Below, one piece after another: positions 1 through 64,000 of a stretch of DNA of 64,000 nucleotides. How positions within the stretch are numbered: the stretch's first letter is position 1; every line of letters begins with the position of its first letter. The DNA comes from Bacilli bacterium (GTDB taxonomy: Bacteria > Bacillota_I > Bacilli_A > RFN20 > DUOF01), in NCBI GenBank assembly GCA_045128835.1, contig JBGVRX010000029.1, positions 51,583 to 115,582 on the forward strand, given 5' to 3'. The position numbers and the translations under genes were made by a program. The notes beneath the pieces are model-generated. The model made no database searches. It saw nothing but the letters and a program-made list of their open reading frames with translations, and was not told where the DNA came from.

Positions 1-1426
1 AACTTTTTCCATTATTTTTAATCACTAAATAATCTTCTTCAGAAATTTCTTCTTTACTCCATAAATAATAAAGTGAATCAATTCCTGAATAATAATCAGT
101 AAAATTAACCTCTAGATTAACTTGATTATAATAATTTGTATCAATATAACCATCTTTATTTAAACTAAAACTAGGGGCGTTATTATCAAAGTAAAATATG
201 TAATAGTCACTAACATAATAATTTCCCGTATAATCATAAGCATAATATCTCATACAATAAGGACCATCATTTAAATCAGGACCTAAAATAAAACTAACTC
301 CGTTTTCATAAGCAAAATTATAACTTTGACCCCAATCACAAGTATTATAATAAGGAACTATTATTTGATAAAATAAATTACTTGGATCAATACCACTTTT
401 TGAATCATCAACAGTAATCTTTACTTCAACACTTTTAGCGTATTCATCAATTGATGCAACACTTGTATTTTCTTCATCTACAGTTGGTAATTCAGTATCA
501 AAATAAAATATCTCATCTAATAAAACTATACTATCTGGAAATCTACTATTACAATTAGTTTGACATTGCACTACTGTTTTAAATCTAGCGTATTCATAAT
601 TGATGTTATTATTAGAATCATATAACAAAGTATCTGCTGAATAATAAAATGTAAAGTTACCAAGGTAAGGAGTAAGATTTAATGATTGATTTCCAGAACT
701 TACTGTCTCTACGGCTTCATCTCTACAAATATTATCTCCTACACACACACTATTTGTAACCAAAAAAGTCGGGGCGTTATCCCAAGTTAAGCTAGATGAT
801 ATGTTATTAGACATATATCCTTTAACATAAACATATTTATTAGCTTGACTGAAATAATTGTCTACATATTTCTTACCTTCATTTTCAGTATAGAAAGTAT
901 CAACTAAAAATTGATAACTATAATCTAGTTCACTAGAAACAAACTCAATATCATCAAGTATAATTTCTTCATTACATCCATCATCTATACAAACAAGTTT
1001 GTTACTAAATTTAACATATTCAAAATTAAAACCTTCACTATAATAAGGCATATCTCCATCCCAAAATTGAAAGGAATAGGTTTCACTGCTAAGAATATCT
1101 TGAGGATTTTCTTGTTGATCTTTACCAGTTAAATCAGTTTCACAAAGTTCTTCTTGCCCGCTTACTTTGTAACAAAATTTATGCTCCCAACGATAACTTT
1201 TACCTGTTTCTTCTAAACCTTTTAAAGTTACCGCAAATTGCATTCTTTCTTTTATCACACCATAATCATCTTCCAAAGAATAATAAACAGGAAGTTTATC
1301 TGTTCCTACTTCAACTTCAAAAGTAGAACTAGAAACTTTTTTCGCAGAAACATCTATAGATTCCATGAATAAGGCACAAACAAAAACAAAAACAATATAT
1401 ACAAAATTAAATATTTTCTTCATCAT
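1..1426 (-). CDS. Secreted/cell-surface protein of unknown function. Partial: the C-terminus lies beyond the window start.
   Basis: Manual reverse-complement translation gives MMKKIFNFVYIVFVFVCALFMES..., a signal peptide followed by a Cys-containing, Tyr/Asn-rich region. The ATG directly abuts the stop of the upstream gene (sense TAAATGATG), and a GGAGG RBS lies inside the upstream gene's 3' end. Not in the ORF track because it is truncated. Confidence 0.5.
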   Translation of the reverse strand, partial: MMKKIFNFVYIVFVFVCALFMESIDVSAKKVSSSTFEVEVGTDKLPVYYSLEDDYGVIKERMQFAVTLKGLEETGKSYRWEHKFCYKVSGQEELCETDLTGKDQQENPQDILSSETYSFQFWDGDMPYYSEGFNFEYVKFSNKLVCIDDGCNEEIILDDIEFVSSELDYSYQFLVDTFYTENEGKKYVDNYFSQANKYVYVKGYMSNNISSSLTWDNAPTFLVTNSVCVGDNICRDEAVETVSSGNQSLNLTPYLGNFTFYYSADTLLYDSNNNINYEYARFKTVVQCQTNCNSRFPDSIVLLDEIFYFDTELPTVDEENTSVASIDEYAKSVEVKITVDDSKSGIDPSNLFYQIIVPYYNTCDWGQSYNFAYENGVSFILGPDLNDGPYCMRYYAYDYTGNYYVSDYYIFYFDNNAPSFSLNKDGYIDTNYYNQVNLEVNFTDYYSGIDSLYYLWSKEEISEEDYLVIKNNGKS

Positions 1427-2878
1427 TTACGCCTCCACTTCCATAATTAAATTTATTAAAACTAAATATACAATTAACACGCTTATCAAAATAATAAACA
1501 TTGTTTGAGTATATGGTACAACTATCATCAAACAAGGAATTACAAACCAAAACAAAACGCTTAAAACCTTAAACAAGAAGTAATTCTTTAATTTAGTTTT
1601 TTCTTCATTATCCCCTTTTAATAAATAATACATATCATTTTTCTTTATTAAAGCAGATTGACTTTTAAACCCATAATGATAAATATCTTCAACTTTACCA
1701 CCTAATAAATTAAATAACTTACTAGTATTCAATACTTTAACTTTTTCTGTATAAATAACTTCACTATCATTATTAAATTCAACAGAAATAATTAAATTAC
1801 CATTACTACCACCATATTTTCCTTCTTGACCTTTTCCTTCTATTTCCATTTTAGAAGTACATTTAGTAATGTTATGACAGTCAATTGTTTCTTCTAGACT
1901 ACAAACAGTGTAATCACCATTAAAATACACCATTTTATTCTTATAATTTTTGTTTATAAATAAATACATTTGTTTATCTTCACCATCGTATTTACTATTA
2001 AAAAATTTAAAAACAATCTTTTTATTATTAAAATCAAATTGCTTACTATATCCATCTTCAACAAAACAAGGAACCTCAAGTTTAAAAGCACCAAATTCAG
2101 AAAAATATTCTTTACTAAATCCAAATAAGGTTTCTTCTTTAGTTAAGTAATAATCTACTTCAATAACATCACCATTAATTTTAACATTTTCTTTATCATA
2201 AAAATCAAAAGAAACTTTCAAATTAGACTTAAGATTATTTCCATAGTCATCACCATAACCCTTAAATTCTTTAAAAGAATCATCAACGTAAAAAGCGATC
2301 TTATCTTTTGTTAAGTGATATCCTTTTCCTCCACACTTTTTACAATTAACACTTACTTTGCCTTCTCCTCTACAGATTGGGCACCAAATCATATGTTCTT
2401 TATACTCAACTACTTTTTCACCATTACAAGTTTGGCAAGTAACAAAGTCAACACATGAATCACATTTAACCTTATGAGAATATTCTATTTCATAACGCAA
2501 ATTCAAAAGTTTATATAGATAACTTAATTTAACATTAACTTCAATATCTTTATAACTAGAAACGCTCAAATCTTCTACACTGTTATAATCTATTTCTTGA
2601 ATTTCATTAACTTGATTTTCTTTACTAAAATAATCATACAGGTCATATGTTTTTAAAGCATTTTCTTTCAAAGATTCCTTATCTTCCAGATTATACATCT
2701 TTCGTCTTTGTTCATCTTTTATATTCTCATATGCCTTTATAATCTCTCTATATTTTTTATAAGCATGAATAGATGTGTTAAAAGAAGGATCATACTTTCT
2801 TTTTAAGTCATTGTATGATGTTTCAATTTCTTTATCAGTTGCATCTCTAGTAACATTTAAAATCTCATAACTATCCAT
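1427..2878 (-). CDS. Membrane-anchored DnaJ-like protein. It has an N-terminal J-like domain with a degenerate HPD motif, a CR-type zinc finger (CxxCxGxG x4), a DnaJ CTD-like region and two C-terminal TM helices.
   Basis: N-terminus DSYEILNVTRDATDKEIETSYNDLKRKYDPS aligns with the DnaJ J-domain DYYEILGV...KYHPD, but HPD is replaced by DPS. The zinc finger reads CDSC...CQTCNGEK...CPICRGEG...CKKCGGKG. The segment GKGQEGKYGGSNGNLIISVEF resembles the CTD GDLxVxV motif. A hydrophobic C-terminal tail follows. RBS AAGGAGATGA sits upstream. Confidence 0.6.
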   Translation of the reverse strand: MDSYEILNVTRDATDKEIETSYNDLKRKYDPSFNTSIHAYKKYREIIKAYENIKDEQRRKMYNLEDKESLKENALKTYDLYDYFSKENQVNEIQEIDYNSVEDLSVSSYKDIEVNVKLSYLYKLLNLRYEIEYSHKVKCDSCVDFVTCQTCNGEKVVEYKEHMIWCPICRGEGKVSVNCKKCGGKGYHLTKDKIAFYVDDSFKEFKGYGDDYGNNLKSNLKVSFDFYDKENVKINGDVIEVDYYLTKEETLFGFSKEYFSEFGAFKLEVPCFVEDGYSKQFDFNNKKIVFKFFNSKYDGEDKQMYLFINKNYKNKMVYFNGDYTVCSLEETIDCHNITKCTSKMEIEGKGQEGKYGGSNGNLIISVEFNNDSEVIYTEKVKVLNTSKLFNLLGGKVEDIYHYGFKSQSALIKKNDMYYLLKGDNEEKTKLKNYFLFKVLSVLFWFVIPCLMIVVPYTQTMFIILISVLIVYLVLINLIMEVEA

Positions 2879-2896
2879 CTTATATCATCTCCTTGT

Positions 2897-3883
2897 CTAT
2901 AATAAATCTATAACCTCATTGATTAATCTGATATCTTTATACTTATCTCTATTTTTTAACAAGTATTTTTTTATATCACCTTTGTAATCTTTAAGTTTGA
3001 AAGATTCAAAACAACTTCCTTCAACTTCATCAATCACTACTTTTCCCACATTATATCCTTTTGTTTCTCTACCTATTTCTACAAAAGAATACTCACTAAA
3101 CTCTTTAATAATCTCTTCAATATAAATTTTATTTCCCTCAATTGTAAACTTCTTGCTTTCATCTACAACAAGAATATAATCACTATTTACTAAATTATTC
3201 TCTCTTCCATAAAACAAATTAACTTTGAAATTACTACTTAAAAATTCTTTTTTATCTTCACTTAGTTCTCTTGAATCATCTAGTTTTAAAGCATTCTTTT
3301 TTAAATAATCTTTAATATTTTTATTTATATTATTACTATTAACATCCATTTCAAAATAATATGGATTAGCTTCTAAACTAGTATAATTAAGTGCAATATC
3401 GTCATATCTATTAGACAATTCCTTCTTATATTTATTAATCAATTCTAAGAATTTAAAATCATTATTCCAAACAACAACATTGCTACTATTATTAATTTTA
3501 TTTTCACTAACTAATTCATTTTTTAAAGGATTATAAATAACCCTTTTCATTTCCTTTTTTTCTAATACAGGAATCTTATTTATATTCAAGCAATATTCTC
3601 CAAAAGCACTAAACTTAATATCATTAACTATAATTTCATTAATATCCTCACTATCACTATTATTAATGATAAGACCATTATCTAATAAATCATAAAAATT
3701 ATTTTGATAAAGGTACAACAAAGCCTTAGTTACATCCATATCCAATAAGACTTCACTAATAGTCTTTTTGCTTCCTTGTTTTATGATTTTGATTAGTAAA
3801 AACACAAATAAATCCATTTTTTCTAAATTATAAAGTTCAATTTCACTATTAAAATCACTAAAAGAAACAAAATTAATCTTCAT
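2897..3883 (-). CDS. Hypothetical protein, 328 aa, no recognisable motif.
   Basis: Long ORF, Lys/Asn-rich. Its start overlaps the helicase stop by 11 nt, suggesting translational coupling. Confidence 0.4.
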   Translation of the reverse strand: MKINFVSFSDFNSEIELYNLEKMDLFVFLLIKIIKQGSKKTISEVLLDMDVTKALLYLYQNNFYDLLDNGLIINNSDSEDINEIIVNDIKFSAFGEYCLNINKIPVLEKKEMKRVIYNPLKNELVSENKINNSSNVVVWNNDFKFLELINKYKKELSNRYDDIALNYTSLEANPYYFEMDVNSNNINKNIKDYLKKNALKLDDSRELSEDKKEFLSSNFKVNLFYGRENNLVNSDYILVVDESKKFTIEGNKIYIEEIIKEFSEYSFVEIGRETKGYNVGKVVIDEVEGSCFESFKLKDYKGDIKKYLLKNRDKYKDIRLINEVIDLL

Positions 3884-6800
3884 AATTTATCACCTCACCA
3901 AAATAGTTGTTTGGTTCATCAATCTTGCCTACAACTCTATCATAAATCTCACGATATATTTTTCTAACACTTACATCACTACTGTCATCTAATGCTTCCA
4001 TTTTAATTTTAAGACTTGAAAAGAATGGCTTAGATCCAACAATAATTAACATCTTTCTAGCTCTTGATAAGGCAACATTAATTCTTTCAAACTTCTTAAC
4101 AAAATCTCCAGCTTCAAAAAGAGGATTATTTCTAACAAAGTTAACAATAATAATATCTTCTTCTTTACCTTGGAATTCATCTACCGTAGAAACTTTACTC
4201 TTATTAAAATTCAAAGCTTCAAACTTCATTTTAGAAACTTCTTTTTTCAATTCACTAACTTGATCGCCATACAAAGAAATAACTCCAACACTGCACGCTT
4301 CCTTCATACTTCCTTCATCAATCAAAGCTTTATATCCTCTATCTAAAGTTTTTAAAATTTCTTTAGTTAAATAGATTTCTTCCTCATTATAGAAAGATGT
4401 TGAAACGATACTTCCCTTTTTCTTCTTTCTTTCATAACTTACATTACGATTAACATCATAATGAGAATTAAACCAATATGTATGAATGTTTTCTTCAAAC
4501 AAACTATAAGAGTTACTACTTACATTTAAATAGTGCCTCTTTGCCTCATTTTGTTCTTTTAAATTACCAAGTTTTAATTTATCATCATAGAAAATGTTTA
4601 CGACATCCATTATTTGCTCATGGCTTCTGTATTGATTTACTAACATGTATTTATTATTTCTAGATTTTTTGAATAATTCCTTAAACATACTATTTTCTAC
4701 TAAAGATTCATATTTAGAAAGCAATTCTTTATCACTATCGTCTTTAAACATCTTTTCCTTATATTTGAATAAAGGTGGTAATTGACGATGATCTCCTACT
4801 AAAATAATACTCTTTCCATATAAAATAGGAATTAAAAGTTCTACCCCATTAGCCTTACTAACTTCATCTATAATAACTACATCAAAATCTATATTTTTAA
4901 GTTCAATATCTCCTAACCCCAATTTCTTTAGATACTCATTTTTCTCTTCCAAATACTTAGAATTAGCGTTACATGTAATACTGTAAACATTCGCATTATT
5001 ATTTAGTAAATATTTCGTATATTTTACTTTATCCTTCTCTAGTAAATCTTCCTTGTTATCTTCAATGTATTTAATTACATCCTTATATAAAAATTCATAT
5101 TCCTTATATTTACTTTCTTCTTTTTCAAACTTATTCTTTTCTTGATTTATATAAGAATGAATAACATTTAAGCATCCTTCATCATCCAAAGGTCTCTTGT
5201 TAAAAGAAAGAATATTATTAAAATACTCATCAAAATATTCATCAATTTCTCTAAAGTCTTTTTCTCTTCCCTTAGTCTTATTTGCTATTTGATTATTTAA
5301 CTCATTAATCTCTTTTGATAAGGAACTTCTACTTTCTTTGTATTCATTAACCTTTGAACTATAAACATCTAAACTATTCTTTGCTTCATTATAAAAATTA
5401 TCTAAAGTAGAGATATTCTTGTTTATAAATTTCTTATAATCACTTGCAAACTTTTCGTTATTACTAAAATAAATTTTAAAATATTTTAAATAATCATTAA
5501 AATTTTCATACTCTTCATTTATTTCATATTCTTTTACAAATTCTAATCCTCTAAATACTGACGAAGATAAATAACCTTTGTATTCATTTATATCGTAATT
5601 ACTTCTTCTAAATTCATTTATAAATAACAAATTATTCTTGAAATCTCTAATCTTACTAAGAGAAACACTTATTTTATTATCCAATTCGTTTGCTTTGCTT
5701 TTTACAATATTTCTATTATTAATCAAACTTCTAACTTCTTTTCTTAAATTTAAATGTTTAATAACCTTATCTTTAATTTCTTCATATCTTACAAATGATT
5801 GCTCAACTGTTTTACCATATAAAACAAAGTTTTTCTCTTTGTTCAAATACTTATTTTTCATCTTTTCATAAAAATTATCTACAAGTTTATCTGGCAAATA
5901 ACTCTTATTAGATTTTATCTTTCTTTCACTGTTTACTAATCTAATTGGCAAAACATCTAGTTCATCAGGAAGTCTTTCAATAACATTGTCTATTGCAACG
6001 TGTGTTTGAGATGAAAGTAAAACTTTCTTTCCCATTTTATTATATTGGTAAACCATTTCTGTAATAGTTTGAGTCTTACCAGTTCCTGGAGGTCCTTGAA
6101 GTAAAAAGATAGAGTTCGAATTAATCGCACGATAAACAGCTTCTTTTTGATATTTATCCAAAGAATTATTGCTCCATACAATATCCTCTCTTTTTAAAAC
6201 ATCTTCACTAGTCTCAAACTCACTAATATTGAATAAGTAACTAGCAATACCAGGACTCTTAACATTACCTTCTCTTAAATCTCTTAAAGCTTGTTTTCCT
6301 CTTTTATAAAGTGCTACATCACCACTTAAGATATTAACCAAAACAGGCTTTTCTCCAAACTCTCTAGTAACATATTCATTAACTCTAGCAAAACTAAAAT
6401 ATAAATCTAAATCCTCATCACTCCAGAACTTTGAAAAAGAATAAGTTGCTTCCGTTTCACTTTCACTAACTAACTCTAACGGTTTTAACAAACTACCTAG
6501 TCTTCTAGTTTTAAAACTAAATTCTAATTCGTTATTTCCAACCTTAAGTTCTCCTTTTTCCAAACAATCAACTTCATTAGCTAATTCTATTTCTTGAGAA
6601 ACAAAAAATTGCAAATTGTTGAAACTATTCTCATTCTTTTTTATTCTAACTAGAAATTCTACAGCGATTACACTGTTATATGATTCATCAACCATCTCAT
6701 TTCCATCTACATAAAGATAATTATTACCATCATCAAAATAAGTGACATCCTCATACTTTTTACAAATATTTAAGTTTCTTTTAACCTCTTTTAACTCAAT

Positions 6801-7352
6801 TGCCTTAAATTCTAAAGTCTTATAGAATCCTAGTTTCTTTAAAAAATGTCTTTTTTCAAACTCTAAATAACTTTCAAAATCTCTAACAAAATCTAAACAA
6901 TGATAATCATAAACATTTGGAGTCTCATTAATAATATATCTAACAGTTTTAAGATCGCTCAACGCTTTCTTATAATCATTTTTTATTTTTACATCAAAAG
7001 AAAATTCTTTTTCATATTTTCGCATTTTCTTACTATCGTTTATGTAAATATCTTTAACCTTATAATAACTTTCTCCATCCTTAGTTATTATAAAGTCTCC
7101 AACAAATTGATATAGTTGTCCTTTTGGTCTAATAAAAAAATTTTTGTAAAAATCAAAGTTTATATCTTTTAAAAGTCTTCTTTCAAGACTTGAACATGCT
7201 ACAAAAAAAGTATTTTCTAGCACAACTACTTCTTTAACAAAATTATTCAAATCAACATTAATTTCATCTAAGTATTTATAAAATGATGCTCCTGCTAGTC
7301 TCTTCTTATATTCATCTTTATAAACTTCACTAAAATCAAAGAAAATACCCAT
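3873..7352 (-). CDS. Superfamily 1B helicase of the Upf1/DNA2/NAM7-like family (AAA_11/AAA_12 type). It carries an N-terminal domain of about 400 aa of unknown function and a coiled-coil insertion of about 390 aa.
   Basis: Walker A LLQGPPGTGKTQ (nt ~6085-6115). Walker B VVIIDEVSKA. Motif III VGDHRQLPP. Motif IV QYRSHEQI. Motif V TVDEFQGKEEDIIIVNFVRNN. Motif VI INVALSRARKMLIIVGS. A long heptad-like Lys/Glu/Asn-rich insertion lies between Walker A and B. RBS GGAGGTG precedes the ATG. Confidence 0.75.
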   Translation of the reverse strand: MGIFFDFSEVYKDEYKKRLAGASFYKYLDEINVDLNNFVKEVVVLENTFFVACSSLERRLLKDINFDFYKNFFIRPKGQLYQFVGDFIITKDGESYYKVKDIYINDSKKMRKYEKEFSFDVKIKNDYKKALSDLKTVRYIINETPNVYDYHCLDFVRDFESYLEFEKRHFLKKLGFYKTLEFKAIELKEVKRNLNICKKYEDVTYFDDGNNYLYVDGNEMVDESYNSVIAVEFLVRIKKNENSFNNLQFFVSQEIELANEVDCLEKGELKVGNNELEFSFKTRRLGSLLKPLELVSESETEATYSFSKFWSDEDLDLYFSFARVNEYVTREFGEKPVLVNILSGDVALYKRGKQALRDLREGNVKSPGIASYLFNISEFETSEDVLKREDIVWSNNSLDKYQKEAVYRAINSNSIFLLQGPPGTGKTQTITEMVYQYNKMGKKVLLSSQTHVAIDNVIERLPDELDVLPIRLVNSERKIKSNKSYLPDKLVDNFYEKMKNKYLNKEKNFVLYGKTVEQSFVRYEEIKDKVIKHLNLRKEVRSLINNRNIVKSKANELDNKISVSLSKIRDFKNNLLFINEFRRSNYDINEYKGYLSSSVFRGLEFVKEYEINEEYENFNDYLKYFKIYFSNNEKFASDYKKFINKNISTLDNFYNEAKNSLDVYSSKVNEYKESRSSLSKEINELNNQIANKTKGREKDFREIDEYFDEYFNNILSFNKRPLDDEGCLNVIHSYINQEKNKFEKEESKYKEYEFLYKDVIKYIEDNKEDLLEKDKVKYTKYLLNNNANVYSITCNANSKYLEEKNEYLKKLGLGDIELKNIDFDVVIIDEVSKANGVELLIPILYGKSIILVGDHRQLPPLFKYKEKMFKDDSDKELLSKYESLVENSMFKELFKKSRNNKYMLVNQYRSHEQIMDVVNIFYDDKLKLGNLKEQNEAKRHYLNVSSNSYSLFEENIHTYWFNSHYDVNRNVSYERKKKKGSIVSTSFYNEEEIYLTKEILKTLDRGYKALIDEGSMKEACSVGVISLYGDQVSELKKEVSKMKFEALNFNKSKVSTVDEFQGKEEDIIIVNFVRNNPLFEAGDFVKKFERINVALSRARKMLIIVGSKPFFSSLKIKMEALDDSSDVSVRKIYREIYDRVVGKIDEPNNYFGEVINYED

Positions 7353-7364
7353 CTATAACACCTC

Positions 7365-8714
7365 CTATCTTATAACTTTAACTATAACTTTATTTCCATC
7401 TTCATCTACTACAACGATTTCCTTCTTTTTGTTTAAAGTGACTTTTAAACCACTCTCAAACAAGTTAACTTCTTCAAAAAAGAACTTTTTATAATCTTGC
7501 AAATAAATAACTTTATCTTTTTTACTAACACGAACAGTAACCTTATATACATCATAGTTAAAAGGATTTAATTTAAAAACTGCGCTCTCACATTCATTTT
7601 TATCAAGCATGAATCCTTGTTCTTTAACTTCTACTTCTTTTTCTTCTTCTATATTTTTGGGAAATGACAATGTCAATTTACTCTTATTAAACTCAATTGT
7701 CTTCTTACCATCACTAACTTCATATTTAGTTAATTTAATAGGCATTGAATATAAAACATCATCAATACATTTAAAATCTTCTTCAAAGTAAATTTTTAAG
7801 TATAAGTCTCCTTGCTCTCCACCAAACTTACCATCTAACCCTTTTCCTTTTAGTTTAACAATTTTAAAATTGTTCGCTTCTTCTATTTCTATATACTGAT
7901 AATCTTTATTATTTATTTGTTTATAATAAGAAATGTTTAAACATTTTAAATTACTAGATAACTCTTTTTTATTAATATAAAATCCTGGCATATCTTTCTT
8001 TATAACGACATTTTTATAAACGTCTTTACCCTTTAAAGGAACTAGTTCACTCTCTATACAAATATAAAATGAGCCTTCGTTAATCCCTTGATTTTCAAGC
8101 TTAATTACTTCTCTAGTTTCTTCTCCGCTCGATTTTATTTTTTCAAAACCTTTTATAGTCTCTACATTTTTACTTATTCCTTTTATAATTTCTTCTTTAG
8201 AAAACTTTATTATTCTTTTGTCATAAACATCATTACCAACTACTTCAAAACATTCATAATCATTTATTTGAACTTTGATAAACAAATCACCTTTAATATC
8301 ATTACTTTCTCTTCCTTTTCCTTTTACAGTAATAATATCTCCTTCTTTTAAAGTTGGAGTTAATTGAACTTTAACTTTACCTTTTTTTACTAATTTACCT
8401 TTTCCTTCACATAAAGGACAAATGTTTTTAATAATTCTTTTATTCCCCTTACAGTGATTGCAAATCACTTTATTACCATTAATATTAATAAAACCTAACC
8501 CATTACATTTATCACACTTTTCGTAATATGTATTAAAATTAACACTCTCTACACATTTACAATCTTTTTCTACTTTACTTATAACTTCAACTTCTTTTCC
8601 TTTTAAAATATCCAAATATGAAAAAGAACCTTCATCATAAATATCTAGATTCTCTTTAACATTTAAATTATTCTCATAATTATAATTATCTACAAAAATA
8701 TTATTCTTTTTCAT
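7365..8714 (-). CDS. DnaJ-like substrate-binding module protein with a CR-type zinc finger and two DnaJ CTD-like repeats. It lacks a J domain.
   Basis: Zinc finger CKCVESV...CDKCNGLG...CNHCKGNK...CPLCEGKG. CTD-like motifs KGKGRESNDIKGDLFIKVQIND and GKGLDGKFGGEQGDLYLKIYFEED. No J-domain at the N-terminus. The start overlaps the coaE stop (ATGA). Confidence 0.55.
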   Translation of the reverse strand: MKKNNIFVDNYNYENNLNVKENLDIYDEGSFSYLDILKGKEVEVISKVEKDCKCVESVNFNTYYEKCDKCNGLGFININGNKVICNHCKGNKRIIKNICPLCEGKGKLVKKGKVKVQLTPTLKEGDIITVKGKGRESNDIKGDLFIKVQINDYECFEVVGNDVYDKRIIKFSKEEIIKGISKNVETIKGFEKIKSSGEETREVIKLENQGINEGSFYICIESELVPLKGKDVYKNVVIKKDMPGFYINKKELSSNLKCLNISYYKQINNKDYQYIEIEEANNFKIVKLKGKGLDGKFGGEQGDLYLKIYFEEDFKCIDDVLYSMPIKLTKYEVSDGKKTIEFNKSKLTLSFPKNIEEEKEVEVKEQGFMLDKNECESAVFKLNPFNYDVYKVTVRVSKKDKVIYLQDYKKFFFEEVNLFESGLKVTLNKKKEIVVVDEDGNKVIVKVIR

Positions 8715-9277
8715 TTTAATTCTCCTAGCAATTTTATTATAAAACTATCATCAATATTTTGCCCATCTATTATAAAATCCATTTCTTCCCTGTTATAATC
8801 ATTTTTCATAACTTCTCTTAAATCAAAATATTCATTAGTGATATTATCTCTTTTTATAACTCTATTCTTTCTTGTTTCATATTTAGTGTCTACTAAAATC
8901 TTATAGTCTAGTAAATTCCAATATTTTGTTTGATCTAAAATAATCCAATCTAAAAACACCTTTTTATCTTTGTTTTCTTTTATTATTCTATCTATAATTT
9001 CATTTTCTATTTTTTCTGTATAATCGTAATATTTTTGATATTTAACCTTATCATTAAAAACAATATTCCCTACTTTTTTTCTATCTAAAACTCCATTAAC
9101 TACAACTGAATTATCTTCTACTATTTTTACTATGTTCTCTACTATCTCTTTATCTTTTAAAATATCATGCCCGATTTTATCAATTTCAACATGAATTATA
9201 CCATCATCAAAAGACATCATTCTCCTAATTAAAGATGACTTTCCTGCTCCTGATTTTCCAACAACACCTATAAGCAT
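8711..9277 (-). CDS. coaE: Dephospho-CoA kinase.
   Basis: N-terminal P-loop MLIGVVGKSGAGKSS. Length of 188 aa and collinear similarity to CoaE (IGLTGGIASGKST...VIDAD...LDRKKLG...). A TATAAT-like -10 and GGAG RBS lie upstream. Confidence 0.7.
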   Translation of the reverse strand: MLIGVVGKSGAGKSSLIRRMMSFDDGIIHVEIDKIGHDILKDKEIVENIVKIVEDNSVVVNGVLDRKKVGNIVFNDKVKYQKYYDYTEKIENEIIDRIIKENKDKKVFLDWIILDQTKYWNLLDYKILVDTKYETRKNRVIKRDNITNEYFDLREVMKNDYNREEMDFIIDGQNIDDSFIIKLLGELK

Positions 9278-9308
9278 AATATCACTCCAAAATTATTATA
9301 CTATTAAT

Positions 9309-9334
9309 AAAAAAAAGAAGGAATAATTCCCTCT
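9309..9334 (-). terminator. Putative rho-independent terminator separating the upstream 248-aa gene from the coaE operon.
   Basis: Hairpin AGAAGG-AATAATT-CCCTCT (minus-strand RNA AGAGGG...CCUUCU) followed by a U-tract (A-run on the plus strand at 9309-9315). Confidence 0.4.
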
Positions 9335-9364
9335 TTTAAAGTGTACACAAGTAAAATATATACC

Positions 9365-10111
9365 CTATTTTTTACCTATATTTACTAGTATATATTCAAG
9401 ATAATTTAAAATTTGTTCTTTATCTTTTCTATCTGATGATTTTACTAGATTAGAATAATCATTTAATTCGTCAAAAGAAAGATTTTCATAGTGACTAGAT
9501 ATATATGCTTCTAACGTCTCTATACTTATTTTATCAGGCGCTAAATTATTTAATACAATCACATCTTTCTTTATTTCACTGCTACACTTTAAATAAAAAT
9601 TAGGATCATTTTTAATAAAGGCGCATTGAACTAAATTAGAACAATTGCATAATAATTCTATATCCTTTTTAGCAAGTTCGTATTGAACCTCTTCAGATGC
9701 ATATTCAAGATAAAATTTATTTTTAAAAACTACTTTATTTTGATTTTTTAAAGAAATCAAAGATAATTTTGATGGGTTATCAAAAGCAAATTTCACTTGA
9801 GCATCATCACTAGCGTATTTAACTTTATTATTGTTCTTTTCAATAATTTGAACTTGCAAATCTTCACTTAAAAGATGAAAATTCTCATTATTAACTATTT
9901 GCACTTGAATTTTATAACTTAAAAATTTAATAACCTCTGGTTCTAAATCAGCTAATTCTTTAACAACATTTAGATCTAATAATTCTAACTTTTTTCCCAA
10001 CTCATTTAAAATTAATTCATTATATTTTAGCTCACCAGAAAAAGTTTTCCACTCATCAATAGTAAATCCTTTTTTTAATTTTTTCAATGCAACTTTTTCT
10101 GTTTTTTTCAT
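9365..10111 (-). CDS. Hypothetical protein, 248 aa.
   Basis: Long ORF with no recognisable motif. Internal repeat IQVQIVNNENFHLLSEDLQVQIIEKNN. Lies 26 nt downstream of the 665-aa gene. Confidence 0.35.
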   Translation of the reverse strand: MKKTEKVALKKLKKGFTIDEWKTFSGELKYNELILNELGKKLELLDLNVVKELADLEPEVIKFLSYKIQVQIVNNENFHLLSEDLQVQIIEKNNNKVKYASDDAQVKFAFDNPSKLSLISLKNQNKVVFKNKFYLEYASEEVQYELAKKDIELLCNCSNLVQCAFIKNDPNFYLKCSSEIKKDVIVLNNLAPDKISIETLEAYISSHYENLSFDELNDYSNLVKSSDRKDKEQILNYLEYILVNIGKK

Positions 10112-10137
10112 AATTATTCCTACCTTTATAATGGCTA

Positions 10138-12135
10138 TTATCTTTTGCCTATAACATCTTTATCTGTCGCTAAACTTTCGCTAGAAACTTTCACATCACT
10201 TTCACTTACTTCACTTTGTAATAAATGCTCATTATTTTTCATTGCCAGCTTCATTCTATTTCTCTTTGCAAGTACTGTATATTGTTGCTTCTTTACAACC
10301 ACTATAGGCATCTTCCACCCTTTAGGCTTTAAACCGTTTTCAACACAATACTTAGTAAATGCTTCTGCAGCTTTTGCTTGAACATCACCAATCTCATCAC
10401 TACACAAAATGGCACTTGGAATGGTTTTACCACCAAATTCTTTGCTGTCCTCAAAATCAAATCTATCAATATCAACTTCGTTATAATTGCCCAAAGCTGT
10501 GTTTTTAATTAATTTATCAGCTACCATAAACCTTGCGCTATCACTAACTTCCACATCACTAACTCTAGCTTCCTTTGAACTGTTGATATCAGAAGGACTC
10601 ATAACAAGAATTTTTGCCTTATCAAACAAATAAGTTACTTGGACATCATCACATCCAAACAATTTATTATATTTATTAAATTCTAAATTATTTAAGCAAT
10701 CTTGATTTGTATATGAGCAACAAATGTGTGATGCTCCATTTTCGTATTCAAACCAAGAAGATGCAAAATCTCCTACAACACTATTTCCTGATAACCCTTT
10801 AACAAAATTTGTGGTAGATAAGAACGAGAAATCTGCTCCATCAAAAACATACACCGGAGAGTTAATAGCGGTTCCCTCTATTGTTTTTGGACTTTTAGCT
10901 ACATAAATTCCCTCTTCTAATCCATTGGCTCTTTTTTCAATTGACTCTACAGTCGATATTGTCTTCATCATGTTATTTTCAAATGCCAATGGCAATTTAT
11001 CAACAATATTTAAATAGTTTCCTTCAACAGTATTTCCTCTTTTTTCAAGGTATTCTGCATATTGCAAAAGTTTATAATAGTCTTCTTTAGAAGTAACACC
11101 TTCTGCAAAATCCAATATTTTAATTAGTCCTTTAATACCTTCAATTTCTTCACTTGTAAAAATAGAAGCAACATTATCTTCGTTATTCACAATAGATTCC
11201 ATATCAAAATATTCCTTCATAATTTGAGGTTTATTTTGAGACAAATAATAGGCCCACTTTCTATGTCCCAACATATCTAATGCATAATAGTTTCTAAAAA
11301 TAGCATCTGCTAAAAGGTTGGCAGCCTCTTTGCTGTCTCCTTGTTTCAATGCAACTTCTGCTTTCGTCTTTGCTAGTAAATACACCTTATTTTTGTTTTC
11401 GAAGAAATTATTTAGACCTTTAACGCTATGTACATTATATGGATTATCTATATCCTTAAATATTTCTATTAAAGAACTTTTTTGAACATCTGTAATTTTT
11501 TTATTATTTTTTCTTAAATCTCTAATAAGTGGTTGATATTCCTTAAATTCTCTAACCATTTTTTCAAAATTCACTCTAGAAAAATCTATATTTTTCTCAT
11601 AAAAATGATATAAATATTTAAAATCAGCCATTTTTTCCTTGTCAGTTAAAATGTCTTTAACAAGAATTAAAGAATGTGGTTTCAAATTTAAATTAAGTAT
11701 TTTATTAACAAAATCTTCACTTAAATTATCGAATACCTCTTGATGTAACACATGAATTTCACTAGCATTAAAAACATTAATATTCTTTCTTTGTTTTAAA
11801 ATTTTTACGGCTGATTTTCCAAAATGATTTCCTACAATTTTTAAAAAGGTTTGATGAGTTTTACTATTAATTTGCTCATCATTCATATAATTAAACGCAT
11901 TGGAAACATTACCATTATACTTATTATTTTCCACGCCAAAAATTCCTTTTTCTACATCCTCATTAATAGCGTCTATCAATTTATTTATTTCTTTTTTAGG
12001 AACGGAAGAAATTATTGATCTTTCAAAAAAATTAGCCACTAAAGGGCGTATTCTTTTGTCTTTTATTTTCAATAAATAGTAATTTAATCCAGGGTAATTC
12101 GCATTACTAAAATCAAAAACATTGTTTTTGCTCAT
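10138..12135 (-). CDS. Hypothetical protein, 665 aa.
   Basis: Long ORF with no recognisable catalytic motif. Its C-terminal half contains a Cys/aromatic-rich segment (GASHICCSYTNQDC...GCDD). Confidence 0.4.
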   Translation of the reverse strand: MSKNNVFDFSNANYPGLNYYLLKIKDKRIRPLVANFFERSIISSVPKKEINKLIDAINEDVEKGIFGVENNKYNGNVSNAFNYMNDEQINSKTHQTFLKIVGNHFGKSAVKILKQRKNINVFNASEIHVLHQEVFDNLSEDFVNKILNLNLKPHSLILVKDILTDKEKMADFKYLYHFYEKNIDFSRVNFEKMVREFKEYQPLIRDLRKNNKKITDVQKSSLIEIFKDIDNPYNVHSVKGLNNFFENKNKVYLLAKTKAEVALKQGDSKEAANLLADAIFRNYYALDMLGHRKWAYYLSQNKPQIMKEYFDMESIVNNEDNVASIFTSEEIEGIKGLIKILDFAEGVTSKEDYYKLLQYAEYLEKRGNTVEGNYLNIVDKLPLAFENNMMKTISTVESIEKRANGLEEGIYVAKSPKTIEGTAINSPVYVFDGADFSFLSTTNFVKGLSGNSVVGDFASSWFEYENGASHICCSYTNQDCLNNLEFNKYNKLFGCDDVQVTYLFDKAKILVMSPSDINSSKEARVSDVEVSDSARFMVADKLIKNTALGNYNEVDIDRFDFEDSKEFGGKTIPSAILCSDEIGDVQAKAAEAFTKYCVENGLKPKGWKMPIVVVKKQQYTVLAKRNRMKLAMKNNEHLLQSEVSESDVKVSSESLATDKDVIGKR

Positions 12136-12220
12136 AATAAATCACCCCTATCTATTATCTATATTTTAACACTTACTTTAGGTATTTCCTATTTTTTAAA
12201 ATGTTTTACACATTATTTAT

Positions 12221-12245
12221 AAAAAAAAGTGCTTAATTAGCACTT
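12221..12245 (-). terminator. Rho-independent terminator overlapping the stop codon of the GtrA-like gene.
   Basis: Palindrome AGTGCTTAATTAGCACT preceded on the plus strand by AAAAAAAA, giving a U-tract after the hairpin in minus-strand RNA. Confidence 0.5.
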
Positions 12246-12664
12246 TCTTCAACTTTATTAACTTTTGTTTCAATACTGTCTTTGAATACATAATATCTTT
12301 GATACAAATATTCTGTAGCAAAGTTAAGAACCATTGTTCCTATTAAAATAACATATTCATTAACGTGTGGCTCTAACCACGCTCCTGCTAGTGTTGTAAC
12401 AGGAATAAACACTACATAAAATAACAATGTTTTTGTCATAGCAATAGGAACATTGCTTGCAGATTTAAATGTAAATTCTCTATTTAATGTAAAATTCCAA
12501 ATAACAGACAATACAACTGAAATCAAGTATTGAACCCAATATCCACTCTTAAATACAAGTTCATTTAAAAGTGTAAATGAACCTATTTGAATTATTCCTG
12601 CTGATAAAGAGAACAAAGTAAACTTTATAACTCTCAATAACTCTTTTTTCTTATTTTCTTCCAT
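12233..12664 (-). CDS. GtrA-family membrane protein.
   Basis: 143 aa with four predicted TM helices. The N-terminal LRVIKFTLFSLSAGIIQIGSFTLL resembles GtrA-like proteins. Confidence 0.45.
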   Translation of the reverse strand: MEENKKKELLRVIKFTLFSLSAGIIQIGSFTLLNELVFKSGYWVQYLISVVLSVIWNFTLNREFTFKSASNVPIAMTKTLLFYVVFIPVTTLAGAWLEPHVNEYVILIGTMVLNFATEYLYQRYYVFKDSIETKVNKVEESAN

Positions 12665-12666
12665 AT

Positions 12667-13032
12667 TTACTCCTCTATAGTTCTTGTAGCAACAATATCA
12701 ACACCTAAGTCCATTACATTACTTACAATAACATCTTTCACTTTGATTGGTGCACTAACTTCAATATTATCTAAGTAACGCACAATTTCTTGAACTTTAT
12801 CTTTTGGTACATCTCCACTTGTAATAACAGGTAATCTTCTAACAAGTTTAGAATTAATTTTAACTGTTGATGTTAAAGTTCTTTTAGGATCGACAGCTTC
12901 TTGTTTTCCATACTTTTCTCCTCTTATACAAGTATGTCCAGTAACATTACCATTGTCATCAACTTTCAAATGACATCCTTTAGGACAAACAATACAAATA
13001 AATTCTTTCATTTTATCTATCCTCCACTTCAA
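12667..13032 (-). CDS. DUF1667 domain protein, a Cys-rich partner of glycerol-3-phosphate dehydrogenase operons.
   Basis: CIVCPKGCHLKV...GHTCIRGEKYG metal-binding motifs. Position downstream of the two FAD oxidoreductases matches the conserved Firmicutes cluster. Confidence 0.55.
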   Translation of the reverse strand: MKWRIDKMKEFICIVCPKGCHLKVDDNGNVTGHTCIRGEKYGKQEAVDPKRTLTSTVKINSKLVRRLPVITSGDVPKDKVQEIVRYLDNIEVSAPIKVKDVIVSNVMDLGVDIVATRTIEE

Positions 13033-14266
13033 TTACTAGTTTACCTTCATTAGTAGTAAATTCTTCTTTCTTTACTACAATTGTTTCCATTTCTGCTGGA
13101 AGCAAATGAAGTTTAACTACACTTTTTATAACTTGATCATTAAGTTTAATAACAACTTTTTTGTTTTCCATAGGGCCTCTAACTCTAAATTTAAATTCTA
13201 CATTTTCATCAATGTTTTCTTTGTTTATAATTTGAGGAATAATATAGCTAATGCCTGTGCCTGGTACACAATCTATTTTTTTATCACTTCTTGTTACTAA
13301 TCCTTTTAAGTATTTACTAGCACCTTTACCAGCTGCTCTACCTTCTTTAGTAACAAAATCAACTAAGTCATGAACATGCAAACTATTACCACAAGCAAAA
13401 ATTCCTTCTTTAGTAGTCTCCATCATTTCATTAACAATAGGTCCTCTTGTTGAGCTCATTGCCATACCCATATCTTCTAATAAAACATTTGATGGAAGTA
13501 ATCCTACAGATAAAAGCAATGTATCAACATCAAACTCTATTTCAGTACCTGGAATGAAATTAAACTTTTCATCAACCTTACTTATAACAACCTTTTCAAT
13601 TCTATCTTTACCAATAATATTACTTACTGAATGAGATAAATATAAAGGAATATCAAAATCATTTAAACATTGTACAATGTTACGGTTCAATCCATTAGAA
13701 TACGGCATTAATTCTGCTACTCCTAATACTTTAGCACCTTCCAAAGTCATTCTTCTTGCCATAATAAGTCCAATATCTCCACTACCTAATATGAACACTC
13801 TTTTACCAACTAAATAACCATCAATATTTAAATATCTTTGAGCAAGACCAGCACTCATAATTCCACTAGGTCTCTCTCCAGGAATTGCAATAGCACCTCT
13901 TGTTCTTTCACTACATCCAGTAGACATAACTATCGCTTTTGCTTTAATAACACAATATCCATCTTTATCATTTGAATAAATAATTGTTTTGTCTTCATTA
14001 ATACCTAAAACCATTGTATCTACTTTATATTCAATACCACACTCTTTAAATTTATCAACAAATCTTTGAGCATATTCAGGACCTGCTAACTGTTCTTTAA
14101 ACTCATGCAAACCAAATCCATTGTGAATACATTGAAGTAAAATACCACCTAAATATTTTTCTTTTTCTAAAAGAAGAATACTTTTAATTCCTTCTTCATA
14201 AGCAGTTAAGGCTGCAGCTAAACCAGCACTTCCTCCACCAACTACAACTAAATCATATTCTCTCAT
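13013..14266 (-). CDS. NAD(P)/FAD-dependent oxidoreductase of the pyridine nucleotide-disulfide family. Partner of the anaerobic glycerol-3-phosphate dehydrogenase.
   Basis: Rossmann motif YDLVVVGGGSAGLAAA. A second dinucleotide motif VFILGSGDIGL. The start is trimmed to the internal MREYDLVVVGGG, which abuts the stop of the upstream gene. Confidence 0.7.
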   Translation of the reverse strand: MREYDLVVVGGGSAGLAAALTAYEEGIKSILLLEKEKYLGGILLQCIHNGFGLHEFKEQLAGPEYAQRFVDKFKECGIEYKVDTMVLGINEDKTIIYSNDKDGYCVIKAKAIVMSTGCSERTRGAIAIPGERPSGIMSAGLAQRYLNIDGYLVGKRVFILGSGDIGLIMARRMTLEGAKVLGVAELMPYSNGLNRNIVQCLNDFDIPLYLSHSVSNIIGKDRIEKVVISKVDEKFNFIPGTEIEFDVDTLLLSVGLLPSNVLLEDMGMAMSSTRGPIVNEMMETTKEGIFACGNSLHVHDLVDFVTKEGRAAGKGASKYLKGLVTRSDKKIDCVPGTGISYIIPQIINKENIDENVEFKFRVRGPMENKKVVIKLNDQVIKSVVKLHLLPAEMETIVVKKEEFTTNEGKLVIEVEDR

Positions 14267-14267
14267 G

Positions 14268-15692
14268 TTATTTTCCCTCCTTTGTTTCGCTTTGCAAGAT
14301 GTATGAATCTTTTGAATCATAGCGGACATTTAAAGGATTTAAATTTAACTCTCTAGCAAGAATTTCTACTACTAATGGTTCACAGAAACCACCTTGACAT
14401 TTTCCAAAACCTGGACGACATCTTTTCTTAACCCCTTTAATTGTTCTAGCTCCAGCATTTCTTCTAATGCAATCTACAACTTCACCTTCACTAATACCTT
14501 CACATCTACAAATAATATGACCATAGGCAGGGTTATTTCTAATAAGTTCATTTCTTTCTTCAATACTCATTTTATTAAGTCTAATAACTTTTCTTCTAAA
14601 TGGATTGAAGTTGTTATTTTTCTCTAAATCCAATACACCATTAACTAATTTAACAGCTTCCTTAGCAATTGCAGGAGCACTTGCAAGTCCTGGAGATTCA
14701 ATACCACCTAGATTTACAAAACCATCTACTTCTTCAATAACAAAATCATGAGTAGAACCAGTTGCTCTTAAACCACTGAATTGTCTTATAATATAACCGA
14801 AAGGAATATCTCTAACTAATTTTGTTGAACTACTTCTAACGTTATCTAAAGTTAACTTATCTGTAGATAAGTCTTCTTTATCATCAACAAACTCACTACT
14901 TGGCCCAACCAAATAATTTCCGTGAGTTGTAGGAGTAACCAAAATTCCTTTTCCTTTTTCTGTAGGAACAGGGAAAATAACATGGCTTACAAAAGGTTTC
15001 TCAAAGTGATCCAAAACAAAATATTCACCTTTTCTAGGAGTTATTTCGAAATGATTAATTCCTGCCATTTTAGAAATCTTATCACTATATAACCCTGCAG
15101 CATTTACAACAACCTTAGCTTCATATTCAGTTTTATTTGTCTTAACAATATATTTATCAGATAATTTTCCTATTTCTACAACTTCTTCATTTAATAAAAT
15201 ATCTACACCATTATCCATTGCATTTTCACATAAAGCTACACATAACTCAAATGGATTAATAATTCCTGCAGTAGGAGCATATAAAGATCCAATTACCGCA
15301 TCACTAACATATGGTTCTATTTTCTTTGTTTCTTCTTTATTTAATATTTTAACTTCAACATTATTTTCCTTTGCTCTAGGAAGATAACTTTCAATAATTT
15401 TCATTTCTTCTTCATCAGTAGCGCAAGTTAAAGAACCAATTCTTTTAAATTCAACATCCAACTCTTTAGTTAATAAGTCGTACATTGCATTTCCTTCAAC
15501 ATTATATTTAGCTTTATTTGTTCCTGGTTTTGGATCATATCCTGAGTGAACAATTGCACTGTTTGCCATTGAGGTAACGTTACCAACATCACTTTCTTTA
15601 TCTAAAACCAAAACTTTTGCTTTATATTTTGATAACTCTCTAGCTACACTGGCACCTATTACTCCAGCACCAATAATAATTACATCATACAT
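14268..15692 (-). CDS. FAD-dependent glycerol-3-phosphate dehydrogenase/oxidase (GlpA/GlpD family) with a C-terminal BFD-like [2Fe-2S] domain.
   Basis: N-terminal MYDVIIIGAGVIGASVAREL. C-terminal Cys motifs CRCEGISEGEV...CRPGFGKCQGGFC. Sits next to glpK. Confidence 0.7.
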   Translation of the reverse strand: MYDVIIIGAGVIGASVARELSKYKAKVLVLDKESDVGNVTSMANSAIVHSGYDPKPGTNKAKYNVEGNAMYDLLTKELDVEFKRIGSLTCATDEEEMKIIESYLPRAKENNVEVKILNKEETKKIEPYVSDAVIGSLYAPTAGIINPFELCVALCENAMDNGVDILLNEEVVEIGKLSDKYIVKTNKTEYEAKVVVNAAGLYSDKISKMAGINHFEITPRKGEYFVLDHFEKPFVSHVIFPVPTEKGKGILVTPTTHGNYLVGPSSEFVDDKEDLSTDKLTLDNVRSSSTKLVRDIPFGYIIRQFSGLRATGSTHDFVIEEVDGFVNLGGIESPGLASAPAIAKEAVKLVNGVLDLEKNNNFNPFRRKVIRLNKMSIEERNELIRNNPAYGHIICRCEGISEGEVVDCIRRNAGARTIKGVKKRCRPGFGKCQGGFCEPLVVEILARELNLNPLNVRYDSKDSYILQSETKEGK

Positions 15693-15709
15693 AAGTTATA
15701 TCTCCTTCC

Positions 15710-18048
<2,339 letters not shown>

Positions 18049-18142
18049 TATCTCACTCCTTTTATTTAACCTGTCTTCTCTTTAATTTAATTATACTATT
18101 ATTATTTAGTTTCCCCTAGAATTTAAAAGATATTTTTTACAC

Positions 18143-18166
18143 AAAAAAAACACAGATTTCTGTGTT
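18143..18166 (-). terminator. Rho-independent terminator downstream of the zinc-ribbon membrane protein gene.
   Basis: AACACAG-ATTT-CTGTGTT hairpin preceded on the plus strand by AAAAAAAA (a U-tract in minus RNA). Confidence 0.5.
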
Positions 18167-18196
18167 TTCATTGTTTAATTACTTAAATAAAATTAC

Positions 18197-18583
18197 CTAT
18201 TGAGGCATATTTGGAATATTCGCAAACAATTCAGGTTTTAATAACACAAGTGCTACTAAAGCTGCAGACAAAATAAATGCAAACAATGCCACTAATAGTT
18301 GTGCTCTAGCAAATCCTTTCTTTGTTAAATCTTGTGTAGAACCAAAGGCCCATTTAAAGATTAGAACGATTTGAATGATACTACCAATTAAAGGAATACA
18401 TGGTAACAAATAGAAACCAATCCATCTCCACGCTGTTAATGGTTTTTCTCCCTCTGCTTGTCTTTCCTCTTTAACATAGTTCACTTTAGTATCATATTTT
18501 TCTACTGGTGTTCCACAAAAGGCACAATTACTAGCGTAACTCTCTAACTTACCTCCACACTTTTGGCAAAACATACGAATCAC
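18197..18583 (-). CDS. Zinc-ribbon domain membrane protein.
   Basis: N-terminal CQKCGG...CAFCG zinc ribbon followed by two or three TM helices. Confidence 0.4.
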   Translation of the reverse strand: MIRMFCQKCGGKLESYASNCAFCGTPVEKYDTKVNYVKEERQAEGEKPLTAWRWIGFYLLPCIPLIGSIIQIVLIFKWAFGSTQDLTKKGFARAQLLVALFAFILSAALVALVLLKPELFANIPNMPQ

Positions 18584-18673
18584 TCCTTTTTCTTATTATA
18601 ATTCTTTTTTCCTTATTTTTACAATTAATTTTAAAGATAAGTGGATTAATTGTTATGAATTCTATTTTAACAA

Positions 18674-18697
18674 TAAAAAAAGAGCCGTTTGGCCCTT
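18674..18697 (-). terminator. Rho-independent terminator downstream of hpf.
   Basis: AAGAGCC-GTTT-GGCCCTT hairpin (with a G-U pair) preceded on the plus strand by an A-run. Confidence 0.45.
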
Positions 18698-18706
18698 CTT
18701 TATAAA

Positions 18707-19240
18707 TTACTCAACTTCGATTAAACCGTATCCGCCGTTTCTACGTCTATAAACAACAGCATAGTTTTCATTTTCGCTATCTTTATAAATATAGAAATCA
18801 TGTCCTAACATAGTCATGTTAGCAATTGCTTGGTCTAAATCCATAACGTCAACGCTGATAACTTTAGTTTTTACTAAAATTTCTTTTTCGTCTTTCTTTT
18901 CCTCACTAATTTCATCTAATGCTAAAACGCTTCCTAAATGTTCTTTATTTTTTCTGTTCATTTTAGTCTTAGCTTTTCTTAATTGTGATTCTAATTTTTC
19001 AACAGCTTCATCAACACCGTTGTAAATATTTTCGTTGATAACTTCTGCTCTTAGAACAGCAACTTTTGTAGGGATAGTAACTTCAATTTTTTGTCCTACT
19101 TTGTAAGTTCTAACTAATACTCTACATTCAACGTCTTCACCAACGATGAAAAACTTTTCTAATACTTTTAATTTATCTTCGATAACATTTTTCATTGCCT
19201 CAGTTACTTCAATATTTTTTCCAACTACTTGATACTTCAT
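18707..19240 (-). CDS. hpf: Ribosome hibernation promoting factor (long form).
   Basis: MKYQVVGKNIEVTEAMKNVIEDKLKVLEKFF matches the HPF/RaiA N-domain. Length 177 aa. Confidence 0.8.
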   Translation of the reverse strand: MKYQVVGKNIEVTEAMKNVIEDKLKVLEKFFIVGEDVECRVLVRTYKVGQKIEVTIPTKVAVLRAEVINENIYNGVDEAVEKLESQLRKAKTKMNRKNKEHLGSVLALDEISEEKKDEKEILVKTKVISVDVMDLDQAIANMTMLGHDFYIYKDSENENYAVVYRRRNGGYGLIEVE

Positions 19241-19329
19241 AATTATTCCTCCTTAACTAACGCATAGTAATATTAACATAATATTTTCCTTAATACAATA
19301 TTTACAAAACAAATTAAATGATTATTTAA

Positions 19330-20271
19330 TTACATTTTAAATACTTTATTATTGTTTTTTAATTCCTCTACAATACCTAAGATTATTTCAATTTCATCAT
19401 ATAATTTCTCAAACATTGATAAATCATTGTTTAACTTATAACCACTTAGTTCAAACATATTAACTTTTTCTGAACCTATATAAACATATCTATCAACAAA
19501 AACAATCTTAATTCCTTTTATCTTACTATCTAAAAGGCTTATTTTTTCCATCATATCTGGCGTTAATATATACCTCGCCTCAACTTGATTATTAGAAGTT
19601 ATTTTAAACTTTTTATTAAAGTTAATGTCCTCTAAAACTACCTTTTCAAACTCAACGCCTCTTCTTTTATACTTAGAATCAATGGCTAAGATACACTTGA
19701 ATTTTTTCTTAAATTTAACATAACCAAACATTCCCTTATAAACATCTGTTGTAGTTCTGTTGCCTTCTTCATCTATACTGAGATCATAAGCATTTACATC
19801 AGCAATTGCTAAATCTATTTTTGACTCACTACCATCATCGTTTGGGATATTAATACATAACAAGTCTCCAGAAGTAAAACAATCATATCTTTTTGAAAAT
19901 TGACTAGCCTCAAACTCTGAAGAACTAATCCACCCACTTTTATCAAAATAATATGAATTGTCTTTTAGTAAATAAGCAATTAATTTTTCTCTTACTTCTC
20001 CCCTGTAAAACTTAAGCATTTTATTTCTTTTAACTATCATAACAATAGATAAAATAATCATAACTACACCGATAATAAGTGCCTTGGGTAATCTCTTCAT
20101 ATAAACAATTAAAGGGATTTGAAAGAGCCCTTTCAAGCAAAGCAATGAACCTATAATTATTAATATAATAAAAGCTACCAAGCACCAAACCGATAAAAGT
20201 CTTCTATCACCTTTATCATTACTATCAATTGTCTTTTTTACATATTCCAAATATTCTTCTTTACTTACCAT
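19330..20271 (-). CDS. LemA-associated membrane protein, possibly DUF3137-like. Paralog A.
   Basis: 313 aa with N-terminal TM helices. Shares the MVSKEEY... start and ...NNNKVFKM end with the neighbouring paralog. Confidence 0.45.
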   Translation of the reverse strand: MVSKEEYLEYVKKTIDSNDKGDRRLLSVWCLVAFIILIIIGSLLCLKGLFQIPLIVYMKRLPKALIIGVVMIILSIVMIVKRNKMLKFYRGEVREKLIAYLLKDNSYYFDKSGWISSSEFEASQFSKRYDCFTSGDLLCINIPNDDGSESKIDLAIADVNAYDLSIDEEGNRTTTDVYKGMFGYVKFKKKFKCILAIDSKYKRRGVEFEKVVLEDINFNKKFKITSNNQVEARYILTPDMMEKISLLDSKIKGIKIVFVDRYVYIGSEKVNMFELSGYKLNNDLSMFEKLYDEIEIILGIVEELKNNNKVFKM

Positions 20272-20279
20272 GAAATCAC

Positions 20280-21215
20280 CTACATTTTAAATACTTTATT
20301 GTTATTCTTTATCTCATCAATTAATTTTAAAATAGCCTCGATTTCATCATAAAAAACATTAAATGCTTCCTCGATATTTGTGCCATCAATTCCCTCTAAT
20401 TCAAATAAATCTTTGTGAATTGCTCCAATATACATTCTATTATCTACTAAAGTTATTTTTGTCCCATTAAATCTTTTCTCTAGTGCTAAAAGATTTTCCA
20501 TCATTGTCGGAGTCAATATGTATCTAGATTCTATTTGATCATCACTAATAACCATAAACTTCTTGTTAAAAACAATATCCTCTAAAGTAACACCTTTTAA
20601 AGTTTTGCCACTTTTTTTATAATTTGAATCAATACACAAAATACATTTAAATTCAAAAGGAAATTCTACATAACCAAAAACACCTTTATATACCGTAACA
20701 GTTCTTGTATCTCCATCGCTATCTTCAACAGTTTTAGTAACATTTAAATCACATAAAGTTAGATCACATCCAGATTTACTTCCATCATCGTTAGGAATAC
20801 TAATAGTTAGTTTATCAGTACCATTATAATCTTCATAGTAGCCGCCAAATTGACTATCTTTAAATATTCTTTCACTTACTTTACCTTCAGGAATAAATGA
20901 ATATTCATAACCTTTAAGTAAATAGTCTAATATTAATCCCCTATAATTCTTTTTATAGTATCTTGCCGCAGATGTCGTATTTACAGTTCTAATCGCACCA
21001 ATAATAATAAATGTAATTCCCAAAACTGCAAAAAGAAAGGCTCCTGACCCTATCATAAATATTAAAAAAGTTAAGGTAAAAAGAACAACTCCTATTGTAA
21101 CTAAAGTTGAACTAGTACCTTTATAAGATTTAGTTAAATACTTTATTTCATGGCCTTTATTATCTTCTCCAACAAGTTCTTTAACGTATTGTTTATATTC
21201 CTCTTTACTTACCAT
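20280..21215 (-). CDS. LemA-associated membrane protein, possibly DUF3137-like. Paralog B.
   Basis: 311 aa, roughly 40-45% identical to 19330-20271 by eye. Identical N- and C-terminal peptides. Confidence 0.45.
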   Translation of the reverse strand: MVSKEEYKQYVKELVGEDNKGHEIKYLTKSYKGTSSTLVTIGVVLFTLTFLIFMIGSGAFLFAVLGITFIIIGAIRTVNTTSAARYYKKNYRGLILDYLLKGYEYSFIPEGKVSERIFKDSQFGGYYEDYNGTDKLTISIPNDDGSKSGCDLTLCDLNVTKTVEDSDGDTRTVTVYKGVFGYVEFPFEFKCILCIDSNYKKSGKTLKGVTLEDIVFNKKFMVISDDQIESRYILTPTMMENLLALEKRFNGTKITLVDNRMYIGAIHKDLFELEGIDGTNIEEAFNVFYDEIEAILKLIDEIKNNNKVFKM

Positions 21216-21225
21216 TTAAAATCAC

Positions 21226-21807
21226 CTATTCATCCATATTAATTTTAGAACTGAAATTTTCTCCTACATCTATTTTGAAAAGTTCCATTCTTTCAAAACC
21301 GAACATAGAAGCCATAATATTATTAGGGAATACTTCTATTAAAGTATTGTACTCATTAACATTACTATCATAAAATCTTCTAGAAGCTGCAATTTTGTCT
21401 TCTACTAAAATTAACTCTTCCATTAAACTCTTATATAAAGAATCAGCCTTCAATTCAGGATAATCTTCTGCAATTATTAAAACCTGTCTCATGTTAGGAA
21501 CAAGTTCATTAGCAAACTCTAACTTTTCCTTTTCATCTTCCGCATTAACGGCTTTTTTTCTTAATTCAATTAACTTAGAGAAAACTTCATTCTCATGTTT
21601 AGAATAAGCTTTTACAGTCTTTACTAAATTTGGAATTAAATCAAATCTTAATTTTAAATGTATATCAATCAATCTAAGACTTTCCTTAACTTTATTTCTA
21701 TATCTAACCATTTTGTTGTATTTAGAAATACTCACACAAATAGCAATAAATAAAACTACTAATAGAACAATTCCTCCTGCCATAGCAATACCTCCACTTC
21801 GTAACAA
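21226..21807 (-). CDS. lemA: LemA family protein.
   Basis: N-terminal TM helix followed by the conserved region ...KYNKMVRYRNKVKESLRLIDIHLKLRFDLIPNLV... typical of LemA. 193 aa. Confidence 0.7.
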   Translation of the reverse strand: MLRSGGIAMAGGIVLLVVLFIAICVSISKYNKMVRYRNKVKESLRLIDIHLKLRFDLIPNLVKTVKAYSKHENEVFSKLIELRKKAVNAEDEKEKLEFANELVPNMRQVLIIAEDYPELKADSLYKSLMEELILVEDKIAASRRFYDSNVNEYNTLIEVFPNNIMASMFGFERMELFKIDVGENFSSKINMDE

Positions 21808-21854
21808 ACTTATTCTAGCATTATGAATAAAAAATCACAATAAAAGAGAAGATG

Positions 21855-23012
21855 CTATTTCTCTTCTCTTTTAAAATATTCATTTATTTTTTCTGCTTTG
21901 TCTAATCTTTCATACGGTAAATCCATATTTTCTTTACCAAAATGTCCGCCTCTAGCAAGTTCTCTATAATTTAAGTTAAGTAAATCAAGTGACTTAATTA
22001 TATTACCCGGCTTAAAATTAAAGACTTTTTTAATCATATTACATAATTCCAAGTCACTTACTTTGCCAGTCCCATAAGTGAACACATTAAATGATACCGG
22101 TTCTGCTAATCCTATCGCATAACCAACTTGCACTTCACACTCTTTAGCGTATCCACTTGCTACTATATTTTTTGCTACATATCGAGCATAATAAGCAGCA
22201 CTCCTATCAACTTTAGTAGGATCTTTACCACTAAATGCTCCTCCACCATGTCTTCCTCTACCACCATATGTATCAACAATTATTTTTCTTCCTGTAAGTC
22301 CAAAGTCTCCTCTAGGACCTCCAATAACAAATCTTCCTGATGGATTAACAATTAATCTATAATTATCTTTAATTAAGTCATATTCTTTAAGAACTTCTTC
22401 AACAATGTCTTCTTTAATATATTTTCTAAAAGATTCTTCATCAAAATCATCACTATGTTGTATAGAAACTAAAACTGTATCAACTCTGTTTTTGTCCCCA
22501 TATTCAATACTAACTTGAGATTTCATGTCTGGTCTAGCATATTTAAATTCACCAGATTTTCTTTTTTCTGTTGCTTTTAATAATATTTTATTAGCAATCT
22601 CTAATGTTAGAGGCATATAATTTTTAGTTTCATCACACGCATAACCAAAAATAATCCCTTGATCTCCTGCCCCAATTTCTTCTTTATTTACAGCATTAAA
22701 AATATCACTAGATTGTTCTTTAATTAAAATTTCATACTCTGCATTCTCGCTATCAAAACCATCATCATAACTATTATAACCAATCTCTTTTAAAACATTT
22801 TTAGCAACACTAGCATAATCAACGCTGCCCTTCATTGTAATTTCTCCACCAATTACAACTTTTCTTTCTCCAATCATAACTTCACATGCAACATGCGCAT
22901 TTTTGTCTTGTCTTAAACATTCAGTTAAAATTGCATCACTAATTTGATCGCAAACCTTATCTGGATGCCCCTCACTAACTGCTTCAGACGTAAAAATTTT
23001 ACCTTTTTCCAT
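21855..23012 (-). CDS. metK: S-adenosylmethionine synthetase.
   Basis: [27 protein letters not shown]...[19 protein letters not shown] motifs. The start is trimmed to MEKGK, which has an AGAGGGA RBS. Confidence 0.9.
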   Translation of the reverse strand: [385 protein letters not shown]

Positions 23013-23032
23013 AATTCTTTCCCTCTTTCTAG

Positions 23033-23179
23033 AAAAATAAAACTCCCTTATTAAAAGGAAGTTCACTTCTAGTATAACTCCCTCTTATTGTTCATATCTC
23101 TATGCTTGGGTTAGCACCTTAAATTTTAGGTTGCTCTTACGTTTAACGGTCCCTATACCTACGTAAATCTTAATAAGAG
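23033..23179 (-). promoter_or_regulatory. SAM-I (S-box) riboswitch with a terminator expression platform, upstream of metK.
   Basis: Minus-strand RNA CUCUUAU...UAGGGACCG...GCAACC...AAGGUGCUAA...AUAAGAG, containing the P1 helix, AGGGA box, GCAACC and GGUGCUAA elements. Followed by hairpin ACUUCCUU-UUAAU-AAGGGAGU and UUUAUUUUU. Confidence 0.7.
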
Positions 23180-23391
23180 TTTCTATTTTCTAAATACATA
23201 CTACTATCATAATTATTTAATGTCAATGAGTTGCCTTTTGATTTCTCTATTTTCTTTCTCAAAAAAACTTTTTTATCAATTCCTGACATTTTCTCTACTA
23301 AATCCAAATCCATTCCCATCTCAAAAAATAAGTTTGCTAATTTTTCTTGTCTTGCTTGTCTTTCTTGCTCATTTATAGTCATTTGTCTCAC
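23170..23391 (-). CDS. Doubtful small ORF (73 aa). It overlaps the metK promoter and the riboswitch P1 helix.
   Basis: ORF-track only, with no recognisable family. Its 3' end contains the TTGACA -35 and the first P1 strand of the riboswitch. Confidence 0.2.
   Translation of the reverse strand: MRQMTINEQERQARQEKLANLFFEMGMDLDLVEKMSGIDKKVFLRKKIEKSKGNSLTLNNYDSSMYLENRNSY
23197..23225 (-). promoter_or_regulatory. Putative sigma-A promoter for the metK riboswitch transcript.
   Basis: Minus-strand TTGACA (23220-23225), a 17-nt spacer, then TAGTAT. Sits just upstream of the riboswitch 5' end. Confidence 0.35.
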
Positions 23392-23439
23392 CTACTTATA
23401 AGTATGATACAAAAATAAATTTGTAAACAAAAAAAGGAC

Positions 23440-23934
23440 TTATTTTTGTCCTTCTATCATTCTTTTTGGTAACTTTTGCAATGTAACACTAGCAATAAAA
23501 GCAGTTAACACACCACTAGCAACACTAGTTAACTCCAATATAACTAAATAGTTAATCATGTAAACACTATTATACAGTAACATAACCATTAAAACTTGTC
23601 CTAAAGCATGGAAAACCGCCCCAATAACAGACAATCCATAAATAGATGCCTTCTTAAACTTGTACACGATAAGAGTAAAAATAGTAGCTAATGCTGTACC
23701 ACTAAATCCAATAAAGAAAGCTGTGCCAAATCCCGTTCTTAGAAGTGCTACCATGAACACTTTTAAAATATTAAATAAAATATAATCTTTTTCATCATAT
23801 AAACACAAAACTACTAATCCAATACAATTCGCTAACCCAAGTTTTACTCCAGGTAAAGGCAATGGTAAAGGTACTAATGATTCTAAATAATTTATAATTA
23901 AAGCTACTGCTAAAAGAAGTGATATTTTTATCAT
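23440..23934 (-). CDS. Polytopic membrane protein, heptaprenyl-diphosphate-synthase-component-I-like (Gx transporter, EetB-like).
   Basis: Five or six TM helices. The N-terminus MIKISLLLAVALIINYLESLVPLPLP resembles PF07456-type proteins. The start is trimmed to the internal MIKIS. Confidence 0.4.
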   Translation of the reverse strand: MIKISLLLAVALIINYLESLVPLPLPLPGVKLGLANCIGLVVLCLYDEKDYILFNILKVFMVALLRTGFGTAFFIGFSGTALATIFTLIVYKFKKASIYGLSVIGAVFHALGQVLMVMLLYNSVYMINYLVILELTSVASGVLTAFIASVTLQKLPKRMIEGQK

Positions 23935-23959
23935 TTTATTTGTTCTACTATTCATAATA

Positions 23960-24358
23960 TCACATCTCCCAATCATTATCAGGAGTCGCTTGACCCATTA
24001 TCGTAATAATTACAGCATTTGGCAAACAAACTATTGGACGAGCAACACTATCTACCCAACCTTGCATAGAACAATAGTGAAGAGGAGATTCTTCTTTTTT
24101 AACTCTAACTTTTTTGTCTTTTATTTCTATTATCATCTCGCCTAATAAACTAGAATACTTATCAGGACTAAGGACAATCTCAGCATCTTCATTCATCTCC
24201 AATTTATATTTTTGTTTTCCTTCAATCGTTACAATAGCATATAAAACTTCACCTTTTGCCTTATTTGTAACGGCATTAGAAACAATGAATAAAACACAAA
24301 TAAGAATAAAGGAAATAATATAGACAATAATATCGTATTTATTATGCTTAAGCTCCAT
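23960..24358 (-). CDS. NusG domain II (DUF1312)-containing membrane protein, EetA-like.
   Basis: N-terminal TM helix followed by a beta-rich module ...AIVTIEGKQKYKLEMNEDAEIVLSP...EIKDKKVRV. Gene context is ApbE plus Rnf. Confidence 0.4.
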   Translation of the reverse strand: MELKHNKYDIIVYIISFILICVLFIVSNAVTNKAKGEVLYAIVTIEGKQKYKLEMNEDAEIVLSPDKYSSLLGEMIIEIKDKKVRVKKEESPLHYCSMQGWVDSVARPIVCLPNAVIITIMGQATPDNDWEM

Positions 24359-25574
24359 AATTAAATACCTCTAATTCAATATCATTAAATACTTGTAATA
24401 CTTGATCTTGCATAGTATCATTCACTAATAACTTAATACCATCATCTACCTTAACTTGTAACAATACATCTAAAGAAACATTGTTATTTTCCAACAATGT
24501 AAGATAAGTTTTAATCTCTTCAATGCTATTCATTGTCATAAGTGTTGTAGTTACAACATCCACCATCATAGCACTTTCTCCTATTACAGTAGCACCAACT
24601 AAATAAGTATTAGGATATCCACTAGTCGCATTAATAATGTGATGTCTTATAATACCATCACTATTTATATACCCTCTATGTTGAATACCTGAAGTAGATA
24701 TTGCATTATCACCTTCTAATTGAAGTTGTGCAGCTTGAGTAGATACAAAAGTATTACTATTCATACTATCATTAACTGCAATATTCCATACTCCACCATC
24801 TCTAGTAGGGTTATTTCCTCTAATTATAATACTAGATTGCCCAGCATCATAAATTGATGCACCTATATCTATAAATTCATCAATTTGTGACATTTTATCT
24901 AAGAAATAACTTTTAGCCATAGCACCTAATGTAATTGACGCTTGGCCAATACAACTGTTGAACGAATTAAAAGTAATTTTATTATTAACATCATCAATTA
25001 CAAGAATATTATCAATATCATTAACAGGAGCAACACACTTCATTGCTTCCTCTATTTCTTCACTTGTAGGATCAACATTTCTAATAGAAGTATCATAAGA
25101 AGTAAATCTTTCATCCCATACATCTACAATTGAACCAGATATAATATTAAATCTACCATTAGATAATTTAGTGTACTTTACGCCTTCTTTTAAAGCATCA
25201 ATAATTATCTCATCTACCTCAATAGAAGCACCACTACCATAACTATCATTAATAATTTTAATATTATTTATTAAATTACCCTTACTATCTTTGTAATAAT
25301 AGTTTCTATCCAATAAACTATGATACTTAAAAACTTCCTCATTTAATAAATCTTGTAATTCATTAACTTTTTGTTCGTTATATCCAACAAAACCAATATA
25401 AGTACCAAAAGGCTCAACTAATGTATAAGATGTGCCTTCTTTATTTAAATAGCCAATTATGTATGAAGAAAAAATAGATGTCTTAACTGGTTCTTCTTTT
25501 TTACACGAGCATCCACTAACTATACAAATTAATATAACTATTAAACTAAATATCTTCTTCATACATATCCTCAC
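24348..25574 (-). CDS. ApbE-family FAD:protein FMN transferase lipoprotein (FmnB-like).
   Basis: Lipoprotein signal MKKIFSLIVILICIVSGCSC. C-terminal GATVIGESAMMVDVVTTTLM resembles the ApbE ATViG..a..ADalsTal motif. Adjacent to the rnf operon. Confidence 0.5.
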   Translation of the reverse strand: MRICMKKIFSLIVILICIVSGCSCKKEEPVKTSIFSSYIIGYLNKEGTSYTLVEPFGTYIGFVGYNEQKVNELQDLLNEEVFKYHSLLDRNYYYKDSKGNLINNIKIINDSYGSGASIEVDEIIIDALKEGVKYTKLSNGRFNIISGSIVDVWDERFTSYDTSIRNVDPTSEEIEEAMKCVAPVNDIDNILVIDDVNNKITFNSFNSCIGQASITLGAMAKSYFLDKMSQIDEFIDIGASIYDAGQSSIIIRGNNPTRDGGVWNIAVNDSMNSNTFVSTQAAQLQLEGDNAISTSGIQHRGYINSDGIIRHHIINATSGYPNTYLVGATVIGESAMMVDVVTTTLMTMNSIEEIKTYLTLLENNNVSLDVLLQVKVDDGIKLLVNDTMQDQVLQVFNDIELEVFNYGA

Positions 25575-25577
25575 TAA

Positions 25578-25913
25578 CTACTTTAAATTTATTTCTTCAC
25601 CTTTATTATTTTTTATTGTTTTACAATATTCTTTTAAAACATCTGCATTAGCATCTGTAATAACTTTACATGCCTTTGCTTCATTAACTTCACCATCTAA
25701 AATTGCTTTTGCTAATGCTTCACAACCAACATATCCACACGCTCCACAATTATAACTAGGCAAAATAAACTCTATTTTACTAACTCTATCATCATCTTCA
25801 ACATGAAAGTATTTATTTGCAAGGGCTAATCCTACTCCTAAAACTACAGCAATAACAAGAATAACTCCTCCTGCAATTAATACATTAACAAAATCCATAT
25901 TATTCCTCCTCAC
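25578..25913 (-). CDS. rnfB: RnfB-like protein. Short form with an N-terminal TM helix and an Fe-S cluster domain only.
   Basis: MDFVNVLIAGGVILVIAVVLG...NCGACGYVGCEALAKAI matches the RnfB N-terminal Fe-S domain. No 4Fe-4S ferredoxin domains follow. Confidence 0.55.
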   Translation of the reverse strand: MRRNNMDFVNVLIAGGVILVIAVVLGVGLALANKYFHVEDDDRVSKIEFILPSYNCGACGYVGCEALAKAILDGEVNEAKACKVITDANADVLKEYCKTIKNNKGEEINLK

Positions 25914-26055
25914 TTCTATGAATGCACCCTAAAAAGTTACATCCATGACAAGTTTTTTTATCACATTTAACTTCAAATTTCTTATTTAATTTAAACATAG
26001 CTAAATATATTAAACTAAAAATCAAAACAACTACGACCGGTAACAAATATTTCAT
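25900..26055 (-). CDS. Small membrane protein (about 51 aa) with a CxxxxCxxCxxxxC motif, between rnfA and rnfB.
   Basis: MKYLLPVVVVLIFSLIYLAMFKL (TM) followed by CDKKTCHGCNFLGC. The start abuts the rnfA stop and the end overlaps the rnfB start. Confidence 0.3.
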   Translation of the reverse strand: MKYLLPVVVVLIFSLIYLAMFKLNKKFEVKCDKKTCHGCNFLGCIHRSEEE

Positions 26056-26057
26056 TA

Positions 26058-26633
26058 TTATACAATTCCTGCAAAACCAGTAAAGGCCAAAGCCATAAAT
26101 GCCGCACAAATTAAAGCAATTGGAACACCTTTAAATGCCTTAGGAACTGGTGCTTTGTCTAATTGCTCTCTTATCGCAGAGAAAATGAAGATAACCATTA
26201 AATAACCAATTGATATTGAAAGTGAATAAACACACATTTCTAAGAAATTATAACCAAATGATATGTTATTTAAAGTAACCCCTAAAACAATACAGTTTGT
26301 TGTTATTAATGGTAAATAAACTCCAAATTCTTCATATAAATGAGGGAAATACTTCTTTATCAATAATTCTGCAAATTGAACTAATGAAGCAATAACTAAA
26401 ATAAATACAACATTATTCATATAAGCTATTTCTAATGGTTCTAACACTAAATGATATAACCCATATGTCATAATAGATGACAAGAATACTACACAAATAA
26501 CAGCAATTCCCATTCCAAAAGCTTGAGATCTTTTTTTACTTACTCCAAGAAAAGGACAGATACCTAAGAATTGTCCTAAAACAACATTACTAACTAAAAT
26601 AGCACCTATCGCCAAACTAATATAACTAAGCAT
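26058..26633 (-). CDS. rnfA: Rnf electron transport complex subunit A.
   Basis: 191-aa polytopic membrane protein at the RnfA position in a C-D-G-E-A-B operon. Confidence 0.85.
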   Translation of the reverse strand: MLSYISLAIGAILVSNVVLGQFLGICPFLGVSKKRSQAFGMGIAVICVVFLSSIMTYGLYHLVLEPLEIAYMNNVVFILVIASLVQFAELLIKKYFPHLYEEFGVYLPLITTNCIVLGVTLNNISFGYNFLEMCVYSLSISIGYLMVIFIFSAIREQLDKAPVPKAFKGVPIALICAAFMALAFTGFAGIV

Positions 26634-27327
26634 TTTCCTTTTCCTCCTTTACAGTTTCTACAATTTGTTTTTCTTCTTTTTTCTTATTTGCAATTTTATC
26701 AGAAACAAAATTATATAATGCCATCAATAATCCTAAAACAAGAAATGCTCCCATTCCAGTAGAGAATAAAGAAATTTGAATTGTTGAGCTATATTCCTCT
26801 AATCCAATTAAATTCATTAAATTAAAGATTTCGTTATTGTTAAACAGATTGTGTAAAACAATGTTTCCTGTTCCTAAAAATTCTCTAATAAACGCTATAG
26901 AAATTAATGCAACAGCAAATCCTAATCCTGTAGCTATTGCATCTAGAAAACTCTTTAGAGGATCATTTTTACTAGCAAAAGCTTCTGCTCTACCAAGAAC
27001 AATACAGTTAACTGTAATAAGAGGTAAAAAGACACCTAAACCCTTATATAATTCATAAGTAAATGCTTCAGCTAACATTGTTACACAAGTAACAAATGTT
27101 GCAATAATTATTATGAAAATTGGAAGTCTTATTTCAGATGGTATTATTTTTCTTAGCAAAGAAACAACAACATTTGAAAAAATTAAAACGATTGTTACTG
27201 CAATTGACATACCTATAGCATTATCTATAGAAGTTGTAATTGCAAGAGCTGAACATAAACCCAGCATCAAAACTAGAACAGGATTTTTTGTAAGGATTCC
27301 TTCCTTAAAAATTGTACTATTTTTCAT
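26626..27327 (-). CDS. rnfE: Rnf electron transport complex subunit E.
   Basis: 233-aa polytopic membrane protein paralogous to RnfA, at the RnfE position. Confidence 0.85.
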   Translation of the reverse strand: MKNSTIFKEGILTKNPVLVLMLGLCSALAITTSIDNAIGMSIAVTIVLIFSNVVVSLLRKIIPSEIRLPIFIIIIATFVTCVTMLAEAFTYELYKGLGVFLPLITVNCIVLGRAEAFASKNDPLKSFLDAIATGLGFAVALISIAFIREFLGTGNIVLHNLFNNNEIFNLMNLIGLEEYSSTIQISLFSTGMGAFLVLGLLMALYNFVSDKIANKKKEEKQIVETVKEEKENA

Positions 27328-27854
27328 TATTTAACCCTCCCATAATGTGCAATTGCTGCATTTATTGCTGCAACAACATTATCTCCAGTATCAGATGCTC
27401 CAGTAACTACATCACTATCTGCTAAACTTGTCTTACCTTTTATTTTATTTAAATAACTGTTTGATGCATATAAGTTTGCATAACTATCACCTGCACTAGT
27501 AATTTTAAGAGTATATATCTTTCCATTTTGAAGAGCTACAATTGCAGCGCTATCATCACTACCAACACCATCTTTAATAGTTAATTTATAAACGTAATAT
27601 GTTTTACCTTCACTTTTAACCTCATAGGCATTGTTAACACCACTATCTAATTCAGCAGCATTTAAACTTGTGCTAATATTTTCTATTTTAGCATCTTCAC
27701 CAAACACTTCTAAAATAACAGCATTTTCTCTTTTGTTGGCATTTTTTTCAATAATTGGAGAAGTTACATTGTAAACAACTGCTAAAAGAAGACCTGCAAT
27801 AACAGCGATAATCCCTAAAATAAGAGGATATCTAATTAGCTTATTCTCTTTCAT
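27327..27854 (-). CDS. rnfG: Rnf electron transport complex subunit G (FMN-binding).
   Basis: N-terminal TM helix plus an FMN_bind-like domain with a VTGASDTG motif. 175 aa at the RnfG position. Confidence 0.7.
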   Translation of the reverse strand: MKENKLIRYPLILGIIAVIAGLLLAVVYNVTSPIIEKNANKRENAVILEVFGEDAKIENISTSLNAAELDSGVNNAYEVKSEGKTYYVYKLTIKDGVGSDDSAAIVALQNGKIYTLKITSAGDSYANLYASNSYLNKIKGKTSLADSDVVTGASDTGDNVVAAINAAIAHYGRVK

Positions 27855-29341
27855 TATTTAGCACCTCCTCTTACTGTTTCAACAACAGCTTTTAAGTTAC
27901 CTATAAATGCACTTGTAGTATATGTAGCGCTTGTTTCTACATCAATTCCTACATTAGCATCTGTTGTATTTTCACAAACTTTATTTTCACATTTGAAGTT
28001 ATCTAAATCACTAAATTTAATTTGTTTATTGTCTCCAATAACAGCACCATAAATTGAACTACTTTCTAAACTTGAATAATACTCTCCTGGATTTTTCTCT
28101 AATAGTTCTACTGCAACAATTGTTTCAGTTGATGCATTTACTGTAACTTTAAACTTTAATGTCCCTTTAAATCCATCACTACTAACTGTGTACTCACTAT
28201 CACTTAATTTTTCAACAGTATAATCTTTTAACCAAGGATTTTTTTCTTCTTTTTCTAATGGATATAAAGCACTATATCCAATATTCATACCTATTGCTCC
28301 AACAAAGAATGCTGCTACAACAGCCCATTTAGAAGCGACTTTATTAACAGTTGTTCCTTTTATACAACTATCAATTAAAGGATTTAACATATTCATTAAA
28401 GCAACTGAGAACATAACTCCTTCTGGGTAATCAGAGTTTATTCTAATAAACATTGTTAAAGCAGCTGCACCTATACCAAAAATTATTTTACCATTCATTG
28501 ATTTTGGACTAGTCACAGGATCTGTAATCATGAATACTGAAGCAAACATGATTCCTCCTGTTGCTAGTTGAAGTAATGTATAAGATAATACGTTATCTAC
28601 TCCATAGAACAATCCTAAAGCAAAGCTAATACCTGTAATTGTTAATAAATAACTTAACATTAATCTATAACTAATAATTCCTCTGATAATTAAATAAATT
28701 GCTGCAACAACTAATAGAATTGTAAATGTTTCTCCCATTGCTCCATTATAATTACCAAATAAAATTGTTTTAAAATCATAACCTTCTGGAATAGCCCCTT
28801 CCGCCCAGTTAATGCTACTAGTAACTGTTGAACTAGTAACAAAATCATAAGTAGCAGAATTAGTTTCATTTGCTACAATTCCATAATTTAAACTTGATCC
28901 AAATGCTAATCCAACAAAAATTCTACCGATTATTGCTGGGTTAAATATATTATAACCAAATCCACCAAATAAATATTTTCCTAATAATGTTGCTACTATT
29001 GAACCAATAATAACAGCATAATAACTAACACCTACTGGTAAACATAAAGCAAATATAATCGCCGTAACATAACTATAACTAGTTGAAACGGCATTACCTA
29101 TCTCTTTTATTTTTCTTTTTCCTTTAAGCAAGGCTATAATAACATCAACTGCTAATGTTGTACCTAAAGATATTAAAACAACAAGTATTGCTCTTAATCC
29201 AACTAAAAAGTTAAATCTAATCGAATAAGAAACAACTGAAACCAACCACACAACAGCAAGTACCGCAAACAATTCTAACATTATCCCTGTTGTGCTTCTT
29301 TTACTCCTTAAAAAAGGTCCTTTTGCTAACGAAAATTTCAT
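27854..29341 (-). CDS. rnfD: Rnf electron transport complex subunit D, with a fused C-terminal FMN-binding-like extension.
   Basis: N-terminus MKFSLAKGPFLRSKRSTTGIMLEL typical of the RnfD/NqrB family. About 150 extra C-terminal residues contain the flavinylation-like motif ETSATYTTS. Confidence 0.8.
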   Translation of the reverse strand: MKFSLAKGPFLRSKRSTTGIMLELFAVLAVVWLVSVVSYSIRFNFLVGLRAILVVLISLGTTLAVDVIIALLKGKRKIKEIGNAVSTSYSYVTAIIFALCLPVGVSYYAVIIGSIVATLLGKYLFGGFGYNIFNPAIIGRIFVGLAFGSSLNYGIVANETNSATYDFVTSSTVTSSINWAEGAIPEGYDFKTILFGNYNGAMGETFTILLVVAAIYLIIRGIISYRLMLSYLLTITGISFALGLFYGVDNVLSYTLLQLATGGIMFASVFMITDPVTSPKSMNGKIIFGIGAAALTMFIRINSDYPEGVMFSVALMNMLNPLIDSCIKGTTVNKVASKWAVVAAFFVGAIGMNIGYSALYPLEKEEKNPWLKDYTVEKLSDSEYTVSSDGFKGTLKFKVTVNASTETIVAVELLEKNPGEYYSSLESSSIYGAVIGDNKQIKFSDLDNFKCENKVCENTTDANVGIDVETSATYTTSAFIGNLKAVVETVRGGAK

Positions 29342-29344
29342 TTA

Positions 29345-30649
29345 CTACTTCCCTCCTTTATTAGCACTTACTCTTAAATATAGTTTTGCTTTTTTTATCG
29401 CATCCGTTAATTCAATATGTGATGGACAAACAAATGAACACATACCACATTCTACACATTTACTACAATCAAACGCTTGAAGTTCTTTTGCATCTTTATC
29501 ATCAAAAGCATTCTTAATTTGAATTGGTTGTAACCCTGCTGGACAATTTTCAATACATTTGCCACATTTTAAGCAAGGCAATGTTTGATAAACTTTTTTC
29601 TTCATTATAGTTAAACCACCATTGTTTGTTTGAATTGCAAATTCATCTGTTATATTAGCTTTTGAAGTCATTGGTCCTCCTGCTAAAACACAAACTTCTT
29701 CAGCCAAGTATCCGCACTTTTCTAAAATATTTTTAGCTAAAGTTCCAACTGGAACAACCACATTTGTAGGATTAACAGCATCACCACTAATAGTTAACAA
29801 TCTTTCGCTAATTACATCACCATCTATTAGTGCTTTAGCAACACTTATAACAGTTTGAGCATTATTTACAACAACGCCAATTTCACTAGGAAGTTTATCA
29901 TAAGTCTTTTTGTATACAGTTTTAACTAATAGTTTTTCCCATCCCATTGGGTATCTATCTTTAACTTCTACAATTCTAACTCCTTGATAGTTTGATAACT
30001 CCTTTTCAATAATTTCCTTTAAATCCTTCTTATTGTTTTTAAAAGCAATAATAGCTTCACTTGCTCCACTAAGTTTCATTAAAATAGAAATTCCTTCTAA
30101 TAAATAGTTAACATTACTTTTCATTGTAATATAGTCAGTAGTTAAATAAGGTTCACATTCTACTCCATTTACTAACAAACTGTTAATTTGCGCATCTGAA
30201 GAATACTTAACATATGTTGGGAACCCAGCACCACCTAAGCCTACGATTCCGGCTTCTTTAATAGCATTTAAAATTGTTTCTCTATCACAGTTTTTATAAT
30301 CAATTGTTTTTAATAGTTCTTTAGTGTATTTAAAGTCATTCTCAATTACTAAGTGATCACAACTTTTTCCTAATGCACTATTGTACATGCTTTTAATACC
30401 TTTCACTTTCCCACTCACACTTGAATAAAGAGGAACATAGAAATCATTTCTTTTACAAAGCACAGTTCCTACCTTAACTGTATCTTTTTCTTTTACTAAA
30501 ATTTCCATTTCCTTTCCGTTAGGTGCTAATACAGGAAAATAAACTTCACCACAAATTTCTTTTTCTTGTTTGAAGTCTACAACTTCCTTATGAGCGGTTA
30601 ATTCTTTGTGTCCATTAATGTGTCTTTTACCAATTGAACTAATAATCAT
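29345..30649 (-). CDS. rnfC: Rnf electron transport complex subunit C.
   Basis: GGAGFPTYVK NADH-binding motif. Two 4Fe-4S motifs, CLKCGKCIENCP and CSKCVECGMCSFVCP. Confidence 0.85.
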   Translation of the reverse strand: MIISSIGKRHINGHKELTAHKEVVDFKQEKEICGEVYFPVLAPNGKEMEILVKEKDTVKVGTVLCKRNDFYVPLYSSVSGKVKGIKSMYNSALGKSCDHLVIENDFKYTKELLKTIDYKNCDRETILNAIKEAGIVGLGGAGFPTYVKYSSDAQINSLLVNGVECEPYLTTDYITMKSNVNYLLEGISILMKLSGASEAIIAFKNNKKDLKEIIEKELSNYQGVRIVEVKDRYPMGWEKLLVKTVYKKTYDKLPSEIGVVVNNAQTVISVAKALIDGDVISERLLTISGDAVNPTNVVVPVGTLAKNILEKCGYLAEEVCVLAGGPMTSKANITDEFAIQTNNGGLTIMKKKVYQTLPCLKCGKCIENCPAGLQPIQIKNAFDDKDAKELQAFDCSKCVECGMCSFVCPSHIELTDAIKKAKLYLRVSANKGGK

Positions 30650-31614
30650 TTCTTTCCTTCCTCCTTCTTGTAAACACTGTCAAATACTTTCATTTTATCA
30701 CCTTCAACATAACCATCATATATAAATGATTTAGTAAACTCTTCTAAATTTATCGAATTACCTTTATATCTTTCATTTACTAAATTAATCCATTCATTTG
30801 CTTCTAACTTTGCTTCATCTAATAGTTCATCAAAATTCTTATCAAATTCAACTTCTGTCGCAGGATCTTTCCATTTATTCTTCTTTATATTTAAATAATC
30901 TACAGTTTTATCATCCTTAACAGTTAAAGGATGCATCATTGTGTTAAATGGTGTCTTTTTAAACAAAGCATTTACAATACCTTTCTTAACACCCTTTTTA
31001 CTATACAATAGTTTTTCTATCAAAAGCATATCATCATAAGAATCTTCAAAACTATCATCATCTATGAAAGTTTCATTTAGTATTTCTTTAGCCATTTTCT
31101 CATACATTTCACTTACTTCTTCAATTTTATCTTCATCGCATTTTATAGACTCTATTGACGTTGTTTTGTATTGGCTATATCTGCCATTCATTAGCAAAAC
31201 ATCTAAATGAGTTTCAAACAATGTATGATTAGCAAAATATTTCTTTTTTTGTTTTGGATCATCACTAAATCCTGTCTTATAAAAAACATAAGGATGTATC
31301 TTTCTATCCAAAACATAATGAAGACCTGCTCCTAAAATATAAGCATATAAAATATCCTTTTCTTCTTTTTCATCTGAGTATTTGAAGAAATATTCAAAAA
31401 CTTTACCTGGATCCATCTTATGAAGTTTATTGCCAAACTTACGTATTTCTTTAGAATTTTTAGAACCAGTAATAAAAGGTACTATACCACAAAAGAAAAA
31501 TGGGTCTGGTCCTTGCGCTCCAAGCAAATAAATATCCTCGTTACCTTTTAAAAATTGTATATTATTATTTAAAACTTCTTTGTTGAAACCATAATGAGTT
31601 AATACAGATGGCAT
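30646..31614 (-). CDS. Hypothetical protein, possibly zinc-dependent phospholipase-C-like. Co-transcribed upstream of rnfC.
   Basis: MPSVLTHYGF...LGAQGPDPFFF near the N-terminus. The 3' end overlaps the rnfC start (ATGA). The start is trimmed because the longer ORF would overlap the divergent gene. Confidence 0.3.
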   Translation of the reverse strand: MPSVLTHYGFNKEVLNNNIQFLKGNEDIYLLGAQGPDPFFFCGIVPFITGSKNSKEIRKFGNKLHKMDPGKVFEYFFKYSDEKEEKDILYAYILGAGLHYVLDRKIHPYVFYKTGFSDDPKQKKKYFANHTLFETHLDVLLMNGRYSQYKTTSIESIKCDEDKIEEVSEMYEKMAKEILNETFIDDDSFEDSYDDMLLIEKLLYSKKGVKKGIVNALFKKTPFNTMMHPLTVKDDKTVDYLNIKKNKWKDPATEVEFDKNFDELLDEAKLEANEWINLVNERYKGNSINLEEFTKSFIYDGYVEGDKMKVFDSVYKKEEGKK

Positions 31615-31744
31615 TGCTATACTACCTCCCTTAGTTATCATTATAACTAAATAAAAGTAACTTGTGAAATTTTTGCAATCTTTTTTGATTATTTTATTCT
31701 TCTTATCTATATAGATAATATTAAAAGAAAGGAGATTTACTTTT

Positions 31745-33763
31745 ATGTTCAAAAAACTAATTTATTTTTTCGTTATTTTAACACTATACTTACTTATCGG
31801 AGGAACTAAAATAAGTGCAAAGGAGACATGTTATTTTTTTGTTAATAATGAATTTCATAGTTCAATGGATTTACCTTTTTACTACCACGAATTAACAAGA
31901 GAAACATCATTTGATACAGCAATGCCAACTTACATTTATACAAAAAAAACAATATACATAGACTCACTAACCAAATGTGAATCAATAAAAAAAACTATAA
32001 TCAATTCTAAACTAGCAAATAGCACATTAGAACTTGCCCACTACACTACAAATAACAAAGTTACAAATGAAGAAGAATTCTTTTGGTCCGCTGTTTTTAA
32101 AAAAGATAACTCAATTATAACAGGACATGGAAAACGTTTTGATACAGAGCCCCCTAAACTATATGGAATGCAAACACAATACACATCAAACATAGATTAT
32201 CCTATAAACTTAGTTAATCTTCTACAGTCTTTTTCTGCATATGATGATTTTGATGGAAACATCTCTAGTAATATTATAATTGAATATGATGAATACTCTA
32301 ATAATACTAAAAAAGTCGGAGATTATTTAATAATTGTAAGCGTTGAAGATGCTTCAAAAAACAAGATAAGTTCTTCATTTTATATAAAGGTCGTTGACAC
32401 TACGCCACCGATTATTGAAGGACAAAACAATTACATTTCATATCTCTCAAATCCTTTAAATATCGAATTAATAAGAGAAAAATTAAGCGCTTTTGATAAT
32501 TCAAATTTCGATTTAACATCTCAAATATTTTTATGTGATGATACTTATTCTCCAAATAAAAATATTGTTGGAACTCATAATTTATATTTCTGTGTTTATG
32601 ATTATTCTAATAACATCTCTGATAGTTTTCTTGTTAAAGTAGAAGTTAAAGATGACATTCCTCCTGTTATTGAAGGATTGGATTATTTTACATCTTACTT
32701 ATCTTCTCCTTTATCAATTGAAGATATACTTTACTCTGTTGCGGCCTCTGACAACAATATTGATATATCTGCTAGCATCTTTATAACAAAAGACTTATAT
32801 TCTAATTTTCAAAATACAATCGGAGAAAAATATCTTTACTTACAAGCCATGGATGACTATTTAAATGTTAGCAAAGAATTTAGAGTTACTATAAATTTAA
32901 TTGATGACATCTCCCCGCAAATATTCGGCCTTAATATTTATGATTCTTATCTGTCTTCTCCTCTATCAATATCGCACATAAAACAACAATTAACTGTACT
33001 TGATAACATTGATGGAAACATAACAAACACCTTAGAAATAATCGAAGATTCTTACACTAATAACATAAACAAAAAAGGTACTTTCTTTATAACATTTATA
33101 TCAAAAGATTCTTCAAATAATACATCTGAAAATTTCAAAGTAACTATAAACAATATCGACAATGTAAAGCCTTACTTTACAGGTCCTGAATTATTAACTT
33201 TTCAGATAGATAAAAAGCCTACTTTAGATTTTATTCTAAATCAATATACAGCGTTTGATAATAGCGATTCTAACATTGATTTTGAAATATTAAGCGACAC
33301 TTATTCTAACTCTATAAAAACCGGAGATTTCTTTATCAGTCTTTCGTGTACAGATTCTTCTTTAAACAAAAGCATACCTTTTTCTATTAAAATTACAGTA
33401 GTAGAAAAAATAGAAGAAATTAAAAATATCAGTTTATATTTGTCAACTTCTAAGTTATTAAAAGATGATGAAATAGCTATCCTAATAAACGTTTCAGAAG
33501 AATATACTATAATAGAAAATACATACTCAGATAACTATTCAGTAGAGGGCAATTACACAATAAAATACAAGTTTCAAAACGGAGATATATTAGATGTATC
33601 TATAACAACCTTTACTTTAAGTACCATTAATGTTGAAGAAGAAGAAGAAGAAAAAAAAGAAACGTTTATAACAAAAGCTAAACGTTTCTTTAATAAAATA
33701 ATTAATTTTTTCAAAAATTTATTTAATTGTATTATTTTAAAAGACTATCGATTTTTTCTTTAA
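31745..33763 (+). CDS. Secreted surface protein with five tandem Ig-like repeats of about 83 aa (DUF5011-like) and a poly-Glu/Lys segment.
   Basis: Signal peptide MFKKLIYFFVILTLYLLIGGTKISA. Repeats are built on SYLSSPLSIE...DN.DGNI...G.Y......D.S.N.S..F.V.V.D..PP.I.G. EEEEEEKKE near the C-terminus. Confidence 0.6.
   Translation: MFKKLIYFFVILTLYLLIGGTKISAKETCYFFVNNEFHSSMDLPFYYHELTRETSFDTAMPTYIYTKKTIYIDSLTKCESIKKTIINSKLANSTLELAHYTTNNKVTNEEEFFWSAVFKKDNSIITGHGKRFDTEPPKLYGMQTQYTSNIDYPINLVNLLQSFSAYDDFDGNISSNIIIEYDEYSNNTKKVGDYLIIVSVEDASKNKISSSFYIKVVDTTPPIIEGQNNYISYLSNPLNIELIREKLSAFDNSNFDLTSQIFLCDDTYSPNKNIVGTHNLYFCVYDYSNNISDSFLVKVEVKDDIPPVIEGLDYFTSYLSSPLSIEDILYSVAASDNNIDISASIFITKDLYSNFQNTIGEKYLYLQAMDDYLNVSKEFRVTINLIDDISPQIFGLNIYDSYLSSPLSISHIKQQLTVLDNIDGNITNTLEIIEDSYTNNINKKGTFFITFISKDSSNNTSENFKVTINNIDNVKPYFTGPELLTFQIDKKPTLDFILNQYTAFDNSDSNIDFEILSDTYSNSIKTGDFFISLSCTDSSLNKSIPFSIKITVVEKIEEIKNISLYLSTSKLLKDDEIAILINVSEEYTIIENTYSDNYSVEGNYTIKYKFQNGDILDVSITTFTLSTINVEEEEEEKKETFITKAKRFFNKIINFFKNLFNCIILKDYRFFL
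32190..33430 (+). repeat. Intragenic tandem repeat array. Five diverged units of about 250 nt encoding Ig-like domains.
   Basis: Protein-level periodicity of about 83 aa with conserved PP.IEG / FDN.D.NI / SYLSSPLSI landmarks. Confidence 0.5.
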
Positions 33764-34052
33764 TAGAATCCTTGCTTTGGAATCCAACATTAACTTCACT
33801 AACCTTACCGTCTTTAAAATATATCAATGTAGGAATAGAACGAACGTTATATCTGTACGCTAATGATTCAACCTCATCAACATCAACTTTACAAACTTTA
33901 ACTTTCCCATCATATTCTTCGGCTATTTCTTCTACAAAAGGCGCTAACATTTTGCAAGGTCCACACCAATTTGCATAAAAATCTATCAAGCAAACCCCGC
34001 TTTCTACAGTAGTATCAAAATGGCTTTCACTTTCAATTAAAATTTCTTTCAT
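33732..34052 (-). CDS. trxA: Thioredoxin.
   Basis: WCGPCK active site. About 106 aa from MKEILIE. The longer ORF-track N-terminus is probably not translated. Confidence 0.85.
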   Translation of the reverse strand: MKEILIESESHFDTTVESGVCLIDFYANWCGPCKMLAPFVEEIAEEYDGKVKVCKVDVDEVESLAYRYNVRSIPTLIYFKDGKVSEVNVGFQSKDSIKEKIDSLLK

Positions 34053-34086
34053 AATTTCTCTCCTTACAAATATATTATAACCTAAA

Positions 34087-34872
34087 TTACAATAAAATGG
34101 CACCTAAAAAAGCAAGTAAATTATTTAATGTATGCGCAATATAACTAGAACCTAAATTTTCCGATTTATCATACACATAACACAATATTAATCCTGAAGT
34201 TAAATAACCTGGAAGATAAAGAAATTCCATTAATAGTTCCTTACTAAAACCATATTCAGTAAAAGAAGAAATAGAATGCATAAACATGAAAATAAGAGAT
34301 GCCACAACATATGCAACCCATTTTTTCTTGCTTTTTACAAGTCCTCCAAACAAAAAATATCTATAAACAATTTCTTCTACGATTGGTGATAAAACCACAA
34401 CAAGCGCAAACCCCAATAATGGATTATTTAAAATAAGATTAACAACACTATCTTGGTTTGAGTTTCCTGAAGAATCTAATCCAATAAAAGAATGTAAAAC
34501 ATTAAATATTAATTGAAACATTATAATAGCAAAAAAGCCGGCTACACCATACAATACACTTTTTGAATTAATCGCTTTCTTACAAATTTCTTTAAATTTA
34601 GAAAACTTCATAATAATTATAGATGTCACTAGAGTAACAACAGATCCTAAACACGTTGCTAAAATAGAAAATTTGCTAACATAATAATCTTCAGCAAGAA
34701 GAGATAACTCTTCTTGACCCATACCTGTATTTTGTCCTGCAACTATTGTTGAAGCAACAATACTAAAAAATACCGCTATTATTACATTGTAAATGTATGA
34801 CCCTATTATTCCATTAATAGTGCCTTTAAAAGCAATTTGTGAATTTTCTACAAATTCAACTTTTTCATTCAT
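34087..34872 (-). CDS. CPBP family intramembrane metalloprotease (CAAX protease/Abi-like).
   Basis: EExxxR motif SPIVEEIVYRYFLFGGL. FxxxH motif FMFMHS. A second His in IAHTLNN. Polytopic. Confidence 0.65.
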   Translation of the reverse strand: MNEKVEFVENSQIAFKGTINGIIGSYIYNVIIAVFFSIVASTIVAGQNTGMGQEELSLLAEDYYVSKFSILATCLGSVVTLVTSIIIMKFSKFKEICKKAINSKSVLYGVAGFFAIIMFQLIFNVLHSFIGLDSSGNSNQDSVVNLILNNPLLGFALVVVLSPIVEEIVYRYFLFGGLVKSKKKWVAYVVASLIFMFMHSISSFTEYGFSKELLMEFLYLPGYLTSGLILCYVYDKSENLGSSYIAHTLNNLLAFLGAILL

Positions 34873-34882
34873 ACAATTCCTC

Positions 34883-35629
34883 CTATACTAAAGCAAGTGA
34901 TACACTCATTAACACAAATGATACTATATTATACAACATATGAACTAAAATTGCTCTTCCAATATCGTTATTTTTGTAGTAATAACTACCTAGCATCCAT
35001 CCAATAATTAGAAATTTTGGAAGCGCTAAAATATCACCCATCACATCTGTACTGCTAAACAAAGAAAACATATGAGGAATAGTAAATAATACGGATGTTA
35101 TCACTAATAACCATGTGCTAGAAATATGTTCTTTTAAACTTTTAAAAGGAATAAACCTAAATAAAAGCTCTTCAACAAAAGGCCCTAAAATCACAACTAA
35201 GATAAACATTATCCAATATTGTTGCTTCATCGACTCTTTAATTAAAGCTACGTTACTTCCATCTTCGCCAGTTCCACCCGCTAAAGGCAAAAATAAATTG
35301 TAGCAAATCGTAACAAAATACACCAAAAGTGCATATCCAATAGTTTTAAAAATAAGTTTATAATCCTTTAAAAACGAAAAATGTCCTTTTAAACTTCTAA
35401 AATAAATTACTACTAAAACAATTAAAATAATAAAAGAACTGATCAATTGCGCTATATTTGATAATCCTCTTTCTAAAAATGCTTCATCTGAAAGATATGC
35501 AGGAAAAAGAGAACTATTGTTATCATAAATAGTTCTCAATATCAAATATATTAAACCAGTTCCAAAAATATAATATAAAACAAAACTAATAACAAAAATA
35601 AACAAATCTTTTATTGATTCTTTTTTCAA
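34883..35629 (-). CDS. CPBP family intramembrane metalloprotease. Second paralog.
   Basis: GPFVEELLFRFIPF, FTIPHM and HMLYN motifs. Polytopic. Confidence 0.6.
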   Translation of the reverse strand: MKKESIKDLFIFVISFVLYYIFGTGLIYLILRTIYDNNSSLFPAYLSDEAFLERGLSNIAQLISSFIILIVLVVIYFRSLKGHFSFLKDYKLIFKTIGYALLVYFVTICYNLFLPLAGGTGEDGSNVALIKESMKQQYWIMFILVVILGPFVEELLFRFIPFKSLKEHISSTWLLVITSVLFTIPHMFSLFSSTDVMGDILALPKFLIIGWMLGSYYYKNNDIGRAILVHMLYNIVSFVLMSVSLALV

Positions 35630-35673
35630 TTTTCACACCCCATTTTCTATTGAAAACAAGGCTACTATAAATA

Positions 35674-37113
35674 CTATTTATATTTTAACAAATTATTGTA
35701 AACTTTCAAGTATTCAGAAGCGGATTTGCTCCAACTATTATTCTTCTTCATACATTGTTCAACAATATTCATCCACTCATCTTTTTTATTAAAATAAATG
35801 TTTGATGCATAATATAACATTTTTCTCATATCTTCCCCACTATAATGAGTGAAAGAGAATCCTGTTCCTGTCTTTGTATACTCATTGTAAGCTTCAACAC
35901 TATCCTTTAATCCACCAACTTCTCTAACTAAAGGAACAGTACCGTATCTTTGAGAAATCATTTGTGATAATCCACAAGGTTCATATAATGAAGGCATTAA
36001 GAACATATCACAACCAGCATAAACTTTATGCGCTAATTCGTTTGAGAATCCAACATAAATTCCTACATTGTTAGGATATTTTTCTCTATAATACTCTAAA
36101 CTCTTTTCTAACTCAGAATCTCCAGAACCTAATACAACAAGTTGCATATTATTGCTTACGATCCAAGGAATACTGTTTGTAATTAAATTAATTCCTTTTT
36201 GATTTGCTAATCTTGATACAACACCTAAAAGCATTTTACTTGGCGCAACATCAATTGAAAACAATTTTTGAATATCTTCCTTATTTTTACTTTTCTTATC
36301 ATATGAAGAGAATGTATAACTTTCTTGGATTAAATCATCTTTACTTGGGTTATTTTCTACATAATCAATGCCATTTAAAATGCCAAAGAAATCATCTTTA
36401 CGATATTTTAAAACAGACTCCAATCCATATGCATAATCACCTTTTAATAATTCTTTTGCATTAGTAGGGCTTACTGTAGATAAATAATCACTGTACATAA
36501 TACCAGTCTTTAAAGTCGAAACGCAGTCACCAAATCTAGCTACACCATTATCATACAAATAATAAGGCAAGTTAAACAAGTTACCTAATGCTTCTCTTTG
36601 ACAGAATCCTTGGAATGCTGGATTATGTATAGTAAGCATTGTTTTGATATTTTCATATCCTGGTTTGTTTTTATAAGTCTCCTTATATAAAACAGGAATC
36701 ATTGCAGTTTGCCAGTCATGAACATGGATAATATCTGGATGATATCCTATTAATTTTAATAATTCTAAACTTGCAAAATCAAAGAATGCATATCTTTCAA
36801 TTTCATCAAATCCCCCATAAATATTATCTCTATAGAAATAATAATCATTTTCTACGAAATAGTATTTAACTCCGTTCATTTCTAATGTATAGAATTCTGC
36901 TTTTTGTTTTCTCCATGACATATTAAATTCAACTTTTCCAACTTTTTTCATGTCATCAAAGTATTTATCTTTTACTTTTTTAAATAAAGGTATGACAACT
37001 ATTTGATCATCTAATTTTTCTTTTAAATAAACTGGTAATGCTCCTATAACATCACCTAATCCACCAGTTTTAATAAATGGTGCACATTCTGTTGAAACAA
37101 ACATTAATTTCAT
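35674..37113 (-). CDS. glgA: Glycogen synthase (ADP-glucose type).
   Basis: MKLMFVSTECAPFIKTGGLGDVIGALP, the N-terminal signature of GlgA. About 479 aa. Confidence 0.85.
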   Translation of the reverse strand: MKLMFVSTECAPFIKTGGLGDVIGALPVYLKEKLDDQIVVIPLFKKVKDKYFDDMKKVGKVEFNMSWRKQKAEFYTLEMNGVKYYFVENDYYFYRDNIYGGFDEIERYAFFDFASLELLKLIGYHPDIIHVHDWQTAMIPVLYKETYKNKPGYENIKTMLTIHNPAFQGFCQREALGNLFNLPYYLYDNGVARFGDCVSTLKTGIMYSDYLSTVSPTNAKELLKGDYAYGLESVLKYRKDDFFGILNGIDYVENNPSKDDLIQESYTFSSYDKKSKNKEDIQKLFSIDVAPSKMLLGVVSRLANQKGINLITNSIPWIVSNNMQLVVLGSGDSELEKSLEYYREKYPNNVGIYVGFSNELAHKVYAGCDMFLMPSLYEPCGLSQMISQRYGTVPLVREVGGLKDSVEAYNEYTKTGTGFSFTHYSGEDMRKMLYYASNIYFNKKDEWMNIVEQCMKKNNSWSKSASEYLKVYNNLLKYK

Positions 37114-37149
37114 TTTACTACTTTTCCTCTCTTTCAATACTTTTTTATA

Positions 37150-39189
37150 TTAACGACGTCCGCCGCCAAATGAGCCGCCTCCGCCACCGAATGAGCTTCC
37201 TCCACTGAAGCCACCTCCGCCACCACGGAAGCCTCCGAATCCTCCTCCTGATCTTGAACTTATTCTTTGAGCAGTCATATGTCTTGATATAGTTCCTGAA
37301 GAAGCTGTTCTAATAGTTCTTATAGACCTATTAAGAACACCAATTCTATGTCTATAACCAAAATAAACGAAATAAGTACAATCCGCAGAAGTCAATTCTT
37401 CATATTTAAATTTAAGTTTTAATTGAGCAGTTACTTTATCTGCAATTCCAAAACTAGTTGCATAAACTAAGTAATGTTCCCAAACTACTATTGAAGGCAC
37501 TGGATAATCTTCAAATGAAGAAAAATCTTCTAAGAATTTTTTAAATGCTTTCCATCTAACATAATCCTCGTTACCTTTTTTACTACGTTTATTAATTGTC
37601 TTTAAATAACAAACAAACGAAGTAATCATACATATGATACCAAACCACAAGCTAGTTCCAAATATATAACCACTATAATTAGTTATAAAAATCATTATAG
37701 CCATTAAAGCGAAAGCAATTAAAGACGCCATTATAATATATCCTGTTTTAGCACTTCCCGATGCATCTTCAAAGAATTTATATTTACTAGCCTCTGCTTT
37801 TACTAATTTATACCACTTGTTACTGCATTTTTGATAATTTGTTGCACCAGAATAAGAATCACAATATGATTTTAATTGCCCACTAGTAACTTGTTCATGA
37901 TCTCCCATCTCATCAATGAACCATTTAATCAAAAATCTTTCTGATTCAGTTAAATCACTAGTACTCTTTTCTTTGTTTTTCTTAATTATATATTCAAATT
38001 TTCTTTCATCATCGCCGCCAGAATTACCTTTAGTATCTAAAATTAAATACTTCCTTCTAATTAAATCTAGTAATGTCGCAGACAAGTCATCATCATTAAT
38101 ATCCCTAAATTTATATAAATACCCCATTACAGCTGGAGGATAATTCGCTGGCAATTCTCTATAATACTCATTATAGAATTCTGACACATATTCTTTATCA
38201 AGTTTCTTATAACAAATAAAGAACAACAAAGCAAACAAAGCAAATCCTACATAATATATAATTAATGCGCCTAAATTACCCCAGAAGTATTTAGAATCTG
38301 CTTCTTTTGTAGTATTTTCTTCAAAAGCCAAAATATCATTTTTTGCATTAATATTTACTTGGTTAATTAAATCAACACCAGTAAACAATTCATTATCTAA
38401 TAATAATCTAACTTCTATTTGCTCATCGCTAATCATATCATCTGCTGTAATAGTGATTTTATTGTTTTCAATAAATCTTCTTTCAGCCATATTTGTTCCA
38501 TGGAAGAATGTATCTTCTTCAGCAATATCATAATTACCTTCAGGTAATGTAATATTGATTTTGACATTATTAAACTTGAATGGTTGATAGCCTAACATTA
38601 CCCAGTTAAATTCAGAAATATCATTATATTGCGTGATTACACCTTCAATAGTATATTCATACTTAAAAGTCGTAATTCTTGCAAAACCAGGCTTGTTGTA
38701 ATAGAAAACAACATCACAATATTTAGTTGAAGCATTTTCACATTTAAGTTTATAACCACGTTCATCCACATCATTATTATAAGAATACCCTACAAAATGC
38801 TTAGGGTAATTCTCTTCACTAGTTTCTGAATCAAATACAACACCAGTAGAATCACTAACAGTAAATTTAACATCTTTCACTAATTTACTTCTATTAATTG
38901 AACTATTTCCAAAATCATTGTTTTTGTTATAGGCTATTTCTTTATAAAAGTAGTTATTGTAATAATTAACGTAATTATCTATAACAATGGTTTCTACTAC
39001 ATGCATATCCCCATTTTCATCGATAACCACGTCCATATTATAATTTTTGGCTTCCATATTTCCTTTTTTGTCACCACTACTATAATTAATGCAAGATCTA
39101 GACATTATTGGGAATAAAAGGCCCAAAATTAAAAAGATAACCATCAATACTTTAGAAAGTTTTTTTGATGCAACACTATTATTTTCCAC
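37150..39189 (-). CDS. DUF2207-family membrane protein with a C-terminal glycine-rich tail.
   Basis: N-terminal signal/TM, a large extracytoplasmic domain and central TM helices. Tail SRSGGGFGGFRGGGGGFSGGSSFGGGGGSFGGGRR. Confidence 0.6.
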   Translation of the reverse strand: MENNSVASKKLSKVLMVIFLILGLLFPIMSRSCINYSSGDKKGNMEAKNYNMDVVIDENGDMHVVETIVIDNYVNYYNNYFYKEIAYNKNNDFGNSSINRSKLVKDVKFTVSDSTGVVFDSETSEENYPKHFVGYSYNNDVDERGYKLKCENASTKYCDVVFYYNKPGFARITTFKYEYTIEGVITQYNDISEFNWVMLGYQPFKFNNVKINITLPEGNYDIAEEDTFFHGTNMAERRFIENNKITITADDMISDEQIEVRLLLDNELFTGVDLINQVNINAKNDILAFEENTTKEADSKYFWGNLGALIIYYVGFALFALLFFICYKKLDKEYVSEFYNEYYRELPANYPPAVMGYLYKFRDINDDDLSATLLDLIRRKYLILDTKGNSGGDDERKFEYIIKKNKEKSTSDLTESERFLIKWFIDEMGDHEQVTSGQLKSYCDSYSGATNYQKCSNKWYKLVKAEASKYKFFEDASGSAKTGYIIMASLIAFALMAIMIFITNYSGYIFGTSLWFGIICMITSFVCYLKTINKRSKKGNEDYVRWKAFKKFLEDFSSFEDYPVPSIVVWEHYLVYATSFGIADKVTAQLKLKFKYEELTSADCTYFVYFGYRHRIGVLNRSIRTIRTASSGTISRHMTAQRISSRSGGGFGGFRGGGGGFSGGSSFGGGGGSFGGGRR

Positions 39190-39267
39190 ACAATCACCTC
39201 ATGCTCCTTTAGATTAACACATTTAAAATAATTTTAAAATATAACCTCTATTTTTTTTAATTTGCAA

Positions 39268-39290
39268 AGAAAAAGCAGCCCTGCGGCTGC
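39268..39290 (-). terminator. Rho-independent terminator downstream of the 630-aa lipoprotein gene.
   Basis: GC-rich hairpin GCAGCC-CTGC-GGCTGC flanked on the plus strand by AAAAA (minus RNA has UUUUUC after the stem). Confidence 0.5.
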
Positions 39291-39313
39291 TTTGTCCTAT
39301 TAATAAATTTATA

Positions 39314-41206
39314 TTAATTGTATGTTATTGTTGTTACAGTAGTATTTCTTTGCTCAACATTTGCGTTTTCAAAGTCATAATAAGTAACTTTTGTAATTTT
39401 TCCACTTTCTATTTTTACTCTCAAGTATGGAACACTACAATCTTTATCAAAGAACTCATATTCTCCAGTAGATTCATTTACTGAGAATGAATCATATCCA
39501 TTAGTAGAATGATCTAAATCGCGAAGTTTAATTAATACAGCTTTAATTGCATTAGCAACGCCAGCATCTAAATTATTTAACACATCTGTTCCAGCAGCAA
39601 TATCTGCTGTTTTGTTATATGTATCTCCATCCCAAGTAATTTGCGTATTAACACTAAAGCCACCGTTGCTTAATTCATTAACAGCATTTACAACAACTTG
39701 AGCATTTGCTGTAACGTCAATAGTTATTGTAACACTATTATTGAATGGATTAATATCATCTAAAGCAGACGTGATTACTGTGCTTTCTCTCTTTACTTCA
39801 TAATTATACTTTTTCAATACAGCATCTAATGTTGCATCGCCTATTAATACTTCTCTTAATGTTTGACCTTGTTTAATTTTTAACATTCCTTCAAAGCTGC
39901 TATTCATTTCATCAAACAAATCTTTCAAATCTGTTGCTTCAGTTAAATCAGAGTCATCTAATTCTAATTTTATCATGTACATATTCTTAGTTGCACTTGG
40001 ATTAACCTTTGTTCCAGTTGTTGGATAATTTATAACATTTGTTTTTCCATCTGCAGATTCAGTTTTATAAATCTTTCCAGAATTAATATAGAAATGATAA
40101 AGAACATTATCAGAAGCATCTTTGATAGTATATTTAGCACAAGAAACTTCAATATCTGCTCCAGCAGCATCTTTACCAACAACGATATTAGTTCTAATAA
40201 CTCCATCAGCATTTTTCTCAACAGAGAACTTATACTCACTATTTGTTACATCAACTTCAAGATGCTTGAAGAACTTCTCAAAATCTGCTAATTTATCAAC
40301 TGATAAACCAAATCCATCTACTGCTAAATCAGCTTTATAGTAAGCATCATCTTCATTTTGCCAATAGAAACCTTGATCAATGATAAATACTCTTTTCTTA
40401 GCTGCATTAACATAATCAAAGAACATTGATTTTTTCTCTGCATCTGTACCACTTACAAATTTATTGTAGTTATTAACTTTAGCAGAACTTCCATCATCTA
40501 AAGTCATTTCTAAGTATTGACTATTTTTAAATGCTCTAATTGCACCTTCCATAATAGCTTTAGGACTATCTTCTAATTTACTATATAAAGTAACATTAGC
40601 ATTTACTTTTTGAGCGAAATCGTATTTGTTATTCAAATCCTTATCTTTATACCACTCTAAAATCCCTTCAAGTCCTTCAAATGAAGTTATATCTTCAGCA
40701 ACTCCACCATATTTTACATCTTTACTTACTGACTTTATTGTATTTCCATCGTCATCTATAACTTTGTAGTTAACAGTAAATTTAGTTGCAGTAGCATCAG
40801 AAGCTTCATCTGATGATCTAGTTGCACAATTACAAATTACATTGTATGTACCAACATTTCCTGTTTCAGCATTATTATCAACAGTAAATTCATACAAGTA
40901 GTATTTACCATCTACTAAGTTTGTAAGTTCAAATGAATCAGTAACACTTTCTTGCCCTTGTCTAGTGAATTCCATTCTAGGATATTGTGCTGGGCTAGTT
41001 TCAGTACCAAAACAACCTTCTGTTGGATATACTTTTAAATAAACTTTCTTTCCATTAGCGTACTTTCCTCCACCAGTTATATAACTTTCTTCTCCAGAAT
41101 TAACTTTAGTAGTAATTGTATATTTTGTTTCGCCACATCCTGCAGCCATTCCTATACATGCTGACGCTAATATAGTAAATAATATTTTATTTTTCTTCAT
41201 ATTCAA
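39314..41206 (-). CDS. Surface lipoprotein with Listeria-Bacteroides-type repeat-like segments.
   Basis: Lipobox MNMKKNKILFTILASACIGMAAGCG. Segments such as EGLEGILEWYKDKDLNNKYDF resemble the flg_new/List_Bact repeat. Confidence 0.45.
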   Translation of the reverse strand: MNMKKNKILFTILASACIGMAAGCGETKYTITTKVNSGEESYITGGGKYANGKKVYLKVYPTEGCFGTETSPAQYPRMEFTRQGQESVTDSFELTNLVDGKYYLYEFTVDNNAETGNVGTYNVICNCATRSSDEASDATATKFTVNYKVIDDDGNTIKSVSKDVKYGGVAEDITSFEGLEGILEWYKDKDLNNKYDFAQKVNANVTLYSKLEDSPKAIMEGAIRAFKNSQYLEMTLDDGSSAKVNNYNKFVSGTDAEKKSMFFDYVNAAKKRVFIIDQGFYWQNEDDAYYKADLAVDGFGLSVDKLADFEKFFKHLEVDVTNSEYKFSVEKNADGVIRTNIVVGKDAAGADIEVSCAKYTIKDASDNVLYHFYINSGKIYKTESADGKTNVINYPTTGTKVNPSATKNMYMIKLELDDSDLTEATDLKDLFDEMNSSFEGMLKIKQGQTLREVLIGDATLDAVLKKYNYEVKRESTVITSALDDINPFNNSVTITIDVTANAQVVVNAVNELSNGGFSVNTQITWDGDTYNKTADIAAGTDVLNNLDAGVANAIKAVLIKLRDLDHSTNGYDSFSVNESTGEYEFFDKDCSVPYLRVKIESGKITKVTYYDFENANVEQRNTTVTTITYN

Positions 41207-41217
41207 TTACCTCCTAA

Positions 41218-42039
41218 TTAAAAGTTAAATGCGCCACTAAAGAATCCAGTAAGCACAGACACAAGAGCAGAAGCAGCATATGCAATTCCACATCCTATTA
41301 TCAACCACTTCAAAGAACCAATTTTTTCTTGTCTTAATTGTGGTTCATCTGCAGCCTTAACAATTTGGACACCTAAAATAGCACCTTTAATTATTAAGAA
41401 TAGAGTTAAAACGATATAAATTATTGGCATTATAGTACCATAAACTAAGCCAGTAATTTTCTCCATTACTGATTCTAATTCATCGTTTTCAATATCATCA
41501 ATGTTAGTACTTAAAATATCTCCAACTTTGAATTCTCTTCTTGCATATCCAACATCTTCACTGTAATATTGGCAAGCTGTCTTATCTTCATTTCTGAAAG
41601 AACAGAATGCAACACGAACAAAAACAACATATTGATCTTCACGATGAGAACTATCTATAGTATACCCCTCTTGTTTCAAATTGTATGTTCTACTTGTTGG
41701 ATATTGGTCTGCCGCATTAGCATCTTTTTCAGAAACTTCAGCACCAATACCGACAAATGAACTTTCACAATAAGTTTCATAAGTCAATAAAGAATCATCT
41801 GTTTTCTTTTCACAAATTTTATATCCTAGAGCTGCCGCAGTTGCATCATAACCTCTTTGATAATCAATTATAATTTGCAAATTTAATTTTTTGGTTTCAC
41901 CATCTGTTACAGTGCCAACAAAAACGTTAACACCATTCTTTGAACTATCATATATAGCACTAGCTTGTTTTGCGGTGAACAAAGCCATTATGAAAGTACT
42001 AATTAATAGCAAAGAAAAAAATCTTAATACTTTCTTCAT
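41218..42039 (-). CDS. Secreted/membrane protein of unknown function. Signal peptide plus two C-terminal TM helices.
   Basis: MKKVLRFFSLLLISTFIMALFTAKQASA signal. A Cys-containing ectodomain. C-terminal TM-KAADEPQLRQEK-TM. Confidence 0.4.
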   Translation of the reverse strand: MKKVLRFFSLLLISTFIMALFTAKQASAIYDSSKNGVNVFVGTVTDGETKKLNLQIIIDYQRGYDATAAALGYKICEKKTDDSLLTYETYCESSFVGIGAEVSEKDANAADQYPTSRTYNLKQEGYTIDSSHREDQYVVFVRVAFCSFRNEDKTACQYYSEDVGYARREFKVGDILSTNIDDIENDELESVMEKITGLVYGTIMPIIYIVLTLFLIIKGAILGVQIVKAADEPQLRQEKIGSLKWLIIGCGIAYAASALVSVLTGFFSGAFNF

Positions 42040-42116
42040 TATCATCACTCCTAATAAAATTCTACATTTTTCACCATAAATAAGCAATTGCTCTATCTTC
42101 TTTTTTTTCTTTTTTG

Positions 42117-42148
42117 TTAAAAAAGGACCTATTTCTAGGCCCTTTTTA
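42117..42148. terminator. Bidirectional rho-independent terminator downstream of rpoC.
   Basis: GGACCTA-TTTC-TAGGCCC hairpin flanked by an A-run upstream and TTTTT downstream on the plus strand. Confidence 0.55.
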
Positions 42149-42153
42149 ATTTA

Positions 42154-45100
42154 TTAATCTAATAAAGTTAAATCATCATCTAATTCGATATCATCAGCTA
42201 CATCTTGGTGGATTGCAAGACCAGTACCTGCTGGAATTAATTTACCAACAATTACGTTTTCTTTTAATCCCTTCAAATAGTCATATTTTCCTTTGATAAC
42301 TGCATCAGTTAGCATTCTATTTGTTTCTTGGAATGAAGCACTTGATAAGAATGAATCAGTTTCCAAACTTGCTTTTGTAATACCTAATACCATAGGTCTA
42401 GCAACAGCAGGTCTTCCACCTCTTAACAATACATCTTTATTAACTCTTGTGAAATCATTGATGTCAATTCTTGTACCTGGTAATAAATCACTATCACCTG
42501 ATTCAATAACTGTCATCTTTCTTAACATTTGACGAACGATAACCTCGATATGTTTATCTGAAATTTCATCACCTTGTAATTTATATACCTTTTTAATTTC
42601 TTTTAAGATATATTTTTGAACAGATCTAACATCACTAACTTCTAGTAATTGTTTTGGATTAATACTTCCATCTGTTAATTGTTGACCATTCTTAACTGTA
42701 TCGCCAACTTTAACAATAACTTTTGAACCATAGTTAGTAACGTAAGTTTTCTTATCAAACTTGTTAGCAATAGTGATTTCACTTCTTCCGTTATTTTCGT
42801 TAATTTCTAAGATTTCACCACTTATTTCAGTAATTAAAGCTTCACCCTTTGGATTACGAGATTCTACTAACTCTTGAATACGAGGTAAACCTTGAGTGAT
42901 ATCGGCACCAGCAACACCACCAGTATGGAAAGTACGCATTGTTAATTGAGTACCACGTTCACCGATAGATTGAGCAGCCATAACACCTACAGCTTCTCCG
43001 ATTTCAACTTCATTACCAGTTGCTAAGTTAACACCGTAACATTTCTTACATACACCTTGTTCGCTCTTACAAGTAAACAATGTTCTAATTTCAACTTCTT
43101 TAATTCCTGCTGCAACGATTTCCTTAGCTTTTTGAGAACTGATTAATTCATTTGCATGAACAATAATTTCTCCAGTTGTAGGATTTACAACATCTCTCAT
43201 AGAAGTTCTACCGTATAATCTGTTTTGTAATGAAGAAATAACAGTATTTTCTTTTTCATTTATTAAATCACTTATAACTGTACCAGCATCACAACCACAA
43301 TCTTCTTCGTTAACGATAATGTCGTGAGATACGTCAATAAGTCTTCTTGTTAAGTAACCAGCATCAGCTGTTTTTAAGGCTGTATCTGTATTACCTTTTC
43401 TAGCACCGTGTGTAGAAATAAAGAATTCAGATACTGTTAAACCTTCTCTAAATGAAGATTTAATAGGAATTTCGATTGTTTGACCAGTTGTGTTAGCCAT
43501 AGGTCCTCTCATACCACATAATTGAGAGAAGTTCTTGATACTACCACGGGCACCTGATTCAGAAATGATACATAATGGGTTGAATTTATCTGCTTTGAAT
43601 TGAGCTTCAACACAGTTACTTACTTGTTTCTTAACATCTTCCCATTTTTTAATAACTGCTTCGTATCTTCCTTTTTCATCAAGCAATCCTTTTTCAAACA
43701 TAGCATTTGTTTTATCAACAATCTTGTCTGCTTCAGCGATAATTCCTTCTTTTTCAGGAACTACTTTAATATCGCTAATAGAAATAGTAACACCAGATTT
43801 TGTAGAATATTTAAATCCTAAATCTTTTAAGTTATCCATCATCTTAGAAGTTTCTAAAGTTCTAAACTTATTAAATACTTCTTTAATAATTGGACCGAAG
43901 TCACCTTTCTTATATGGTTTAGCTACAGGTAAGTTTTCAACATATTCTTTAATGTTTGTACCTTTTTTAATGATGAATCTATCATTCATCTTAGTGAAAC
44001 TACCAACATCAAATTCATTTAAATATTGGAAATCTTTAGGGAATATTGTATTGAATATAATCTTACCAACACTAGTTAATACATAGTCACCTTGATCGTA
44101 TTGTGCAAAGCAAGGCTTATTCATTCCATCCATTCTAACAACAATACGGTTGTGAGCATGAATTTGATTTGTAGAATATGCTAACATTACAGAATCAACA
44201 TCTTTAAATACTTTACCATCACATTCAGCAAAATATCTATAGTCTTCTGCCATCTTAACGTCGCCTTTTTGCTCATAGATTTCAGCAACTTCTAAGAAAT
44301 CATTCTTGTTATATTCTTTAGATAAGTAATACATACCTAAAAGCATATCTTGAGATGGGCTTACGATAGGTTCTCCATCCTTTGGTGAAAGAATGTTATT
44401 AGAAGCTAGCATTAATACTCTAGATTCAGTTTTTGCTTCTTCACTTAAAGGAACGTGAACTGCCATTTGGTCTCCATCAAAGTCGGCATTGAAGGCACTA
44501 CATACAAGTGGGTGCAATCTAATGGCTTTACCTTCTACTAGTTTAGGCTCGAATGCTTGGATTGAAAGTCTGTGAAGTGTAGGAGCACGGTTAAGTAATA
44601 CTGGATGTTCTTTACTTACTGCTTGAACTACATCCCAAATTCTATCATCCATTTTATCGATCATTTTATCTGCTTTTTTATGAGAATCAACAATTCCTCT
44701 CTTTATCATTTCACAAGCAATGAAAGGTCTAAATAATTGAACTGCCATTTCTCTAGGTAATCCACATTGATACATTTTTAAATCTGGTCCTACAGCGATA
44801 ACACTACGTCCAGAGTAGTCAACTCTCTTACCTAATAAGTGTTGACGGAATCTACCTTGTTTTCCTTTTAATGAGTGAGATAGAGATTTTAATGCTCTAC
44901 CACCAGCACCAGTAACAGGTTTATTTTTTCTTCCGTTATCAATTAATGCATCTACAGCTTCTTGAAGCATACGTTTTTCGTTGTTTAAAATAACTGTAGG
45001 AGCATTCATATCTTGTAATTTTTTAAGTCTTATATTACGAGAAATAACTCTTCTATATAAGTCATTTAAGTCACTAGCAGCAAGTCTACCACCATCTAAT

Positions 45101-45978
45101 TGAAGTAAAGGTCTTAAATCAGGTGGGATAACTGGAAGTGCTGTAAGAATCATCCATTCAGGTTTGTTGTCTGATTGTCTGAATGAGTTGATTACTTCTA
45201 GTCTCTTTAATAATTTTACTCTTCTTTGGTTTTTATCACCTTGAGTATCTTTTAATTCAGCTTTAATTTTTACAAATTCAGCATCAACGTCCATACCGCT
45301 TAACAATTCTTTAATTGCTTCAGCACCAACACCAAATCTAGCATTTGTGAAATCGCTAATGAAATTAGCGTTATTACTAAATTCAAATGGTTCTTTTGGA
45401 TTATTGATTCTTTCAAGTAAAGAAGCACCATATGTATATTCATATGATTCTGGATCTAATTTTTCTAAAATTTCTCCAACAATAACACTAAATCTTTCTC
45501 TAGCTGTTTTTTCATCTAAAACATCACCTTTAGACAAGTGTTTACAAGTACCTGCATCCAAAACAACTTGTGACATGAAATAAATTACTTCTTCAACTTG
45601 CTTAGCAGGGATATCAAGGACTAATCCCATTTTAGGAGATATACCCTTGATATACCAAATATGAGCAACTGGAGTAGCTAGTTCAATATGCCCTAATCTC
45701 TCTCTTCTAACACTCTTAGAAGTAATTTCAACTCCACATTTTTCACAAACCATACCTTGGAAACGGATTTTTTTGTATTTTCCACAGTGACATTCATAGT
45801 CCTTACTAGGACCAAAGATTTTTTCACAGAATAATCCATCTAATTCAGGTTTTTGAGAACGATAGTTTATAGTTTCTGCTTTTTTAACTTCACCATAAGA
45901 CCATTCTCTAATTTTTTCAGGAGAAGCAAGTCCTACCTTAACTGCTGCATAACGATTTACATCCATAGTTGTAGCCAT
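42154..45978 (-). CDS. rpoC: DNA-directed RNA polymerase subunit beta'.
   Basis: Zn-binding [28 protein letters not shown] catalytic motif. 1274 aa. Confidence 0.95.
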
Positions 45979-45991
45979 TTATTTTCCCCCT

Positions 45992-48900
45992 TTACTCGTA
46001 ATCCTCATCATCGTAGTCATCCATCATTGCTTCAGTTGCATCATCAACTGCTACGAAATCTGAGAATTGTTCTTTAATTGTATCTGCTAATCTTCTTTCT
46101 TCTCTTTCTTGATATTTAGTTGATGCTTTCATATCAATTATTTCACCATCAACATCGTAAACGTTAATATCAATAGCAAGAGCTTGTAATTCTTTTTGTA
46201 AAACCTTAAATGATTCTGGAACACCAGGTTTTGGTAAAGATTTTCCTTTAATGATAGCTTCGTATGTTTTTACTCTTCCTATTACATCATCAGATTTAAT
46301 AGTTAACATTTCTTGTAATGTGTGAGCTGCACCATATGCTTCTAATGCCCAAACTTCCATTTCTCCAAATCTTTGACCACCGTTTTGTGCTTTACCACCT
46401 AAAGGTTGTTGAGTAACTAATGAATAAGGTCCTGTAGCACGAGCATGTAACTTATCATCAACCATGTGAGCAAGTTTTAACATGTACATAACACCTACAG
46501 AAATTCTAGCATCGAATGGTTCTCCAGTTCTTCCATCATAAAGAATAGTTTTTCCATCTTCAGCAATGCCAGCTTCTTTCATCATTTTCTTTAAATCTTC
46601 GTCTTTAACTCCATCGAATACTGGAGTAGCAACTTTCATACCAAGTTTCTTAGCTGCATATCCTAAGTGCATTTCTAAAACTTGTCCGATATTCATACGA
46701 GAAGGAACTCCTAGAGGGTTTAACATGATATCTACTGGAGTACCATCTGGTAAGAATGGCATATCTTCTTGAGGCATAATACGTGAGATAACACCTTTGT
46801 TACCATGACGTCCAGCCATCTTATCACCTTCAGATATTTTACGTTTTTGAGCAACATATACTCTTATCATCTCGTTAACTCCTGGTTCTAATTCATCACC
46901 ATTTTTACGAGAGAAATATTTAACATCAAGAACGATACCAGCACCACCGTGAGGAACACGAAGTGATTTATCTTTACCTTCTTTAGTCTTTTCACCAAAG
47001 ATAGCCATTAATAATTTTTCTTCTGGAGTTGGTTCGCTTTGTCCTTTTGGAGTAATTTTACCAACTAAGATATCTCCTTCTTTAACTTCAGCACCAGGTA
47101 TAACAATACCACGAGCATCTAAGTGAGATTTAGCATCTTCACCAACGTTAGGAACATCACGAGTAATTTCCTCAGGGCCTAATTTTGTATCTCTACATTC
47201 AATTTTATAGTCTTCAATATGAATTGAAGTATAAACATCATCTTTAACTAATCTATCTGACATGATAATAGCATCCTCGTAGTTATATCCATCCCATGTC
47301 ATGAATGCTATAGTAACGTTTTGTCCTAATGCTAATTCACCATTTTGAATAGCACCACCATCAGCTAAAACATCGCCAACACTTACTTTTTGACCTTCAA
47401 CAACACTAGGAATTTGATTTAAACAAGTTCCTTGGTTACTGCTTGCAAATTTCTTTAAATTATATGTATGTTCACCATCTTTAGCTTGAACCTTAACTTT
47501 TTTAGCATCAACATAAGTAACTGTTCCGTCGACTTTACTTAATAAAGATGAACCAGAGTCGTGCGCGATTTTTCTTTCAACACCTGTACCAACATATGGA
47601 GAATCAGGTTTTACTAAAGGAATAGCTTGACGTTGCATGTTTGCGGCCATTAGAGCACGGTGAGCATCATCGTTTTCAAGGAAAGGAATACAAGATGTAG
47701 ATATTGAAATTAATTGCTTAGGAGAAACGTCAACGTAGTCAACATCTTCTTTTCTAATCAATAAGTTTTCACCTCTATGACGAGCAACAACTCTGTCATC
47801 TAAGATATATCCATCTTTATCCATATTAATGTTAGCTTGAGCAACAGTGAAATCATTTTCTTGGTCTGCTGTCAAGTAATCACATTCTTCTAATACTCTG
47901 TTATTTGTTTTATCTACTCTTCTATAAGGAGTTTGAATAAATCCATTATCATCTAATTTTGCATAAGTTGCTAAGTTAGAAATCAAACCGATGTTAGCGC
48001 CTTCTGGTGTTTCAATCGGACAAATTCTACCGTAGTGTGAATAGTGAACATCACGAACTTCTACACCAGCTCTATCTTTATTTAATCCACCAGGACCTAA
48101 AGCACTAATTCTTCTCTTGTTTGCAAGTTCAGATAATGGGTTAGTTTGATCCATGAATTGTGCTAATTGAGAATAAGCAAAGAACTCTCTTAAAGCAGCA
48201 CTTAGTGGTCTTATATTTGTTAAACTTTGAGGTGTAATAGATGTTGTCTCAGAAATTGACATCTTTTCTTTAACACCTTTTTCCATTTTAGATAAACCTG
48301 CTCTGAATTGGTTTTGAATTAATTCACCTACAGATCTAATTCTTCTGTTACCTAAGTGGTCAATATCATCATTGATAACATAACCATCAAATGCATTAAG
48401 GAAGAAAGAAAATGTTGCAATAATATCAGGAATATTTAAATTTCTAACTTCGCTACTGCAATCATTACCAATAATTTTCATAGTCTTAGTTTGAGTTTCA
48501 TCAGTATAAACAGTAATAATGTTTACGCTGTCTTCACCTTCACCATTTAAATATAAGTTTCTATTAACACTTAATGAAACGCTGTGAGCGCCTTTTTCAA
48601 AGAATCCAATGCTCTTCAAATGATCAACTTCAGTTTTAGTAATTAAAGTTCCTTTTGGATAAATTACTTCTCCTTCGCTATCAATTAAATGTTCTGCAAC
48701 AACTTTACCTTGTAATCTAAAATAAGCACTTAACTTAGTATTTATTTTAAATCTACCAGCTTTAGCTAAGTCATATCTCTTTTTATCGAAATATTTTTGG
48801 AACATTAAGTTTCTTGAACCTTCTTCAGTTGCTGGTTCACCAGGTCTTAATTTTGTATAAATTTCAATTAAAGCTTCTCTAGAATTACTAGTTGGATCTT

Positions 48901-49564
48901 TTTCAAAAGTGTTGTTTAAGTAAACGCTTTCTCCAAATAATTCAGTAATATCTTCATTACTTTCTAATCCGATTGCTCTTAATAATACAGTAGCAGGAAT
49001 CTTTCTTTCTCTATCGATTCTTACATGTAATACATCATGTGAATCTGATTCAAATTCCAACCAAGCTCCTCTAATTGGATGAACTTCACCATTAGAAATT
49101 AATTTACCAGTTTTTTCATCTCTTCCACAGTTGAAGTACGCTCCAGGAGATCTAGCTAATTGAGAAACGATAACTTTTTCATTTCCACTAATGACAAAAG
49201 TGCCAGCATCACTCATTGCAGGCATTTCGCCAAAGAATACATCGCTTTCTTTAATTTCTCCCGTTTCATTATTGATCAAACGTAGAGTTGCTCTCATAGG
49301 ATAAGCATAAGTTAGATAACGATCTCTACATTGTTCGATATCATATTTTGGTTTCTCGAACCTACAATTAACGAACTCCATAACGAAATTCCCATTTGGG
49401 CTTTCGATTGGATAAATGTCGTTAAATGCATCAATAATTCCCTCGTTGATAAACCATTCATAAGACTTTTGTTGGATTTCAACAAGATTAGGAATAGGCA
49501 ATGAACCACTAATTTTAGAAAAGTCTTTTCTCTCAGTAGTTAGGCCATTTTTGTTTATTGCCAC
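45992..49564 (-). CDS. rpoB: DNA-directed RNA polymerase subunit beta.
   Basis: Conserved [14 protein letters not shown]. Rif-region and catalytic motifs throughout. The ORF-track TTG start at 49612 is probably upstream of the true start. A GTG at ~49564 preceded by AGAGGTG fits the RpoB N-terminal alignment better. Confidence 0.9.
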
Positions 49565-49678
49565 AACATTCACCTCTTTCAGTTTTGTCCTTTTTGGGCA
49601 TAAAAAAGACAATTAGACATTATAGTTTAACATGCTATAGCGCAAGTGTCAACCAACTTTTAACTTATTTTCTTTTTT

Positions 49679-49703
49679 ATAAAAAAAGAAGGCCACTGCC
49701 TTC
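49679..49703 (-). terminator. Rho-independent terminator after the tmk-like gene, upstream of the rpoB leader.
   Basis: GAAGGC-CACT-GCCTTC hairpin preceded on the plus strand by AAAAAAAAA. Confidence 0.5.
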
Positions 49704-49705
49704 TT

Positions 49706-50368
49706 CTATGCAATTTTATTACAAATTTCTTTATGAATTTGTTCAATAGATTTCATCTTGTTATTTTCATCACACAATATTATGTCCCAATTCAAATAAT
49801 CAGCCAAAAACACCGCATTATCATAAACTTTTTTCATGAAAGATAGATCTCTTTCGTGCAAATCTTGGGCAATACCATCATTTTGCTTTCTTGCATTTCT
49901 CATTTCAGTAACCAAATCAAAAGGGGCAGTCAAGAATATAACTTCATCAGGTTTCCCTATCCCTAATTTTTCATATTCAAAGTCACAAACATAATCAACA
50001 AATCTTTTCCTTTCTTCCTTATTTTCAATAACCGAAGCCTGATATATCAAACTTGATGTAGTGTATCTATCTAAAAGAATCGTTTTCCCTTCATCATACG
50101 CTTTTTTTAATTCGATATTCCACGTAATAACTCTGTCATTAGCATACAAACTATTAACAAAATAAGGCGATAACTCATTTGGTTTACCATATTTCCCACT
50201 TAAATATTCTTCAACACCTTTACCTTGGTATGTATCATAAGATGGAAAATGATGTTTAACAACACTTTCACCTTTATTTACCAAAAATTCCTCTAGTAAC
50301 TTGTATTGCGTAGACTTGCCTATGCCATCGCAAGCACCTTCAACAACTATAATTTTTCCTTTTCCCAT
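49706..50368 (-). CDS. tmk: Thymidylate kinase (dTMP kinase)-like.
   Basis: P-loop IVVEGACDGIGKSTQ. DRY-type motif LLDRYTTSSLIYQA. The start is trimmed to MGKGK, which has an extended -10 TGGTATAAT and GGGGAG RBS upstream. Confidence 0.65.
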   Translation of the reverse strand: MGKGKIIVVEGACDGIGKSTQYKLLEEFLVNKGESVVKHHFPSYDTYQGKGVEEYLSGKYGKPNELSPYFVNSLYANDRVITWNIELKKAYDEGKTILLDRYTTSSLIYQASVIENKEERKRFVDYVCDFEYEKLGIGKPDEVIFLTAPFDLVTEMRNARKQNDGIAQDLHERDLSFMKKVYDNAVFLADYLNWDIILCDENNKMKSIEQIHKEICNKIA

Positions 50369-50453
50369 ATTAACACTCTCCCCACAAAAATTATACCACA
50401 AACAACAATCTATATCACCTAAATAATTAAACAAAAAAGAGAGTTTCCTCCCT

Positions 50454-51047
50454 TTATTCAACAACCGATTTCAATATATAAAAGCCACTGTCTCTTTTAA
50501 CTATTTCACAATTCCCATATACTTCAGTCATCTTTTTCTTTGCACTATCCGCACCTTGATTTTTTCTTATAACAACCCACAATTCACCTTGTTCACTCAA
50601 ATATTCTTTAGCCTTTTCTAAAATTTCAAAAACAACTTTTTTACCCGCTCTAATTGGAGGATTACTTATAACAACGTCATATCTCCCATTAGCTTTTTCG
50701 TAAATATCGCTCTCATAAACTTTACAATTAGAAACGCCATTTAAAATTATGTTTTCTTCACACAATCCTACAGCCCTCTTATTTATCTCTAACATATCAA
50801 CTTCACTATCAGCAACTTTAGCAATAGTTATACCAATAACACCAACACCAGCCCCAACATCTAACGTTCTACCTCTTTTTTCCGAATTCAAAAAAGCAGT
50901 AAGTAAAATCTCACTTCCTTCATCTATTTCATTTTTAGAAAAAACGCCATTGTCGCTAGAAAACTTAAAAGCAAAACCTTTGAAATTGAAATAAAGATTT
51001 CTTTTTTCACTCTTCAAACTATCATCATTAACAAAGTAGTGCCCCAT
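50454..51047 (-). CDS. Class I SAM-dependent methyltransferase (RsmC/RlmG-like small MTase domain).
   Basis: SAM motif LDVGAGVGVIGI. NPP motif VISNPPIRAG. 197 aa. Confidence 0.65.
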   Translation of the reverse strand: MGHYFVNDDSLKSEKRNLYFNFKGFAFKFSSDNGVFSKNEIDEGSEILLTAFLNSEKRGRTLDVGAGVGVIGITIAKVADSEVDMLEINKRAVGLCEENIILNGVSNCKVYESDIYEKANGRYDVVISNPPIRAGKKVVFEILEKAKEYLSEQGELWVVIRKNQGADSAKKKMTEVYGNCEIVKRDSGFYILKSVVE

Positions 51048-51376
51048 TAAATAGCACCTCTATCTTTCAAAAAAACATATAAAGCAACGCCCAAAATCAC
51101 CATAACAATAAACCATTTTAATGTTTCGCCTTTTTTATAATCACACGCTTGGCAATATCCTCTAACTAGTTTTTGGCCACAATGAGGGCATGTTTTTGCC
51201 GCCTTACCTTTTTTGCCACCTCTGCTTCTATATCCACATCTATAGCAAACCCCTTTAACCATCGGTTCACCACACTCTGGACACGAATGAAATTTATCCC
51301 TTTTTCTATAACCGCATTCAAAACAAACACCAGTATCTGAATCAACATAGTGTCCACATCTAGGACATCTAGCCAT
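51047..51376 (-). CDS. Multi-zinc-ribbon protein with a C-terminal TM helix.
   Basis: Four CxxC...CxxC pairs (CPRCGH...CFECGY...CPECGE...CYRCGY...CPHCGQ...CQACDY) then a hydrophobic tail. The start is trimmed to MARCPRCG, which has a GGGAG RBS. Confidence 0.45.
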   Translation of the reverse strand: MARCPRCGHYVDSDTGVCFECGYRKRDKFHSCPECGEPMVKGVCYRCGYRSRGGKKGKAAKTCPHCGQKLVRGYCQACDYKKGETLKWFIVMVILGVALYVFLKDRGAI

Positions 51377-51418
51377 AATTATCAACTCCCACAATACTAT
51401 TATAATCGTTTTATATAC

Positions 51419-51448
51419 AAAAAAAAAGAAAGTCCTCAACGGACTTTC
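51419..51448 (-). terminator. Rho-independent terminator downstream of rplL.
   Basis: GAAAGTCC-TCAAC-GGACTTTC hairpin preceded on the plus strand by nine A's. Confidence 0.6.
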
Positions 51449-51475
51449 TAAAAAGTTAATATTAATTATCTTAAA

Positions 51476-51850
51476 TTATTTAACTTCAACTTCAGCGCCA
51501 GCTTCAACTAATTTAGCTTTAACATCTTCTGCAGCAGCTGGAGAGATTTTTTCTTTAATAACTGAAGGAACAACATCAGTTAATTTTTTAGCATCTCCTA
51601 AACCTAAGCCAGTGATACCTTGGATAGCTTTAACAACAGCTAACTTAGAAGCACCTACAGCCTTTAAGTAAACAGTTACTTCAGAAGGTCCTTTTGTAGT
51701 TTCTTCTTCTGCAGGAGCAGCAGCTACAGCTACAGGAGCAGCAGCAGTTACACCAAATTCTTCTTCGATTGCTTTTACTAAATCATTTAATTCTAAAATT
51801 GTCATTTCTTTTAAACTTGCGATTAAATCAGTTGTATTAATTTTTGCCAT
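51476..51850 (-). CDS. rplL: 50S ribosomal protein L7/L12.
   Basis: MAKINTTDLIASLKEMTILELNDLVKAIEEEFGV and a C-terminal AKLVEAGAEVEVK tail. Confidence 0.95.
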   Translation of the reverse strand: MAKINTTDLIASLKEMTILELNDLVKAIEEEFGVTAAAPVAVAAAPAEEETTKGPSEVTVYLKAVGASKLAVVKAIQGITGLGLGDAKKLTDVVPSVIKEKISPAAAEDVKAKLVEAGAEVEVK

Positions 51851-51865
51851 TTTAAATTCCCCCTT

Positions 51866-52372
51866 TTAATTATTTTCTTTTTGATCGGCAACAGCTTTTA
51901 CAGCACACGCAAAACTCCTAATTGGAGATTGTAAGCAGCTAAGTAACATAGATAGCATACCTTCTTTGTTAGGTAATGTAGCAACTACTTTCATTTCTTT
52001 AGCATCTACATATTTACCTTCTACGATACCACCCTTAACTACTAACTCATCATTTCTTTTAGCAAACTTTGTTAAAAGTTTAGCAGCACCAGTTGAATCA
52101 GTTTTTGAGAAAACGATTGCGTTTGGTCCAGTAAGTTCAGCATCTAATTCACTATAACCAACTTTACTAGCAGCTCTTGAAACAATTGAGTTTTTGTAAA
52201 CTTTCATAGTAGCATCTTGTTTTCTAAGTTCTCTTCTTAGTTCACTTATTTTTTCAACAGTTAAACCACGATACTCTACAACAACTGTAGATGCACTATT
52301 TTTCATCTCTTCACTTACTTCATTAACTAAAGTCTCTTTTTGTTCGATGATTGTTTTATTCACTAACGGCAC
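51866..52372 (-). CDS. rplJ: 50S ribosomal protein L10.
   Basis: 168 aa upstream of rplL with the typical L10 N-terminus. Conserved operon position. Confidence 0.9.
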   Translation of the reverse strand: MPLVNKTIIEQKETLVNEVSEEMKNSASTVVVEYRGLTVEKISELRRELRKQDATMKVYKNSIVSRAASKVGYSELDAELTGPNAIVFSKTDSTGAAKLLTKFAKRNDELVVKGGIVEGKYVDAKEMKVVATLPNKEGMLSMLLSCLQSPIRSFACAVKAVADQKENN

Positions 52373-52565
52373 CTCCTCTTTCTTATTGTTTTATAATAAG
52401 CGTAATTACCTTTTCAATAAAAAACCCCTAAACCAAATTTTGGCGCAGGGGAAATAAATCAAGTTTATTTTCACCTCGGCAACCTTATTAAGTCCCTTGA
52501 CCGTTGCTGTCTTTGGTAATTAAGCATCATTATTTTAATAGTTTAATATGTATTTGTCAACTAAA
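52373..52565 (-). promoter_or_regulatory. Ribosomal protein L10 leader (autoregulatory attenuator) upstream of rplJ.
   Basis: An untranslated stretch of about 190 nt. Contains the hairpin CCCCUGCGCCAAAAUUUGGUUUAGGGG followed by UUUUUUAUU in minus RNA (plus strand ~52419-52452). Confidence 0.5.
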
Positions 52566-53249
52566 TTAGAAATTAACATCAACTTTGATGCTAGGTCCCA
52601 TAGTTGTAGTAATTGTTAAGTTGTTCATATAAACACCTTTAACAGTACTAGGTTTAGCTTTAACAACTATATCATAAATAGTTTTAAAGTTTTCATATAA
52701 TTTTTCTGTATCAAAAGATACTCTACCAATTGTAACATTGATATTTCCTTCTTTATCAGCACGGTATTCAACTTTACCAGCTTTTACATCTTTAATAGCT
52801 TTAGTAATGTCCATTGAAACTGTACCAGTTTTAGGGTTAGGCATTAATCCTTTAGGACCTAAGATTCTACCAATCTTACCTAATTCACCCATCATATCTG
52901 GAGTTGCAACGATTACATCGAATCCGAACCAGTTTTCTTTTTGGATCTTTTCGATCATATCTTTACCACCAACGAAGTCAGCACCAGCACTCTTAGCTTC
53001 TTCTTGTTTGTTAGTGATAGCTAAAACTGTTTTAGTTTTTCCTGTTCCGTTTGGTAATACTACAGCACCTCTAATTTGTTGTTCAGCATAACGAGTATCG
53101 ATATTTAAATTGAAAGCTACATCAACACTAGCATCAAATTTAGTTGTACTTGTCTTTTTAATTAATTCACAAGCTTCTTTAGCACTATAAACTTTATTTT
53201 TTTCTATTAAAGAACTTGCTTGTTTATATTTTTTTCCTCTTTTAATCAT
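52566..53249 (-). CDS. rplA: 50S ribosomal protein L1.
   Basis: 227 aa with conserved L1 segments ([14 protein letters not shown]...). Operon position. Confidence 0.95.
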
Positions 53250-53313
53250 ATCTTTCTATCCTCCTTGTGGTTCTAACGGACGAGTTTATCCTTCCACTTC
53301 TATTTTTTATAAA

Positions 53314-53727
53314 TTATTCTTCTACTTCTACGCCCATACTACGAGCACTACCAGCAACAATCTTCATTGCAGCTTCAATGTCGTTAGCATTCAAATCAGG
53401 CATTTTATATTCAGCAATCTTTCTAACATCTTCCTTGCTTAATTTAGCAACCTTATTCTTTTTAGGGTTACCAGATCCGCTCTTAATATTGCAAGCTTTT
53501 TTAATTTCGTTTGCAACAGGACTTGTTTTGATTACAAAATCAAATGACTTGTCTTCATAAGCAGTGATAATTACAGGGATAATGTTTCCTCTCTTGTCAG
53601 CTGTTTTTTCGTTAAACTCTGTACAAAACTTAGGCATTACGATACCAGCACTTGCTAATGCTGCTCCTGGTTTTGCTTCTCCTGCTGGAAGTTGAATCTT
53701 AACAACTTTTGCGATTTTCTTAGACAT
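53314..53727 (-). CDS. rplK: 50S ribosomal protein L11.
   Basis: KIAKVVKIQLPAGEAKPGAALASAGI...PKFCTEFNEKT matches the L11 N-terminus. GGAGG RBS. Confidence 0.9.
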   Translation of the reverse strand: MSKKIAKVVKIQLPAGEAKPGAALASAGIVMPKFCTEFNEKTADKRGNIIPVIITAYEDKSFDFVIKTSPVANEIKKACNIKSGSGNPKKNKVAKLSKEDVRKIAEYKMPDLNANDIEAAMKIVAGSARSMGVEVEE

Positions 53728-53928
53728 ATATTTACCTCCTTCTAAATTTAAGGCTGTGGTACAAACAGAATGAAATTCTTCCCACTGCGCAAAAGTGCAT
53801 TCGCATACACCTGTGATATGATACTATATTCTACAACTAAATGCAAGTATCAATTAAAAAAATATCTAAAATAAAAAAGAATTATTAACCATTCAATTTC
53901 TAGTTAACAATTCTTTGCAAATCAACTA

Positions 53929-54393
53929 TTACTTCTTTTCAAAAACCATGTGAATTATTGAATTGCCTGGGCCTTCTTCAGAACGAATCATACCTTTCTC
54001 AATAAAATATCCACTTTCATACATGTTAGAATCTGTTGCATTATCTTTTGTATAAAAAACATAATCATCTCTAAGTACATAATATTGGGTAGCTAGTTTT
54101 TCTCCATCTTTATACGTCGCCATTGTCGATGTTGTAACATCTAAATAAAAATTATCTTCCAACAAAAGGCTACAGAAAGAATCGTATTGTTCATCACCAC
54201 CATCAACGCAAGCACTTTTACTGTAACGTTTAGTATAATCAACGTACTGTACGCCGCCCTCAGTTCCAAGAACATCAACGTAAAACTCTTTCAAATAATA
54301 CTTTCCTTCGTGTTTAATTTTTCCATTTCCTGTGCTACATCCACTCAATACCATAGCAAAAGCACACGCTAATAACGCAAACATTTTTTTCAT
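53929..54393 (-). CDS. Small lipoprotein of unknown function inserted between nusG and rplK.
   Basis: MKKMFALLACAFAMVLSGCSTG lipobox. About 155 aa. Confidence 0.45.
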   Translation of the reverse strand: MKKMFALLACAFAMVLSGCSTGNGKIKHEGKYYLKEFYVDVLGTEGGVQYVDYTKRYSKSACVDGGDEQYDSFCSLLLEDNFYLDVTTSTMATYKDGEKLATQYYVLRDDYVFYTKDNATDSNMYESGYFIEKGMIRSEEGPGNSIIHMVFEKK

Positions 54394-54478
54394 AGTTTTC
54401 CCTCCCATTGATAATCACATTTTATCATTTAAACAGCAAAAAAAGCAATCTTTGATAACCTTTTTTAACAGTATTATA

Positions 54479-54504
54479 AAAACGCCCCATATTAAAGGCG
54501 TTTT
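54479..54504 (-). terminator. Possible terminator/attenuator immediately downstream of nusG.
   Basis: AAAACGCC-CCATATTAAA-GGCGTTTT hairpin starting 3 nt after the nusG TAG. The U-tract is only partial. Confidence 0.3.
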
Positions 54505-54507
54505 AAA

Positions 54508-55062
54508 CTATTTATTAACCTTATCTACATCAGCGAAGTCAACTTCAACAGATGTTTCTCTTCCGAAGAAAACAGAAGTAACTCTTACAATATTTTTAGC
54601 AACATCTACCGCTTGAATTGTTCCTTCACTACCCATCAATGGACCACGAAGAATCTTAACAACATCGCCAACATTGTAATCAGAATACATATCATCTTCG
54701 ATAACACCAATTCCTTTTAGAACTGATTCGATTTGTTCTTTTGGAACAGGGAATGGTTTAGCACCTCTACCACTAGAACCGATAAATCCAGTAACTCCAG
54801 GAGTATTTCTAACTACATACCAAGCCTCATCTGTCATATACATTTCAATAAACAAATATCCAGGATATGTATTTTTCATTTTAATTTTATCTGTAGGCAA
54901 TCCATCTTTTAAAACTGGAACTGGATGTTCTGCAACAATTACTCTAAAGATGTAATCTTGCATATTCATTGTTTCAATTCTTCTTTCAAGATTTATTTTA
55001 ACTTTATTTTCGTGTCCTGAGTATGTATTAACAACATACCATTTTTTCTCTACATTTTCCAT
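54508..55062 (-). CDS. nusG: Transcription termination/antitermination factor NusG.
   Basis: KKWYVVNTYSGHENKVKINLE NGN domain and a KOW region. 184 aa, downstream of secE. Confidence 0.9.
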   Translation of the reverse strand: MENVEKKWYVVNTYSGHENKVKINLERRIETMNMQDYIFRVIVAEHPVPVLKDGLPTDKIKMKNTYPGYLFIEMYMTDEAWYVVRNTPGVTGFIGSSGRGAKPFPVPKEQIESVLKGIGVIEDDMYSDYNVGDVVKILRGPLMGSEGTIQAVDVAKNIVRVTSVFFGRETSVEVDFADVDKVNK

Positions 55063-55079
55063 TTTCTCTAACTCCCATC

Positions 55080-55307
55080 CTAGTATTTAATTAATCTTAA
55101 TATTTGAGCAACAATCCAGTCATCCAAAACAATGTATAACCCAAACAAAGCAATAACAGTTAATACGATATAAGAGTTTTCTTTTAATTTTTGTTTAGAT
55201 GGCCATCTAACCTTTTTCATTTCTCTAACTGTCCAAACAAAAAACTTAGCTATAGAATAACCCAATCTCTTAAAAAATCTTCCAATAGCACTTAAAACTT
55301 TTTTCAT
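55080..55307 (-). CDS. secE: Preprotein translocase subunit SecE.
   Basis: 75 aa, ...EMKKVRWPSKQKLKENSYIVLTVIALFGLYIVL with a single TM helix. Confidence 0.8.
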   Translation of the reverse strand: MKKVLSAIGRFFKRLGYSIAKFFVWTVREMKKVRWPSKQKLKENSYIVLTVIALFGLYIVLDDWIVAQILRLIKY

Positions 55308-55321
55308 ATTTAACCTCCTAT

Positions 55322-55471
55322 TTACTTACTTTCTTTGTGAAGGGTATGCGCATTACATTTAGGGCAATACTTTATAACCTCCATTTTTTTGCTAACATCA
55401 AATTTCTTTCTAGATGATGAATAATTTCTAGATAAACATTTACTGCAAACAAGTATAACTTTTTCTCTCAT
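55322..55471 (-). CDS. rpmG: 50S ribosomal protein L33.
   Basis: Manual translation gives MREKVILVCSKCLSRNYSSSRKKFDVSKKMEVIKYCPKCNAHTLHKESK (49 aa). This is below the ORF-track size cut-off. C4 zinc ribbon. Canonical position upstream of secE. Confidence 0.8.
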   Translation of the reverse strand: MREKVILVCSKCLSRNYSSSRKKFDVSKKMEVIKYCPKCNAHTLHKESK

Positions 55472-55519
55472 ACAATCAACACCTATTCATGCTAATAAAC
55501 TTTATCACAAAAATCAAAT

Positions 55520-56095
55520 TTAGTCAATTTTTTCTATTATATCTTTTACAATGTTCCTAATTGTAACCATTTTCCTATAAATTAATTGTTTATTTACCCC
55601 TAAATAATCCGCAATTTCTTGATATGTAAATCCTTCAACTTTCATATCAATAATCTTTATATCCCTTTCATCTAATTCTTCTTTGATTTTCTTGTACAAT
55701 TCCGTTTCATAATACATCCTATTATCTGTTTCTTCAATATAATCCAGATAACTTTCATTACCGCTAGAAAAGCAAAGTTCATCTAACGATGCAATCTTCT
55801 TACTTTTACTTAATCTATCAATTAAATTAAATAATCGCCTTTCGGAAGCACATTTAACAAAAAAATAAAAACAGCCCGATTCTTCATCATATCTATCAAT
55901 ACAATTTATAAGCACAACAAAAAGCTCTTGAAACACTTCTTTATATTCGCAGCGAACATTTTGTGTTTTAAAAATCCTATTTATGAACCCGTACAAAAAA
56001 ACACTATATCTTTCAAACAAAAGATCTATGGCCCATTGAAGGCCTTCCCTATATAGACTTATAAGTAAATCATCACTTATTTCATCCAAGTACAA
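55520..56095 (-). CDS. Sigma-70 family RNA polymerase sigma factor (SigH-like).
   Basis: Region-4 HTH GFTYQEIADYLGVNKQLIYRKM. Region-2-like N-terminus. Canonical position in the sigH-rpmG-secE-nusG arrangement. Confidence 0.65.
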   Translation of the reverse strand: MYLDEISDDLLISLYREGLQWAIDLLFERYSVFLYGFINRIFKTQNVRCEYKEVFQELFVVLINCIDRYDEESGCFYFFVKCASERRLFNLIDRLSKSKKIASLDELCFSSGNESYLDYIEETDNRMYYETELYKKIKEELDERDIKIIDMKVEGFTYQEIADYLGVNKQLIYRKMVTIRNIVKDIIEKID

Positions 56096-56106
56096 TAAAA
56101 TCCCTC

Positions 56107-56832
56107 CTATAGAGGAAATCTATTGTTATACACTTGATACAAAAGAACAGCACACGCTACTGATACATTCAAAGAATTTACTTTTCCAACCATTGGTAGT
56201 TTAACTTTATAATCACAATTTTCAATCACAAGTCTTGATATTCCTTTACCTTCAGATCCAACAACAAGACCTATTTTGCCAGCATAATCAACTTCTCTAT
56301 AATCTACAGAGTTGTTTGCTTCTGCTCCAACAATCCAAAAGCCTTCATCCTTCATCCTTTTTATAGCATTATTAAGATTAACCACTTCAACAACTTTAAC
56401 ATTTTCAATAGCTCCTGTAGAAGTTTTCGCTACAGTAGAATTTAACGGACACGCGCCATGACGAGGTACAATAACCCCATCCACTCCCATAGCTTCACAA
56501 CTTCTAAGAATTGCTCCAAAATTATGAGGATCTTCAATGCCATCTAAAATAACAACAAGAGGATTATCTTTACCCGCAACATCACTTAACAAATCATCAA
56601 ACGGATAATAATTATAAGTATGAACTTTAGCAACAATCCCTTGATGGAATTCATTTCCTGCTAATGTATCCAATTTGCTCTTTTTGCATCTAATCACTTT
56701 TGCCTTAGATTTCAAAAGTAAATCCAATACACCCTTATCTTTAAATGTATCTAATAAAAACACTTCGTCTATATCTTTTGCTTCTTTAAGTCTAGAAACA
56801 ACAACGTTCCTCCCATAAATATATTGTGCCAT
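56107..56832 (-). CDS. rlmB: TrmH/SpoU-family 23S rRNA 2'-O-methyltransferase (RlmB-like).
   Basis: VVILDGIEDPHNFGAILRSCEAMGVDGVIVP and GSEGKGIS motifs. 241 aa. Confidence 0.75.
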   Translation of the reverse strand: MAQYIYGRNVVVSRLKEAKDIDEVFLLDTFKDKGVLDLLLKSKAKVIRCKKSKLDTLAGNEFHQGIVAKVHTYNYYPFDDLLSDVAGKDNPLVVILDGIEDPHNFGAILRSCEAMGVDGVIVPRHGACPLNSTVAKTSTGAIENVKVVEVVNLNNAIKRMKDEGFWIVGAEANNSVDYREVDYAGKIGLVVGSEGKGISRLVIENCDYKVKLPMVGKVNSLNVSVACAVLLYQVYNNRFPL

Positions 56833-56877
56833 ATTTCACGCTCTCCTTTTTCTCTAATTATTCTTATATTTGTCTCA

Positions 56878-57594
56878 TTATTCGTGAGATACTTTTAACT
56901 CTATTGGAGTATATTCACTTTCAACTTTTCCAACAAATTCATACAAAGCATCTACGCTTGAATCTCTTTCAAAAACAACAGTTATCTTTGCTACTTTTTC
57001 TTTATTCATTGTTACTACTTTAGATTCCATATCATTAACTTGCAATTTGCAATCGCCAAGCATTTTTCTAATATTCTTCAATAAATCTTCTTGTTCTTTT
57101 ATTGTTAAAAACACCTTTGCGTTGTATTTACTTGATGCCGCCATCTTTCTTTCAAAACTTCTAAGAATAGTCAAAATAACTAAAGAACATATTGTAACTA
57201 ATATAGCTCCAAAATAGAACCCGTTACCACAAGCAAGGCCTATCATTGCGCTCAACCAAATAGTAGCGGCTGTTGTTATGCCCTTAATACTATTTCCTTT
57301 ATCTTCTCTCATAATAGCACCAGCACCTAAGAAACCGATACCACTAACAACTTGTGCTGCGACCCTAGCAGGATCTCCACTATCAAATCCATACATTGAA
57401 ACCAGCATTATTAAACAAGAAGCCATACAAACAAGAATGTGTGTCCTTAATCCAGCCGGTCTTTTATATAATTCTCTCTCCAAGCCTAAAATAAAACCTA
57501 ATAATATTGCCAATAAAATTCTCACTAAAACAGTTAATTCCATGTAACCACCTATTAATGAATCAATCCATGCATCCATAAAATCACCCTCCAA
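56878..57594 (-). CDS. mgtC: MgtC/SapB family membrane protein.
   Basis: LLAILLGFILGLERELYKRPAGLRTHILVCMAS matches the MgtC signature. A C-terminal ACT-like region. Confidence 0.7.
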   Translation of the reverse strand: MEGDFMDAWIDSLIGGYMELTVLVRILLAILLGFILGLERELYKRPAGLRTHILVCMASCLIMLVSMYGFDSGDPARVAAQVVSGIGFLGAGAIMREDKGNSIKGITTAATIWLSAMIGLACGNGFYFGAILVTICSLVILTILRSFERKMAASSKYNAKVFLTIKEQEDLLKNIRKMLGDCKLQVNDMESKVVTMNKEKVAKITVVFERDSSVDALYEFVGKVESEYTPIELKVSHE

Positions 57595-57715
57595 GTCATA
57601 TAAAATTATAGCAAATTATTTACAATTCTATGTACATTTAAATAAATAATTTCCCATTAATCAAGAATAATTAATAATTTACTTAAATTTATTTATACAA
57701 AAATAAATAAATGTT

Positions 57716-57727
57716 TTTTTTGTGATA
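57716..57727 (+). promoter_or_regulatory. Putative extended -10 promoter for the hydrogenase operon.
   Basis: TTGTGATAGAAT (TGn-TAGAAT) about 25 nt upstream of the GAGGTG RBS and ATG. Confidence 0.3.
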
Positions 57728-57752
57728 GAATTATTTTTGTGAGGTGAAGCAA

Positions 57753-58232
57753 ATGATTTGCGAGAAAAATATTAAAGAAATTAAACAAATTATTGAAAAC
57801 AGAAAAAACATAGAAACTCCCCTTATGATGATTCTAAGCGATATTCAAAACAAATATGGATATATAGATTTAGAAGTTCAACAAATAGTAGCAGACGAAT
57901 TAAATTTGCCTGTAAGTGAAGTTTATGGCGTTGTTACATTCTATTCATATTTTTCATTACAACCTAAAGGTAAATATGTAATAGGAATTTGTATGGGTAC
58001 TGCATGTTATGTGAAAGGAAGTCAATCTTTGTTAGATGCTTTCTGTAATAGACTAGGAATCAAGGAAGGACAAACAACAGAAGACGGCTTATTTACTATT
58101 GATGTATTAAGATGTATTGGAGCTTGTGGATTAGCCCCTGTAGTTAGCGTTAACGGTAAAATTTATCCGCATGTTGCTATAAAAGACGTAGACAAAATTA
58201 TTGCAGATTGTAAGAAAGGAGAAATCAACTAA
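57753..58232 (+). CDS. NuoE-like [2Fe-2S] thioredoxin-like ferredoxin subunit of a bifurcating [FeFe]-hydrogenase (HydC/HndA).
   Basis: Cys motifs ...GICMGTACYVKG...CIGACGLAPV. The start is trimmed to the ATG after the GAGGTG RBS. Confidence 0.8.
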   Translation: MICEKNIKEIKQIIENRKNIETPLMMILSDIQNKYGYIDLEVQQIVADELNLPVSEVYGVVTFYSYFSLQPKGKYVIGICMGTACYVKGSQSLLDAFCNRLGIKEGQTTEDGLFTIDVLRCIGACGLAPVVSVNGKIYPHVAIKDVDKIIADCKKGEIN

Positions 58233-60103
58233 TGGGCAAATTAAATAATCTCCAAGATTTAAAAAACAAAATTGAAGAATGTAAAAACAAACCAAGCGTT
58301 ACAGAAAGAATATTAACATTTTGTTGCTCTAGTGGTTGCGTTGCAAATAAATCACTAGATGTTAAAGCCATTTTCGATAATTTGATTAACGAAAATAATT
58401 TATCAGATAAAATACAAACAAAAACAGTTGGATGTTTTGGATTCTGTTCACAAGGACCTTTCGTTAAGGTTTACCCTGACAACGTTACTTACAAACTTGT
58501 AAAAGAAAACGATGTAAAAGAAATATTTGAAACTCATTTATTAAACAACACAATCGTTGAAAGACTAGTATTTAAAAACAACGAAGGAAAAGTAGAAACA
58601 AATCACAACAATCTAGAATTCTTCCAAAAGCAAAAAAGAATTGCTTTACACGGATGTGGAGAAATCAACCCTAATGATATTGAAGACGCATTCAAAGTTG
58701 GTGGTTATAGTGCATTCGCTAGATGTTTAGAAAAACTATCACCACTTCAAGTTATTGAAGAAGTTAAAGATAGCGGATTAAGAGGAAGAGGTGGAGGAGG
58801 CTTCCCTACTGGAAGAAAATGGGAAGCAGCTTACAATCAACAAAGCGAAATCAAATACGTAATTTGTAACGGAGATGAAGGTGACCCAGGAGCATTCATG
58901 GATCGTTCTATTCTTGAAAGTAATCCTCATTCAGTTGTAGAAGGAATGTTAATTGCAGGATACGCTATTGGTGCTTGTAAAGGATTCATTTATGTAAGAG
59001 CTGAATACCCTTTGGCGGTTGAAAGTTTCTCTAAAGCAGTAGAAAGTGCTAGAGAATATGGAATTCTTGGAAATAATATATTAGGAACCAACTTCTGTTT
59101 TGATATTGAAGTAAGATTAGGCGCTGGAGCTTTTGTGTGTGGCGAAGAAACAGCACTTATCGGTTCAATTGAAGGAAAAAGAGGAATGCCAACAGCTAAA
59201 CCTCCTTATCCTGCTCAAAAAGGATTGTGGGGAAAACCTACAATAATTAATAACGTCGAAACATTTGCTAACTTGCCATTCATTTTAAAAGATGGTGGAG
59301 TTGCTAAATTCAAAGAAATAGGAACAGAAAAATCAAAAGGTACAAAAGTATTTGCTCTTGCTGGTAAAGTAAAAAACATCGGACTAGTAGAAGTTCCAAT
59401 GGGTACAACATTAAGAGAACTTATTTACGATATAGGTGGAGGAATTGCTAATGATAAAGAATTCAAAGCAATTCAAACTGGCGGTCCTAGCGGAGGATGC
59501 TTAACTAAAGATGATTTAGATACACCAATCGACTTTGATAACTTATTAGCTAAAGGTTCAATGATGGGTAGTGGTGGAGCTATCGTCATGGATGAAGACA
59601 ACTGTATGATAGATGTCGCTAAGTTCTATTTGAACTTCATTTGTGAAGAATCTTGTGGTAAATGTTCTCCTTGTAGAATAGGAACAACAAGAATGCTAGA
59701 AATTTTAGAAAAGATTAGCGATGGTAAAGGCGAAGAAAAAGATTTAGAAGAATTAGAAAGCCTAGCAAACTATATAAAGAAAGCTTCATTATGTGGATTA
59801 GGCCAAAGTGCACCTAACCCAGTTCTATCTACATTATCTAAATTTAGAGATGAATATTTAGAGCACATTAGAGAACACAAATGTCGCGCTAAAGTATGTA
59901 AAGGAATGCTAGGATATTCAATTGATCCAGAAAAATGTAAAAAGTGCGGATTATGTTCTCGTTCTTGTCCAGTTGGAGCAATAAGTGGCGTTCCTGGAAA
60001 AGAGCCATTCAAAATCGATCGTAATAAATGTATAAAATGTGGACTATGTATGAACAGTTGTCCATTTAAATCAATAGACAAAACAAGTGGAGGTGAAAAT
60101 TAA
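58232..60103 (+). CDS. NuoF-like NADH-binding flavoprotein subunit of the [FeFe]-hydrogenase (HydB/HndC).
   Basis: FMN/NADH motifs GRGGGGFPTGRKWE. A SLBB/4Fe-4S region. C-terminal 2x[4Fe-4S] CKKCGLCSRSCP...CIKCGLCMNSCP. Confidence 0.85.
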   Translation: MGKLNNLQDLKNKIEECKNKPSVTERILTFCCSSGCVANKSLDVKAIFDNLINENNLSDKIQTKTVGCFGFCSQGPFVKVYPDNVTYKLVKENDVKEIFETHLLNNTIVERLVFKNNEGKVETNHNNLEFFQKQKRIALHGCGEINPNDIEDAFKVGGYSAFARCLEKLSPLQVIEEVKDSGLRGRGGGGFPTGRKWEAAYNQQSEIKYVICNGDEGDPGAFMDRSILESNPHSVVEGMLIAGYAIGACKGFIYVRAEYPLAVESFSKAVESAREYGILGNNILGTNFCFDIEVRLGAGAFVCGEETALIGSIEGKRGMPTAKPPYPAQKGLWGKPTIINNVETFANLPFILKDGGVAKFKEIGTEKSKGTKVFALAGKVKNIGLVEVPMGTTLRELIYDIGGGIANDKEFKAIQTGGPSGGCLTKDDLDTPIDFDNLLAKGSMMGSGGAIVMDEDNCMIDVAKFYLNFICEESCGKCSPCRIGTTRMLEILEKISDGKGEEKDLEELESLANYIKKASLCGLGQSAPNPVLSTLSKFRDEYLEHIREHKCRAKVCKGMLGYSIDPEKCKKCGLCSRSCPVGAISGVPGKEPFKIDRNKCIKCGLCMNSCPFKSIDKTSGGEN

Positions 60104-60104
60104 G

Positions 60105-61838
60105 ATGGTTAACATTAAAATTGATAATAAAGAATATTCTTTTGAAGAAGGACTAACAATCTTAGAAGCATGTAGAAAAGCAAATATCGATATACCTACA
60201 CTTTGTTATTACAAAGATTTAGTAGAATCTGGAAACTGCCGTGTTTGTCTTGTGGAAGTAAAAGGAAATAGAAATTTCGTAACTGCTTGCAACTATAAGA
60301 TTTACGAAGGAATGAAAGTTTTAACTAATACATTAGATGTAATTGAAGCAAGAAAGAAATCGCTAGAATTAATAATTTCTAACCATTCTATGGAATGTTT
60401 AAATTGTAGTGCAAACAATAACTGTGAATTACAATCCCTAACAAAAAAATTAAATGTTCAAGAAAGATATTATGGAAAGAAAACAGAAACTTTCAAAGAT
60501 GAATTATCAGGGATAATTTGTAGAGATACATCAAAATGTATTTTGTGTGGTAGATGTATTGAAATGTGTAAAAAAACACAAGGAATTGGTATTTTAAACT
60601 TTGAAAACAGAGGGTTAAATACAATTCTTGCTCCTGTTGCTAATAAATCATTTAAAGATGTACCTTGTACATATTGTGGTCAATGCACTAAAGTTTGCCC
60701 TACTGGAGCATTAACTGTGAAAGAAAATATTAGAGACTTATTATTGGCTATTAAAGAAGGAAAACATATTGTTGCCCAAACAGCTCCAGCAGTAAGAGCG
60801 GGCCTTGGCGAAGAATTTGGTTACCCTATCGGAACTAACGTTGAAGGAAAAATGGTAGCTGCTTTAAGAAAAATCGGATGTCATAAAGTATATGACGTTA
60901 ACTTTGGTGCGGATTTAACTATCATGGAAGAATCAAATGAATTTATTGAAAGATTTACAAAAAAAGAAAATTTACCATTGATAACTTCTTGTTGTCCAGG
61001 ATGGGTTAGATATGCAGAAACTTATTACCCAGAATTATTAAACCACTTATCAAGTTGCAAATCTCCACACATGATGGAAGGCGCTTTAATTAAATCTTAT
61101 TATGCTGAAAAGAATAACATTGACCCTAAAGACATAGTAGTCGTTTCAATTATGCCTTGTAGTGCTAAAAAAGAAGAAAAAGACCGTAATGATGATGTAG
61201 ATATCGTACTAACTACAGTTGAATTAGCAGATGTTATTAAGTTGTTCGGAATTTCTTTCACTAACTTAGAAGATGAAAAATTCGATACAGACTTATTAGG
61301 CGACTTCTCTGGTGCTGCAGTTATATTTGGAACAAGCGGAGGAGTTATGGAAGCAGCTTTAAGAACTGCATATCACACTCTAACAAACAACGAATATGAT
61401 TCAATTAAATTTGAAACAGTTCGTGGAATGAACGGTATTAAAGATGCTAGTTTAGAAATAAACGGAAACAAAATAAATGTCGCAGTAGTTCACTCTTTAT
61501 CTAACGCTAAAGTATTACTAGAGCAAATTAAAGAAGGAACTTGTAAATACGACTTTATTGAAGTAATGGCCTGCCCTCTTGGATGTATAAATGGTGCAGG
61601 GCAACCTAAAATAACTTCAAATCATTTAGATATAACTCAAAAAGATAATGTATTATTCAATACATATAAAAGAGCTAACGCTTTATATAAAGAGGACGAT
61701 AACTTACCAATAAGACAATCTCATAACAATCCTCAAATACAACAATTATATAAAGATTATTTAGAAAAGCCTGGTTCTCATAAGGCACATAAGTTATTAC
61801 ACACAACTTACAGCGAAAAAGAAAGAAAAGTAAAATAA
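60105..61838 (+). CDS. hydA: [FeFe]-hydrogenase catalytic subunit.
   Basis: N-terminal 2Fe-2S/4Fe-4S domains. H-cluster motifs TSCCPGW, MPCSAKKEE and EVMACPLGCINGAGQP. The start is the ATG after the GGAGGTG RBS. Confidence 0.9.
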   Translation: MVNIKIDNKEYSFEEGLTILEACRKANIDIPTLCYYKDLVESGNCRVCLVEVKGNRNFVTACNYKIYEGMKVLTNTLDVIEARKKSLELIISNHSMECLNCSANNNCELQSLTKKLNVQERYYGKKTETFKDELSGIICRDTSKCILCGRCIEMCKKTQGIGILNFENRGLNTILAPVANKSFKDVPCTYCGQCTKVCPTGALTVKENIRDLLLAIKEGKHIVAQTAPAVRAGLGEEFGYPIGTNVEGKMVAALRKIGCHKVYDVNFGADLTIMEESNEFIERFTKKENLPLITSCCPGWVRYAETYYPELLNHLSSCKSPHMMEGALIKSYYAEKNNIDPKDIVVVSIMPCSAKKEEKDRNDDVDIVLTTVELADVIKLFGISFTNLEDEKFDTDLLGDFSGAAVIFGTSGGVMEAALRTAYHTLTNNEYDSIKFETVRGMNGIKDASLEINGNKINVAVVHSLSNAKVLLEQIKEGTCKYDFIEVMACPLGCINGAGQPKITSNHLDITQKDNVLFNTYKRANALYKEDDNLPIRQSHNNPQIQQLYKDYLEKPGSHKAHKLLHTTYSEKERKVK

Positions 61839-61854
61839 CAACTAAAAAGGCATA

Positions 61855-62436
61855 TCAATCGATGTGCCTTTCTTTTACACAAATACACCATTTACCTAAT
61901 GGAGTATCCATAAATTTCATAACCTCTTCTTCGCTTAGTATAGTTTTGTCTTTCATTAAAGGATCACAAACAACAAATTTGTTATCACAATATTTTTCTA
62001 ACACAATAGCATGCAAATAATCATCAACTTTACCTGCTAAAATAATTTTATAATCTTCACTAATCTTTCCAGTCAAAAATGAGATATCTATATCTATACC
62101 ATTACTGATTTTAGCACCTTTTTCTTCACAATACTTACACCACAAATTATATTCTTCCATTAATTCATTAAATGATTCTTCATTAAGATATCCATCATTT
62201 TTAAAAATGTGTTCTTCAGAGTGAACTAATTCACAATATAAATTTTCTTTAGACAAATACCAACACGCCGCAGAAAACGGAGTACCTTCCATATATTTGG
62301 ATTCCAATTTTTTAAACAATTTGCTTTCATTATATTTAATTGCCCTAGGTATAATTTCATAATACTCTAAAAGCATAAGCATACAGCAAATAACGCAAGT
62401 AGAGCCATGTTGTTTATACGGGGTTATTTCTCTCAT
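61855..62436 (-). CDS. Peptidase C39-like (papain-fold) domain protein.
   Basis: Candidate catalytic Cys in KQHGSTCVICCMLMLL. Candidate His in LHAIVLEKY...VVCDPL. 193 aa. Confidence 0.4.
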   Translation of the reverse strand: MREITPYKQHGSTCVICCMLMLLEYYEIIPRAIKYNESKLFKKLESKYMEGTPFSAACWYLSKENLYCELVHSEEHIFKNDGYLNEESFNELMEEYNLWCKYCEEKGAKISNGIDIDISFLTGKISEDYKIILAGKVDDYLHAIVLEKYCDNKFVVCDPLMKDKTILSEEEVMKFMDTPLGKWCICVKERHID

Positions 62437-63404
62437 TATAAACTTTGGGCTACACTTAATATAGCCATTTTATAAACTTCTTCTTCATTACATCCTCTAC
62501 TTAAATCATTAACAGGCATTCTAACCCCTTGAAGAATAGGGCCTAGAGCCTCATATCCACCTAATCTTTGAGCAATCTTGTATCCAATATTTCCAGATTG
62601 TAAATCAGGGAAAATAAATACAGTTGCTTTACCTGCTACTGGAGAGTTTGGAGCTTTTTTAGCACCTGTTGAAGCATCATATGCTGCATCAAATTGAAGT
62701 TCTCCATCATAAGCAAAATCCACGTTTTTATCTTTCATTAATTCTACTGCTGTTTGAACTTTAGTAACTTCATCACTTTTAGCACTTCCCTTTGTAGAAA
62801 AAGACAAGAACGCAACACGAGGATCTACATCAAATAATCTTCCTGTTTCTACACTTGAAATTGCTATATCACATAATTGTTCACTTGTTGGATTAACATT
62901 AACACCACAATCACCGAAAATAAGTGTTGGACTATCTTCTTTTAACAAAGCAAAACAAGATGAAACAATATTACATCCTGGCTTTGTTTTTATAATTTGT
63001 AAAGCTGGTCTTATTGTGTCAGCAGTAGAGTAAGTAGCACCACCTAAAGCAGCATCTGCTATACCATTATATAAAAGCATAATTGCATAATAGTTTCTTC
63101 CAGTTAATAATTTTTTACAATCTTCTAAAGTGTTTTTTCCTTTTCTCAACTCAAACATTTTATTAACGTTTTCTTCAAACTTTTCATCTTCGATTGGATT
63201 TAAAATCTCAATTCCTTCTATATTAATATTATTTAATCCTGCTAATTCTTTTATTTTTGTTTTATCCCCTAACAATAAAGGTTTACATAAATTTTCTTTT
63301 TTTAATCTACTAGCAGCACCTAATATTCTAATATCATCACCTTCAGGCAAAACTAAAACCTTATTCTTACCTTCTATTCTTTTTTTCATTTCATCAATTA
63401 TCAT
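62436..63404 (-). CDS. pta: Phosphate acetyltransferase.
   Basis: VLVLPEGDDIRILGAA...GDCGVNVNP...SGNIGYKIAQRLGG motifs. The start is trimmed to MIIDEMKK. Confidence 0.85.
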   Translation of the reverse strand: MIIDEMKKRIEGKNKVLVLPEGDDIRILGAASRLKKENLCKPLLLGDKTKIKELAGLNNINIEGIEILNPIEDEKFEENVNKMFELRKGKNTLEDCKKLLTGRNYYAIMLLYNGIADAALGGATYSTADTIRPALQIIKTKPGCNIVSSCFALLKEDSPTLIFGDCGVNVNPTSEQLCDIAISSVETGRLFDVDPRVAFLSFSTKGSAKSDEVTKVQTAVELMKDKNVDFAYDGELQFDAAYDASTGAKKAPNSPVAGKATVFIFPDLQSGNIGYKIAQRLGGYEALGPILQGVRMPVNDLSRGCNEEEVYKMAILSVAQSL

Positions 63405-63443
63405 ATACTCATCTCTCCTCAACATTTAATATATCACAACAAA

Positions 63444-63470
63444 ATAAAAAAAGGGCTTTTTATAGCCCTT
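63444..63470 (-). terminator. Rho-independent terminator downstream of the partial gene at 63475-64000.
   Basis: AAGGGCT-TTTTAT-AGCCCTT hairpin preceded on the plus strand by AAAAAAA. Confidence 0.5.
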
Positions 63471-63474
63471 ATTT

Positions 63475-64000
63475 TTAACCTAATAAAGCATTGAATGCTT
63501 CAGACCAAGTTTTTCCTGTTGGTTTTGCAATTTCTTTAACTGTTCCTCCAGTTAATGCCTCTACAACTTTATTGGCGATAGTTTGAGCATTTACTTCACC
63601 TAGGAAATCACTGCTTTCTATAGCACCTAAAGTTTGACCAATCTTTTGGATTTTAACTTCTTTATCTGTTGCGATATTTTCAACACTGTACTTAGATATT
63701 TCATTAATATTTGCACTAATTACTGATAATCCTTCTATTTCATCAGACCAAGAAATATTTACATAACCATTAACTTCATCACTTCTATTTACTGCAACTC
63801 CTGTATATCCAGATTTTGAAATTTCACCATCAATAGTATCTAATACGCTATCAACAGTATTTAAATATTTAGCAGCAAAGATTTTACTATATTTCATAGC
63901 ATCTAATAAATTAGATACGTATGCTTTTGTTGAAGCAGATAGTGTTCCAATATCATCACCCAAGTTACTAACTACGCTAGTATCTTTAGCAAAAGAAATT
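63475..64000 (-). CDS. Hypothetical protein. Only the C-terminal part is in the window.
   Basis: The reading frame stays open upstream of the TTG chosen by the ORF track, through to the window end. No recognisable motif. Confidence 0.35.
   Translation of the reverse strand, partial: ISFAKDTSVVSNLGDDIGTLSASTKAYVSNLLDAMKYSKIFAAKYLNTVDSVLDTIDGEISKSGYTGVAVNRSDEVNGYVNISWSDEIEGLSVISANINEISKYSVENIATDKEVKIQKIGQTLGAIESSDFLGEVNAQTIANKVVEALTGGTVKEIAKPTGKTWSEAFNALLG

Follow-up and report, generated by a model that had tools for sequence, protein, structure and literature searches.

A conserved gene cluster of uncultured gut Bacilli pairs a Upf1-like helicase with DnaJ-derived proteins and is a candidate defense or surveillance module

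Results

Organization of the cluster

The 64-kb stretch of DNA analyzed here (the window) contains a unit of four minus-strand genes encoding a J-less DnaJ zinc-finger/CTD protein, a Upf1-like SF1B helicase, a 328-aa protein and a tail-anchored pseudo-J protein. A gene for a surface Ig-like protein lies directly after this unit. This gene order recurs, with at most 17 nt between neighboring genes, in uncultured gut Bacilli of three diverged clades. Judged from homology and gene context, a defense or surveillance role is the best reading of the cluster, and we advance it tentatively, with somewhat less than even confidence. The features of the region are as follows.

9313..9337, minus strand: intrinsic-terminator-like hairpin with an 11-pair stem, three GC pairs and a T-run; ends an upstream 248-aa gene
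9300-9295 and 9288-9285, minus strand: TATAAT and GGAG, respectively, 5' of the coaE ATG; possible -10 element and ribosome-binding site (RBS)
8711..9277, minus strand: coaE, dephospho-CoA kinase, 188 aa
7365..8714, minus strand: J-less DnaJ_C-like gene, 449 aa
3873..7352, minus strand: Upf1-like SF1B helicase, 1159 aa
2897..3883, minus strand: 328-aa helicase partner (the "orphan")
1427..2878, minus strand: tail-anchored pseudo-J DnaJ-like gene, 483 aa
1..1426, minus strand: 5' part (475 codons) of the surface Ig-like protein gene, which runs off the window

A sequence-only reading of this DNA had described six minus-strand genes joined by overlaps or tiny gaps and equipped with RBSs, and we found every open reading frame and junction as it reported them. 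The coaE and DnaJ_C-like genes overlap by 4 nt (ATGA), and a 12-nt gap carrying GGAGGTG leads from the latter into the helicase gene. The helicase and 328-aa genes overlap by 11 nt, with GGTGAGGTG lying within the helicase 3' end. An 18-nt gap carrying AAGGAG precedes the J-like gene, which is joined to the signal-peptide gene by a TAAATG junction. The operon does not lie fully within the window, as the surface-protein gene extends beyond it. The hairpin, TATAAT and GGAG can all be read, and the hairpin marks the 5' boundary of the unit in the source genome, but a promoter scan returned 85 sites against 85.4 expected from shuffled sequence, which leaves the TATAAT promoter call without statistical support. 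Almost all genes of the window share one strand and are separated by short gaps.

Profile searches with Pfam, NCBIfam and PADLOC returned matches for CoaE, DnaJ_C, the J domain and the helicase, and none for the 328-aa protein. CoaE scored 68.1 bits against the TIGR00152 cutoff of 65.55 and matched PF01121 at 7e-14. The coaE gene, which the sequence-only reading had counted as a member of the operon, is present in loci L003, L004, L009 and L010 and absent from L001, L002, L011, L012, L013, L015 and L016. Because it is missing from two of the three clades, we regard coaE, co-transcribed here by way of its ATGA overlap, as a passenger rather than a conserved module member.

The helicase

The assignment of the largest protein as a Upf1-like SF1B helicase was borne out by its Pfam domains (AAA_11 and AAA_12) and by its matches among solved structures, which were IGHMBP2, DNA2, Sen1 and Upf1. 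The protein consists of a beta-rich N-terminal domain (residues ~1-340), RecA1, a coiled-coil-like insertion of ~300 aa and RecA2, and every ATPase/helicase motif is intact. The PADLOC MkoA model matched at 4.2e-103 over profile positions 442-1094 of 1112, leaving unmatched the first 441 positions of the profile and the N-terminal ~180 residues of the helicase. Hhe and ProA models gave weak partial matches far under their cutoffs (3.6e-18 and 2.7e-23, respectively). We set aside the NCBIfam names "PLuB" and "ProA" for the helicase as sub-threshold partial matches. The confident model of the N-terminal domain had no informative match among solved structures and no kinase-like match, and the Pfam and NCBIfam matches of the helicase included no kinase family. 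No nuclease, PLD, TIR or protease effector was recognizable in the four cluster proteins or the helicase N-terminal domain, which counts against a defense role. Phage and plasmid collections yielded only weak partial matches to the helicase, and among the matches listed from a scan of JGI metagenome contigs there were only distant helicases.

Two DnaJ-derived proteins lacking a functional J domain

The 449-aa protein matches DnaJ_C at 1.2e-20 in Pfam, which finds no J domain in it, and it has no transmembrane (TM) helix. A zinc finger of four Cys pairs is inserted in its DnaJ C-terminal client-binding domain and is followed by a second CTD-like region; C52, C54, C67, C70, C85, C88, C99 and C102 are invariant. 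The protein aligns to residues 132-324 of DnaJ 6jzb, and we found its family only in this clade. The 483-aa protein has a J-domain fold (PF00226, 8.8e-12) in which DPS replaces HPD, with KYDPSFN aligned to QYHPDVN. It also carries CXXC zinc-finger motifs, a CTD-like region with a weak DnaJ_C match and a C-terminal hydrophobic stretch (433-483) that we read as two TM helices. The two proteins are paralogous (28% identity over 178 aa, E 4e-7) and were seen only together with this helicase. Both fall far below the 377.2-bit cutoff of the DnaJ_bact equivalog TIGR02349, with 114.1 bits for the 449-aa protein and 100.4 bits for the 483-aa protein.

The HPD motif is absent from all six J-like orthologues, which have DPS, DPF or NPE in its place. 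As the sequence-only reading had proposed, the DnaJ-like partners are without a functional J domain: in every orthologue examined, either the domain or its HPD is missing. HPD loss uncouples Hsp40 proteins from DnaK-driven folding, and from their sequences both DnaJ-derived proteins are predicted to be incapable of activating Hsp70. J-like proteins without HPD are exemplified by Pam16/Tim16, and the C-terminal membrane anchoring of the 483-aa protein resembles that of E. coli DjlB/DjlC. The J-domain fold, CXXCXGXG zinc finger and C-terminal client-binding domains of type I Hsp40/DnaJ are recognizable in the window proteins. However, these domains are split over two proteins, the G/F region is absent, and the genetic linkage is with a helicase instead of dnaK and grpE.

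The 328-aa partner

The description of the 328-aa protein as an orphan holds insofar as it matches no Pfam, NCBIfam or PADLOC model, but over ~170 N-terminal residues it shows homology to the N-terminus encoded by the gene 3' of related helicases (hhalign probability 94.5%). In a confident model, its overall fold matches no solved structure; the model contains long beta-hairpins and a piece of ~65 residues that appears to resemble winged-helix domains weakly. The protein is a putative DNA-binding-like partner of the helicase. A search of 2.9 million viral contigs revealed no relative of the family. On this result and the weak, partial phage and plasmid matches of the helicase, we rejected a viral origin of the cluster. 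Search patterns derived from the 328 profile gave no match in JGI metagenome contigs. A 789-aa 328/J-like "fusion" (P0186) was discarded as Rosetta-stone evidence, because a TAG stop, GGAGGTG and ATG part the two genes and the fusion is a gene-calling artifact. Structural work would be well directed at this partner and at the N-terminal domain of the helicase, each of which has a confident model and no informative match among solved structures.

Conservation and inheritance

Gene neighborhoods supported the grouping proposed by the sequence-only reading, coaE aside: the four core genes co-occur, co-oriented, in three clades whose helicases are as little as 47% identical. Helicases of L003, L009 and L010 are 70-72% identical to that of the window, those of L013 and L015 ~53-55%, and those of L001, L002, L011, L012 and L016 47-49%. 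The cluster occupies a fixed chromosomal site beside the glp operon in two clades. In the clade of L013 and L015 the left flank is different and consists of rpmG and an MBL hydrolase gene, so that the four-gene unit is kept across two different left flanks.

When the window was compared with L011/L012, the glp flank genes were 65-82% identical, in contrast to 47% for the helicase, 31% for the DnaJ_C-like protein, 29% for the 328-aa protein and 28-30% for the J-like protein. Identity is 28-48% for the four cluster genes and 63-82% for the flanks, so the former evolve much faster. This contrast is not absolute, since an M48 peptidase is only 38% identical between clades. GC3 is 0.15-0.18 in the cluster genes and 0.135-0.20 in housekeeping genes. 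Recent horizontal transfer was rejected on this equality of GC3, the lower overall GC of the cluster reflecting amino-acid composition. With its fixed site and native GC3, the cluster looks long-resident and vertically inherited, unlike most defense systems, which counts against a defense role. So does the finding that none of the clade genomes recovered in our searches is without the cluster, which is restricted to a single, narrow set of uncultured gut Bacilli. In L015, on a contig of 3.5x coverage, the 328 and J-like genes contain in-frame stops, and the helicase and DnaJ_C-like genes are intact. The two interrupted genes on this 3.5x-coverage contig are probably pseudogenes, which reads as dispensability and favors defense.

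The surface protein and neighboring genes

The protein encoded after the four-gene unit had been called secreted. It does have a signal peptide and belongs to the family Bact_surface_Ig-like, but its complete orthologues (822-897 aa) are anchored in the membrane by a C-terminal TM segment and have a KRK tail. This fast-evolving protein is 45% identical to the L003 orthologue, and its similarity to the L001 protein is undetectable to marginal. The J-like and surface-protein genes meet at a junction of at most 2 nt in the window, L001, L003 and L016. In relatives, an AbiLi gene (5.4e-66) and an AbiLii-like gene form a pair directly 3' of the surface-protein gene, which counts for defense; between L001 and L003, AbiLi is 74% and AbiLii 63% identical. 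The genes between DUF1667 and the cluster vary among genomes, which also speaks for defense. An M48 (HtpX-like) peptidase gene, likely housekeeping, lies near the cluster.

A five-gene system in helicase relatives

Relatives of the helicase are encoded in a five-gene system, comprising the helicase, a partner of 650-1100 aa, a protein of about 320-420 aa, a ClpB-like AAA+ protein (NBD2, 1.7e-77) and an NrdG-like radical SAM protein. We identified this system in 12 loci (L005-L007, L018-L020, L022-L024, L027, L030 and L055), and we found no description of it in the literature searched. The window helicase is homologous end to end to the five-gene helicases, N-terminal domain and coiled-coil insertion included, at 32-44% identity, the partner of the five-gene system has its N-terminal module of ~170 residues in common with the 328-aa protein, and helicase-partner adjacency is kept in distant phyla. 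Neighbors of the five-gene system include Wadjet JetABCD, an AAA_21/RloB pair, Zacharon-like genes, HNH, WYL, CARF and Cas3c-like genes, along with two integrases, two transposases and Mob_Pre; helicase relatives are also found near integrases, Mob_Pre and a D5_N primase.

A chaperone-family component is present in both arrangements, ClpB-like in the five-gene system and DnaJ-derived in the window. The window lacks the ~350-aa protein, has a partner reduced to 328 aa, and carries two DnaJ-derived genes and a surface-protein gene instead. ClpB-like AAA+ and NrdG-like radical SAM genes are absent from the window cluster and all orthologous loci, and conversely none of 80 metagenomic helicase loci has a DnaJ-like neighbor.

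Comparison with described systems

Type I Mokosh comprises the MkoA helicase and the MkoB PLD nuclease (Millman et al. 2022, bioRxiv 10.1101/2022.05.11.491447); Mokosh is defined by a COG1112/Upf1-like helicase and a PLD nuclease that is either MkoB or fused, with a Ser/Thr kinase domain on type I MkoA. The window shares the COG1112/Upf1-like SF1B core and a multi-gene operon centered on the helicase. However, its partners are the two DnaJ-derived proteins and the 328-aa protein, whose fold matches no solved structure, and neither PLD nor MkoB was matched in the cluster proteins or their neighbors. Lacking both a PLD nuclease and a kinase domain, the cluster does not belong to Mokosh. Nhi, Hhe and ProA, which are single-protein Upf1-like helicase defenses, have SF1B motifs in common with the window helicase, but in them a nuclease or another effector domain is fused to the helicase, and no such domain is detectable in the window protein. 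The bNACHT25 system requires DnaJ, indicating that DnaJ-type client binding can couple phage-protein detection to an immune effector (PMC12169576). That system uses the canonical host DnaJ and an NLR-like STAND NTPase, whereas dedicated pseudo-DnaJ genes and a helicase are found in the window. The claim that no described system pairs such a helicase with DnaJ-type modules withstood our searches, as PADLOC models for helicase partners gave no match and no helicase/DnaJ-like system was found in the literature searched.

Discussion

The earlier proposal of a new helicase-centered defense system gains from the MkoA match. Also in its favor are the conserved four-gene unit, the homology of helicase and partner to a system with mobile-element and defense-type neighbors, the chaperone component common to both arrangements and the rapid evolution of the cluster genes. 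The proposal loses from the confinement of the cluster to one clade, its fixed site and its native GC3, which are unlike a typical mobile defense island. In the defense or surveillance reading, where physical interactions, nucleic-acid target and defense phenotype are all inferred, the cluster would be an accessory module particular to this clade. Its core would be two genes, for an MkoA/Upf1-like helicase and for a partner of which one piece is weakly winged-helix-like. Two DnaJ-derived client binders, one soluble and J-less and the other membrane-tail-anchored with an HPD-less J-like domain, would replace the ClpB-like and radical-SAM genes of the five-gene system. The helicase-partner complex may survey nucleic acids of invading phage or mobile elements by ATP-driven 5'-3' translocation, as in Upf1-like enzymes. 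The DnaJ-derived paralogues could serve as Hsp70-independent holdases or scaffolds that hold the helicase complex or sense misfolded or phage proteins, and they may tether the complex to the inner face of the membrane. As output, the helicase would disrupt the replication or RNA of the invader, or the tail-anchored protein would perturb the membrane.

It is possible, though rather doubtful, that the window cluster and the five-gene family together represent an undescribed helicase-centered immune class, in which a protein-remodeling module replaces the nuclease and the pseudo-J and surface proteins link envelope events such as phage adsorption and DNA entry to the helicase. In such a class, most phyla would use ClpB-like and radical-SAM proteins as this module, and these gut Bacilli would use DnaJ-derived holdases uncoupled from Hsp70.

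The conserved tight junction to the surface-protein gene suits an envelope role equally well and to that extent counts against defense. A lineage-specific cell-biology or envelope module is unlikely on balance but deserves serious attention. In it, the DnaJ-derived holdases would chaperone or target the surface Ig-like protein or other membrane clients, the helicase-partner pair would handle the corresponding mRNA or DNA at the membrane, and the cluster would be a routine housekeeping unit of the clade. The tail anchor of the J-like protein, the signal peptide and C-terminal TM anchor of the surface protein, the nearby M48 peptidase and the fixed, GC3-native locus beside the glp operon all agree with this reading, and the restriction of all three partner families to the clade is as expected for a lineage invention. 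Nevertheless, the nearest relatives of the helicase-partner core reside in mobile or defense-island contexts, and we know of no secretion or chaperone pathway that uses a Upf1-like helicase. The loss of HPD from the J-like protein and of the J domain from its paralogue uncouples both from DnaK-driven folding, the cluster genes evolve far faster than their flanks, the 328 and J-like genes are probable pseudogenes in L015, and the third clade has a different left flank.

We also considered a domesticated or remnant replication-maintenance module of an integrated element, analogous to lambda P-DnaB and P1 RepA, in which the DnaJ-derived proteins would regulate helicase loading or activity. DnaJ-dependent remodeling of helicase-loader complexes is established for lambda O/P-DnaB, gene content directly 5' of the cluster is variable, and helicase relatives occur near mobility and primase genes. 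This explanation is quite improbable, however, as integrase, recombinase and replication initiator genes and repeats are all absent from the loci examined, the 328 family is missing from the viral contigs, phage and plasmid collections match the helicase only weakly and in part, and GC3 is native. To our knowledge, moreover, Upf1-like SF1B helicases do not serve as replicative helicases. Finally, tight spacing would be uninformative if unrelated genes had simply been packed by streamlining of a small AT-rich genome. The clearly unrelated coaE is indeed coupled by an ATGA overlap, and the window is nearly all one-stranded with short gaps. We give such a lack of functional unity little credence, since the four-gene order and spacing persist in three clades while flanks and coaE change, helicase-partner adjacency extends to distant phyla, and the DnaJ-derived paralogues occur only with this helicase.

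If the cluster is an envelope-biogenesis device, it would represent an unusual bacterial use of a Upf1-like helicase. A defensive role would make it the first helicase-based system with chaperone-derived client binders, rather than nucleases, as dedicated partners, and these partners would imply that phage are sensed or neutralized through protein handling. It would also give pseudo-J proteins a use in bacteria. The analysis also exposed a recurrent five-gene helicase/ClpB-like/radical-SAM system of which we found no description.

Gene layout and transcription signals

The sequence-only reading of this region described a tightly packed operon of six minus-strand genes, and we found the six open reading frames at exactly the positions it claimed. 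Its overlaps, short gaps and ribosome-binding sites were likewise borne out by the junction sequences: coaE and the DnaJ_C-like gene (449 aa) overlap at ATGA, GGAGGTG lies within the 12-nt gap ahead of the helicase gene (1159 aa), the helicase and 328-aa genes overlap by 11 nt, AAGGAG lies within the 18-nt gap ahead of the J-like gene (483 aa), and a TAAATG junction leads into the signal-peptide gene, which extends past the window edge. Because TGA works as a stop in the coaE overlap, the genetic code is 11 and not the Mycoplasma/Spiroplasma code. The signals proposed to delimit a separate transcription unit are also present:

9337-9313, minus strand: terminator-like hairpin (11 pairs and a T-run) at the end of the upstream gene
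9300-9295, minus strand: TATAAT, upstream of coaE
9288-9285, minus strand: GGAG, upstream of coaE

A coaE promoter at TATAAT is plausible. It is a candidate only, since shuffled sequence contains promoter-like sites at least as often as this region does. The minus strand carries almost every gene of the window (1-64000), with strongly negative GC skew; only in a short block of plus-strand genes, at about 57.7-61.8 kb, does the skew become positive.

Conservation of the cluster

Full-length helicase orthologues form 34 clusters with identities of 45-100%, every one metagenomic, and their neighbourhoods fall into three clades.

Helicase neighbourhoods (L numbers denote homologous loci; identities are to the window helicase)
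Window clade (L003, L004, L009, L010): helicase identity about 70%; left flank glp operon; coaE present
Second clade (L001, L002, L011, L012, L016): helicase identity 47-49%; left flank glp operon; coaE absent, with two unknown genes of 447-532 aa in its place
Third clade (L013, L015): helicase identity about 53-55%; left flank rpmG and an MBL hydrolase; coaE absent

The order DnaJ_C-like, helicase, 328, J-like holds in all three clades with gaps of at most 17 nt, so these four genes co-occur beyond this genome. As coaE is missing from two of the three clades, it is a passenger and not a conserved member of the cluster. The surface-protein gene follows the J-like gene within 2 nt wherever the contig extends that far, and the unit comprises the four genes, probably together with that of the surface protein.

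When each GTDB species was sampled by a single genome, the 328 family turned up in only 5 species; each is an "uncultured Bacilli bacterium", and the sources were human, sheep or other faeces. Exhaustive profile searching of 1.84 billion representatives yielded 30 proteins, all clade members or fragments. The DnaJ_C-like family is equally clade-restricted, its next best match being eukaryotic DnaJA2 (1e-8). A 789-aa 328/J-like "fusion" in a public protein collection (P0186, L014:279-2648) was rejected; at the DNA level a TAG is followed by GGAGGTG and ATG, and the fusion arose from a TAG stop read as sense between two genes.

Protein families

CoaE passed the dephospho-CoA kinase equivalog cutoff (68.1 bits against 65.55). 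The 449-aa protein matches DnaJ_C (1.2e-20), aligns with residues 132-324 of a solved DnaJ structure and has four invariant cysteine pairs; it is derived from DnaJ but has no J domain. Its 483-aa paralogue has a J-domain fold (8.8e-12), CXXC motifs and a region resembling the DnaJ C-terminal domain. Its hydrophobic C terminus (residues 433-483) is interpreted as a pair of TM helices. DPS stands where HPD, the J-domain motif for Hsp70 activation, is expected, and HPD is missing from all six aligned J-like orthologues (DPS, DPF or NPE). The earlier proposal that neither protein has a functional J domain is thus upheld. Unlike canonical DnaJ, both lack HPD and, at 100-114 bits, fall far short of the 377-bit cutoff, and they are not DnaJ.

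The 1159-aa protein has AAA_11/AAA_12 domains, matches solved structures including IGHMBP2, DNA2, Sen1 and Upf1, and is a Upf1-like SF1B helicase. All helicase motifs are intact, and an insertion of about 300 residues separates the RecA halves. The PADLOC model of the Mokosh helicase MkoA matches at 4.2e-103, within the helicase part only. Modelling of the N-terminal domain was good (pLDDT 85.8) and gave no informative structural match and no nuclease-like fold, so no enzymatic effector is visible beyond the ATPase. Mokosh combines a COG1112 helicase with a PLD nuclease and, on type I MkoA, a kinase domain; the cluster has the helicase but neither of the others, and it is not Mokosh.

The last gene product carries a signal peptide, consistent with the secreted protein proposed, but complete orthologues (822-897 aa, Bact_surface_Ig-like) are membrane-anchored by a C-terminal TM segment. 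Pfam, NCBIfam and PADLOC gave no match for the 328-aa protein.

A helicase-partner core common to a five-gene system

The nearest helicases outside the clade can be aligned to the window helicase over the full length, at 32-44% identity. The gene that follows them encodes 650-1100 aa, of which the N-terminal ~170 residues are common with the 328-aa family (blastp 4e-6; hhalign probability 94.5%, E 8e-8). The 328-aa protein, originally called an orphan, is thus not fully one: its N-terminal part has homologues among the partners of related helicases. At 12 loci, helicase and partner are followed by a protein of ~320-420 aa, a ClpB-like AAA+ protein (TIGR03346 NBD2, 1.7e-77) and an NrdG-like radical-SAM protein:

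L005:8001-18521, L006:8001-17253, L007:8001-19876: five-gene loci
L018-L020, L022-L024, L027, L030, L055: further five-gene loci

These helicases are MkoA-like (1280-1620 aa), the partners (644-1097 aa) sometimes have a Ppx-GppA/ASKHA domain, and the ClpB-like and radical-SAM proteins are ~600 and ~190 aa. Locus L007 belongs to the cultivable Spiroplasma sp. SV19. Wadjet, RloB/AAA_21, WYL, CARF, integrase or transposase genes are frequent companions of the system, and its recorded neighbours include Wadjet JetABCD, an AAA_21/RloB pair and Zacharon-like genes, along with HNH, two integrases, two transposases, Mob_Pre, D5_N primase, WYL, CARF, Cas3c-like and NYN genes, and some housekeeping genes. 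The two-gene core is common to our cluster, whereas the ClpB-like and radical-SAM genes are absent from it. A DnaJ-like neighbour occurred in none of 80 metagenomic helicase loci. We found no description of the five-gene system or the helicase/DnaJ-like arrangement in the literature, and the helicase/pseudo-DnaJ pairing appears undescribed.

Neighbouring genes and rates of change

Directly after the surface-protein gene, all relatives carry an AbiL-like pair, which here would lie off-window, beyond position 1:

L003:18455-20216, L001:15594-17346, L016:18342-20097: AbiL-like pair

The first gene matches AbiLi (5.4e-66), the second (191-194 aa) is AbiLii/HEC-01B/OLD-TOPRIM-like, and an M48 peptidase gene comes next. 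Between L001 and L003, the pair is 74% (AbiLi-like) and 63% (AbiLii-like) identical and the peptidase only 38%. The other flank is variable:

9365-12664, minus strand: 143-aa GtrA-like, 665-aa and 248-aa genes, separating coaE from the glp operon

L003 and L010, the closest relatives, lack all three genes here. The 665- and 248-aa proteins match no Pfam family, and the former has just a weak PADLOC Cas5_IIId match (4.9e-6). The same position holds 138-, 167- and 162-aa (LOR-like) genes in L009 and genes of 507-532 and 447-474 aa in L001 and L016.

In comparison with L011/L012, identity is 65-82% for the flanking glp genes, 47% for the helicase, 31% for the DnaJ_C-like protein, 29% for the 328 protein and 28-30% for the J-like protein; the surface protein is barely alignable between clades. 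In L015 (13537-14870), in-frame stops interrupt the 328-aa homologue three times (TAA, TGA, TAA) and the J-like gene once (TAA), with the helicase and DnaJ_C-like genes intact. These stops may represent pseudogenisation and hint that the 328 and J-like genes are dispensable, although the contig has a coverage of just 3.5x.

Possible roles of the cluster

On the most economical reading, the cluster would descend from a defence-type helicase-partner core and act as an accessory surveillance module whose chaperone-family component would come from two DnaJ derivatives uncoupled from Hsp70, a soluble one and a membrane-anchored one. Homology to the five-gene system, the adjoining AbiL-like pair, the variable upstream genes, the fast evolution of the cluster and a known case of phage sensing through DnaJ (PMC12169576) all point this way, and we give a defence or surveillance role slightly less than an even chance. 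An envelope or other housekeeping module is less likely, with several points in its favour: no effector domain is visible in the cluster, the chromosomal site is fixed, the composition native and the clade narrow, and coupling to the surface-protein gene is conserved.

Cluster GC3 (0.15-0.18) equals that of housekeeping genes, which argues for long residence and not recent acquisition; we consider a mobile-element remnant improbable. That the genes, kept in one order through three clades, have no functional unity seems to us just as improbable. Returning to the surveillance reading, the cluster is best filed as a putative new variant among helicase-centred candidate defence systems. The arrangement first noticed is real and conserved.

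The sole Rfam matches in the window lie outside the cluster:

23082-23179, minus strand: SAM riboswitch (52.8 bits), upstream of a 403-aa gene (21855-23066)
52410-52534, minus strand: ribosomal protein L10 leader (72.6 bits), upstream of an rplJ-like gene

What the first reader, a model, noticed from the sequence alone, without database searches (positions are those of the whole stretch)
1427..2878. Membrane-anchored pseudo-J protein with HPD replaced by DPS, plus CR zinc finger and CTD
The first 65 residues align collinearly with the DnaJ J-domain (YEIL.V...EI...Y..L..KY-DP-). The catalytic His-Pro-Asp tripeptide reads Asp-Pro-Ser. That predicts loss of Hsp70 ATPase stimulation while the helical scaffold is kept. 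It is followed by a complete CxxCxGxG x4 zinc finger and a CTD-like beta region (GNLIISVEF resembles the GDLxVxV motif), and it ends in two TM helices. The topology is the reverse of E. coli DjlA. A client-binding DnaJ scaffold tethered to the membrane and encoded beside a helicase is unusual.
Basis: seen in the sequence. Interest (0 to 1): 0.7.

Follow-up and report, generated by a model that had tools for sequence, protein, structure and literature searches.

The report
Membrane-anchored DnaJ look-alike lacking HPD
A gut bacterium encodes a membrane-tethered copy of the chaperone helper DnaJ that has lost the three residues needed to switch on Hsp70 yet keeps that altered domain strongly conserved. 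The gene always sits in a five-gene cluster built around an RNA/DNA helicase, which suggests a chaperone part reused as a scaffold.

Summary
ORF 1427-2878 (minus strand, 483 aa) has a genuine N-terminal J-domain (Pfam PF00226, 45.4 bits, E=9e-12). Its His-Pro-Asp reads Asp-Pro-Ser in an ungapped alignment to solved J-domains.

After the J-domain come:
- an acidic linker with no G/F region;
- a zinc-finger region with four Cys pairs, of which only two are full CxxCxGxG;
- a class-A DnaJ-type beta core (Foldseek E=7e-13 to DnaJA2, Ydj1 and bacterial DnaJ);
- a C-terminal two-helix membrane hairpin.

The change is family-wide. None of 51 relatives has HPD or HPE, against 127 of 133 canonical DnaJ hits. 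Helix II basic residues are charge-reversed (R27 becomes Asp in 22 of 22). The J-like domain is still the most conserved part of the protein (76% against about 50% identity).

The family is tiny: about ten 50%-identity clusters among 1.84 billion representatives, all found so far in uncultured gut Bacilli.

The gene always lies in one cassette: a J-less DnaJ paralog, a Upf1/MkoA-like helicase, a winged-helix protein, this protein, and a type-I surface Ig-like protein. The cassette occurs in at least three genomic contexts, with no Hsp70 nearby.

Best reading: a repurposed, probably Hsp70-independent membrane scaffold for a helicase complex. The mechanism is inferred, not shown. It is a new variant of the type IV (pseudo) J-domain protein kind.

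The parts
1427..2878 (-). Gene for the 483-aa HPD-less (type IV) J-domain protein with class-A DnaJ core and C-terminal membrane hairpin
   Evidence: ORF. Pfam and NCBIfam hits. AF2 model. Foldseek results. 44 close homologs.
2690..2878 (-). J-like domain (aa 1-63)
   Evidence: PF00226, 45.4 bits, E=8.8e-12, profile positions 1-63 of 63. PDB J-domains down to E=7e-9. Most conserved region of the protein, 76% mean pairwise identity.
2783..2791 (-). Asp30-Pro31-Ser32 at the position of His-Pro-Asp
   Evidence: Ungapped alignment to 4j7z. Translates to DPS. The family column is D/N, P, variable.
2555..2689 (-). Acidic linker (aa 64-108) that replaces the G/F-rich region; predicted disordered; contains the conserved YxLYD[FY] and IDY motifs
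   Evidence: pLDDT below 50 over residues 64-94 and 102-108. Y78, L80, D82, D97 and Y98 are at least 90% conserved. 35% mean identity.
2321..2464 (-). Cysteine-rich zinc-finger region (aa 139-186), four Cys pairs
   Evidence: Translation. C148, C151, C166 and C169 are invariant; C139, C142, C179 and C182 are at least 90% conserved. Distant members lose motifs 1 and 4 together.
1589..2554 (-). DnaJ-type beta core (aa 109-430): CTD I carrying the zinc-finger insertion, an expanded CTD II that ends in GKG..GNLIISVEF, and an extra beta region
   Evidence: Foldseek to 7zhs, 6jzb, 1nlt and 4j80 at E<=1e-10. hhalign to the J-less paralog over 268 columns.
1430..1588 (-). C-terminal two-helix membrane hairpin (aa 431-483) with conserved W444, P448, P455, Y456, Y471, N476, E480
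   Evidence: Hydropathy scan. AF2 helices 434-453 and 458-480. Hydrophobic tail in 47 of 47 full-length members. Conserved residues.
2897..3883 (-). 328-aa cassette protein with an N-terminal winged-helix domain; the rest has no known fold match
3873..7352 (-). 1159-aa Upf1-like SF1 helicase (MkoA-like)
   Evidence: AAA_11 and AAA_12. PADLOC MkoA E=4e-103. PDB matches to IGHMBP2, DNA2, Sen1 and Upf1. Helicase motifs are invariant.
7365..8714 (-). 449-aa J-less DnaJ paralog (zinc finger plus CTDs, no J-domain, no membrane segment)
   Evidence: PF01556 E=1.2e-20. hhalign to the J-like family gives probability 98.8%, E=1.2e-16.
1..1426 (-). 5' part of the downstream gene: signal-peptide surface protein. 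Full-length orthologs (776-922 aa) have an Ig-like domain and a C-terminal membrane anchor. The gene starts directly after the J-like stop codon.
   Evidence: Translation. Orthologs.
8711..9277 (-). Dephospho-CoA kinase gene. It overlaps the J-less gene by 4 nt here, but it is not part of the cassette in other contexts.
   Evidence: TIGR00152, 68.1 bits against a cutoff of 65.55. Absent next to the cassette in L010, L011 and L015.
9313..9337 (-). Terminator-like hairpin upstream of the transcription unit

Best explanation
Shown.
- The gene encodes a bona fide J-domain protein of class-A DnaJ ancestry.
- In the whole family the HPD tripeptide is replaced by (D/N)-P-x, and the basic helix II face is charge-reversed.
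- The G/F region is replaced by an acidic linker.
- The dimerisation tail is replaced by a two-helix membrane hairpin. This places the whole DnaJ-like body in the cytoplasm at the membrane.
- The gene is one of two DnaJ-derived paralogs flanking a Upf1/MkoA-like helicase in a conserved five-gene cassette. The order is: J-less DnaJ paralog, helicase, winged-helix protein, J-like membrane protein, type-I surface Ig-like protein.

Inferred.
- The protein no longer works as an Hsp70 ATPase activator.
- Its J-like domain has been repurposed as a protein-protein interaction module. The strictly conserved (D/N)PxFNTS loop argues for this.
- Its DnaJ-type beta core and zinc finger act as a holding or docking scaffold.
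- Together with the soluble paralog, it assembles or retains the helicase/winged-helix complex at the inner face of the membrane.
- Its hairpin probably packs against the single membrane helix of the co-translated surface protein.
- In short, it is a structural adaptor that couples a cytoplasmic nucleic-acid helicase to a membrane or surface component. This is analogous to how HPD-less DNAJB13 is a structural part of radial spokes and Pam16 a structural part of the import motor.
For: - J-domain and the DPS substitution.
- Family-wide loss of HPD, with control: 0 of 51 family members against 127 of 133 canonical hits.
- Charge reversal in helix II: R22->E/D/Q, K26->E/N/M/L, R27->D in 22 of 22.
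- The J-like domain is the most conserved region: 76% against 46-55% elsewhere, and 50% against about 30% when compared with distant members. P31, N34 and S36 are invariant.
- Class-A DnaJ fold of the core.
- Paralogy with the J-less neighbour.
- Membrane hairpin in 47 of 47 full-length members, with conserved polar and proline residues.
- The cassette keeps the same order in the window and in L001, L002, L004, L007, L010, L011 and L015. This covers at least three different flanking contexts and J-like identities down to about 30%.
- Genes are tightly packed or overlapping, with no internal terminator.
- No DnaK and no HPD-bearing J-domain lie in any cassette locus. The unrelated dnaK-dnaJ locus L005 served as a positive control.
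- One natural fusion of the winged-helix protein with the J-like protein exists (P0230).
- Literature: H->Q or D->N in HPD abolishes Hsp70 stimulation, and type IV JDPs such as Pam16 and DNAJB13 act in structural or regulatory roles (PMC13254874).
Against: - No interaction has been tested. No multimer prediction was available.
- The house-keeping DnaK of these genomes could not be examined, so a non-canonical DnaK contact is not excluded.
- A designed J-domain analogue without HPD can stimulate Hsc70 (cited in PMC13254874).
- The fusion protein P0230 is a single sequence on one 3.5-kb contig and could be an assembly or gene-calling artefact.
- The biological role of the cassette is unknown.
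- Adjacency to the surface protein could reflect only co-expression.
Confidence: 0.5

Rival explanations
1. The cassette is an anti-phage or anti-mobile-element defence module related to Mokosh. The Upf1/MkoA-like helicase is the ATP-driven core. The two DnaJ-derived proteins are sensors that bind phage or misfolded proteins at the membrane. The surface protein marks the site of phage contact. This concerns the biological role and is compatible with the scaffold mechanism.
For: - The helicase's best defence-profile match is MkoA, E=4e-103.
- The nearest non-cassette helicases lie beside a PLD-domain protein in a defence-island-like context with AAA_21/RloB and PDDEXK_4.
- An AAA_21 plus ~190-aa gene pair follows the cassette in L002, L004 and L010.
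- A phage integrase lies within 8 kb of the cassette's end in L015.
- The cassette appears in three genomic contexts.
- Cassette GC is 0.24-0.26 against 0.28-0.35 elsewhere in the window.
- Host DnaJ is known to mediate phage sensing by bNACHT25 (PMC12169576).
Against: - No PLD or other recognisable nuclease or effector is present in the cassette.
- No PADLOC hit for the J-like, J-less or winged-helix proteins.
- The cassette sits at the same chromosomal position across genomes with 47-100% J-like identity.
- It is present in all 5 same-species contigs that extend past coaE. This looks vertical rather than patchy.
- It is absent from the phage and plasmid collections.
Confidence: 0.25
2. The protein is a dedicated assembly or folding factor for the downstream type-I surface protein. 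This would resemble the role of the J-domain protein TopJ in presenting adhesins in Mycoplasma. The helicase would be functionally separate.
For: - The surface-protein gene starts directly after the J-like stop codon.
- It follows the J-like gene in every locus that extends that far, including the most distant ones, L007 and L015.
- Both products are membrane-anchored.
- The DnaJ CTD fold is a client-binding fold.
Against: - The DnaJ-like body is cytoplasmic, whereas nearly all of the surface protein is extracellular.
- Without HPD there is no evident way to drive Hsp70.
- The helicase, winged-helix protein and J-less paralog are just as strictly linked.
- The TopJ model matches only the J-domain: 41 bits against a cutoff of 300.
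Confidence: 0.15
3. The protein is still an Hsp70 partner. The altered J-domain would bind house-keeping DnaK, or a divergent Hsp70, in a non-canonical way. It could recruit or sequester DnaK at the membrane, or compete with DnaJ.
For: - The J fold and many core J-domain residues are retained: Y4, L7, Y22, L25, Y29, P31, N34, K42, Y43, R44, Y50, Y62.
- The review PMC13254874 raises exactly this possibility for type IV JDPs. It also notes that HPE works with HscC and that a designed HPD-less analogue is active.
Against: - His33 and Asp35 are both replaced.
- Position 32 is variable (S/K/F/D/N/H/E).
- Helix II basic residues are charge-reversed.
- There is no G/F region.
- No Hsp70 gene lies within 10 kb in any cassette locus.
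Confidence: 0.08
4. It is a decaying duplicate of dnaJ with no function of its own.
For: Loss of HPD and of the G/F region. Zinc-finger and CTD profile scores are below threshold.
Against: - The reading frame is intact and the length constant (about 480 aa) in more than 40 clusters spanning 30-100% identity.
- The J-like domain is the best-conserved part.
- The altered loop itself is nearly invariant.
- The operon partners are conserved.
Confidence: 0.02

Closest known systems
Class A (type I) J-domain proteins: bacterial DnaJ, yeast Ydj1, human DNAJA2
   Same: N-terminal J-domain. Zinc-finger region inserted in CTD I. Two beta-sandwich CTDs, each ending in a G-x-G...G(D/N)L motif. These are the best fold matches, and TIGR02349 aligns residues 2-276.
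   Different: No HPD and no G/F-rich region. Only two full CxxCxGxG motifs. CTD II is expanded by about 70 residues. The dimerisation tail is replaced by a membrane hairpin. The TIGR02349 score is 100 bits against a cutoff of 377. It is not in an hrcA-grpE-dnaK-dnaJ operon, and no CIRCE element is present in the window.
Type IV / pseudo J-domain proteins (Pam16/Tim16, DNAJB13/RSP16, Plasmodium type IV JDPs)
   Same: Recognisable J-domain with a non-conservative replacement of HPD. The known examples serve as structural or regulatory subunits of larger machines (PMC13254874). DNAJB13/RSP16 chains are among the fold hits.
   Different: The known examples named in that review are of class B or class C architecture, and all are eukaryotic (PMC13254874). 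This one is bacterial, has class-A architecture with a zinc finger, is membrane-anchored, and is paired with a J-less paralog rather than with a functional J-domain partner such as Pam18.
Membrane-anchored bacterial JDPs: E. coli DjlA (N-terminal anchor) and DjlB/DjlC (partners of HscC)
   Same: A J-domain protein tethered to the cytoplasmic membrane. The layout of J-domain at the N-terminus and anchor at the C-terminus matches DjlB/DjlC; that topology is from my own knowledge. Their HPE motif and HscC partnership are from PMC13254874 and PMC10410713.
   Different: DjlA has HPD and DjlB/DjlC have HPE, and they work with DnaK or HscC. None has the zinc-finger/CTD core. No Hsp70 gene is linked here.
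Mokosh defence system (MkoA Upf1-like helicase plus PLD nuclease)
   Same: The neighbouring helicase matches the MkoA profile at E=4e-103 and belongs to the Upf1-like family that defines Mokosh (bioRxiv 10.1101/2022.05.11.491447).
   Different: The cassette has no PLD nuclease and no kinase domain. DnaJ-derived, winged-helix and surface proteins are not part of Mokosh.
J-domain/helicase pairings: polyomavirus large T antigen; DnaJ/DnaK acting on the lambda P-DnaB helicase complex
   Same: A J-type module is functionally linked to a helicase. The T-antigen J-domain is covered in PMC13254874; the lambda case is my own knowledge.
   Different: Those use a functional HPD J-domain to recruit Hsp70. 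Here the J-domain lacks HPD and the helicase is SF1 Upf1-like, not SF3 or DnaB-type.

Membership tests
J-domain protein superfamily (Pfam PF00226) | About 63-residue helical J-domain recognised by the family profile above the curated threshold | tested here: met
   45.4 bits against a gathering score of 27.8, E=8.8e-12, profile positions 1-63 of 63. AF2 model shows helices at 3-6, 15-28 and 37-62. Foldseek TM-score normalised to target length is 0.5-0.8 against isolated J-domains.
Functional (Hsp70-activating) J-domain | His-Pro-Asp (or HPE) in the loop between helices II and III | tested here: not met
   Asp-Pro-Ser at residues 30-32. 0 of 51 family members have HPD or HPE anywhere.
Functional (Hsp70-activating) J-domain | Basic helix II face (E. 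coli DnaJ R22, K26, R27) that docks on DnaK | tested here: not met
   The equivalent columns read E/D/Q, E/N/M/L(/K once), and D in 22 of 22. The mapping used the E. coli DnaJ sequence recalled from memory and the alignment frame.
Functional (Hsp70-activating) J-domain | Stimulation of Hsp70 ATPase in vitro | not testable with these tools
   Needs a biochemical assay.
Class A (type I) JDP / DnaJ equivalog (TIGR02349) | Whole-protein score above the curated cutoff | tested here: not met
   100.4 bits against a cutoff of 377.2.
Class A (type I) JDP / DnaJ equivalog (TIGR02349) | G/F-rich region after the J-domain | tested here: not met
   The linker (residues 64-108) is acidic, has no Gly/Phe enrichment, and is predicted disordered.
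Class A (type I) JDP / DnaJ equivalog (TIGR02349) | Zinc-finger-like region with four CxxCxGxG repeats forming two zinc centres | tested here: inconclusive
   Four conserved Cys pairs are present, but only two are full CxxCxGxG. PF00684 scores 14.1 bits against 32.7. The fold matches class A zinc-finger/CTD structures. Distant members lose motifs 1 and 4 together. Metal binding was not testable.
Class A (type I) JDP / DnaJ equivalog (TIGR02349) | Two C-terminal beta-sandwich domains (CTD I and II) | tested here: met
   Foldseek to 7zhs, 6jzb, 1nlt and 4j80 at E=7e-13 to 1e-10. CTD II is expanded.
Class A (type I) JDP / DnaJ equivalog (TIGR02349) | C-terminal dimerisation domain | tested here: not met
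   The C-terminus is a two-helix hydrophobic hairpin.
Type IV (pseudo) JDP | Clearly recognisable J-domain with a non-conservative replacement of HPD (definition in PMC13254874) | tested here: met
Mokosh defence system | Upf1-like (COG1112) helicase together with a PLD-family nuclease (bioRxiv 10.1101/2022.05.11.491447) | tested here: not met
   The helicase is present. No PLD hit in any cassette protein in Pfam, PADLOC or NCBIfam.
Mycoplasma TopJ (NF037946 / TIGR03835) | Whole-protein score above the curated cutoff | tested here: not met
   41.2 bits against 300 and 26.5 bits against 512. Only the J-domain aligns.
DjlA/DjlB/DjlC-type membrane JDPs | Membrane anchor plus a functional HPD/HPE J-domain, with a partner Hsp70 (DnaK or HscC) | tested here: not met
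   An anchor is present. No HPD or HPE. No Hsp70 gene in the window or in the cassette loci.

The most novel reading that the evidence does not exclude
The five-gene cassette is a previously undescribed membrane-coupled immune or surveillance system. A surface Ig-like protein and a tail-anchored HPD-less DnaJ derivative would report events at the envelope, for example phage contact or DNA entry, to a Upf1/MkoA-like helicase. DnaJ-type client-binding domains would be used as Hsp70-independent sensors or adaptors. This would be the first bacterial case of a J-domain positively selected for a non-Hsp70 function.
Probability: 0.2. Interest if true: 0.85.

Novelty: new variant of a known kind. Interest (0 to 1): 0.6.

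Why it matters
HPD-less ('type IV') J-domain proteins are an acknowledged open problem. A 2026 review states that it is unknown whether such deviations are accidents of evolution or are selected (PMC13254874). The largest census of J-domain proteins discarded sequences without a full HPD (PMC10410713).

This family is a clean bacterial test case for three reasons:
- The altered J-domain is the most strongly conserved part of the protein.
- The new loop sequence is itself nearly invariant.
- The DnaK-docking face is charge-reversed.

These points argue for selection of a new function rather than decay. The fixed genetic partners (a J-less paralog, a Upf1-like helicase, a winged-helix protein and a surface protein) name concrete candidates for what that function is.

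If the scaffold idea is right, it shows how a chaperone co-factor was converted into a membrane adaptor for a nucleic-acid helicase. If the defence reading is right, it adds a new architecture to the Upf1/Mokosh-like branch of prokaryotic immunity.

Tried and rejected
- CIRCE heat-shock operator search in the window: 0 matches with up to 3 mismatches. There is no sign of HrcA control.
- tblastn with E. coli DnaK against the window and all fetched loci: the only hit is in the unrelated locus L005.
- PADLOC: nothing for the J-like, J-less or winged-helix proteins.
- Phage and plasmid collections: only canonical dnaJ genes matched the J-like protein. Nothing matched the winged-helix protein or the C-terminal half of the J-like protein. 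The cassette is therefore not evidently phage- or plasmid-borne.
- Within-species presence/absence test using the exact CoaE protein: all five contigs that extend downstream carry the cassette. No evidence for accessory status.
- Considered and rejected: Mokosh membership (no PLD), TopJ membership (score far below cutoff), and a coaE functional link (coaE is not adjacent in L010, L011 or L015).
- I looked for a PD-(D/E)xK-like motif among the invariant residues of the helicase N-terminal 390 aa and found nothing convincing.
- The promoter scan is uninformative in this AT-rich DNA: 85 sites found against 85 expected.
- I could not determine whether these genomes also encode canonical dnaK/dnaJ/grpE.
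Full report
**1. What is in the sequence**

The finding's coordinates match an ATG-initiated ORF of 483 codons at 1427..2878 on the minus strand.

- Pfam's J-domain model aligns end to end: residues 2-63 to profile positions 1-63 of 63. The score is 45.4 bits against a gathering score of 27.8, E=8.8e-12.
- phmmer against all PDB chains returns 41 J-domain chains and nothing else. The best is T. thermophilus DnaJ2 (4j7z) at E=7e-9.
- That alignment has no gaps across the loop. 'RQYHPDVNKS' pairs with 'RKYDPSFNTS', so His-Pro-Asp is Asp30-Pro31-Ser32. Window 2783-2791(-) translates to DPS.
- The protein contains no HPD anywhere.

**2. The rest of the protein**

An AlphaFold2 model built on 22 family members has mean pLDDT 78.9. 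It shows:

| Residues | Feature |
|---|---|
| 3-62 | J helices |
| 64-108 | Disordered linker |
| 112-421 | Confidently modelled beta region (pLDDT mostly 85-91) |
| 434-453, 458-480 | Two C-terminal helices |

- Foldseek against the PDB puts class A DnaJ proteins first: DNAJA2 7zhs 7e-13, S. pneumoniae DnaJ 6jzb 1e-12, Ydj1 1nlt 4e-11, T. thermophilus DnaJ 4j80 1e-10. Class B CTDs follow, including the radial-spoke proteins DNAJB13/RSP16.
- The CTD assignment is real even though the sequence-only Pfam hit is weak (E=0.028).
- The cysteine-rich region (window 2321-2464) has four Cys pairs. Only CPICRGEG and CKKCGGKG are full CxxCxGxG motifs, so '4 complete repeats' is an overstatement.
- In the family, C148, C151, C166 and C169 are invariant. 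C139, C142, C179 and C182 are at least 90% conserved.
- Distant members lack motifs 1 and 4 together. This is what one expects if, as in DnaJ, motifs 1+4 and 2+3 form the two zinc centres. The DnaJ arrangement is my own knowledge.
- The linker is acidic and is not G/F-rich.
- The only hydrophobic stretch is residues 432-483. There is no signal peptide, and the body is zinc-binding. The body must therefore be cytoplasmic, with the hairpin acting as a tail anchor joined by a 5-residue outer loop.

**3. Is the HPD loss an accident?**

A search of 5.8 billion proteins found 44 family members of about 480 aa (47-99% identity) plus two at 30-32%.

An exhaustive HMMER profile search of 1.84 billion 50%-identity representatives found only 17 proteins at E<=1e-30. 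That is roughly ten full-length clusters plus fragments. Below them the list drops to ordinary DnaJ proteins, which match only positions 2-280.

- None of 51 family sequences contains HPD or HPE. 127 of 133 ordinary DnaJ-type hits in the same list do.
- The tripeptide reads DPS (26 sequences), DPK, NPS, DPD, DPN, NPE, DPA, DPV and others, and once SEE.
- At the family level His33 is always D/N (rarely E or S), Pro is kept, and position 35 is free.
- The flanking 'FNTS' is almost invariant: N34 and S36 in 22 of 22, F33 and T35 in at least 19 of 22.
- The helix II residues that correspond to E. coli DnaJ R22, K26 and R27 are E/D/Q, E/N/M/L, and Asp in 22 of 22.
- The J-like domain is nevertheless the most conserved segment. 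Mean pairwise identity is 76%, against 46-55% for all other structured parts and 35% for the linker. Against the two distant members it is 50% versus 16-37% for the other regions.

This is the signature of a repurposed domain, not a decaying one.

**4. Genomic setting**

On the minus strand, after a terminator-like hairpin at 9337-9313, six genes are packed with overlaps or gaps of 0-18 nt:

| Window coordinates | Product |
|---|---|
| 8711-9277 | Dephospho-CoA kinase |
| 7365-8714 | 449-aa protein with a DnaJ zinc finger and CTDs (PF01556, E=1e-20) but no J-domain |
| 3873-7352 | 1159-aa SF1 helicase |
| 2897-3883 | 328-aa protein of unknown family |
| 1427-2878 | The J-like protein |
| 1426 downward | A signal-peptide protein that runs off the window |

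- hhalign shows that the J-less and J-like families are paralogs over 268 columns, including the unusual expansion between the two G-x-G...G(D/N)L motifs (probability 98.8%, E=1e-16).
- The helicase is Upf1-like. It has AAA_11/AAA_12 domains, and its PDB matches are IGHMBP2, DNA2, Sen1 and Upf1. All helicase motifs are invariant. Its best defence-profile match is Mokosh MkoA (E=4e-103).
- Full-length orthologs of the last gene are 776-922 aa. They have a signal peptide, a membrane-proximal Bact_surface_Ig-like domain, one C-terminal membrane helix and a short basic tail. They are type-I surface proteins.

**5. The cassette is the conserved unit**

The order J-less DnaJ / helicase / winged-helix protein / J-like / surface protein recurs in:

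- four uncultured gut 'Bacilli bacterium' MAGs, three with full flanks and the same glp-side context (L001, L002, L004);
- L010, which has a similar context but no coaE;
- two quite different contexts, L011 (efp, AP endonuclease) and L015 (miaA, thiF...);
- partially, the short contig L007, whose J-like protein is only 32% identical.

Their J-like proteins read NPE, DPV, DPA and NPS.

- coaE is not part of the unit.
- No Hsp70 gene and no HPD-bearing J-domain occurs in any of these loci. The unrelated dnaK-dnaJ locus L005 was detected as a positive control.
- One database protein (P0230) is an end-to-end fusion of a winged-helix-protein homolog (31% identity, E=3e-21) with a J-like protein. 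It rests on a single 3.5-kb contig.
- Helicases just outside the family lack DnaJ-like neighbours. At least one family of them sits beside a PLD-domain protein in a defence-island-like setting.

**6. How it most likely works**

Shown:
- class-A DnaJ ancestry;
- loss of HPD, of the basic helix II face, of the G/F region and of the dimerisation tail;
- gain of a membrane hairpin;
- strict linkage to four partner genes.

Established knowledge: HPD is indispensable for Hsp70 ATPase stimulation, and even H->Q or D->N abolishes it. HPD-less 'type IV' JDPs such as Pam16 and DNAJB13 act as structural or regulatory subunits (PMC13254874).

Inference:
- The protein is an Hsp70-independent, membrane-tethered scaffold.
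- Its J-like domain is a dedicated interaction module.
- Its DnaJ core, together with the soluble paralog, holds the helicase/winged-helix complex at the membrane, next to the surface protein.
- The surface protein's single membrane helix may pack against the hairpin. The conserved W444, P448, P455, Y456, Y471, N476 and E480 suggest more than a passive anchor.

I put about 0.5 on this mechanism.

The biological purpose of the cassette is open. A Mokosh-related defence role is attractive (about 0.2-0.25) but has three weaknesses: no identifiable effector, no PADLOC support for the non-helicase parts, and a distribution that looks vertical. A role as an assembly factor for the surface protein (about 0.15) and a residual, non-canonical DnaK contact (about 0.08) are not excluded. 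A dead paralog is effectively excluded.

**7. Comparison with what is known**

- The protein works like, and meets the definition of, a type IV (pseudo) JDP.
- It is not a DnaJ equivalog: TIGR02349 scores 100 bits against 377, and there is no HPD, G/F region or dimerisation domain.
- It is not TopJ (41 bits against 300).
- It is not a DjlA/DjlB/DjlC-type functional membrane JDP.
- The cassette is not Mokosh, because there is no PLD.
- The type IV examples named in the review PMC13254874 are eukaryotic and of class B or C architecture. The large JDP census removed HPD-less sequences (PMC10410713).
- I found no paper describing this family or cassette in four relevant full-text searches. This is absence of evidence in a limited library.

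**8. Verdict**

It is a new variant of a known kind: a bacterial, class-A-derived, tail-anchored pseudo-JDP within a conserved helicase cassette. Interest is about 0.6. It is a well-defined natural experiment on what an HPD-less J-domain is for, with named candidate partners. It comes, however, from uncultured organisms, and its function is so far only inferred.

Noticed in passing
window 9365-12135 (-): Two genes (248 aa and 665 aa) with no Pfam or NCBIfam match lie between GtrA and coaE. They are absent at this position in L002 and L004. The 665-aa product has a weak PADLOC hit to Cas5_IIId (E=4.9e-6). In a same-species contig (L018) it is split into 255 + 403 aa.
   Followed up: partly
window 23082-23179 (-) and 52410-52534 (-): A SAM riboswitch (52.8 bits) lies upstream of the 403-aa gene at 21855-23066. 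A ribosomal L10 leader (72.6 bits) lies in the rplJ/rplL-rpoB-rpoC region. Both score above Rfam gathering thresholds.
   Followed up: no
P0230 (Logan contig, 3476 bp; not in the window): A 789-aa protein is an end-to-end fusion of a homolog of the 328-aa winged-helix protein with a J-like protein (NPK at the HPD position). It is either a Rosetta-stone hint of physical interaction or a gene-calling/assembly artefact. It is a singleton cluster.
   Followed up: partly
L011 14554-16098: In this cassette copy the J-like gene is interrupted by a TAA stop right after the J-like domain. This yields an 84-aa J-like-only ORF and a 409-aa remainder. Contig coverage is about 3.5x, so it may be a sequencing error.
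   Followed up: partly
L012/L013 (JGI MIS contigs) and L014 (Spiroplasma sp. SV19 CP045455.1): The nearest non-cassette relatives of the helicase lie next to a PLDc_2 870-aa protein, a 1097-aa Ppx-GppA (ASKHA) protein, and an AAA_2/AAA_5 ATPase plus radical-SAM pair. The same ATPase plus radical-SAM pair recurs near the helicase in Spiroplasma. This may be another uncharacterised helicase-centred module.
   Followed up: no
L002 13977-15747; L004 15634-17410; L010 15594-17346: An AAA_21 ATPase (~400 aa) overlapping a ~190-aa gene, then an M48 peptidase, follow the cassette in three genomes. The AAA_21 plus small-partner pair resembles OLD/RloB-type defence pairs.
   Followed up: no
window 1-10000 compared with 10001-64000: The cassette region has GC 0.24-0.26 against 0.28-0.35 in the rest of the window. 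GC skew is strongly negative wherever genes are on the minus strand and turns positive at 58-62 kb, where genes switch to the plus strand.
   Followed up: no
window 2555-2689 (-), aa 64-108: The otherwise poorly conserved, disordered linker contains two conserved short motifs: Y78-x-L80-x-D82 (YxLYD[FY]) and I-D97-Y98. These could be docking motifs.
   Followed up: no

Follow-up and report, generated by a model that had tools for sequence, protein, structure and literature searches.

A Mokosh-type SF1B helicase in a conserved gene cassette with DnaJ-like proteins from uncultured Bacilli

Organization of the cassette

In the window, i.e., the whole stretch of 64,000 nucleotides analysed here, a Upf1-like SF1B helicase of the MkoA clade is encoded by a single ORF of 1159 aa with an ATG start (3873..7352), surrounded by several other genes which, like all features given below with coordinates, are located on the minus strand. 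Upstream of the helicase occurs JC449 (7365..8714), a DnaJ-like protein devoid of J domain and composed of a zinc finger and DnaJ C-terminal domains. Downstream are found U328 (2897..3883), a winged-helix partner of 328 aa without any nuclease domain or histidine, and J483 (1427..2878), which consists of a J-like domain with DPS in place of HPD, a zinc finger, a DnaJ C-terminal-like region and two C-terminal transmembrane helices. A surface protein, of which the first 475 aa including a signal peptide fall in the window (1..1426), begins directly after the J483 stop; the full protein of 825 aa comprises Ig-like domains and a C-terminal membrane anchor. In some relatives, as in the window, this order (JC449, helicase, U328, J483, surface Ig-like protein) is preceded by a CoaE-like P-loop kinase of 188 aa (8711..9277; TIGR00152, 68.1 bits for a cut-off of 65.55), which opens the predicted transcription unit, overlaps the start of JC449 by 4 nt and is restricted to the closest relatives (L001, L002 and L004). 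The preliminary description was devoted to the helicase only and missed this operon context.

The genes of the cassette overlap or are separated by 0-18 nt, and a terminator-like hairpin (9313..9337), in which a T run follows a stem of 11 bp, is found only upstream, before the CoaE-like gene. Co-transcription of the cassette is predicted from this layout, with the hairpin likely marking the operon start. The surface-protein gene follows J483 in all eight related loci, including L005 where both flanks differ, and from this linkage it may belong functionally to the cassette. No nuclease or toxin domain was found in the cassette by Pfam, PADLOC and fold searches, and no transposase or integrase occurs nearby in the window. 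About 1 kb separates the cassette from an AbiL pair, whose neighbourhood is common by descent and for this reason does not provide independent evidence for a role in conflict.

The helicase and its structural units

Both RecA domains are recognized by Pfam as AAA_11 (aa 398-566, E 7.5e-35) and AAA_12 (aa 886-1108, E 1.9e-40), and the protein possesses Walker A and B together with motifs Ia and III-VI. The first part of RecA1 (aa 396-487, 5892..6167) contains the Walker A GPPGTGKT (420-427) and motif Ia, and a second block (aa 821-1112, 4017..4892) comprises the rest of RecA1 with Walker B and motif III, followed by RecA2 with motifs IV-VI; the corresponding sequences are DEVSKA (829-834), VGDHRQLPP (852-860), QYRSHEQI (907-914), TVDEFQGKEED (1056-1066) and VALSRARK (1093-1100). 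All six show no or almost no variation among 21 orthologues sharing 45-82% identity with the window protein, the full-length orthologues amounting to 34 (45-100% identity). With respect to its family, the helicase is retrieved by the PADLOC MkoA profile PDLC03920 with an E-value of 4.2e-103, residues 183-1141 being aligned to positions 442-1094 of the 1112 of the profile, and the MkoC and Hhe profiles give partial matches. Among the eukaryotic SF1B helicases, the closest matches are IGHMBP2 (E 8e-30), DNA2 (5e-26), Sen1 (5e-24) and Upf1 (about 1e-21). As judged from these motifs and profiles, the protein belongs to the Mokosh MkoA clade of Upf1-like SF1B helicases and is catalytically intact, in agreement with the preliminary description, which had recognized a Upf1/DNA2-like SF1B enzyme of 1159 aa with the six motifs and had seen it in a family that includes defence helicases.

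RecA1 is interrupted, at the 1C position, by an insertion covering aa 488-820 (4893..5891). The distance from the Walker A K426 to the Walker B D829 reaches 403 residues, so that the large gap noticed earlier, then estimated at about 390 residues, is real. In the alignment with IGHMBP2, residues 342-487 of the helicase correspond to 137-278 of the chain and residues 821-864 to 365-408, which leaves 333 residues of the helicase where IGHMBP2 has about 86. The inserted region contains 14.7% K, 13.5% N and 11.7% E with a single Pro, and scores 0.80 for heptad periodicity versus 0.69 ± 0.017 in shuffled sequences, some 6 standard deviations above, according to a home-made heuristic distinct from COILS; the highest values occur at 534-580 and 634-694. 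The Lys/Glu/Asn-rich, heptad-like character attributed to it previously is thus borne out by both composition and score. In the helicase relatives, similarly, about 1000 aa correspond to some 640 positions of the MkoA profile, and weak matches of the JetC, LmuB and tropomyosin type are obtained. The insertion is therefore real and, by these measures of composition and periodicity, coiled-coil-like.

The N-terminal region of about 400 aa had been described as a single uncharacterized domain. Apart from the PADLOC MkoA profile, whose match starts at residue 183, it gives no match to the Pfam, NCBIfam or PDB sequence profiles and no significant fold match, so that the lack of a known assignment holds at the level of the libraries; the AlphaFold model (pLDDT 86, about 90 in aa 1-150), however, resolves the region into several units, and only aa 1-150 or so remain unassigned. 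The second of these units (aa 151-395, 6168..6902), built from a long helix, a β domain (175-310) and further helices, is partly covered by MkoA (from 183) and IGHMBP2 (from 342), and its recurrent fold matches, all weak, are limited to Sen1, Upf1, SETX and Aquarius. Owing to this coverage and resemblance, the modelled region fits an ordinary stalk/1B-type accessory region, common to MkoA, Sen1 and Upf1.

The N-module proper (aa 1-150, 6903..7352) consists of a small α/β unit followed by a five-stranded β unit (66-123) and shows neither fold nor sequence match, nor any catalytic signature. It is rare and specific to the subfamily, since, among 1.84 billion representatives, a profile of the 396 N-terminal residues retrieved no more than 83 clusters, in almost all cases at the N-terminus of proteins of 1100-1800 aa. 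Across 31 diverse members, the residues invariant in these 396 aa are R75, E114, F165, F250, G344, L348 and R351, and the comparison reveals neither a catalytic pattern nor any conserved constellation of His, Lys or Asp. Fold searches with the model disclosed no similarity to nucleases, and the PLD and PD-(D/E)xK signatures that had been sought in vain remain absent. Helicases having the same partners may possess other N-termini in place of the N-module. This exchange is more easily reconciled with a sensor or docking function than with that of an effector, and such a function is proposed here for aa 1-150.

Partner proteins and distribution of the cassette

The model of U328 resembles winged-helix folds only, and the protein matches no PIN, PLD or MkoB profile in Pfam and PADLOC. 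Its relatives occur in an unnamed sister operon of five genes, which encode an MkoA-like helicase, a winged-helix/PIN protein (B), C, a ClpB-like AAA+ protein with an AAA_2 domain (D) and a Cx3Cx2C 4Fe-4S protein (E). U328 aligns with the N-terminus of the PIN-carrying B proteins (hhalign 96%, E 2e-9), and this B N-terminus is in turn related to a bona fide MkoB with the HxKx4D motif at aa 425 (hmmsearch 7e-7, hhalign 81%); direct comparisons of U328 with MkoB give no match, so that the link between them is transitive, via the B family. In addition, partners of about 250 aa in the wider family match the N-terminus of PADLOC MkoB at E 6e-8. In 74 of the 78 helicase loci sampled from this wider family, the helicase is directly followed by a gene with a related N-terminal domain, either of the B type (54 loci) or coding for a partner of about 250 aa (20 more). 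Depending on the protein, this domain precedes a PLD (true MkoB), a PIN (B proteins) or nothing recognizable (U328). Such profile comparisons show, as a predicted conserved unit, the helicase and a partner with a common N-terminal domain, to which the nuclease part (PLD, PIN or none) is an exchangeable addition.

Both DnaJ-like proteins possess the CXXCXGXG zinc finger and the C-terminal client-binding domains recognized by Pfam and NCBIfam. JC449, present in every locus with a contig long enough to include the site upstream of the helicase, matches DnaJ_C (E 1.2e-20), DnaJ_CXXCXGXG, and TIGR02349 at positions 110-318 (E 9e-33). J483 matches the Pfam DnaJ domain (E 8.8e-12) and TIGR02349 at positions 1-306 (E 1e-28), one of its zinc centres (C148, C151, C166, C169) is invariant, and a hydrophobic stretch extends over residues 433-483. 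The scores of J483 and JC449 against TIGR02349 (100 and 114 bits, respectively) are far under the equivalog cut-off of 377. The HPD motif is required for Hsp70-dependent folding work; J483 and all eight of its orthologues have lost this tripeptide, with D/N-P-x in the latter.

The five genes of the cassette are intact in nine genomes of uncultured Bacilli (the window and eight related loci, helicase identity 45-80%), counting all loci whose contigs reach the relevant positions, and are kept together in L005 in spite of its different flanks. The cassette is confined to eight species among the 185,579 species genomes scanned and occurs in all four informative same-species contigs. In most of the nine genomes it occupies the same chromosomal site, adjoining glycerol-metabolism genes, and it was not found on the plasmids and viral contigs searched. 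The DnaJ-type cassette is apparently inherited vertically. Compared with L007 and L008, the cassette proteins share 25-48% identity versus 74-82% for adjacent metabolic genes. The sister operons, by contrast, are carried by a conjugative plasmid, where ArdA and IS1 are neighbours, by Acinetobacter pNDM1 plasmids and by IMG/VR contigs.

Possible function and comparison with known systems

We tentatively regard the cassette as a Mokosh-type conflict system in a chaperone-coupled form without nuclease, a quite possible reading to which the integrity of the helicase, the conservation of the cassette, the recurrent helicase-partner pair, the variable effector and the chaperone theme all contribute, together with the mobile, conflict-type context of the sister operons and the fast divergence of the cassette proteins. 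According to this scheme, foreign RNA or ssDNA would be the substrate for 5'->3' translocation by the helicase, whose N-module and coiled-coil arm would serve recognition and assembly, with U328 docked on it in the manner of MkoB. Without any stimulation of DnaK, both DnaJ-like proteins would bind protein clients or remodel them, and they would also anchor the complex at the membrane, the site of an output in the form of envelope-linked exclusion or abortive infection.

The main alternative, though somewhat unlikely, is that the cassette represents a lineage-specific housekeeping module of a small clade of gut Bacilli, whose helicase was recruited from a Mokosh-like ancestor. The constant chromosomal site in most genomes, the presence in every informative same-species contig and the lack of cassettes on plasmids or viral contigs also fit such a role, and the missing transposases and integrases in the vicinity, the absence of nuclease or toxin domains and the predicted membrane anchoring of J483, whose stop immediately precedes a surface-protein gene co-varying with the cassette, point in the same direction. 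Membrane-anchored DnaJ-like holdases could assist the surface Ig-like protein in its biogenesis or control its quality, in loose analogy with TopJ, the terminal-organelle J protein of Mycoplasma which serves adhesin function; otherwise, the module could form a membrane-tethered RNA-protein surveillance complex. However, J483 matches TopJ over the J domain only (NF037946 and TIGR03835, 41 and 26 bits for cut-offs of 300 and 512), devoid as it is of HPD, and neither the mobile, defence-type operons of the helicase relatives, nor the much faster divergence of the cassette proteins compared with their neighbours, nor the restriction to eight species would be expected of such a module. The preliminary description had put forward the N-terminal 400 aa as a candidate novel effector or sensor. 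Many defence helicases carry fused effectors, and the partial MkoC and Hhe matches, as well as the lack of any known domain in residues 1-182, speak for a novel nuclease-like effector forming a single-chain sensor-effector with the helicase. This idea nevertheless appears very improbable: half of the region looks like an ordinary Upf1-type accessory structure, no His/Lys/Asp constellation or nuclease fold was detected, and relatives with the same N-module carry a PIN nuclease on the neighbouring gene, so that the N-terminus as the helicase's own effector is not supported. Least probable of all is a decaying, non-functional remnant left after the loss of the nuclease, in line with a U328 deprived of the PLD or PIN of its relatives and a J domain deprived of HPD; the motifs invariant over 21 divergent orthologues, the five genes intact in nine genomes, and the conserved cores of U328 and the N-module, both modelled with confidence, are the mark of purifying selection.

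Beyond this locus, a more general but rather doubtful idea is that of a much larger, modular immune family organized around Mokosh-type helicases, with a dispensable nuclease whose place can be taken by proteins of the remodelling machinery. Such replacements would be a ClpB-like unfoldase in an operon borne by plasmids and phages and, here, HPD-less, membrane-anchored DnaJ-like proteins with a surface Ig-like protein. The cassette would then couple the sensing of foreign nucleic acids in the cytoplasm to the envelope via chaperone-like adaptors, as a nuclease-free form of immunity. The accessory sets of the cassette and of the sister operon differ, but both belong to the Hsp100/Hsp40 machinery, which suggests protein remodelling, and not only nucleic-acid cleavage, as part of the mechanism. 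The sister operon, generically annotated on Acinetobacter NDM-1 and other plasmids, may correspond to an unrecognized, clinically widespread system of defence or plasmid competition. The locus also yields concrete constructs for the study of Mokosh-type systems.

Mokosh type I associates the MkoA helicase, which has a serine/threonine-kinase-like domain, with the PLD nuclease MkoB (Millman et al., bioRxiv 10.1101/2022.05.11.491447), and is one of two systems whose proteins were not purifiable according to a preprint. The window helicase resembles MkoA over aa 183-1141 (E 4e-103), and the gene immediately downstream begins with a domain probably related, via the B family, to the N-terminus of MkoB. 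However, the neighbours are devoid of PLD (no PADLOC MkoB or Pfam PLD match), the helicase lacks the kinase-like part (MkoA profile positions 1-441 unmatched, no Pfam or NCBIfam kinase) and possesses an extra coiled-coil insertion of about 250-330 aa, and two DnaJ-like genes are present in the cassette together with a surface-protein gene. With the sister operon, the cassette shares the helicase subfamily including the insertion, the N-module (in L010, L013 and L014), the partner N-terminal domain, on B next to the helicase, and an accessory gene likewise coming from protein-remodelling machinery. In contrast, B carries the PIN missing in U328, the HMMs of C and D match nothing in the window or in the eight related loci, the window DnaJ-like proteins show no homology to C, D and E, and the sister operon is mobile whereas the DnaJ-type cassette is chromosomal and clade-restricted. 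Upf1, IGHMBP2, Sen1/SETX and DNA2 similarly exhibit both RecA domains with all motifs and, from weak fold matches, may have in common with the window helicase a stalk/1B-like accessory region before RecA1, but their 1C-position insertion is much smaller, they are devoid of the N-module, and the window helicase belongs to a bacterial operon. With respect to DnaJ/CbpA (Hsp40), J483 aligns over the J domain, zinc finger and C-terminal domain, and JC449 over the zinc finger and C-terminal domains, but the former, with DPS, DPx or NPx instead of HPD in all orthologues, ends in two transmembrane helices and the latter lacks the J domain.

The helicase gene and its operon

The helicase is encoded by a single open reading frame with an ATG start (window 3873..7352, minus strand), giving a protein of 1159 residues that matches AAA_11 and AAA_12 in Pfam and has IGHMBP2, DNA2, Sen1 and Upf1 as its relatives in the PDB. 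The six SF1B motifs named in a preliminary description made from the sequence alone all occur where it placed them. They are invariant across 21 full-length orthologues with identities down to 45%, which argues for selection to stay active, and the helicase is predicted to be catalytically intact and selected for its activity. The long gap reported between Walker A and Walker B was found as well, although it measures 403 residues instead of about 390. Residues 488-820 (333 aa) sit, in the alignment, where IGHMBP2 has about 86 residues, at the 1C position of RecA1. This segment is K/N/E-rich, contains one proline and has a heptad score about 6 standard deviations above shuffles, as measured by a simple home-made heuristic and not by COILS, so that the proposed Lys/Glu/Asn-rich heptad-like insertion is borne out. 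Since about 1000 residues of the relatives' helicases align to about 640 positions of the profile of MkoA, the helicase of Mokosh type I (E 1e-93 to 1e-116), the insertion is common to the whole helicase family. As a helicase, the protein shows nothing unusual for its family.

The neighbours of the helicase gene are all located on the same strand and overlap or lie 0-18 nt apart. JC449 (7365..8714, minus strand) consists of a DnaJ zinc finger and DnaJ C-terminal domains devoid of a J domain, U328 (2897..3883, minus strand) has no family match, and J483 (1427..2878, minus strand) comprises a J domain, a zinc finger and a DnaJ C-terminal-like region and ends in two transmembrane helices. The fifth gene (1..1426, minus strand), which leaves the window edge, encodes a surface protein with a signal peptide. 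The complete protein, of 825 aa with Ig-like domains and a C-terminal anchor, occurs in L078, a contig 99.7% identical to the window that was analysed in its place, the window helicase itself having no exact record. A CoaE-like P-loop kinase gene (8711-9277, minus strand), preceded by a terminator-like hairpin just upstream, overlaps the start of JC449 and is translationally coupled to it. It is tied to the cassette in the closest relatives only, and its score barely passes the dephospho-CoA kinase cut-off (68.1 versus 65.55 bits).

The gene order JC449, helicase, U328, J483 and surface protein is the same in all eight related genomes (tblastn and HMM searches), which are MAGs of uncultured Bacilli or Erysipelotrichaceae, one of them (L003) ending prematurely on the upstream side. 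In L005 both flanks differ and the five cassette genes are retained. The cassette proteins are 25-48% identical to those of L007 and L008, versus 74-82% for the adjoining glycerol-metabolism genes. Searches of plasmids, phage genomes and IMG/VR contigs gave no cassette orthologue and matched only a sister family.

The window has a G+C content of 24-35% and contains rpoB/rpoC-sized genes, an L10 leader (52410-52534, minus strand) and a SAM riboswitch (23082-23179, minus strand), features from which it is recognized as ordinary chromosome of a low-G+C bacterium. No tRNA gene was found within the 64 kb, and, with nearly every gene on the minus strand, the GC skew is strongly negative over the whole stretch. 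Between conserved DUF1667/GtrA genes and the operon lie two genes without family match, U248 and U665 (9365-12135, minus strand), limited to the closest relatives; U248 is doubled in L004, and U665 appears as two ORFs in contig L100. A weak match of U665 to Cas5_IIId (E 5e-6) is probably spurious; this gene is variable and located outside the operon. An AbiLi/AbiLii-like abortive-infection pair (L078:9563-11324; PADLOC E 6.5e-66 and 1.4e-4) lies outside the window, close to its position 1; about 1 kb separates it from the surface-protein gene, and a PHP-domain gene precedes it. AAA_21 genes at this position in L001, L002, L006, L007 and L008 suggest that the pair is conserved there.

The helicase N-terminus and the DnaJ-like proteins

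Residues 1-182 of the helicase gave no match in Pfam, NCBIfam or PDB-profile searches, in line with the uncharacterised N-terminal domain of the preliminary description; the AlphaFold model built from 31 diverse sequences (pLDDT 86), however, resolves the whole N-terminal region into several units and not one domain, namely a small alpha/beta unit (aa 1-53), a five-stranded beta unit (aa 66-123), helices (aa 134-171), a beta domain (aa 175-310) and further helices (aa 321-382). An HMM of this region matches, over positions 3-393, the N-termini of many helicases of 1250-1540 aa (E 1e-21 to 1e-57). The region is nevertheless rare, with 83 clusters among 1.84 billion representatives in a profile search, nearly all of them N-termini of long proteins. 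In a diverse alignment only R75, E114, F165, F250, G344, L348 and R351 are invariant, a set that does not make up a catalytic pattern. A PLD or PD-(D/E)xK nuclease was rejected, as neither a fold match nor conserved catalytic residues turned up, which agrees with the first reading of this region. In Anaeroplasma bactoclasticum (L009:9785-15979), a helicase of 1542 aa shares the N-module (aa 1-150 of the window protein); the gene after it encodes a DUF2130 protein in place of a B-type partner, and the helicase gene is preceded by one for an RNase T-like exonuclease.

In J483, the HPD tripeptide is replaced by DPS, and all orthologues show D/N-P-x. This loss was confirmed by alignment to the J domain of E. 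coli DnaJ. J483 is accordingly predicted not to work as a J protein, and the cassette DnaJ-like proteins are unable to make the canonical HPD contact. An assignment of J483 as TopJ was discarded, the match being confined to the J domain.

Partner proteins and the sister operon

The B family, defined by an N-terminal domain of about 135 aa, lies directly 3' of the helicase in 54 of the 78 loci with helicase relatives, and the majority of long B proteins carry a PIN domain at the C-terminus. U328 possesses the B N-terminal domain (E 1e-5 to 1e-6 by a profile built without U328; hhalign 96%, E 2e-9), and its model (pLDDT 92.9) shows a winged helix in this domain followed by beta-rich domains without fold match. 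A nuclease in U328 was rejected, given zero histidines and fold matches to winged-helix proteins only. A downstream gene for a protein of about 250 aa occurs in 20 of the 24 loci whose helicase seems alone; two of three such partners tested align with the N-terminal portion of the PADLOC profile of MkoB, the PLD nuclease of Mokosh type I (E about 1e-7), and the family aligns with the B domain (hhalign 82%). A true Mokosh type I pair, located on a Pseudanabaena plasmid, consists of a kinase-helicase and a PLD protein that has the HxKx4D motif. The B profile matches the N-terminus of this MkoB (hmmsearch 7e-7, hhalign 81%), whereas U328 compared directly with it gives no match. Matches that run through the B domain connect the N-termini of U328, the ~250-aa proteins and MkoB, so that the helicase and a partner sharing this domain form a conserved pair, in which the partner C-terminus is a PLD, a PIN or, in U328, neither.

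In about 20 Bacillales genomes (Sporosarcina and others; L061, L041, L049, L052-L077), an MkoA-like helicase has only a ~250-aa protein, related to the MkoB N-terminal part, after it. The three of these partners tested have no PLD or PIN match in Pfam or PADLOC. This is a second nuclease-less helicase-partner pair.

In the sister operon, five genes encode an MkoA-like helicase, a protein B of the winged-helix/PIN type, a protein C of about 375 aa without family match, an AAA+ protein D resembling the second ATPase module of ClpB, and a Cx3Cx2C protein E of about 190 aa ('4Fe-4S single cluster'). The order helicase-B-C-D occurs in 28 loci, and E is added in about 35 loci, plasmid and IMG/VR loci counted. 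Examples are L020:8861-19077, L014:9638-18842, L079:7068-17021 on a conjugative Moellerella plasmid, where the operon adjoins IS1 and ArdA, L107:3298-13017 on Acinetobacter pNDM1_010055, and L080-L088 from IMG/VR. It occurs in many phyla, and its carriers include conjugative plasmids, Acinetobacter pNDM1 (NDM-1) plasmids and IMG/VR predicted viral contigs. Neither PADLOC v2 nor NCBIfam has a name for B or C, and the RefSeq annotation of the operon is generic only; this five-gene operon is widespread and without a name in the libraries searched. The cassette DnaJ-like proteins and the U328 C-terminus gave hhalign probabilities all below 1% against C, the D N-terminus and the B middle region.

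Proposed function and comparison with known systems

The cassette combines an intact MkoA-clade SF1B helicase, a conserved operon, a nuclease-less partner related through the B family to the MkoB N-terminus, HPD-less DnaJ-like proteins, a single membrane anchor and, linked to these, a surface protein. We tentatively read it, at slightly less than an even chance, as a Mokosh-derived conflict module in a family whose mechanism includes protein remodelling. Such a module would produce its output by means other than the cutting of nucleic acids by the helicase polypeptide. The N-module, which differs among helicase subfamilies having identical partner genes, would serve with the coiled-coil arm in recognition and assembly, and the DnaJ-like proteins would anchor the complex at the membrane and act on protein clients by holding or remodelling them. 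The alternative accessory sets of the family are ClpB-like in one case and DnaJ-like in the other; ClpB and DnaJ act together in dissolving protein aggregates, which suggests a place for protein remodelling in the mechanism of the family. Literature searches for DnaJ or ClpB alongside Mokosh/Upf1-like defence helicases found nothing relevant, the sole precedent being the Hsp70/DnaJ components present in other conflict systems (PMC7159879).

The main rival is a lineage-specific housekeeping role, e.g., in maturation of the linked surface protein, which we consider rather unlikely. In its favour, the chromosomal site of the cassette is fixed, the cassette is present in all four informative contigs of the same species, and no toxin domain occurs in it. 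As evidence for defence, the adjacent AbiL pair counts for little, since the synteny is inherited. That the helicase N-terminus is the effector, as first supposed, is very improbable. Least probable of all is a dead remnant of a Mokosh-type system, against which the invariant helicase motifs stand.

As a putative conflict module, the cassette is related to Mokosh type I and would work alike, but it has no PLD partner, and the kinase-like domain of MkoA is absent from its helicase. Both are tested defining features, and because they are missing the cassette should not be filed as Mokosh. Nor does it belong with the sister operon of the PIN/ClpB-like type. What is unexpected is the modular helicase-partner picture, together with a nuclease-free, DnaJ-coupled and membrane-linked variant, both of which are testable.

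What the first reader, a model, noticed from the sequence alone, without database searches (positions are those of the whole stretch)
7365..8714. J-domain-less DnaJ paralog with CR zinc finger and duplicated CTD in the same operon
The protein keeps three canonical CxxCxGxx repeats and one degenerate repeat. It has two segments with the DnaJ CTD hallmark (G.G...GDLFIKVQI and GDLYLKIYF), but no J domain at all. Together with the pseudo-J protein this gives two DnaJ-derived substrate-binding modules, neither of which can activate Hsp70. This suggests they were repurposed as adaptors or sensors, for example to bind unfolded or foreign proteins, rather than as co-chaperones.
Basis: seen in the sequence. 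Interest (0 to 1): 0.6.

Follow-up and report, generated by a model that had tools for sequence, protein, structure and literature searches.

The report
J-less DnaJ paralog in helicase operon
This gene encodes a rare DnaJ-type chaperone relative that keeps the zinc finger and a doubled client-binding domain but has no Hsp70-activating J domain, and it always sits with a helicase, a second crippled DnaJ relative and a surface protein in one small group of uncultured gut bacteria, so it probably binds proteins for that complex rather than for Hsp70.

Summary
Window 7365-8714 (minus strand) is a 449-aa ORF with a significant DnaJ_C match (1.2e-20). It has eight invariant zinc-finger cysteines, an AlphaFold model whose 15 best PDB matches are all Hsp40/DnaJ C-terminal domains, and no J domain. 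Its second half matches DnaJ_C on its own, so the CTD unit is truly doubled: four beta subdomains plus a C-terminal domain.

The family is tiny, with 14 clusters at E<1e-30 among 1.84 billion proteins. It occurs only in uncultured gut Bacilli and always in the same five-gene block:
- the J-less DnaJ
- a Upf1/MkoA-like SF1 helicase
- a winged-helix protein
- a membrane-anchored paralog whose J-like domain always lacks the His of the HPD motif
- a type-I surface Ig-like protein

In the window's clade the block follows coaE and appears fixed. In four of six genomes an AbiL-like abortive-infection pair follows it. It was not found on phage or plasmid records.

The likeliest role is an Hsp70-independent protein-binding subunit that works with its paralog and the helicase at the membrane, perhaps as a sensor in a conflict system. 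That function is inferred, not shown. I rate it a new variant of a known kind (J-less DnaJ-like proteins), of moderate interest.

The parts
7365..8714 (-). J-domain-less DnaJ paralog, 449 aa (the finding)
8646..8714 (-). N-terminal 23 residues with the conserved Y11-N12-x-x-N15 motif. Low-confidence helix, possible docking peptide. It replaces the J and G/F regions.
   Evidence: Y11 and N15 are invariant in all 9 divergent representatives. pLDDT is 43-52.
8031..8645 (-). First DnaJ_C unit (residues 24-228): CTD I (24-51 and 107-160) and CTD II (161-228)
   Evidence: Pfam residues 34-212 match profile positions 10-133. The alignment to PDB 6jzb DnaJ spans residues 64-219. Strand pattern.
8397..8561 (-). 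Cysteine-rich zinc-finger domain (residues 52-106) inserted in CTD I. It has four Cys pairs, the first of them CxC.
   Evidence: All 8 Cys are invariant. PF00684 gives 5.3e-5, 23.8 bits, below its gathering score. The profile matches PDB 1exk (DnaJ CR) at 5.1e-5.
7575..8030 (-). Second DnaJ_C unit (residues 229-380) without a zinc finger: CTD I' ending in G-x-x-GDLYLKIYF, then CTD II'
   Evidence: Matches Pfam DnaJ_C on its own at 1.4e-7, 32.1 bits, above the gathering score. CbpA model matches residues 281-373. hhalign half against half gives E 4.8e-5.
7368..7574 (-). C-terminal beta-rich domain (residues 381-449). It is specific to this family and is not the helical DnaJ dimerisation domain.
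   Evidence: Five strands at pLDDT 91-93. No Pfam match. Absent from canonical DnaJ hits, which cover only residues 23-223.
3873..7352 (-). Upf1-like SF1 helicase, 1159 aa, with an N-terminal extension and a long insertion between Walker A and B. It is the next gene, 12 nt downstream.
   Evidence: Pfam AAA_11 and AAA_12. PADLOC MkoA 4.2e-103. PDB matches to IGHMBP2, DNA2, Sen1 and Upf1. Always adjacent to the DnaJ-like gene.
2897..3883 (-). 328-aa protein with a winged-helix domain plus beta domains of no recognised fold. It overlaps the helicase gene by 11 nt.
1427..2878 (-). Membrane-anchored paralog, 483 aa: J-like domain with HPD replaced by DPS, four CxxC pairs, CTD-like region, and two C-terminal TM helices
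   Evidence: Pfam DnaJ 8.8e-12. hhalign to the 449-aa family gives probability 98%. The HPD histidine is absent in 7 of 7 loci. The hydrophobic C-terminus is seen in the sequence.
1..1426 (-). Start of a surface Ig-like type-I membrane protein, cut by the window edge. Its ATG directly abuts the stop codon of the J-like gene.
   Evidence: Open frame of 475 codons with a signal-peptide-like N-terminus. Full-length orthologs of 763-925 aa carry PF16403 and a C-terminal TM segment. Present after the J-like gene in every locus.
8711..9277 (-). coaE (dephospho-CoA kinase), first gene of the transcription unit. A housekeeping gene, not part of the conserved block.
   Evidence: TIGR00152 scores 68.1 bits against a cut-off of 65.55. 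Absent next to the block in L003 and L010.
9313..9337 (-). Terminator-like hairpin that separates the upstream two-gene module from coaE and the operon
   Evidence: 11-bp stem followed by a T run. No terminator-like site was found between 9277 and 1427.

Best explanation
The 449-aa protein is a class-A DnaJ derivative that has lost the J domain and G/F linker. It keeps both zinc centres and the CTD fold, and it has gained a second CTD I/II unit and a new C-terminal domain.

Shown:
- Its identity and architecture.
- The invariant cysteines.
- Its closest relative is the membrane-anchored, HPD-less paralog encoded three genes downstream.
- It always occurs in one five-gene block: J-less DnaJ, Upf1/MkoA-like helicase, winged-helix protein, J-like TM paralog and surface Ig-like protein.

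Inferred:
- It cannot stimulate Hsp70 and works as an Hsp70-independent polypeptide-binding (holdase or adaptor) subunit.
- Like DnaJ, which acts as a dimer, it probably pairs with its membrane-anchored paralog. That would hold the helicase/winged-helix pair, or a client protein, at the inner face of the membrane.
- The most likely biological role is surveillance in a conflict (anti-phage or anti-MGE) system. In that model the DnaJ-derived modules gate the helicase by chaperone-titration logic, as DnaK/DnaJ gate sigma-32: binding of foreign or unfolded proteins would release or activate the nucleic-acid-directed part.
For: Identity and fold.

Eight Cys invariant down to 29% identity.

No J domain, and no space for one.

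Paralogy with the J-like TM protein.

HPD histidine absent in 7 of 7 loci.

Five-gene block conserved in loci with different flanks and down to 32% identity.

Tight gene spacing or overlaps, and no internal terminator.

Conflict-system hints:
- The helicase's best matches are antiphage helicase models (MkoA 4e-103; also ProA, Hhe, PLuB).
- An AbiLi (6e-66) and AbiLii-like pair lies about 50 bp downstream in L003, L006/L015, L013 and L016.
- There are variable insertion slots on both sides.

Precedents:
- Host DnaJ mediates phage sensing by bNACHT25 (PMC12169576).
Against: - No interaction was tested. Pairing with the paralog and binding to the helicase rest on gene order and paralogy only.
- No recognisable effector (nuclease, protease, NADase, pore former) is in the block. 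There is no PLD nuclease or kinase as in Mokosh.
- The block looks fixed and vertically inherited in its clade, unlike most defence systems.
- It was not found on viral contigs, phage records or plasmids.
- Its flanks are housekeeping genes, and it is translationally coupled to coaE.
- The adjacency to AbiL is seen within related genomes, so the cases are not independent.
- Conservation is weakest in the second CTD unit, where P0112 and P0113 lack the GDL motif.
Confidence: 0.45

Rival explanations
1. Dedicated biogenesis or quality-control factor for the co-encoded surface protein. The two DnaJ-derived proteins, one soluble and one membrane-anchored, would hold the 760-925-aa cysteine-rich preprotein unfolded and deliver it to the translocon. 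The helicase and winged-helix protein would act on its mRNA or be functionally separate.
For: The surface Ig-like gene follows the J-like gene in every locus, even the most distant, and abuts it with no gap in the window. It is a type-I membrane protein with a signal peptide and a C-terminal TM segment. One paralog is membrane-anchored. Fixed, vertical inheritance fits a lineage-specific housekeeping role. DnaJ alone has holdase activity (established knowledge). NCBIfam models for TopJ, the mycoplasma terminal organelle assembly J-domain protein, gave sub-threshold hits to the paralog's J-like domain.
Against: A 1159-aa Upf1-like helicase and a winged-helix protein have no obvious place in protein export, yet they are the most constant partners. 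Loss of the J and HPD elements removes the Hsp70 hand-off that known export-assisting JDPs use. No secretion component is in the block.
Confidence: 0.2
2. Still part of the Hsp70 cycle, indirectly. The J-less protein would form mixed oligomers with the housekeeping DnaJ or with its J-like paralog and feed clients to DnaK. Alternatively it would act as a competitive regulator of DnaJ/DnaK.
For: The CTD I/II and CR regions align with canonical DnaJ over residues 23-223. In DnaJ, zinc centre II helps lock clients onto DnaK (established knowledge). One locus has DPD, which keeps the Asp.
Against: The canonical helical dimerisation domain is replaced by a different beta domain. The HPD histidine is missing in all J-like paralogs. 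No Hsp70, GrpE or canonical J-protein signature occurs in the 64-kb window or in any fetched flank, although this says nothing about the rest of the genome.
Confidence: 0.1
3. Lineage-specific housekeeping nucleic-acid machine, for example membrane-associated RNA surveillance or decay or DNA maintenance. The DnaJ-derived proteins would be purely structural scaffolds that tether the helicase to the membrane, with no client sensing.
For: Fixed in the clade next to coaE and translationally coupled to it. The helicase motifs are intact, as seen in the sequence, and it resembles Upf1, IGHMBP2 and Sen1. It has a winged-helix partner. No toxin-like effector is present.
Against: This does not explain why both zinc centres and the CTD fold are so strictly kept, nor why the CTD was doubled. 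The recurrent AbiL-like neighbour and the MkoA-like profile of the helicase point towards conflict systems.
Confidence: 0.2

Closest known systems
Class A (type I) J-domain protein DnaJ / Ydj1 / DNAJA2
   Same: The CR zinc finger, with four Cys pairs, is inserted into CTD I and followed by CTD II. GDL-type motifs end the subdomains. Best sequence matches (6jzb, 7zhs, 1nlt) and best fold matches (6prq, 7zhs, 3lz8, 6jzb) are.
   Different: No J domain and no G/F linker. The first repeat is CxC rather than CxxC. A second CTD I/II unit and a new C-terminal beta domain replace the helical dimerisation domain. The NCBIfam DnaJ score is far below its cut-off (114 against 377).
Plant DnaJ-like classes without a working J domain: DnaJE (zinc finger only, e.g. 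ORANGE), DnaJF (CTD only) and DnaJD (less conserved J domain). As described in PMC12063368, citing Pulido & Leister 2018.
   Same: These are DnaJ-derived proteins that lack the J domain or carry a less conserved one. [quoted passage not shown] The 449-aa protein resembles E and F combined, and its 483-aa paralog resembles D.
   Different: This protein is bacterial. CR and CTD are kept together and the CTD is doubled. It is encoded with a helicase. No evolutionary link to the plant classes was tested.
Mokosh antiphage system (MkoA helicase plus MkoB PLD nuclease, or the fused MkoC)
   Same: The neighbouring helicase matches the MkoA model over residues 183-1141 (4.2e-103). Both are COG1112 Upf1-like helicases (bioRxiv 10.1101/2022.05.11.491447).
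   Different: No PLD nuclease and no Ser/Thr kinase domain is anywhere in the block. The partners are DnaJ-derived proteins, a winged-helix protein and a surface protein instead.
bNACHT25 with host DnaJ (PMC12169576)
   Same: A DnaJ-type client binder mediates the link between phage protein synthesis and activation of an immune protein. This is the closest precedent for a chaperone acting in phage sensing.
   Different: There it is the housekeeping DnaJ, with an intact J domain, working with a STAND NTPase. Here the modules are dedicated, lack a working J domain, and are encoded with an SF1 helicase. Nothing here has been tested.
Membrane-anchored bacterial J proteins DjlB/DjlC (partners of HscC) and mycoplasma TopJ
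   Same: N-terminal J-type domain with a C-terminal membrane anchor or a link to surface structures. NCBIfam TopJ models gave sub-threshold hits to the J-like domain of the 483-aa paralog. The DjlB/DjlC and TopJ biology is recalled from memory, not tested.
   Different: Those proteins keep HPD and work with an Hsp70. They lack the CR and CTD core and have no J-less soluble paralog or helicase partner.

Membership tests
DnaJ, class A J-domain protein (TIGR02349 DnaJ_bact) | N-terminal J domain with the HPD motif | tested here: not met
   No PF00226 match. Only 23 residues precede CTD I, and the start codon overlaps the coaE stop codon.
DnaJ, class A J-domain protein (TIGR02349 DnaJ_bact) | Gly/Phe-rich linker | tested here: not met
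   Residues 1-23 are MKKNNIFVDNYNYENNLNVKENL, with no G/F run.
DnaJ, class A J-domain protein (TIGR02349 DnaJ_bact) | Four CxxCxGxG repeats forming two zinc centres | tested here: met
   Four Cys pairs, all 8 Cys invariant. The first repeat is CxC, not CxxC. Zinc binding itself was not tested.
DnaJ, class A J-domain protein (TIGR02349 DnaJ_bact) | CTD I / CTD II beta-sandwich fold | tested here: met
DnaJ, class A J-domain protein (TIGR02349 DnaJ_bact) | Whole-protein score above the curated cut-off | tested here: not met
   114.1 bits against a cut-off of 377.2.
DnaJ, class A J-domain protein (TIGR02349 DnaJ_bact) | Stimulation of Hsp70 ATPase | not testable with these tools
   Needs biochemistry. 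Lack of a J domain predicts no stimulation.
Pfam PF01556 DnaJ_C | Score at or above the gathering score of 26.6 bits | tested here: met
   74.6 bits for the whole protein. 46.6 bits for residues 1-227 and 32.1 bits for residues 228-449, each tested separately.
Pfam PF00684 DnaJ_CXXCXGXG | Score at or above the gathering score of 32.7 bits | tested here: not met
   21.3-23.8 bits. Homology is supported instead by the invariant Cys pattern, the position inside CTD I, and the profile match to PDB 1exk at 5.1e-5. 4 of 48 homologs carry a precomputed PF00684 hit.
J-less DnaJ-like proteins (plant DnaJE / DnaJF classes) | No J domain, with retention of the DnaJA-type zinc finger (E) or the DnaJA/B-type CTD (F) | tested here: met
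   Both are retained and there is no J domain. Class definitions are from PMC12063368. These are descriptive classes, so meeting them does not show common descent.
J-less DnaJ-like proteins (plant DnaJE / DnaJF classes) | Phylogenetic grouping with the plant families | not tested
   No tree was made. Beyond the 14 family clusters, the exhaustive search listed proteins of canonical DnaJ length that match residues 23-223 only.
Mokosh defence system (for the operon) | COG1112 Upf1-like helicase | tested here: met
   MkoA model 4.2e-103. AAA_11 and AAA_12.
Mokosh defence system (for the operon) | PLD-family nuclease, as a separate MkoB or fused as in MkoC | tested here: not met
   No PLD or MkoB match in any of the seven proteins scanned. 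The 328-aa family has no invariant His.
Mokosh defence system (for the operon) | Ser/Thr kinase domain on MkoA (type I) | tested here: not met
   No kinase match in the helicase. The MkoA alignment starts at profile position 442.

The most novel reading that the evidence does not exclude
The five-gene block is a new kind of anti-phage or anti-MGE system. In it, two DnaJ-derived proteins without a working J domain, one soluble and one membrane-anchored, act as Hsp70-independent sensors of foreign or unfolded proteins and license a Mokosh-type Upf1-like helicase with its winged-helix partner at the membrane. It may be coupled to the surface Ig-like protein and to the AbiL-like pair downstream. 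This would be a dedicated, genetically encoded version of the 'chaperone as guard' logic seen with host DnaJ and bNACHT25.
Probability: 0.25. Interest if true: 0.8.

Novelty: new variant of a known kind. Interest (0 to 1): 0.5.

Why it matters
DnaJ's client-binding core is almost always studied as a feeder for Hsp70. Here evolution has cut that link twice in one operon: the J domain is deleted in one paralog and the HPD histidine is lost in the other. At the same time it has strictly preserved both zinc centres and the CTD fold, and even doubled the CTD.

This gives a clean natural system for asking what the CR/CTD module does by itself. It is also a bacterial counterpart to the plant DnaJE, DnaJF and DnaJD classes.

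The constant pairing with a Upf1/MkoA-like helicase, and the recurrent AbiL-like neighbour, make it a candidate for a chaperone-derived sensor in bacterial immunity. That idea has only one experimental precedent, bNACHT25 with DnaJ.

There are limits. The family is confined to a small clade of uncultured gut Bacilli, so any test needs heterologous expression, and the function remains inferred.

Tried and rejected
- Phage or plasmid origin: rejected. No relative was found in IMG/VR contigs. tblastn against phage and plasmid records found only canonical dnaJ, at 25-30% identity over residues 14-212. There are no tRNA genes and no flanking island repeats.
- Mokosh membership: rejected. No PLD nuclease and no kinase.
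- coaE as part of the system: rejected. It is a bona fide dephospho-CoA kinase and is absent beside the block in L003 and L010.
- The upstream 665-aa and 248-aa genes as part of the operon: rejected. They are separated by a terminator-like hairpin, are absent at this slot in L001, L006 and L016, and are inverted in L013.
- An EEVD-like tail on the helicase as a CTD-docking motif: rejected. Only GKIDEPNxYF is conserved and the acidic tail varies.
- Pseudogene or decaying paralog: rejected. Intact ORFs of constant length occur in 48 clusters at 41-100% identity.
- Literature searches found nothing on this family, on DnaJ with Mokosh, or on the 'PLuB' system.
Full report
**1. What is at the coordinates**

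Window 7365..8714 holds one ORF of 449 aa on the minus strand. The region has about 25% G+C and all neighbouring genes are on the minus strand. The start codon overlaps the stop codon of the upstream gene (..AAA ATGA AAA..) and has an AGGAGA site upstream. The next gene starts 12 nt after the stop, behind a GGAGGTG site.

**2. Check of the observation**

Profile matches:
- Pfam DnaJ_C: E 1.2e-20, 74.6 bits (gathering score 26.6), in two stretches.
- Pfam DnaJ_CXXCXGXG: E 3.3e-4, 21.3 bits, below its gathering score of 32.7.
- No J domain.
- NCBIfam DnaJ_bact aligns residues 16-213 to profile positions 110-318 of 354. The J and G/F parts are therefore absent, and the score (114 bits) is far below the cut-off of 377.
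- A profile of the family finds solved DnaJ (6jzb), DNAJA2 (7zhs), Ydj1 (1nlt) and the isolated DnaJ zinc-finger domain (1exk).

Cysteines: C52xC54, C67xxC70, C85xxC88 and C99xxC102. All are invariant in 18 close homologs and in all nine representatives of the family down to 29% identity. As in class A DnaJ, the cysteine-rich region is inserted between strands of CTD I (strands 25-51, then 107-150).

**3. 'Duplicated CTD'**

Two GDL motifs do not by themselves show a duplication. Canonical DnaJ has one at the end of CTD I and one at the end of CTD II. This protein also has a third, degenerate motif (G214-S/D-F-Y), which aligns with the CTD II motif of S. pneumoniae DnaJ.

The conclusion is nevertheless right:
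- Residues 228-449, scanned alone, match DnaJ_C above its gathering score (32.1 bits, 1.4e-7), with residues 284-371 on profile positions 46-135.
- The CbpA model matches residues 281-373.
- Profile-profile comparison of the two halves gives E 4.8e-5.
- A 35-nt direct repeat spaced 474 nt apart lies at the corresponding positions, encoding IITVKGKG.. and IVKLKGKG... This is weak but consistent.

The resulting architecture is:
- a 23-residue N-terminal peptide with an invariant Y11..N15
- CTD I with the inserted zinc finger
- CTD II
- CTD I' without a zinc finger
- CTD II'
- a family-specific beta domain (residues 381-449) in place of the helical dimerisation domain

**4. How big the family is**

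A word-indexed search of 5.8 billion proteins found 48 clusters, almost all 444-452 aa, at 41-100% identity. None carries a name. An exhaustive HMMER search of 1.84 billion representatives found only 14 with E<1e-30. After these come proteins of canonical DnaJ length, at E about 1e-20, which match residues 23-223 only. The GTDB species genomes with a hit are 'uncultured Bacilli bacterium' MAGs from human gut. No relative was found on viral contigs, phage records or plasmids.

**5. Genomic context**

Every locus with enough sequence has the same five genes in the same order:
- the J-less DnaJ (437-472 aa)
- an SF1 helicase (1139-1175 aa)
- an unannotated protein (263-352 aa)
- a J-domain protein (467-503 aa)
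- a Bact_surface_Ig-like protein (763-925 aa)

This holds for L001, L003, L006/L015, L010, L013, L016 and the window, including members at 32-42% identity whose flanks are unrelated. In the window the genes overlap or lie at most 18 nt apart. The surface-protein ATG abuts the preceding stop codon, and no terminator-like site lies inside the block. One such site lies just upstream of coaE, at 9337-9313.

coaE is a true dephospho-CoA kinase, scoring above the TIGR00152 cut-off, and is not part of the block because it is absent beside it in L003 and L010.

In the window's clade the block looks fixed:
- About 55 CoaE clusters at 58-99% identity mostly sit on contigs with the same lengths as those carrying the DnaJ-like and 328-aa families.
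- One unmatched long contig that I looked up (L013) carries the block. One other unmatched contig (9.5 kb) was not checked.
- Identities fall in parallel. For example, on the 225-kb contig CoaE is 71%, the DnaJ-like protein 64% and the 328-aa protein 71% identical to the window; on the 34.9-kb contig the values are 58%, 57% and 56%.
- Beyond this clade CoaE identity drops to 46%, and the one outgroup locus looked up (43% identity) has no block beside coaE.

**6. The partners**

- **Helicase.** It has AAA_11 and AAA_12 domains and intact motifs (GPPGTGKT, DEVS, QLPP, and the motif V and VI equivalents). It resembles IGHMBP2, DNA2, Sen1 and Upf1. Its best match in PADLOC is MkoA of the Mokosh system (4.2e-103, residues 183-1141). 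No PLD nuclease or kinase domain is in the block, so it is not Mokosh.
- **483-aa protein.** This is the closest relative of the J-less protein: hhalign probability 98%, E 4.9e-14, aligning residues 26-313 to 111-369, including the zinc finger and the GKxGGxxG(D/N)L motif. It has an N-terminal J-like domain (Pfam 8.8e-12) and two C-terminal hydrophobic helices. Aligned with E. coli DnaJ, the HPD tripeptide reads DPS, DPF, NPS, NPL or DPD in seven loci, and the His is never present.
- **Surface protein.** It has a signal peptide, Ig-like domains and a C-terminal TM anchor with a short basic tail.

**7. Hints on biological role**

Four of six distinct genomes (L003, L006/L015, L013, L016) carry a two-gene module about 50 bp after the surface-protein gene. 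It comprises an AAA_21 ATPase that matches AbiLi (6e-66) and an overlapping 194-aa gene that weakly matches AbiLii/HEC-01B, and so resembles an abortive-infection pair. The slots on both sides hold different genes in different genomes. These are defence-island-like features.

Four points weigh against a typical defence system:
- fixation and vertical inheritance in the clade
- housekeeping flanks
- translational coupling to coaE
- no recognisable effector

No Hsp70, GrpE or HPD-bearing J-protein signature occurs in the window or in any fetched flank. This says nothing about the rest of these genomes.

**8. Mechanism**

Shown: a DnaJ-derived CR and CTD protein with no J domain, a paralog lacking the HPD histidine, and a constant five-gene block.

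From established knowledge:
- HPD is required for stimulation of the Hsp70 ATPase (DnaJ H33Q and D35N are inactive).
- DnaJ's CTDs bind hydrophobic client segments.
- The zinc centres support DnaK-independent holdase activity and client locking.
- DnaJ acts as a dimer.
- DnaK/DnaJ titration by unfolded proteins controls sigma-32.

Inferred: the 449-aa protein is an Hsp70-independent polypeptide binder. It pairs with its membrane-anchored paralog and holds or regulates the helicase/winged-helix pair. The most likely purpose is surveillance in a conflict system, with binding of foreign or unfolded proteins as the trigger. I put about 0.45 on this composite. Within it, the architecture and the 'Hsp70-independent binder in a helicase complex' parts are much firmer than the sensing role.

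Rivals:
- a dedicated holdase for the co-encoded surface protein (0.2)
- a lineage-specific housekeeping nucleic-acid machine in which the DnaJ-like proteins are only scaffolds (0.2)
- residual indirect cooperation with Hsp70 (0.1)

**9. Comparison with what is known**

The protein works like, and descends from, class A DnaJ. It fails the defining tests for membership: J domain, G/F linker and curated score.

It fits the descriptive classes of J-less DnaJ-like proteins defined in plants: DnaJE (zinc finger only), DnaJF (CTD only) and DnaJD (less conserved J domain), as described in PMC12063368. It combines the E and F features, doubles the CTD and is bacterial. No descent from those classes was tested.

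The nearest functional precedent for a chaperone in phage sensing is host DnaJ with bNACHT25 (PMC12169576). I found no paper on this family or on a DnaJ-helicase system.

**10. Verdict**

I rate it a new variant of a known kind at the protein level. The operon may be a new kind of system, but its function is not established. Interest is 0.5.

Noticed in passing
L015:14989-16750, L016:15198-16959, L013:17718-17783 (cut), L003:20361-21419 (cut); would lie beyond window position 1: An AbiL-like two-gene module lies about 50 bp downstream of the surface-protein gene in four of six genomes. It comprises an AAA_21 ATPase of about 397 aa (PADLOC AbiLi 6e-66) and an overlapping 194-aa gene (AbiLii 2.4e-4, HEC-01B 3.6e-5). 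It is absent in L001 and L010. It could be a neighbouring defence system or part of the same unit.
   Followed up: partly
window 9365-12135, minus strand: A two-gene module (665 aa and 248 aa) has no Pfam or NCBIfam match; its only PADLOC match is a weak one to Cas5_IIId (4.9e-6), probably chance. A homologous pair (38% and 34% identity) sits in L013 at the same slot, but inverted and next to an ADP-ribosylglycohydrolase. L001, L006 and L016 carry other genes or nothing there. This looks like a variable insertion slot between the glp operon and coaE.
   Followed up: partly
window 1427-2878, minus strand: In the J-like domain of the membrane-anchored paralog, HPD is replaced by DPS (D/N-P-x in all seven loci) and is followed by an almost invariant FNTS motif. 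The conservation of this altered loop suggests a new partner rather than simple decay.
   Followed up: partly
window 3873-7352, minus strand: The helicase has a roughly 330-residue Lys/Glu/Asn-rich insertion between Walker A (about residue 420) and Walker B (about residue 820), an N-terminal extension of about 390 residues with no Pfam match, and a conserved C-terminal GKIDEPNxYF motif followed by a variable acidic tail.
   Followed up: partly
window 2897-3883, minus strand: The 328-aa protein gives a very confident model (pLDDT 92.6). It has one winged-helix domain and beta-rich domains with no clear structural relative in the PDB or BFVD. It may contain a new fold.
   Followed up: partly
window 8670-8684 (residues 11-15 of the 449-aa protein): The Y-N-x-x-N motif in the otherwise poorly modelled N-terminal peptide is invariant (Y11, N15) across the whole family, down to 29% identity. 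It is a candidate docking motif.
   Followed up: no
window 7828-7862 and 8302-8336: A 35-nt direct repeat (74% identity, 474 nt apart) lies inside the gene. The two copies encode the K-G-K-G stretches that precede the two GDL motifs. It may be a DNA-level trace of the internal CTD duplication, or chance in AT-rich sequence.
   Followed up: no
window 12233-18048, minus strand: The upstream context is housekeeping: a GtrA-like membrane protein, DUF1667, two FAD oxidoreductases, glycerol kinase and a hydrolase. The DUF1667-to-hydrolase part is syntenic with L001 and L006. The 438-aa and 474-aa oxidoreductase ORFs overlap by 62 nt as listed, probably because of an over-long start call.
   Followed up: no
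window 58001-62000: GC skew is negative (about -0.2 to -0.5) over the whole window except 58-62 kb, where it turns positive. This coincides with the only long run of plus-strand genes (57744-61838), so the skew appears to follow the coding strand rather than mark a replication origin or terminus.
   Followed up: no
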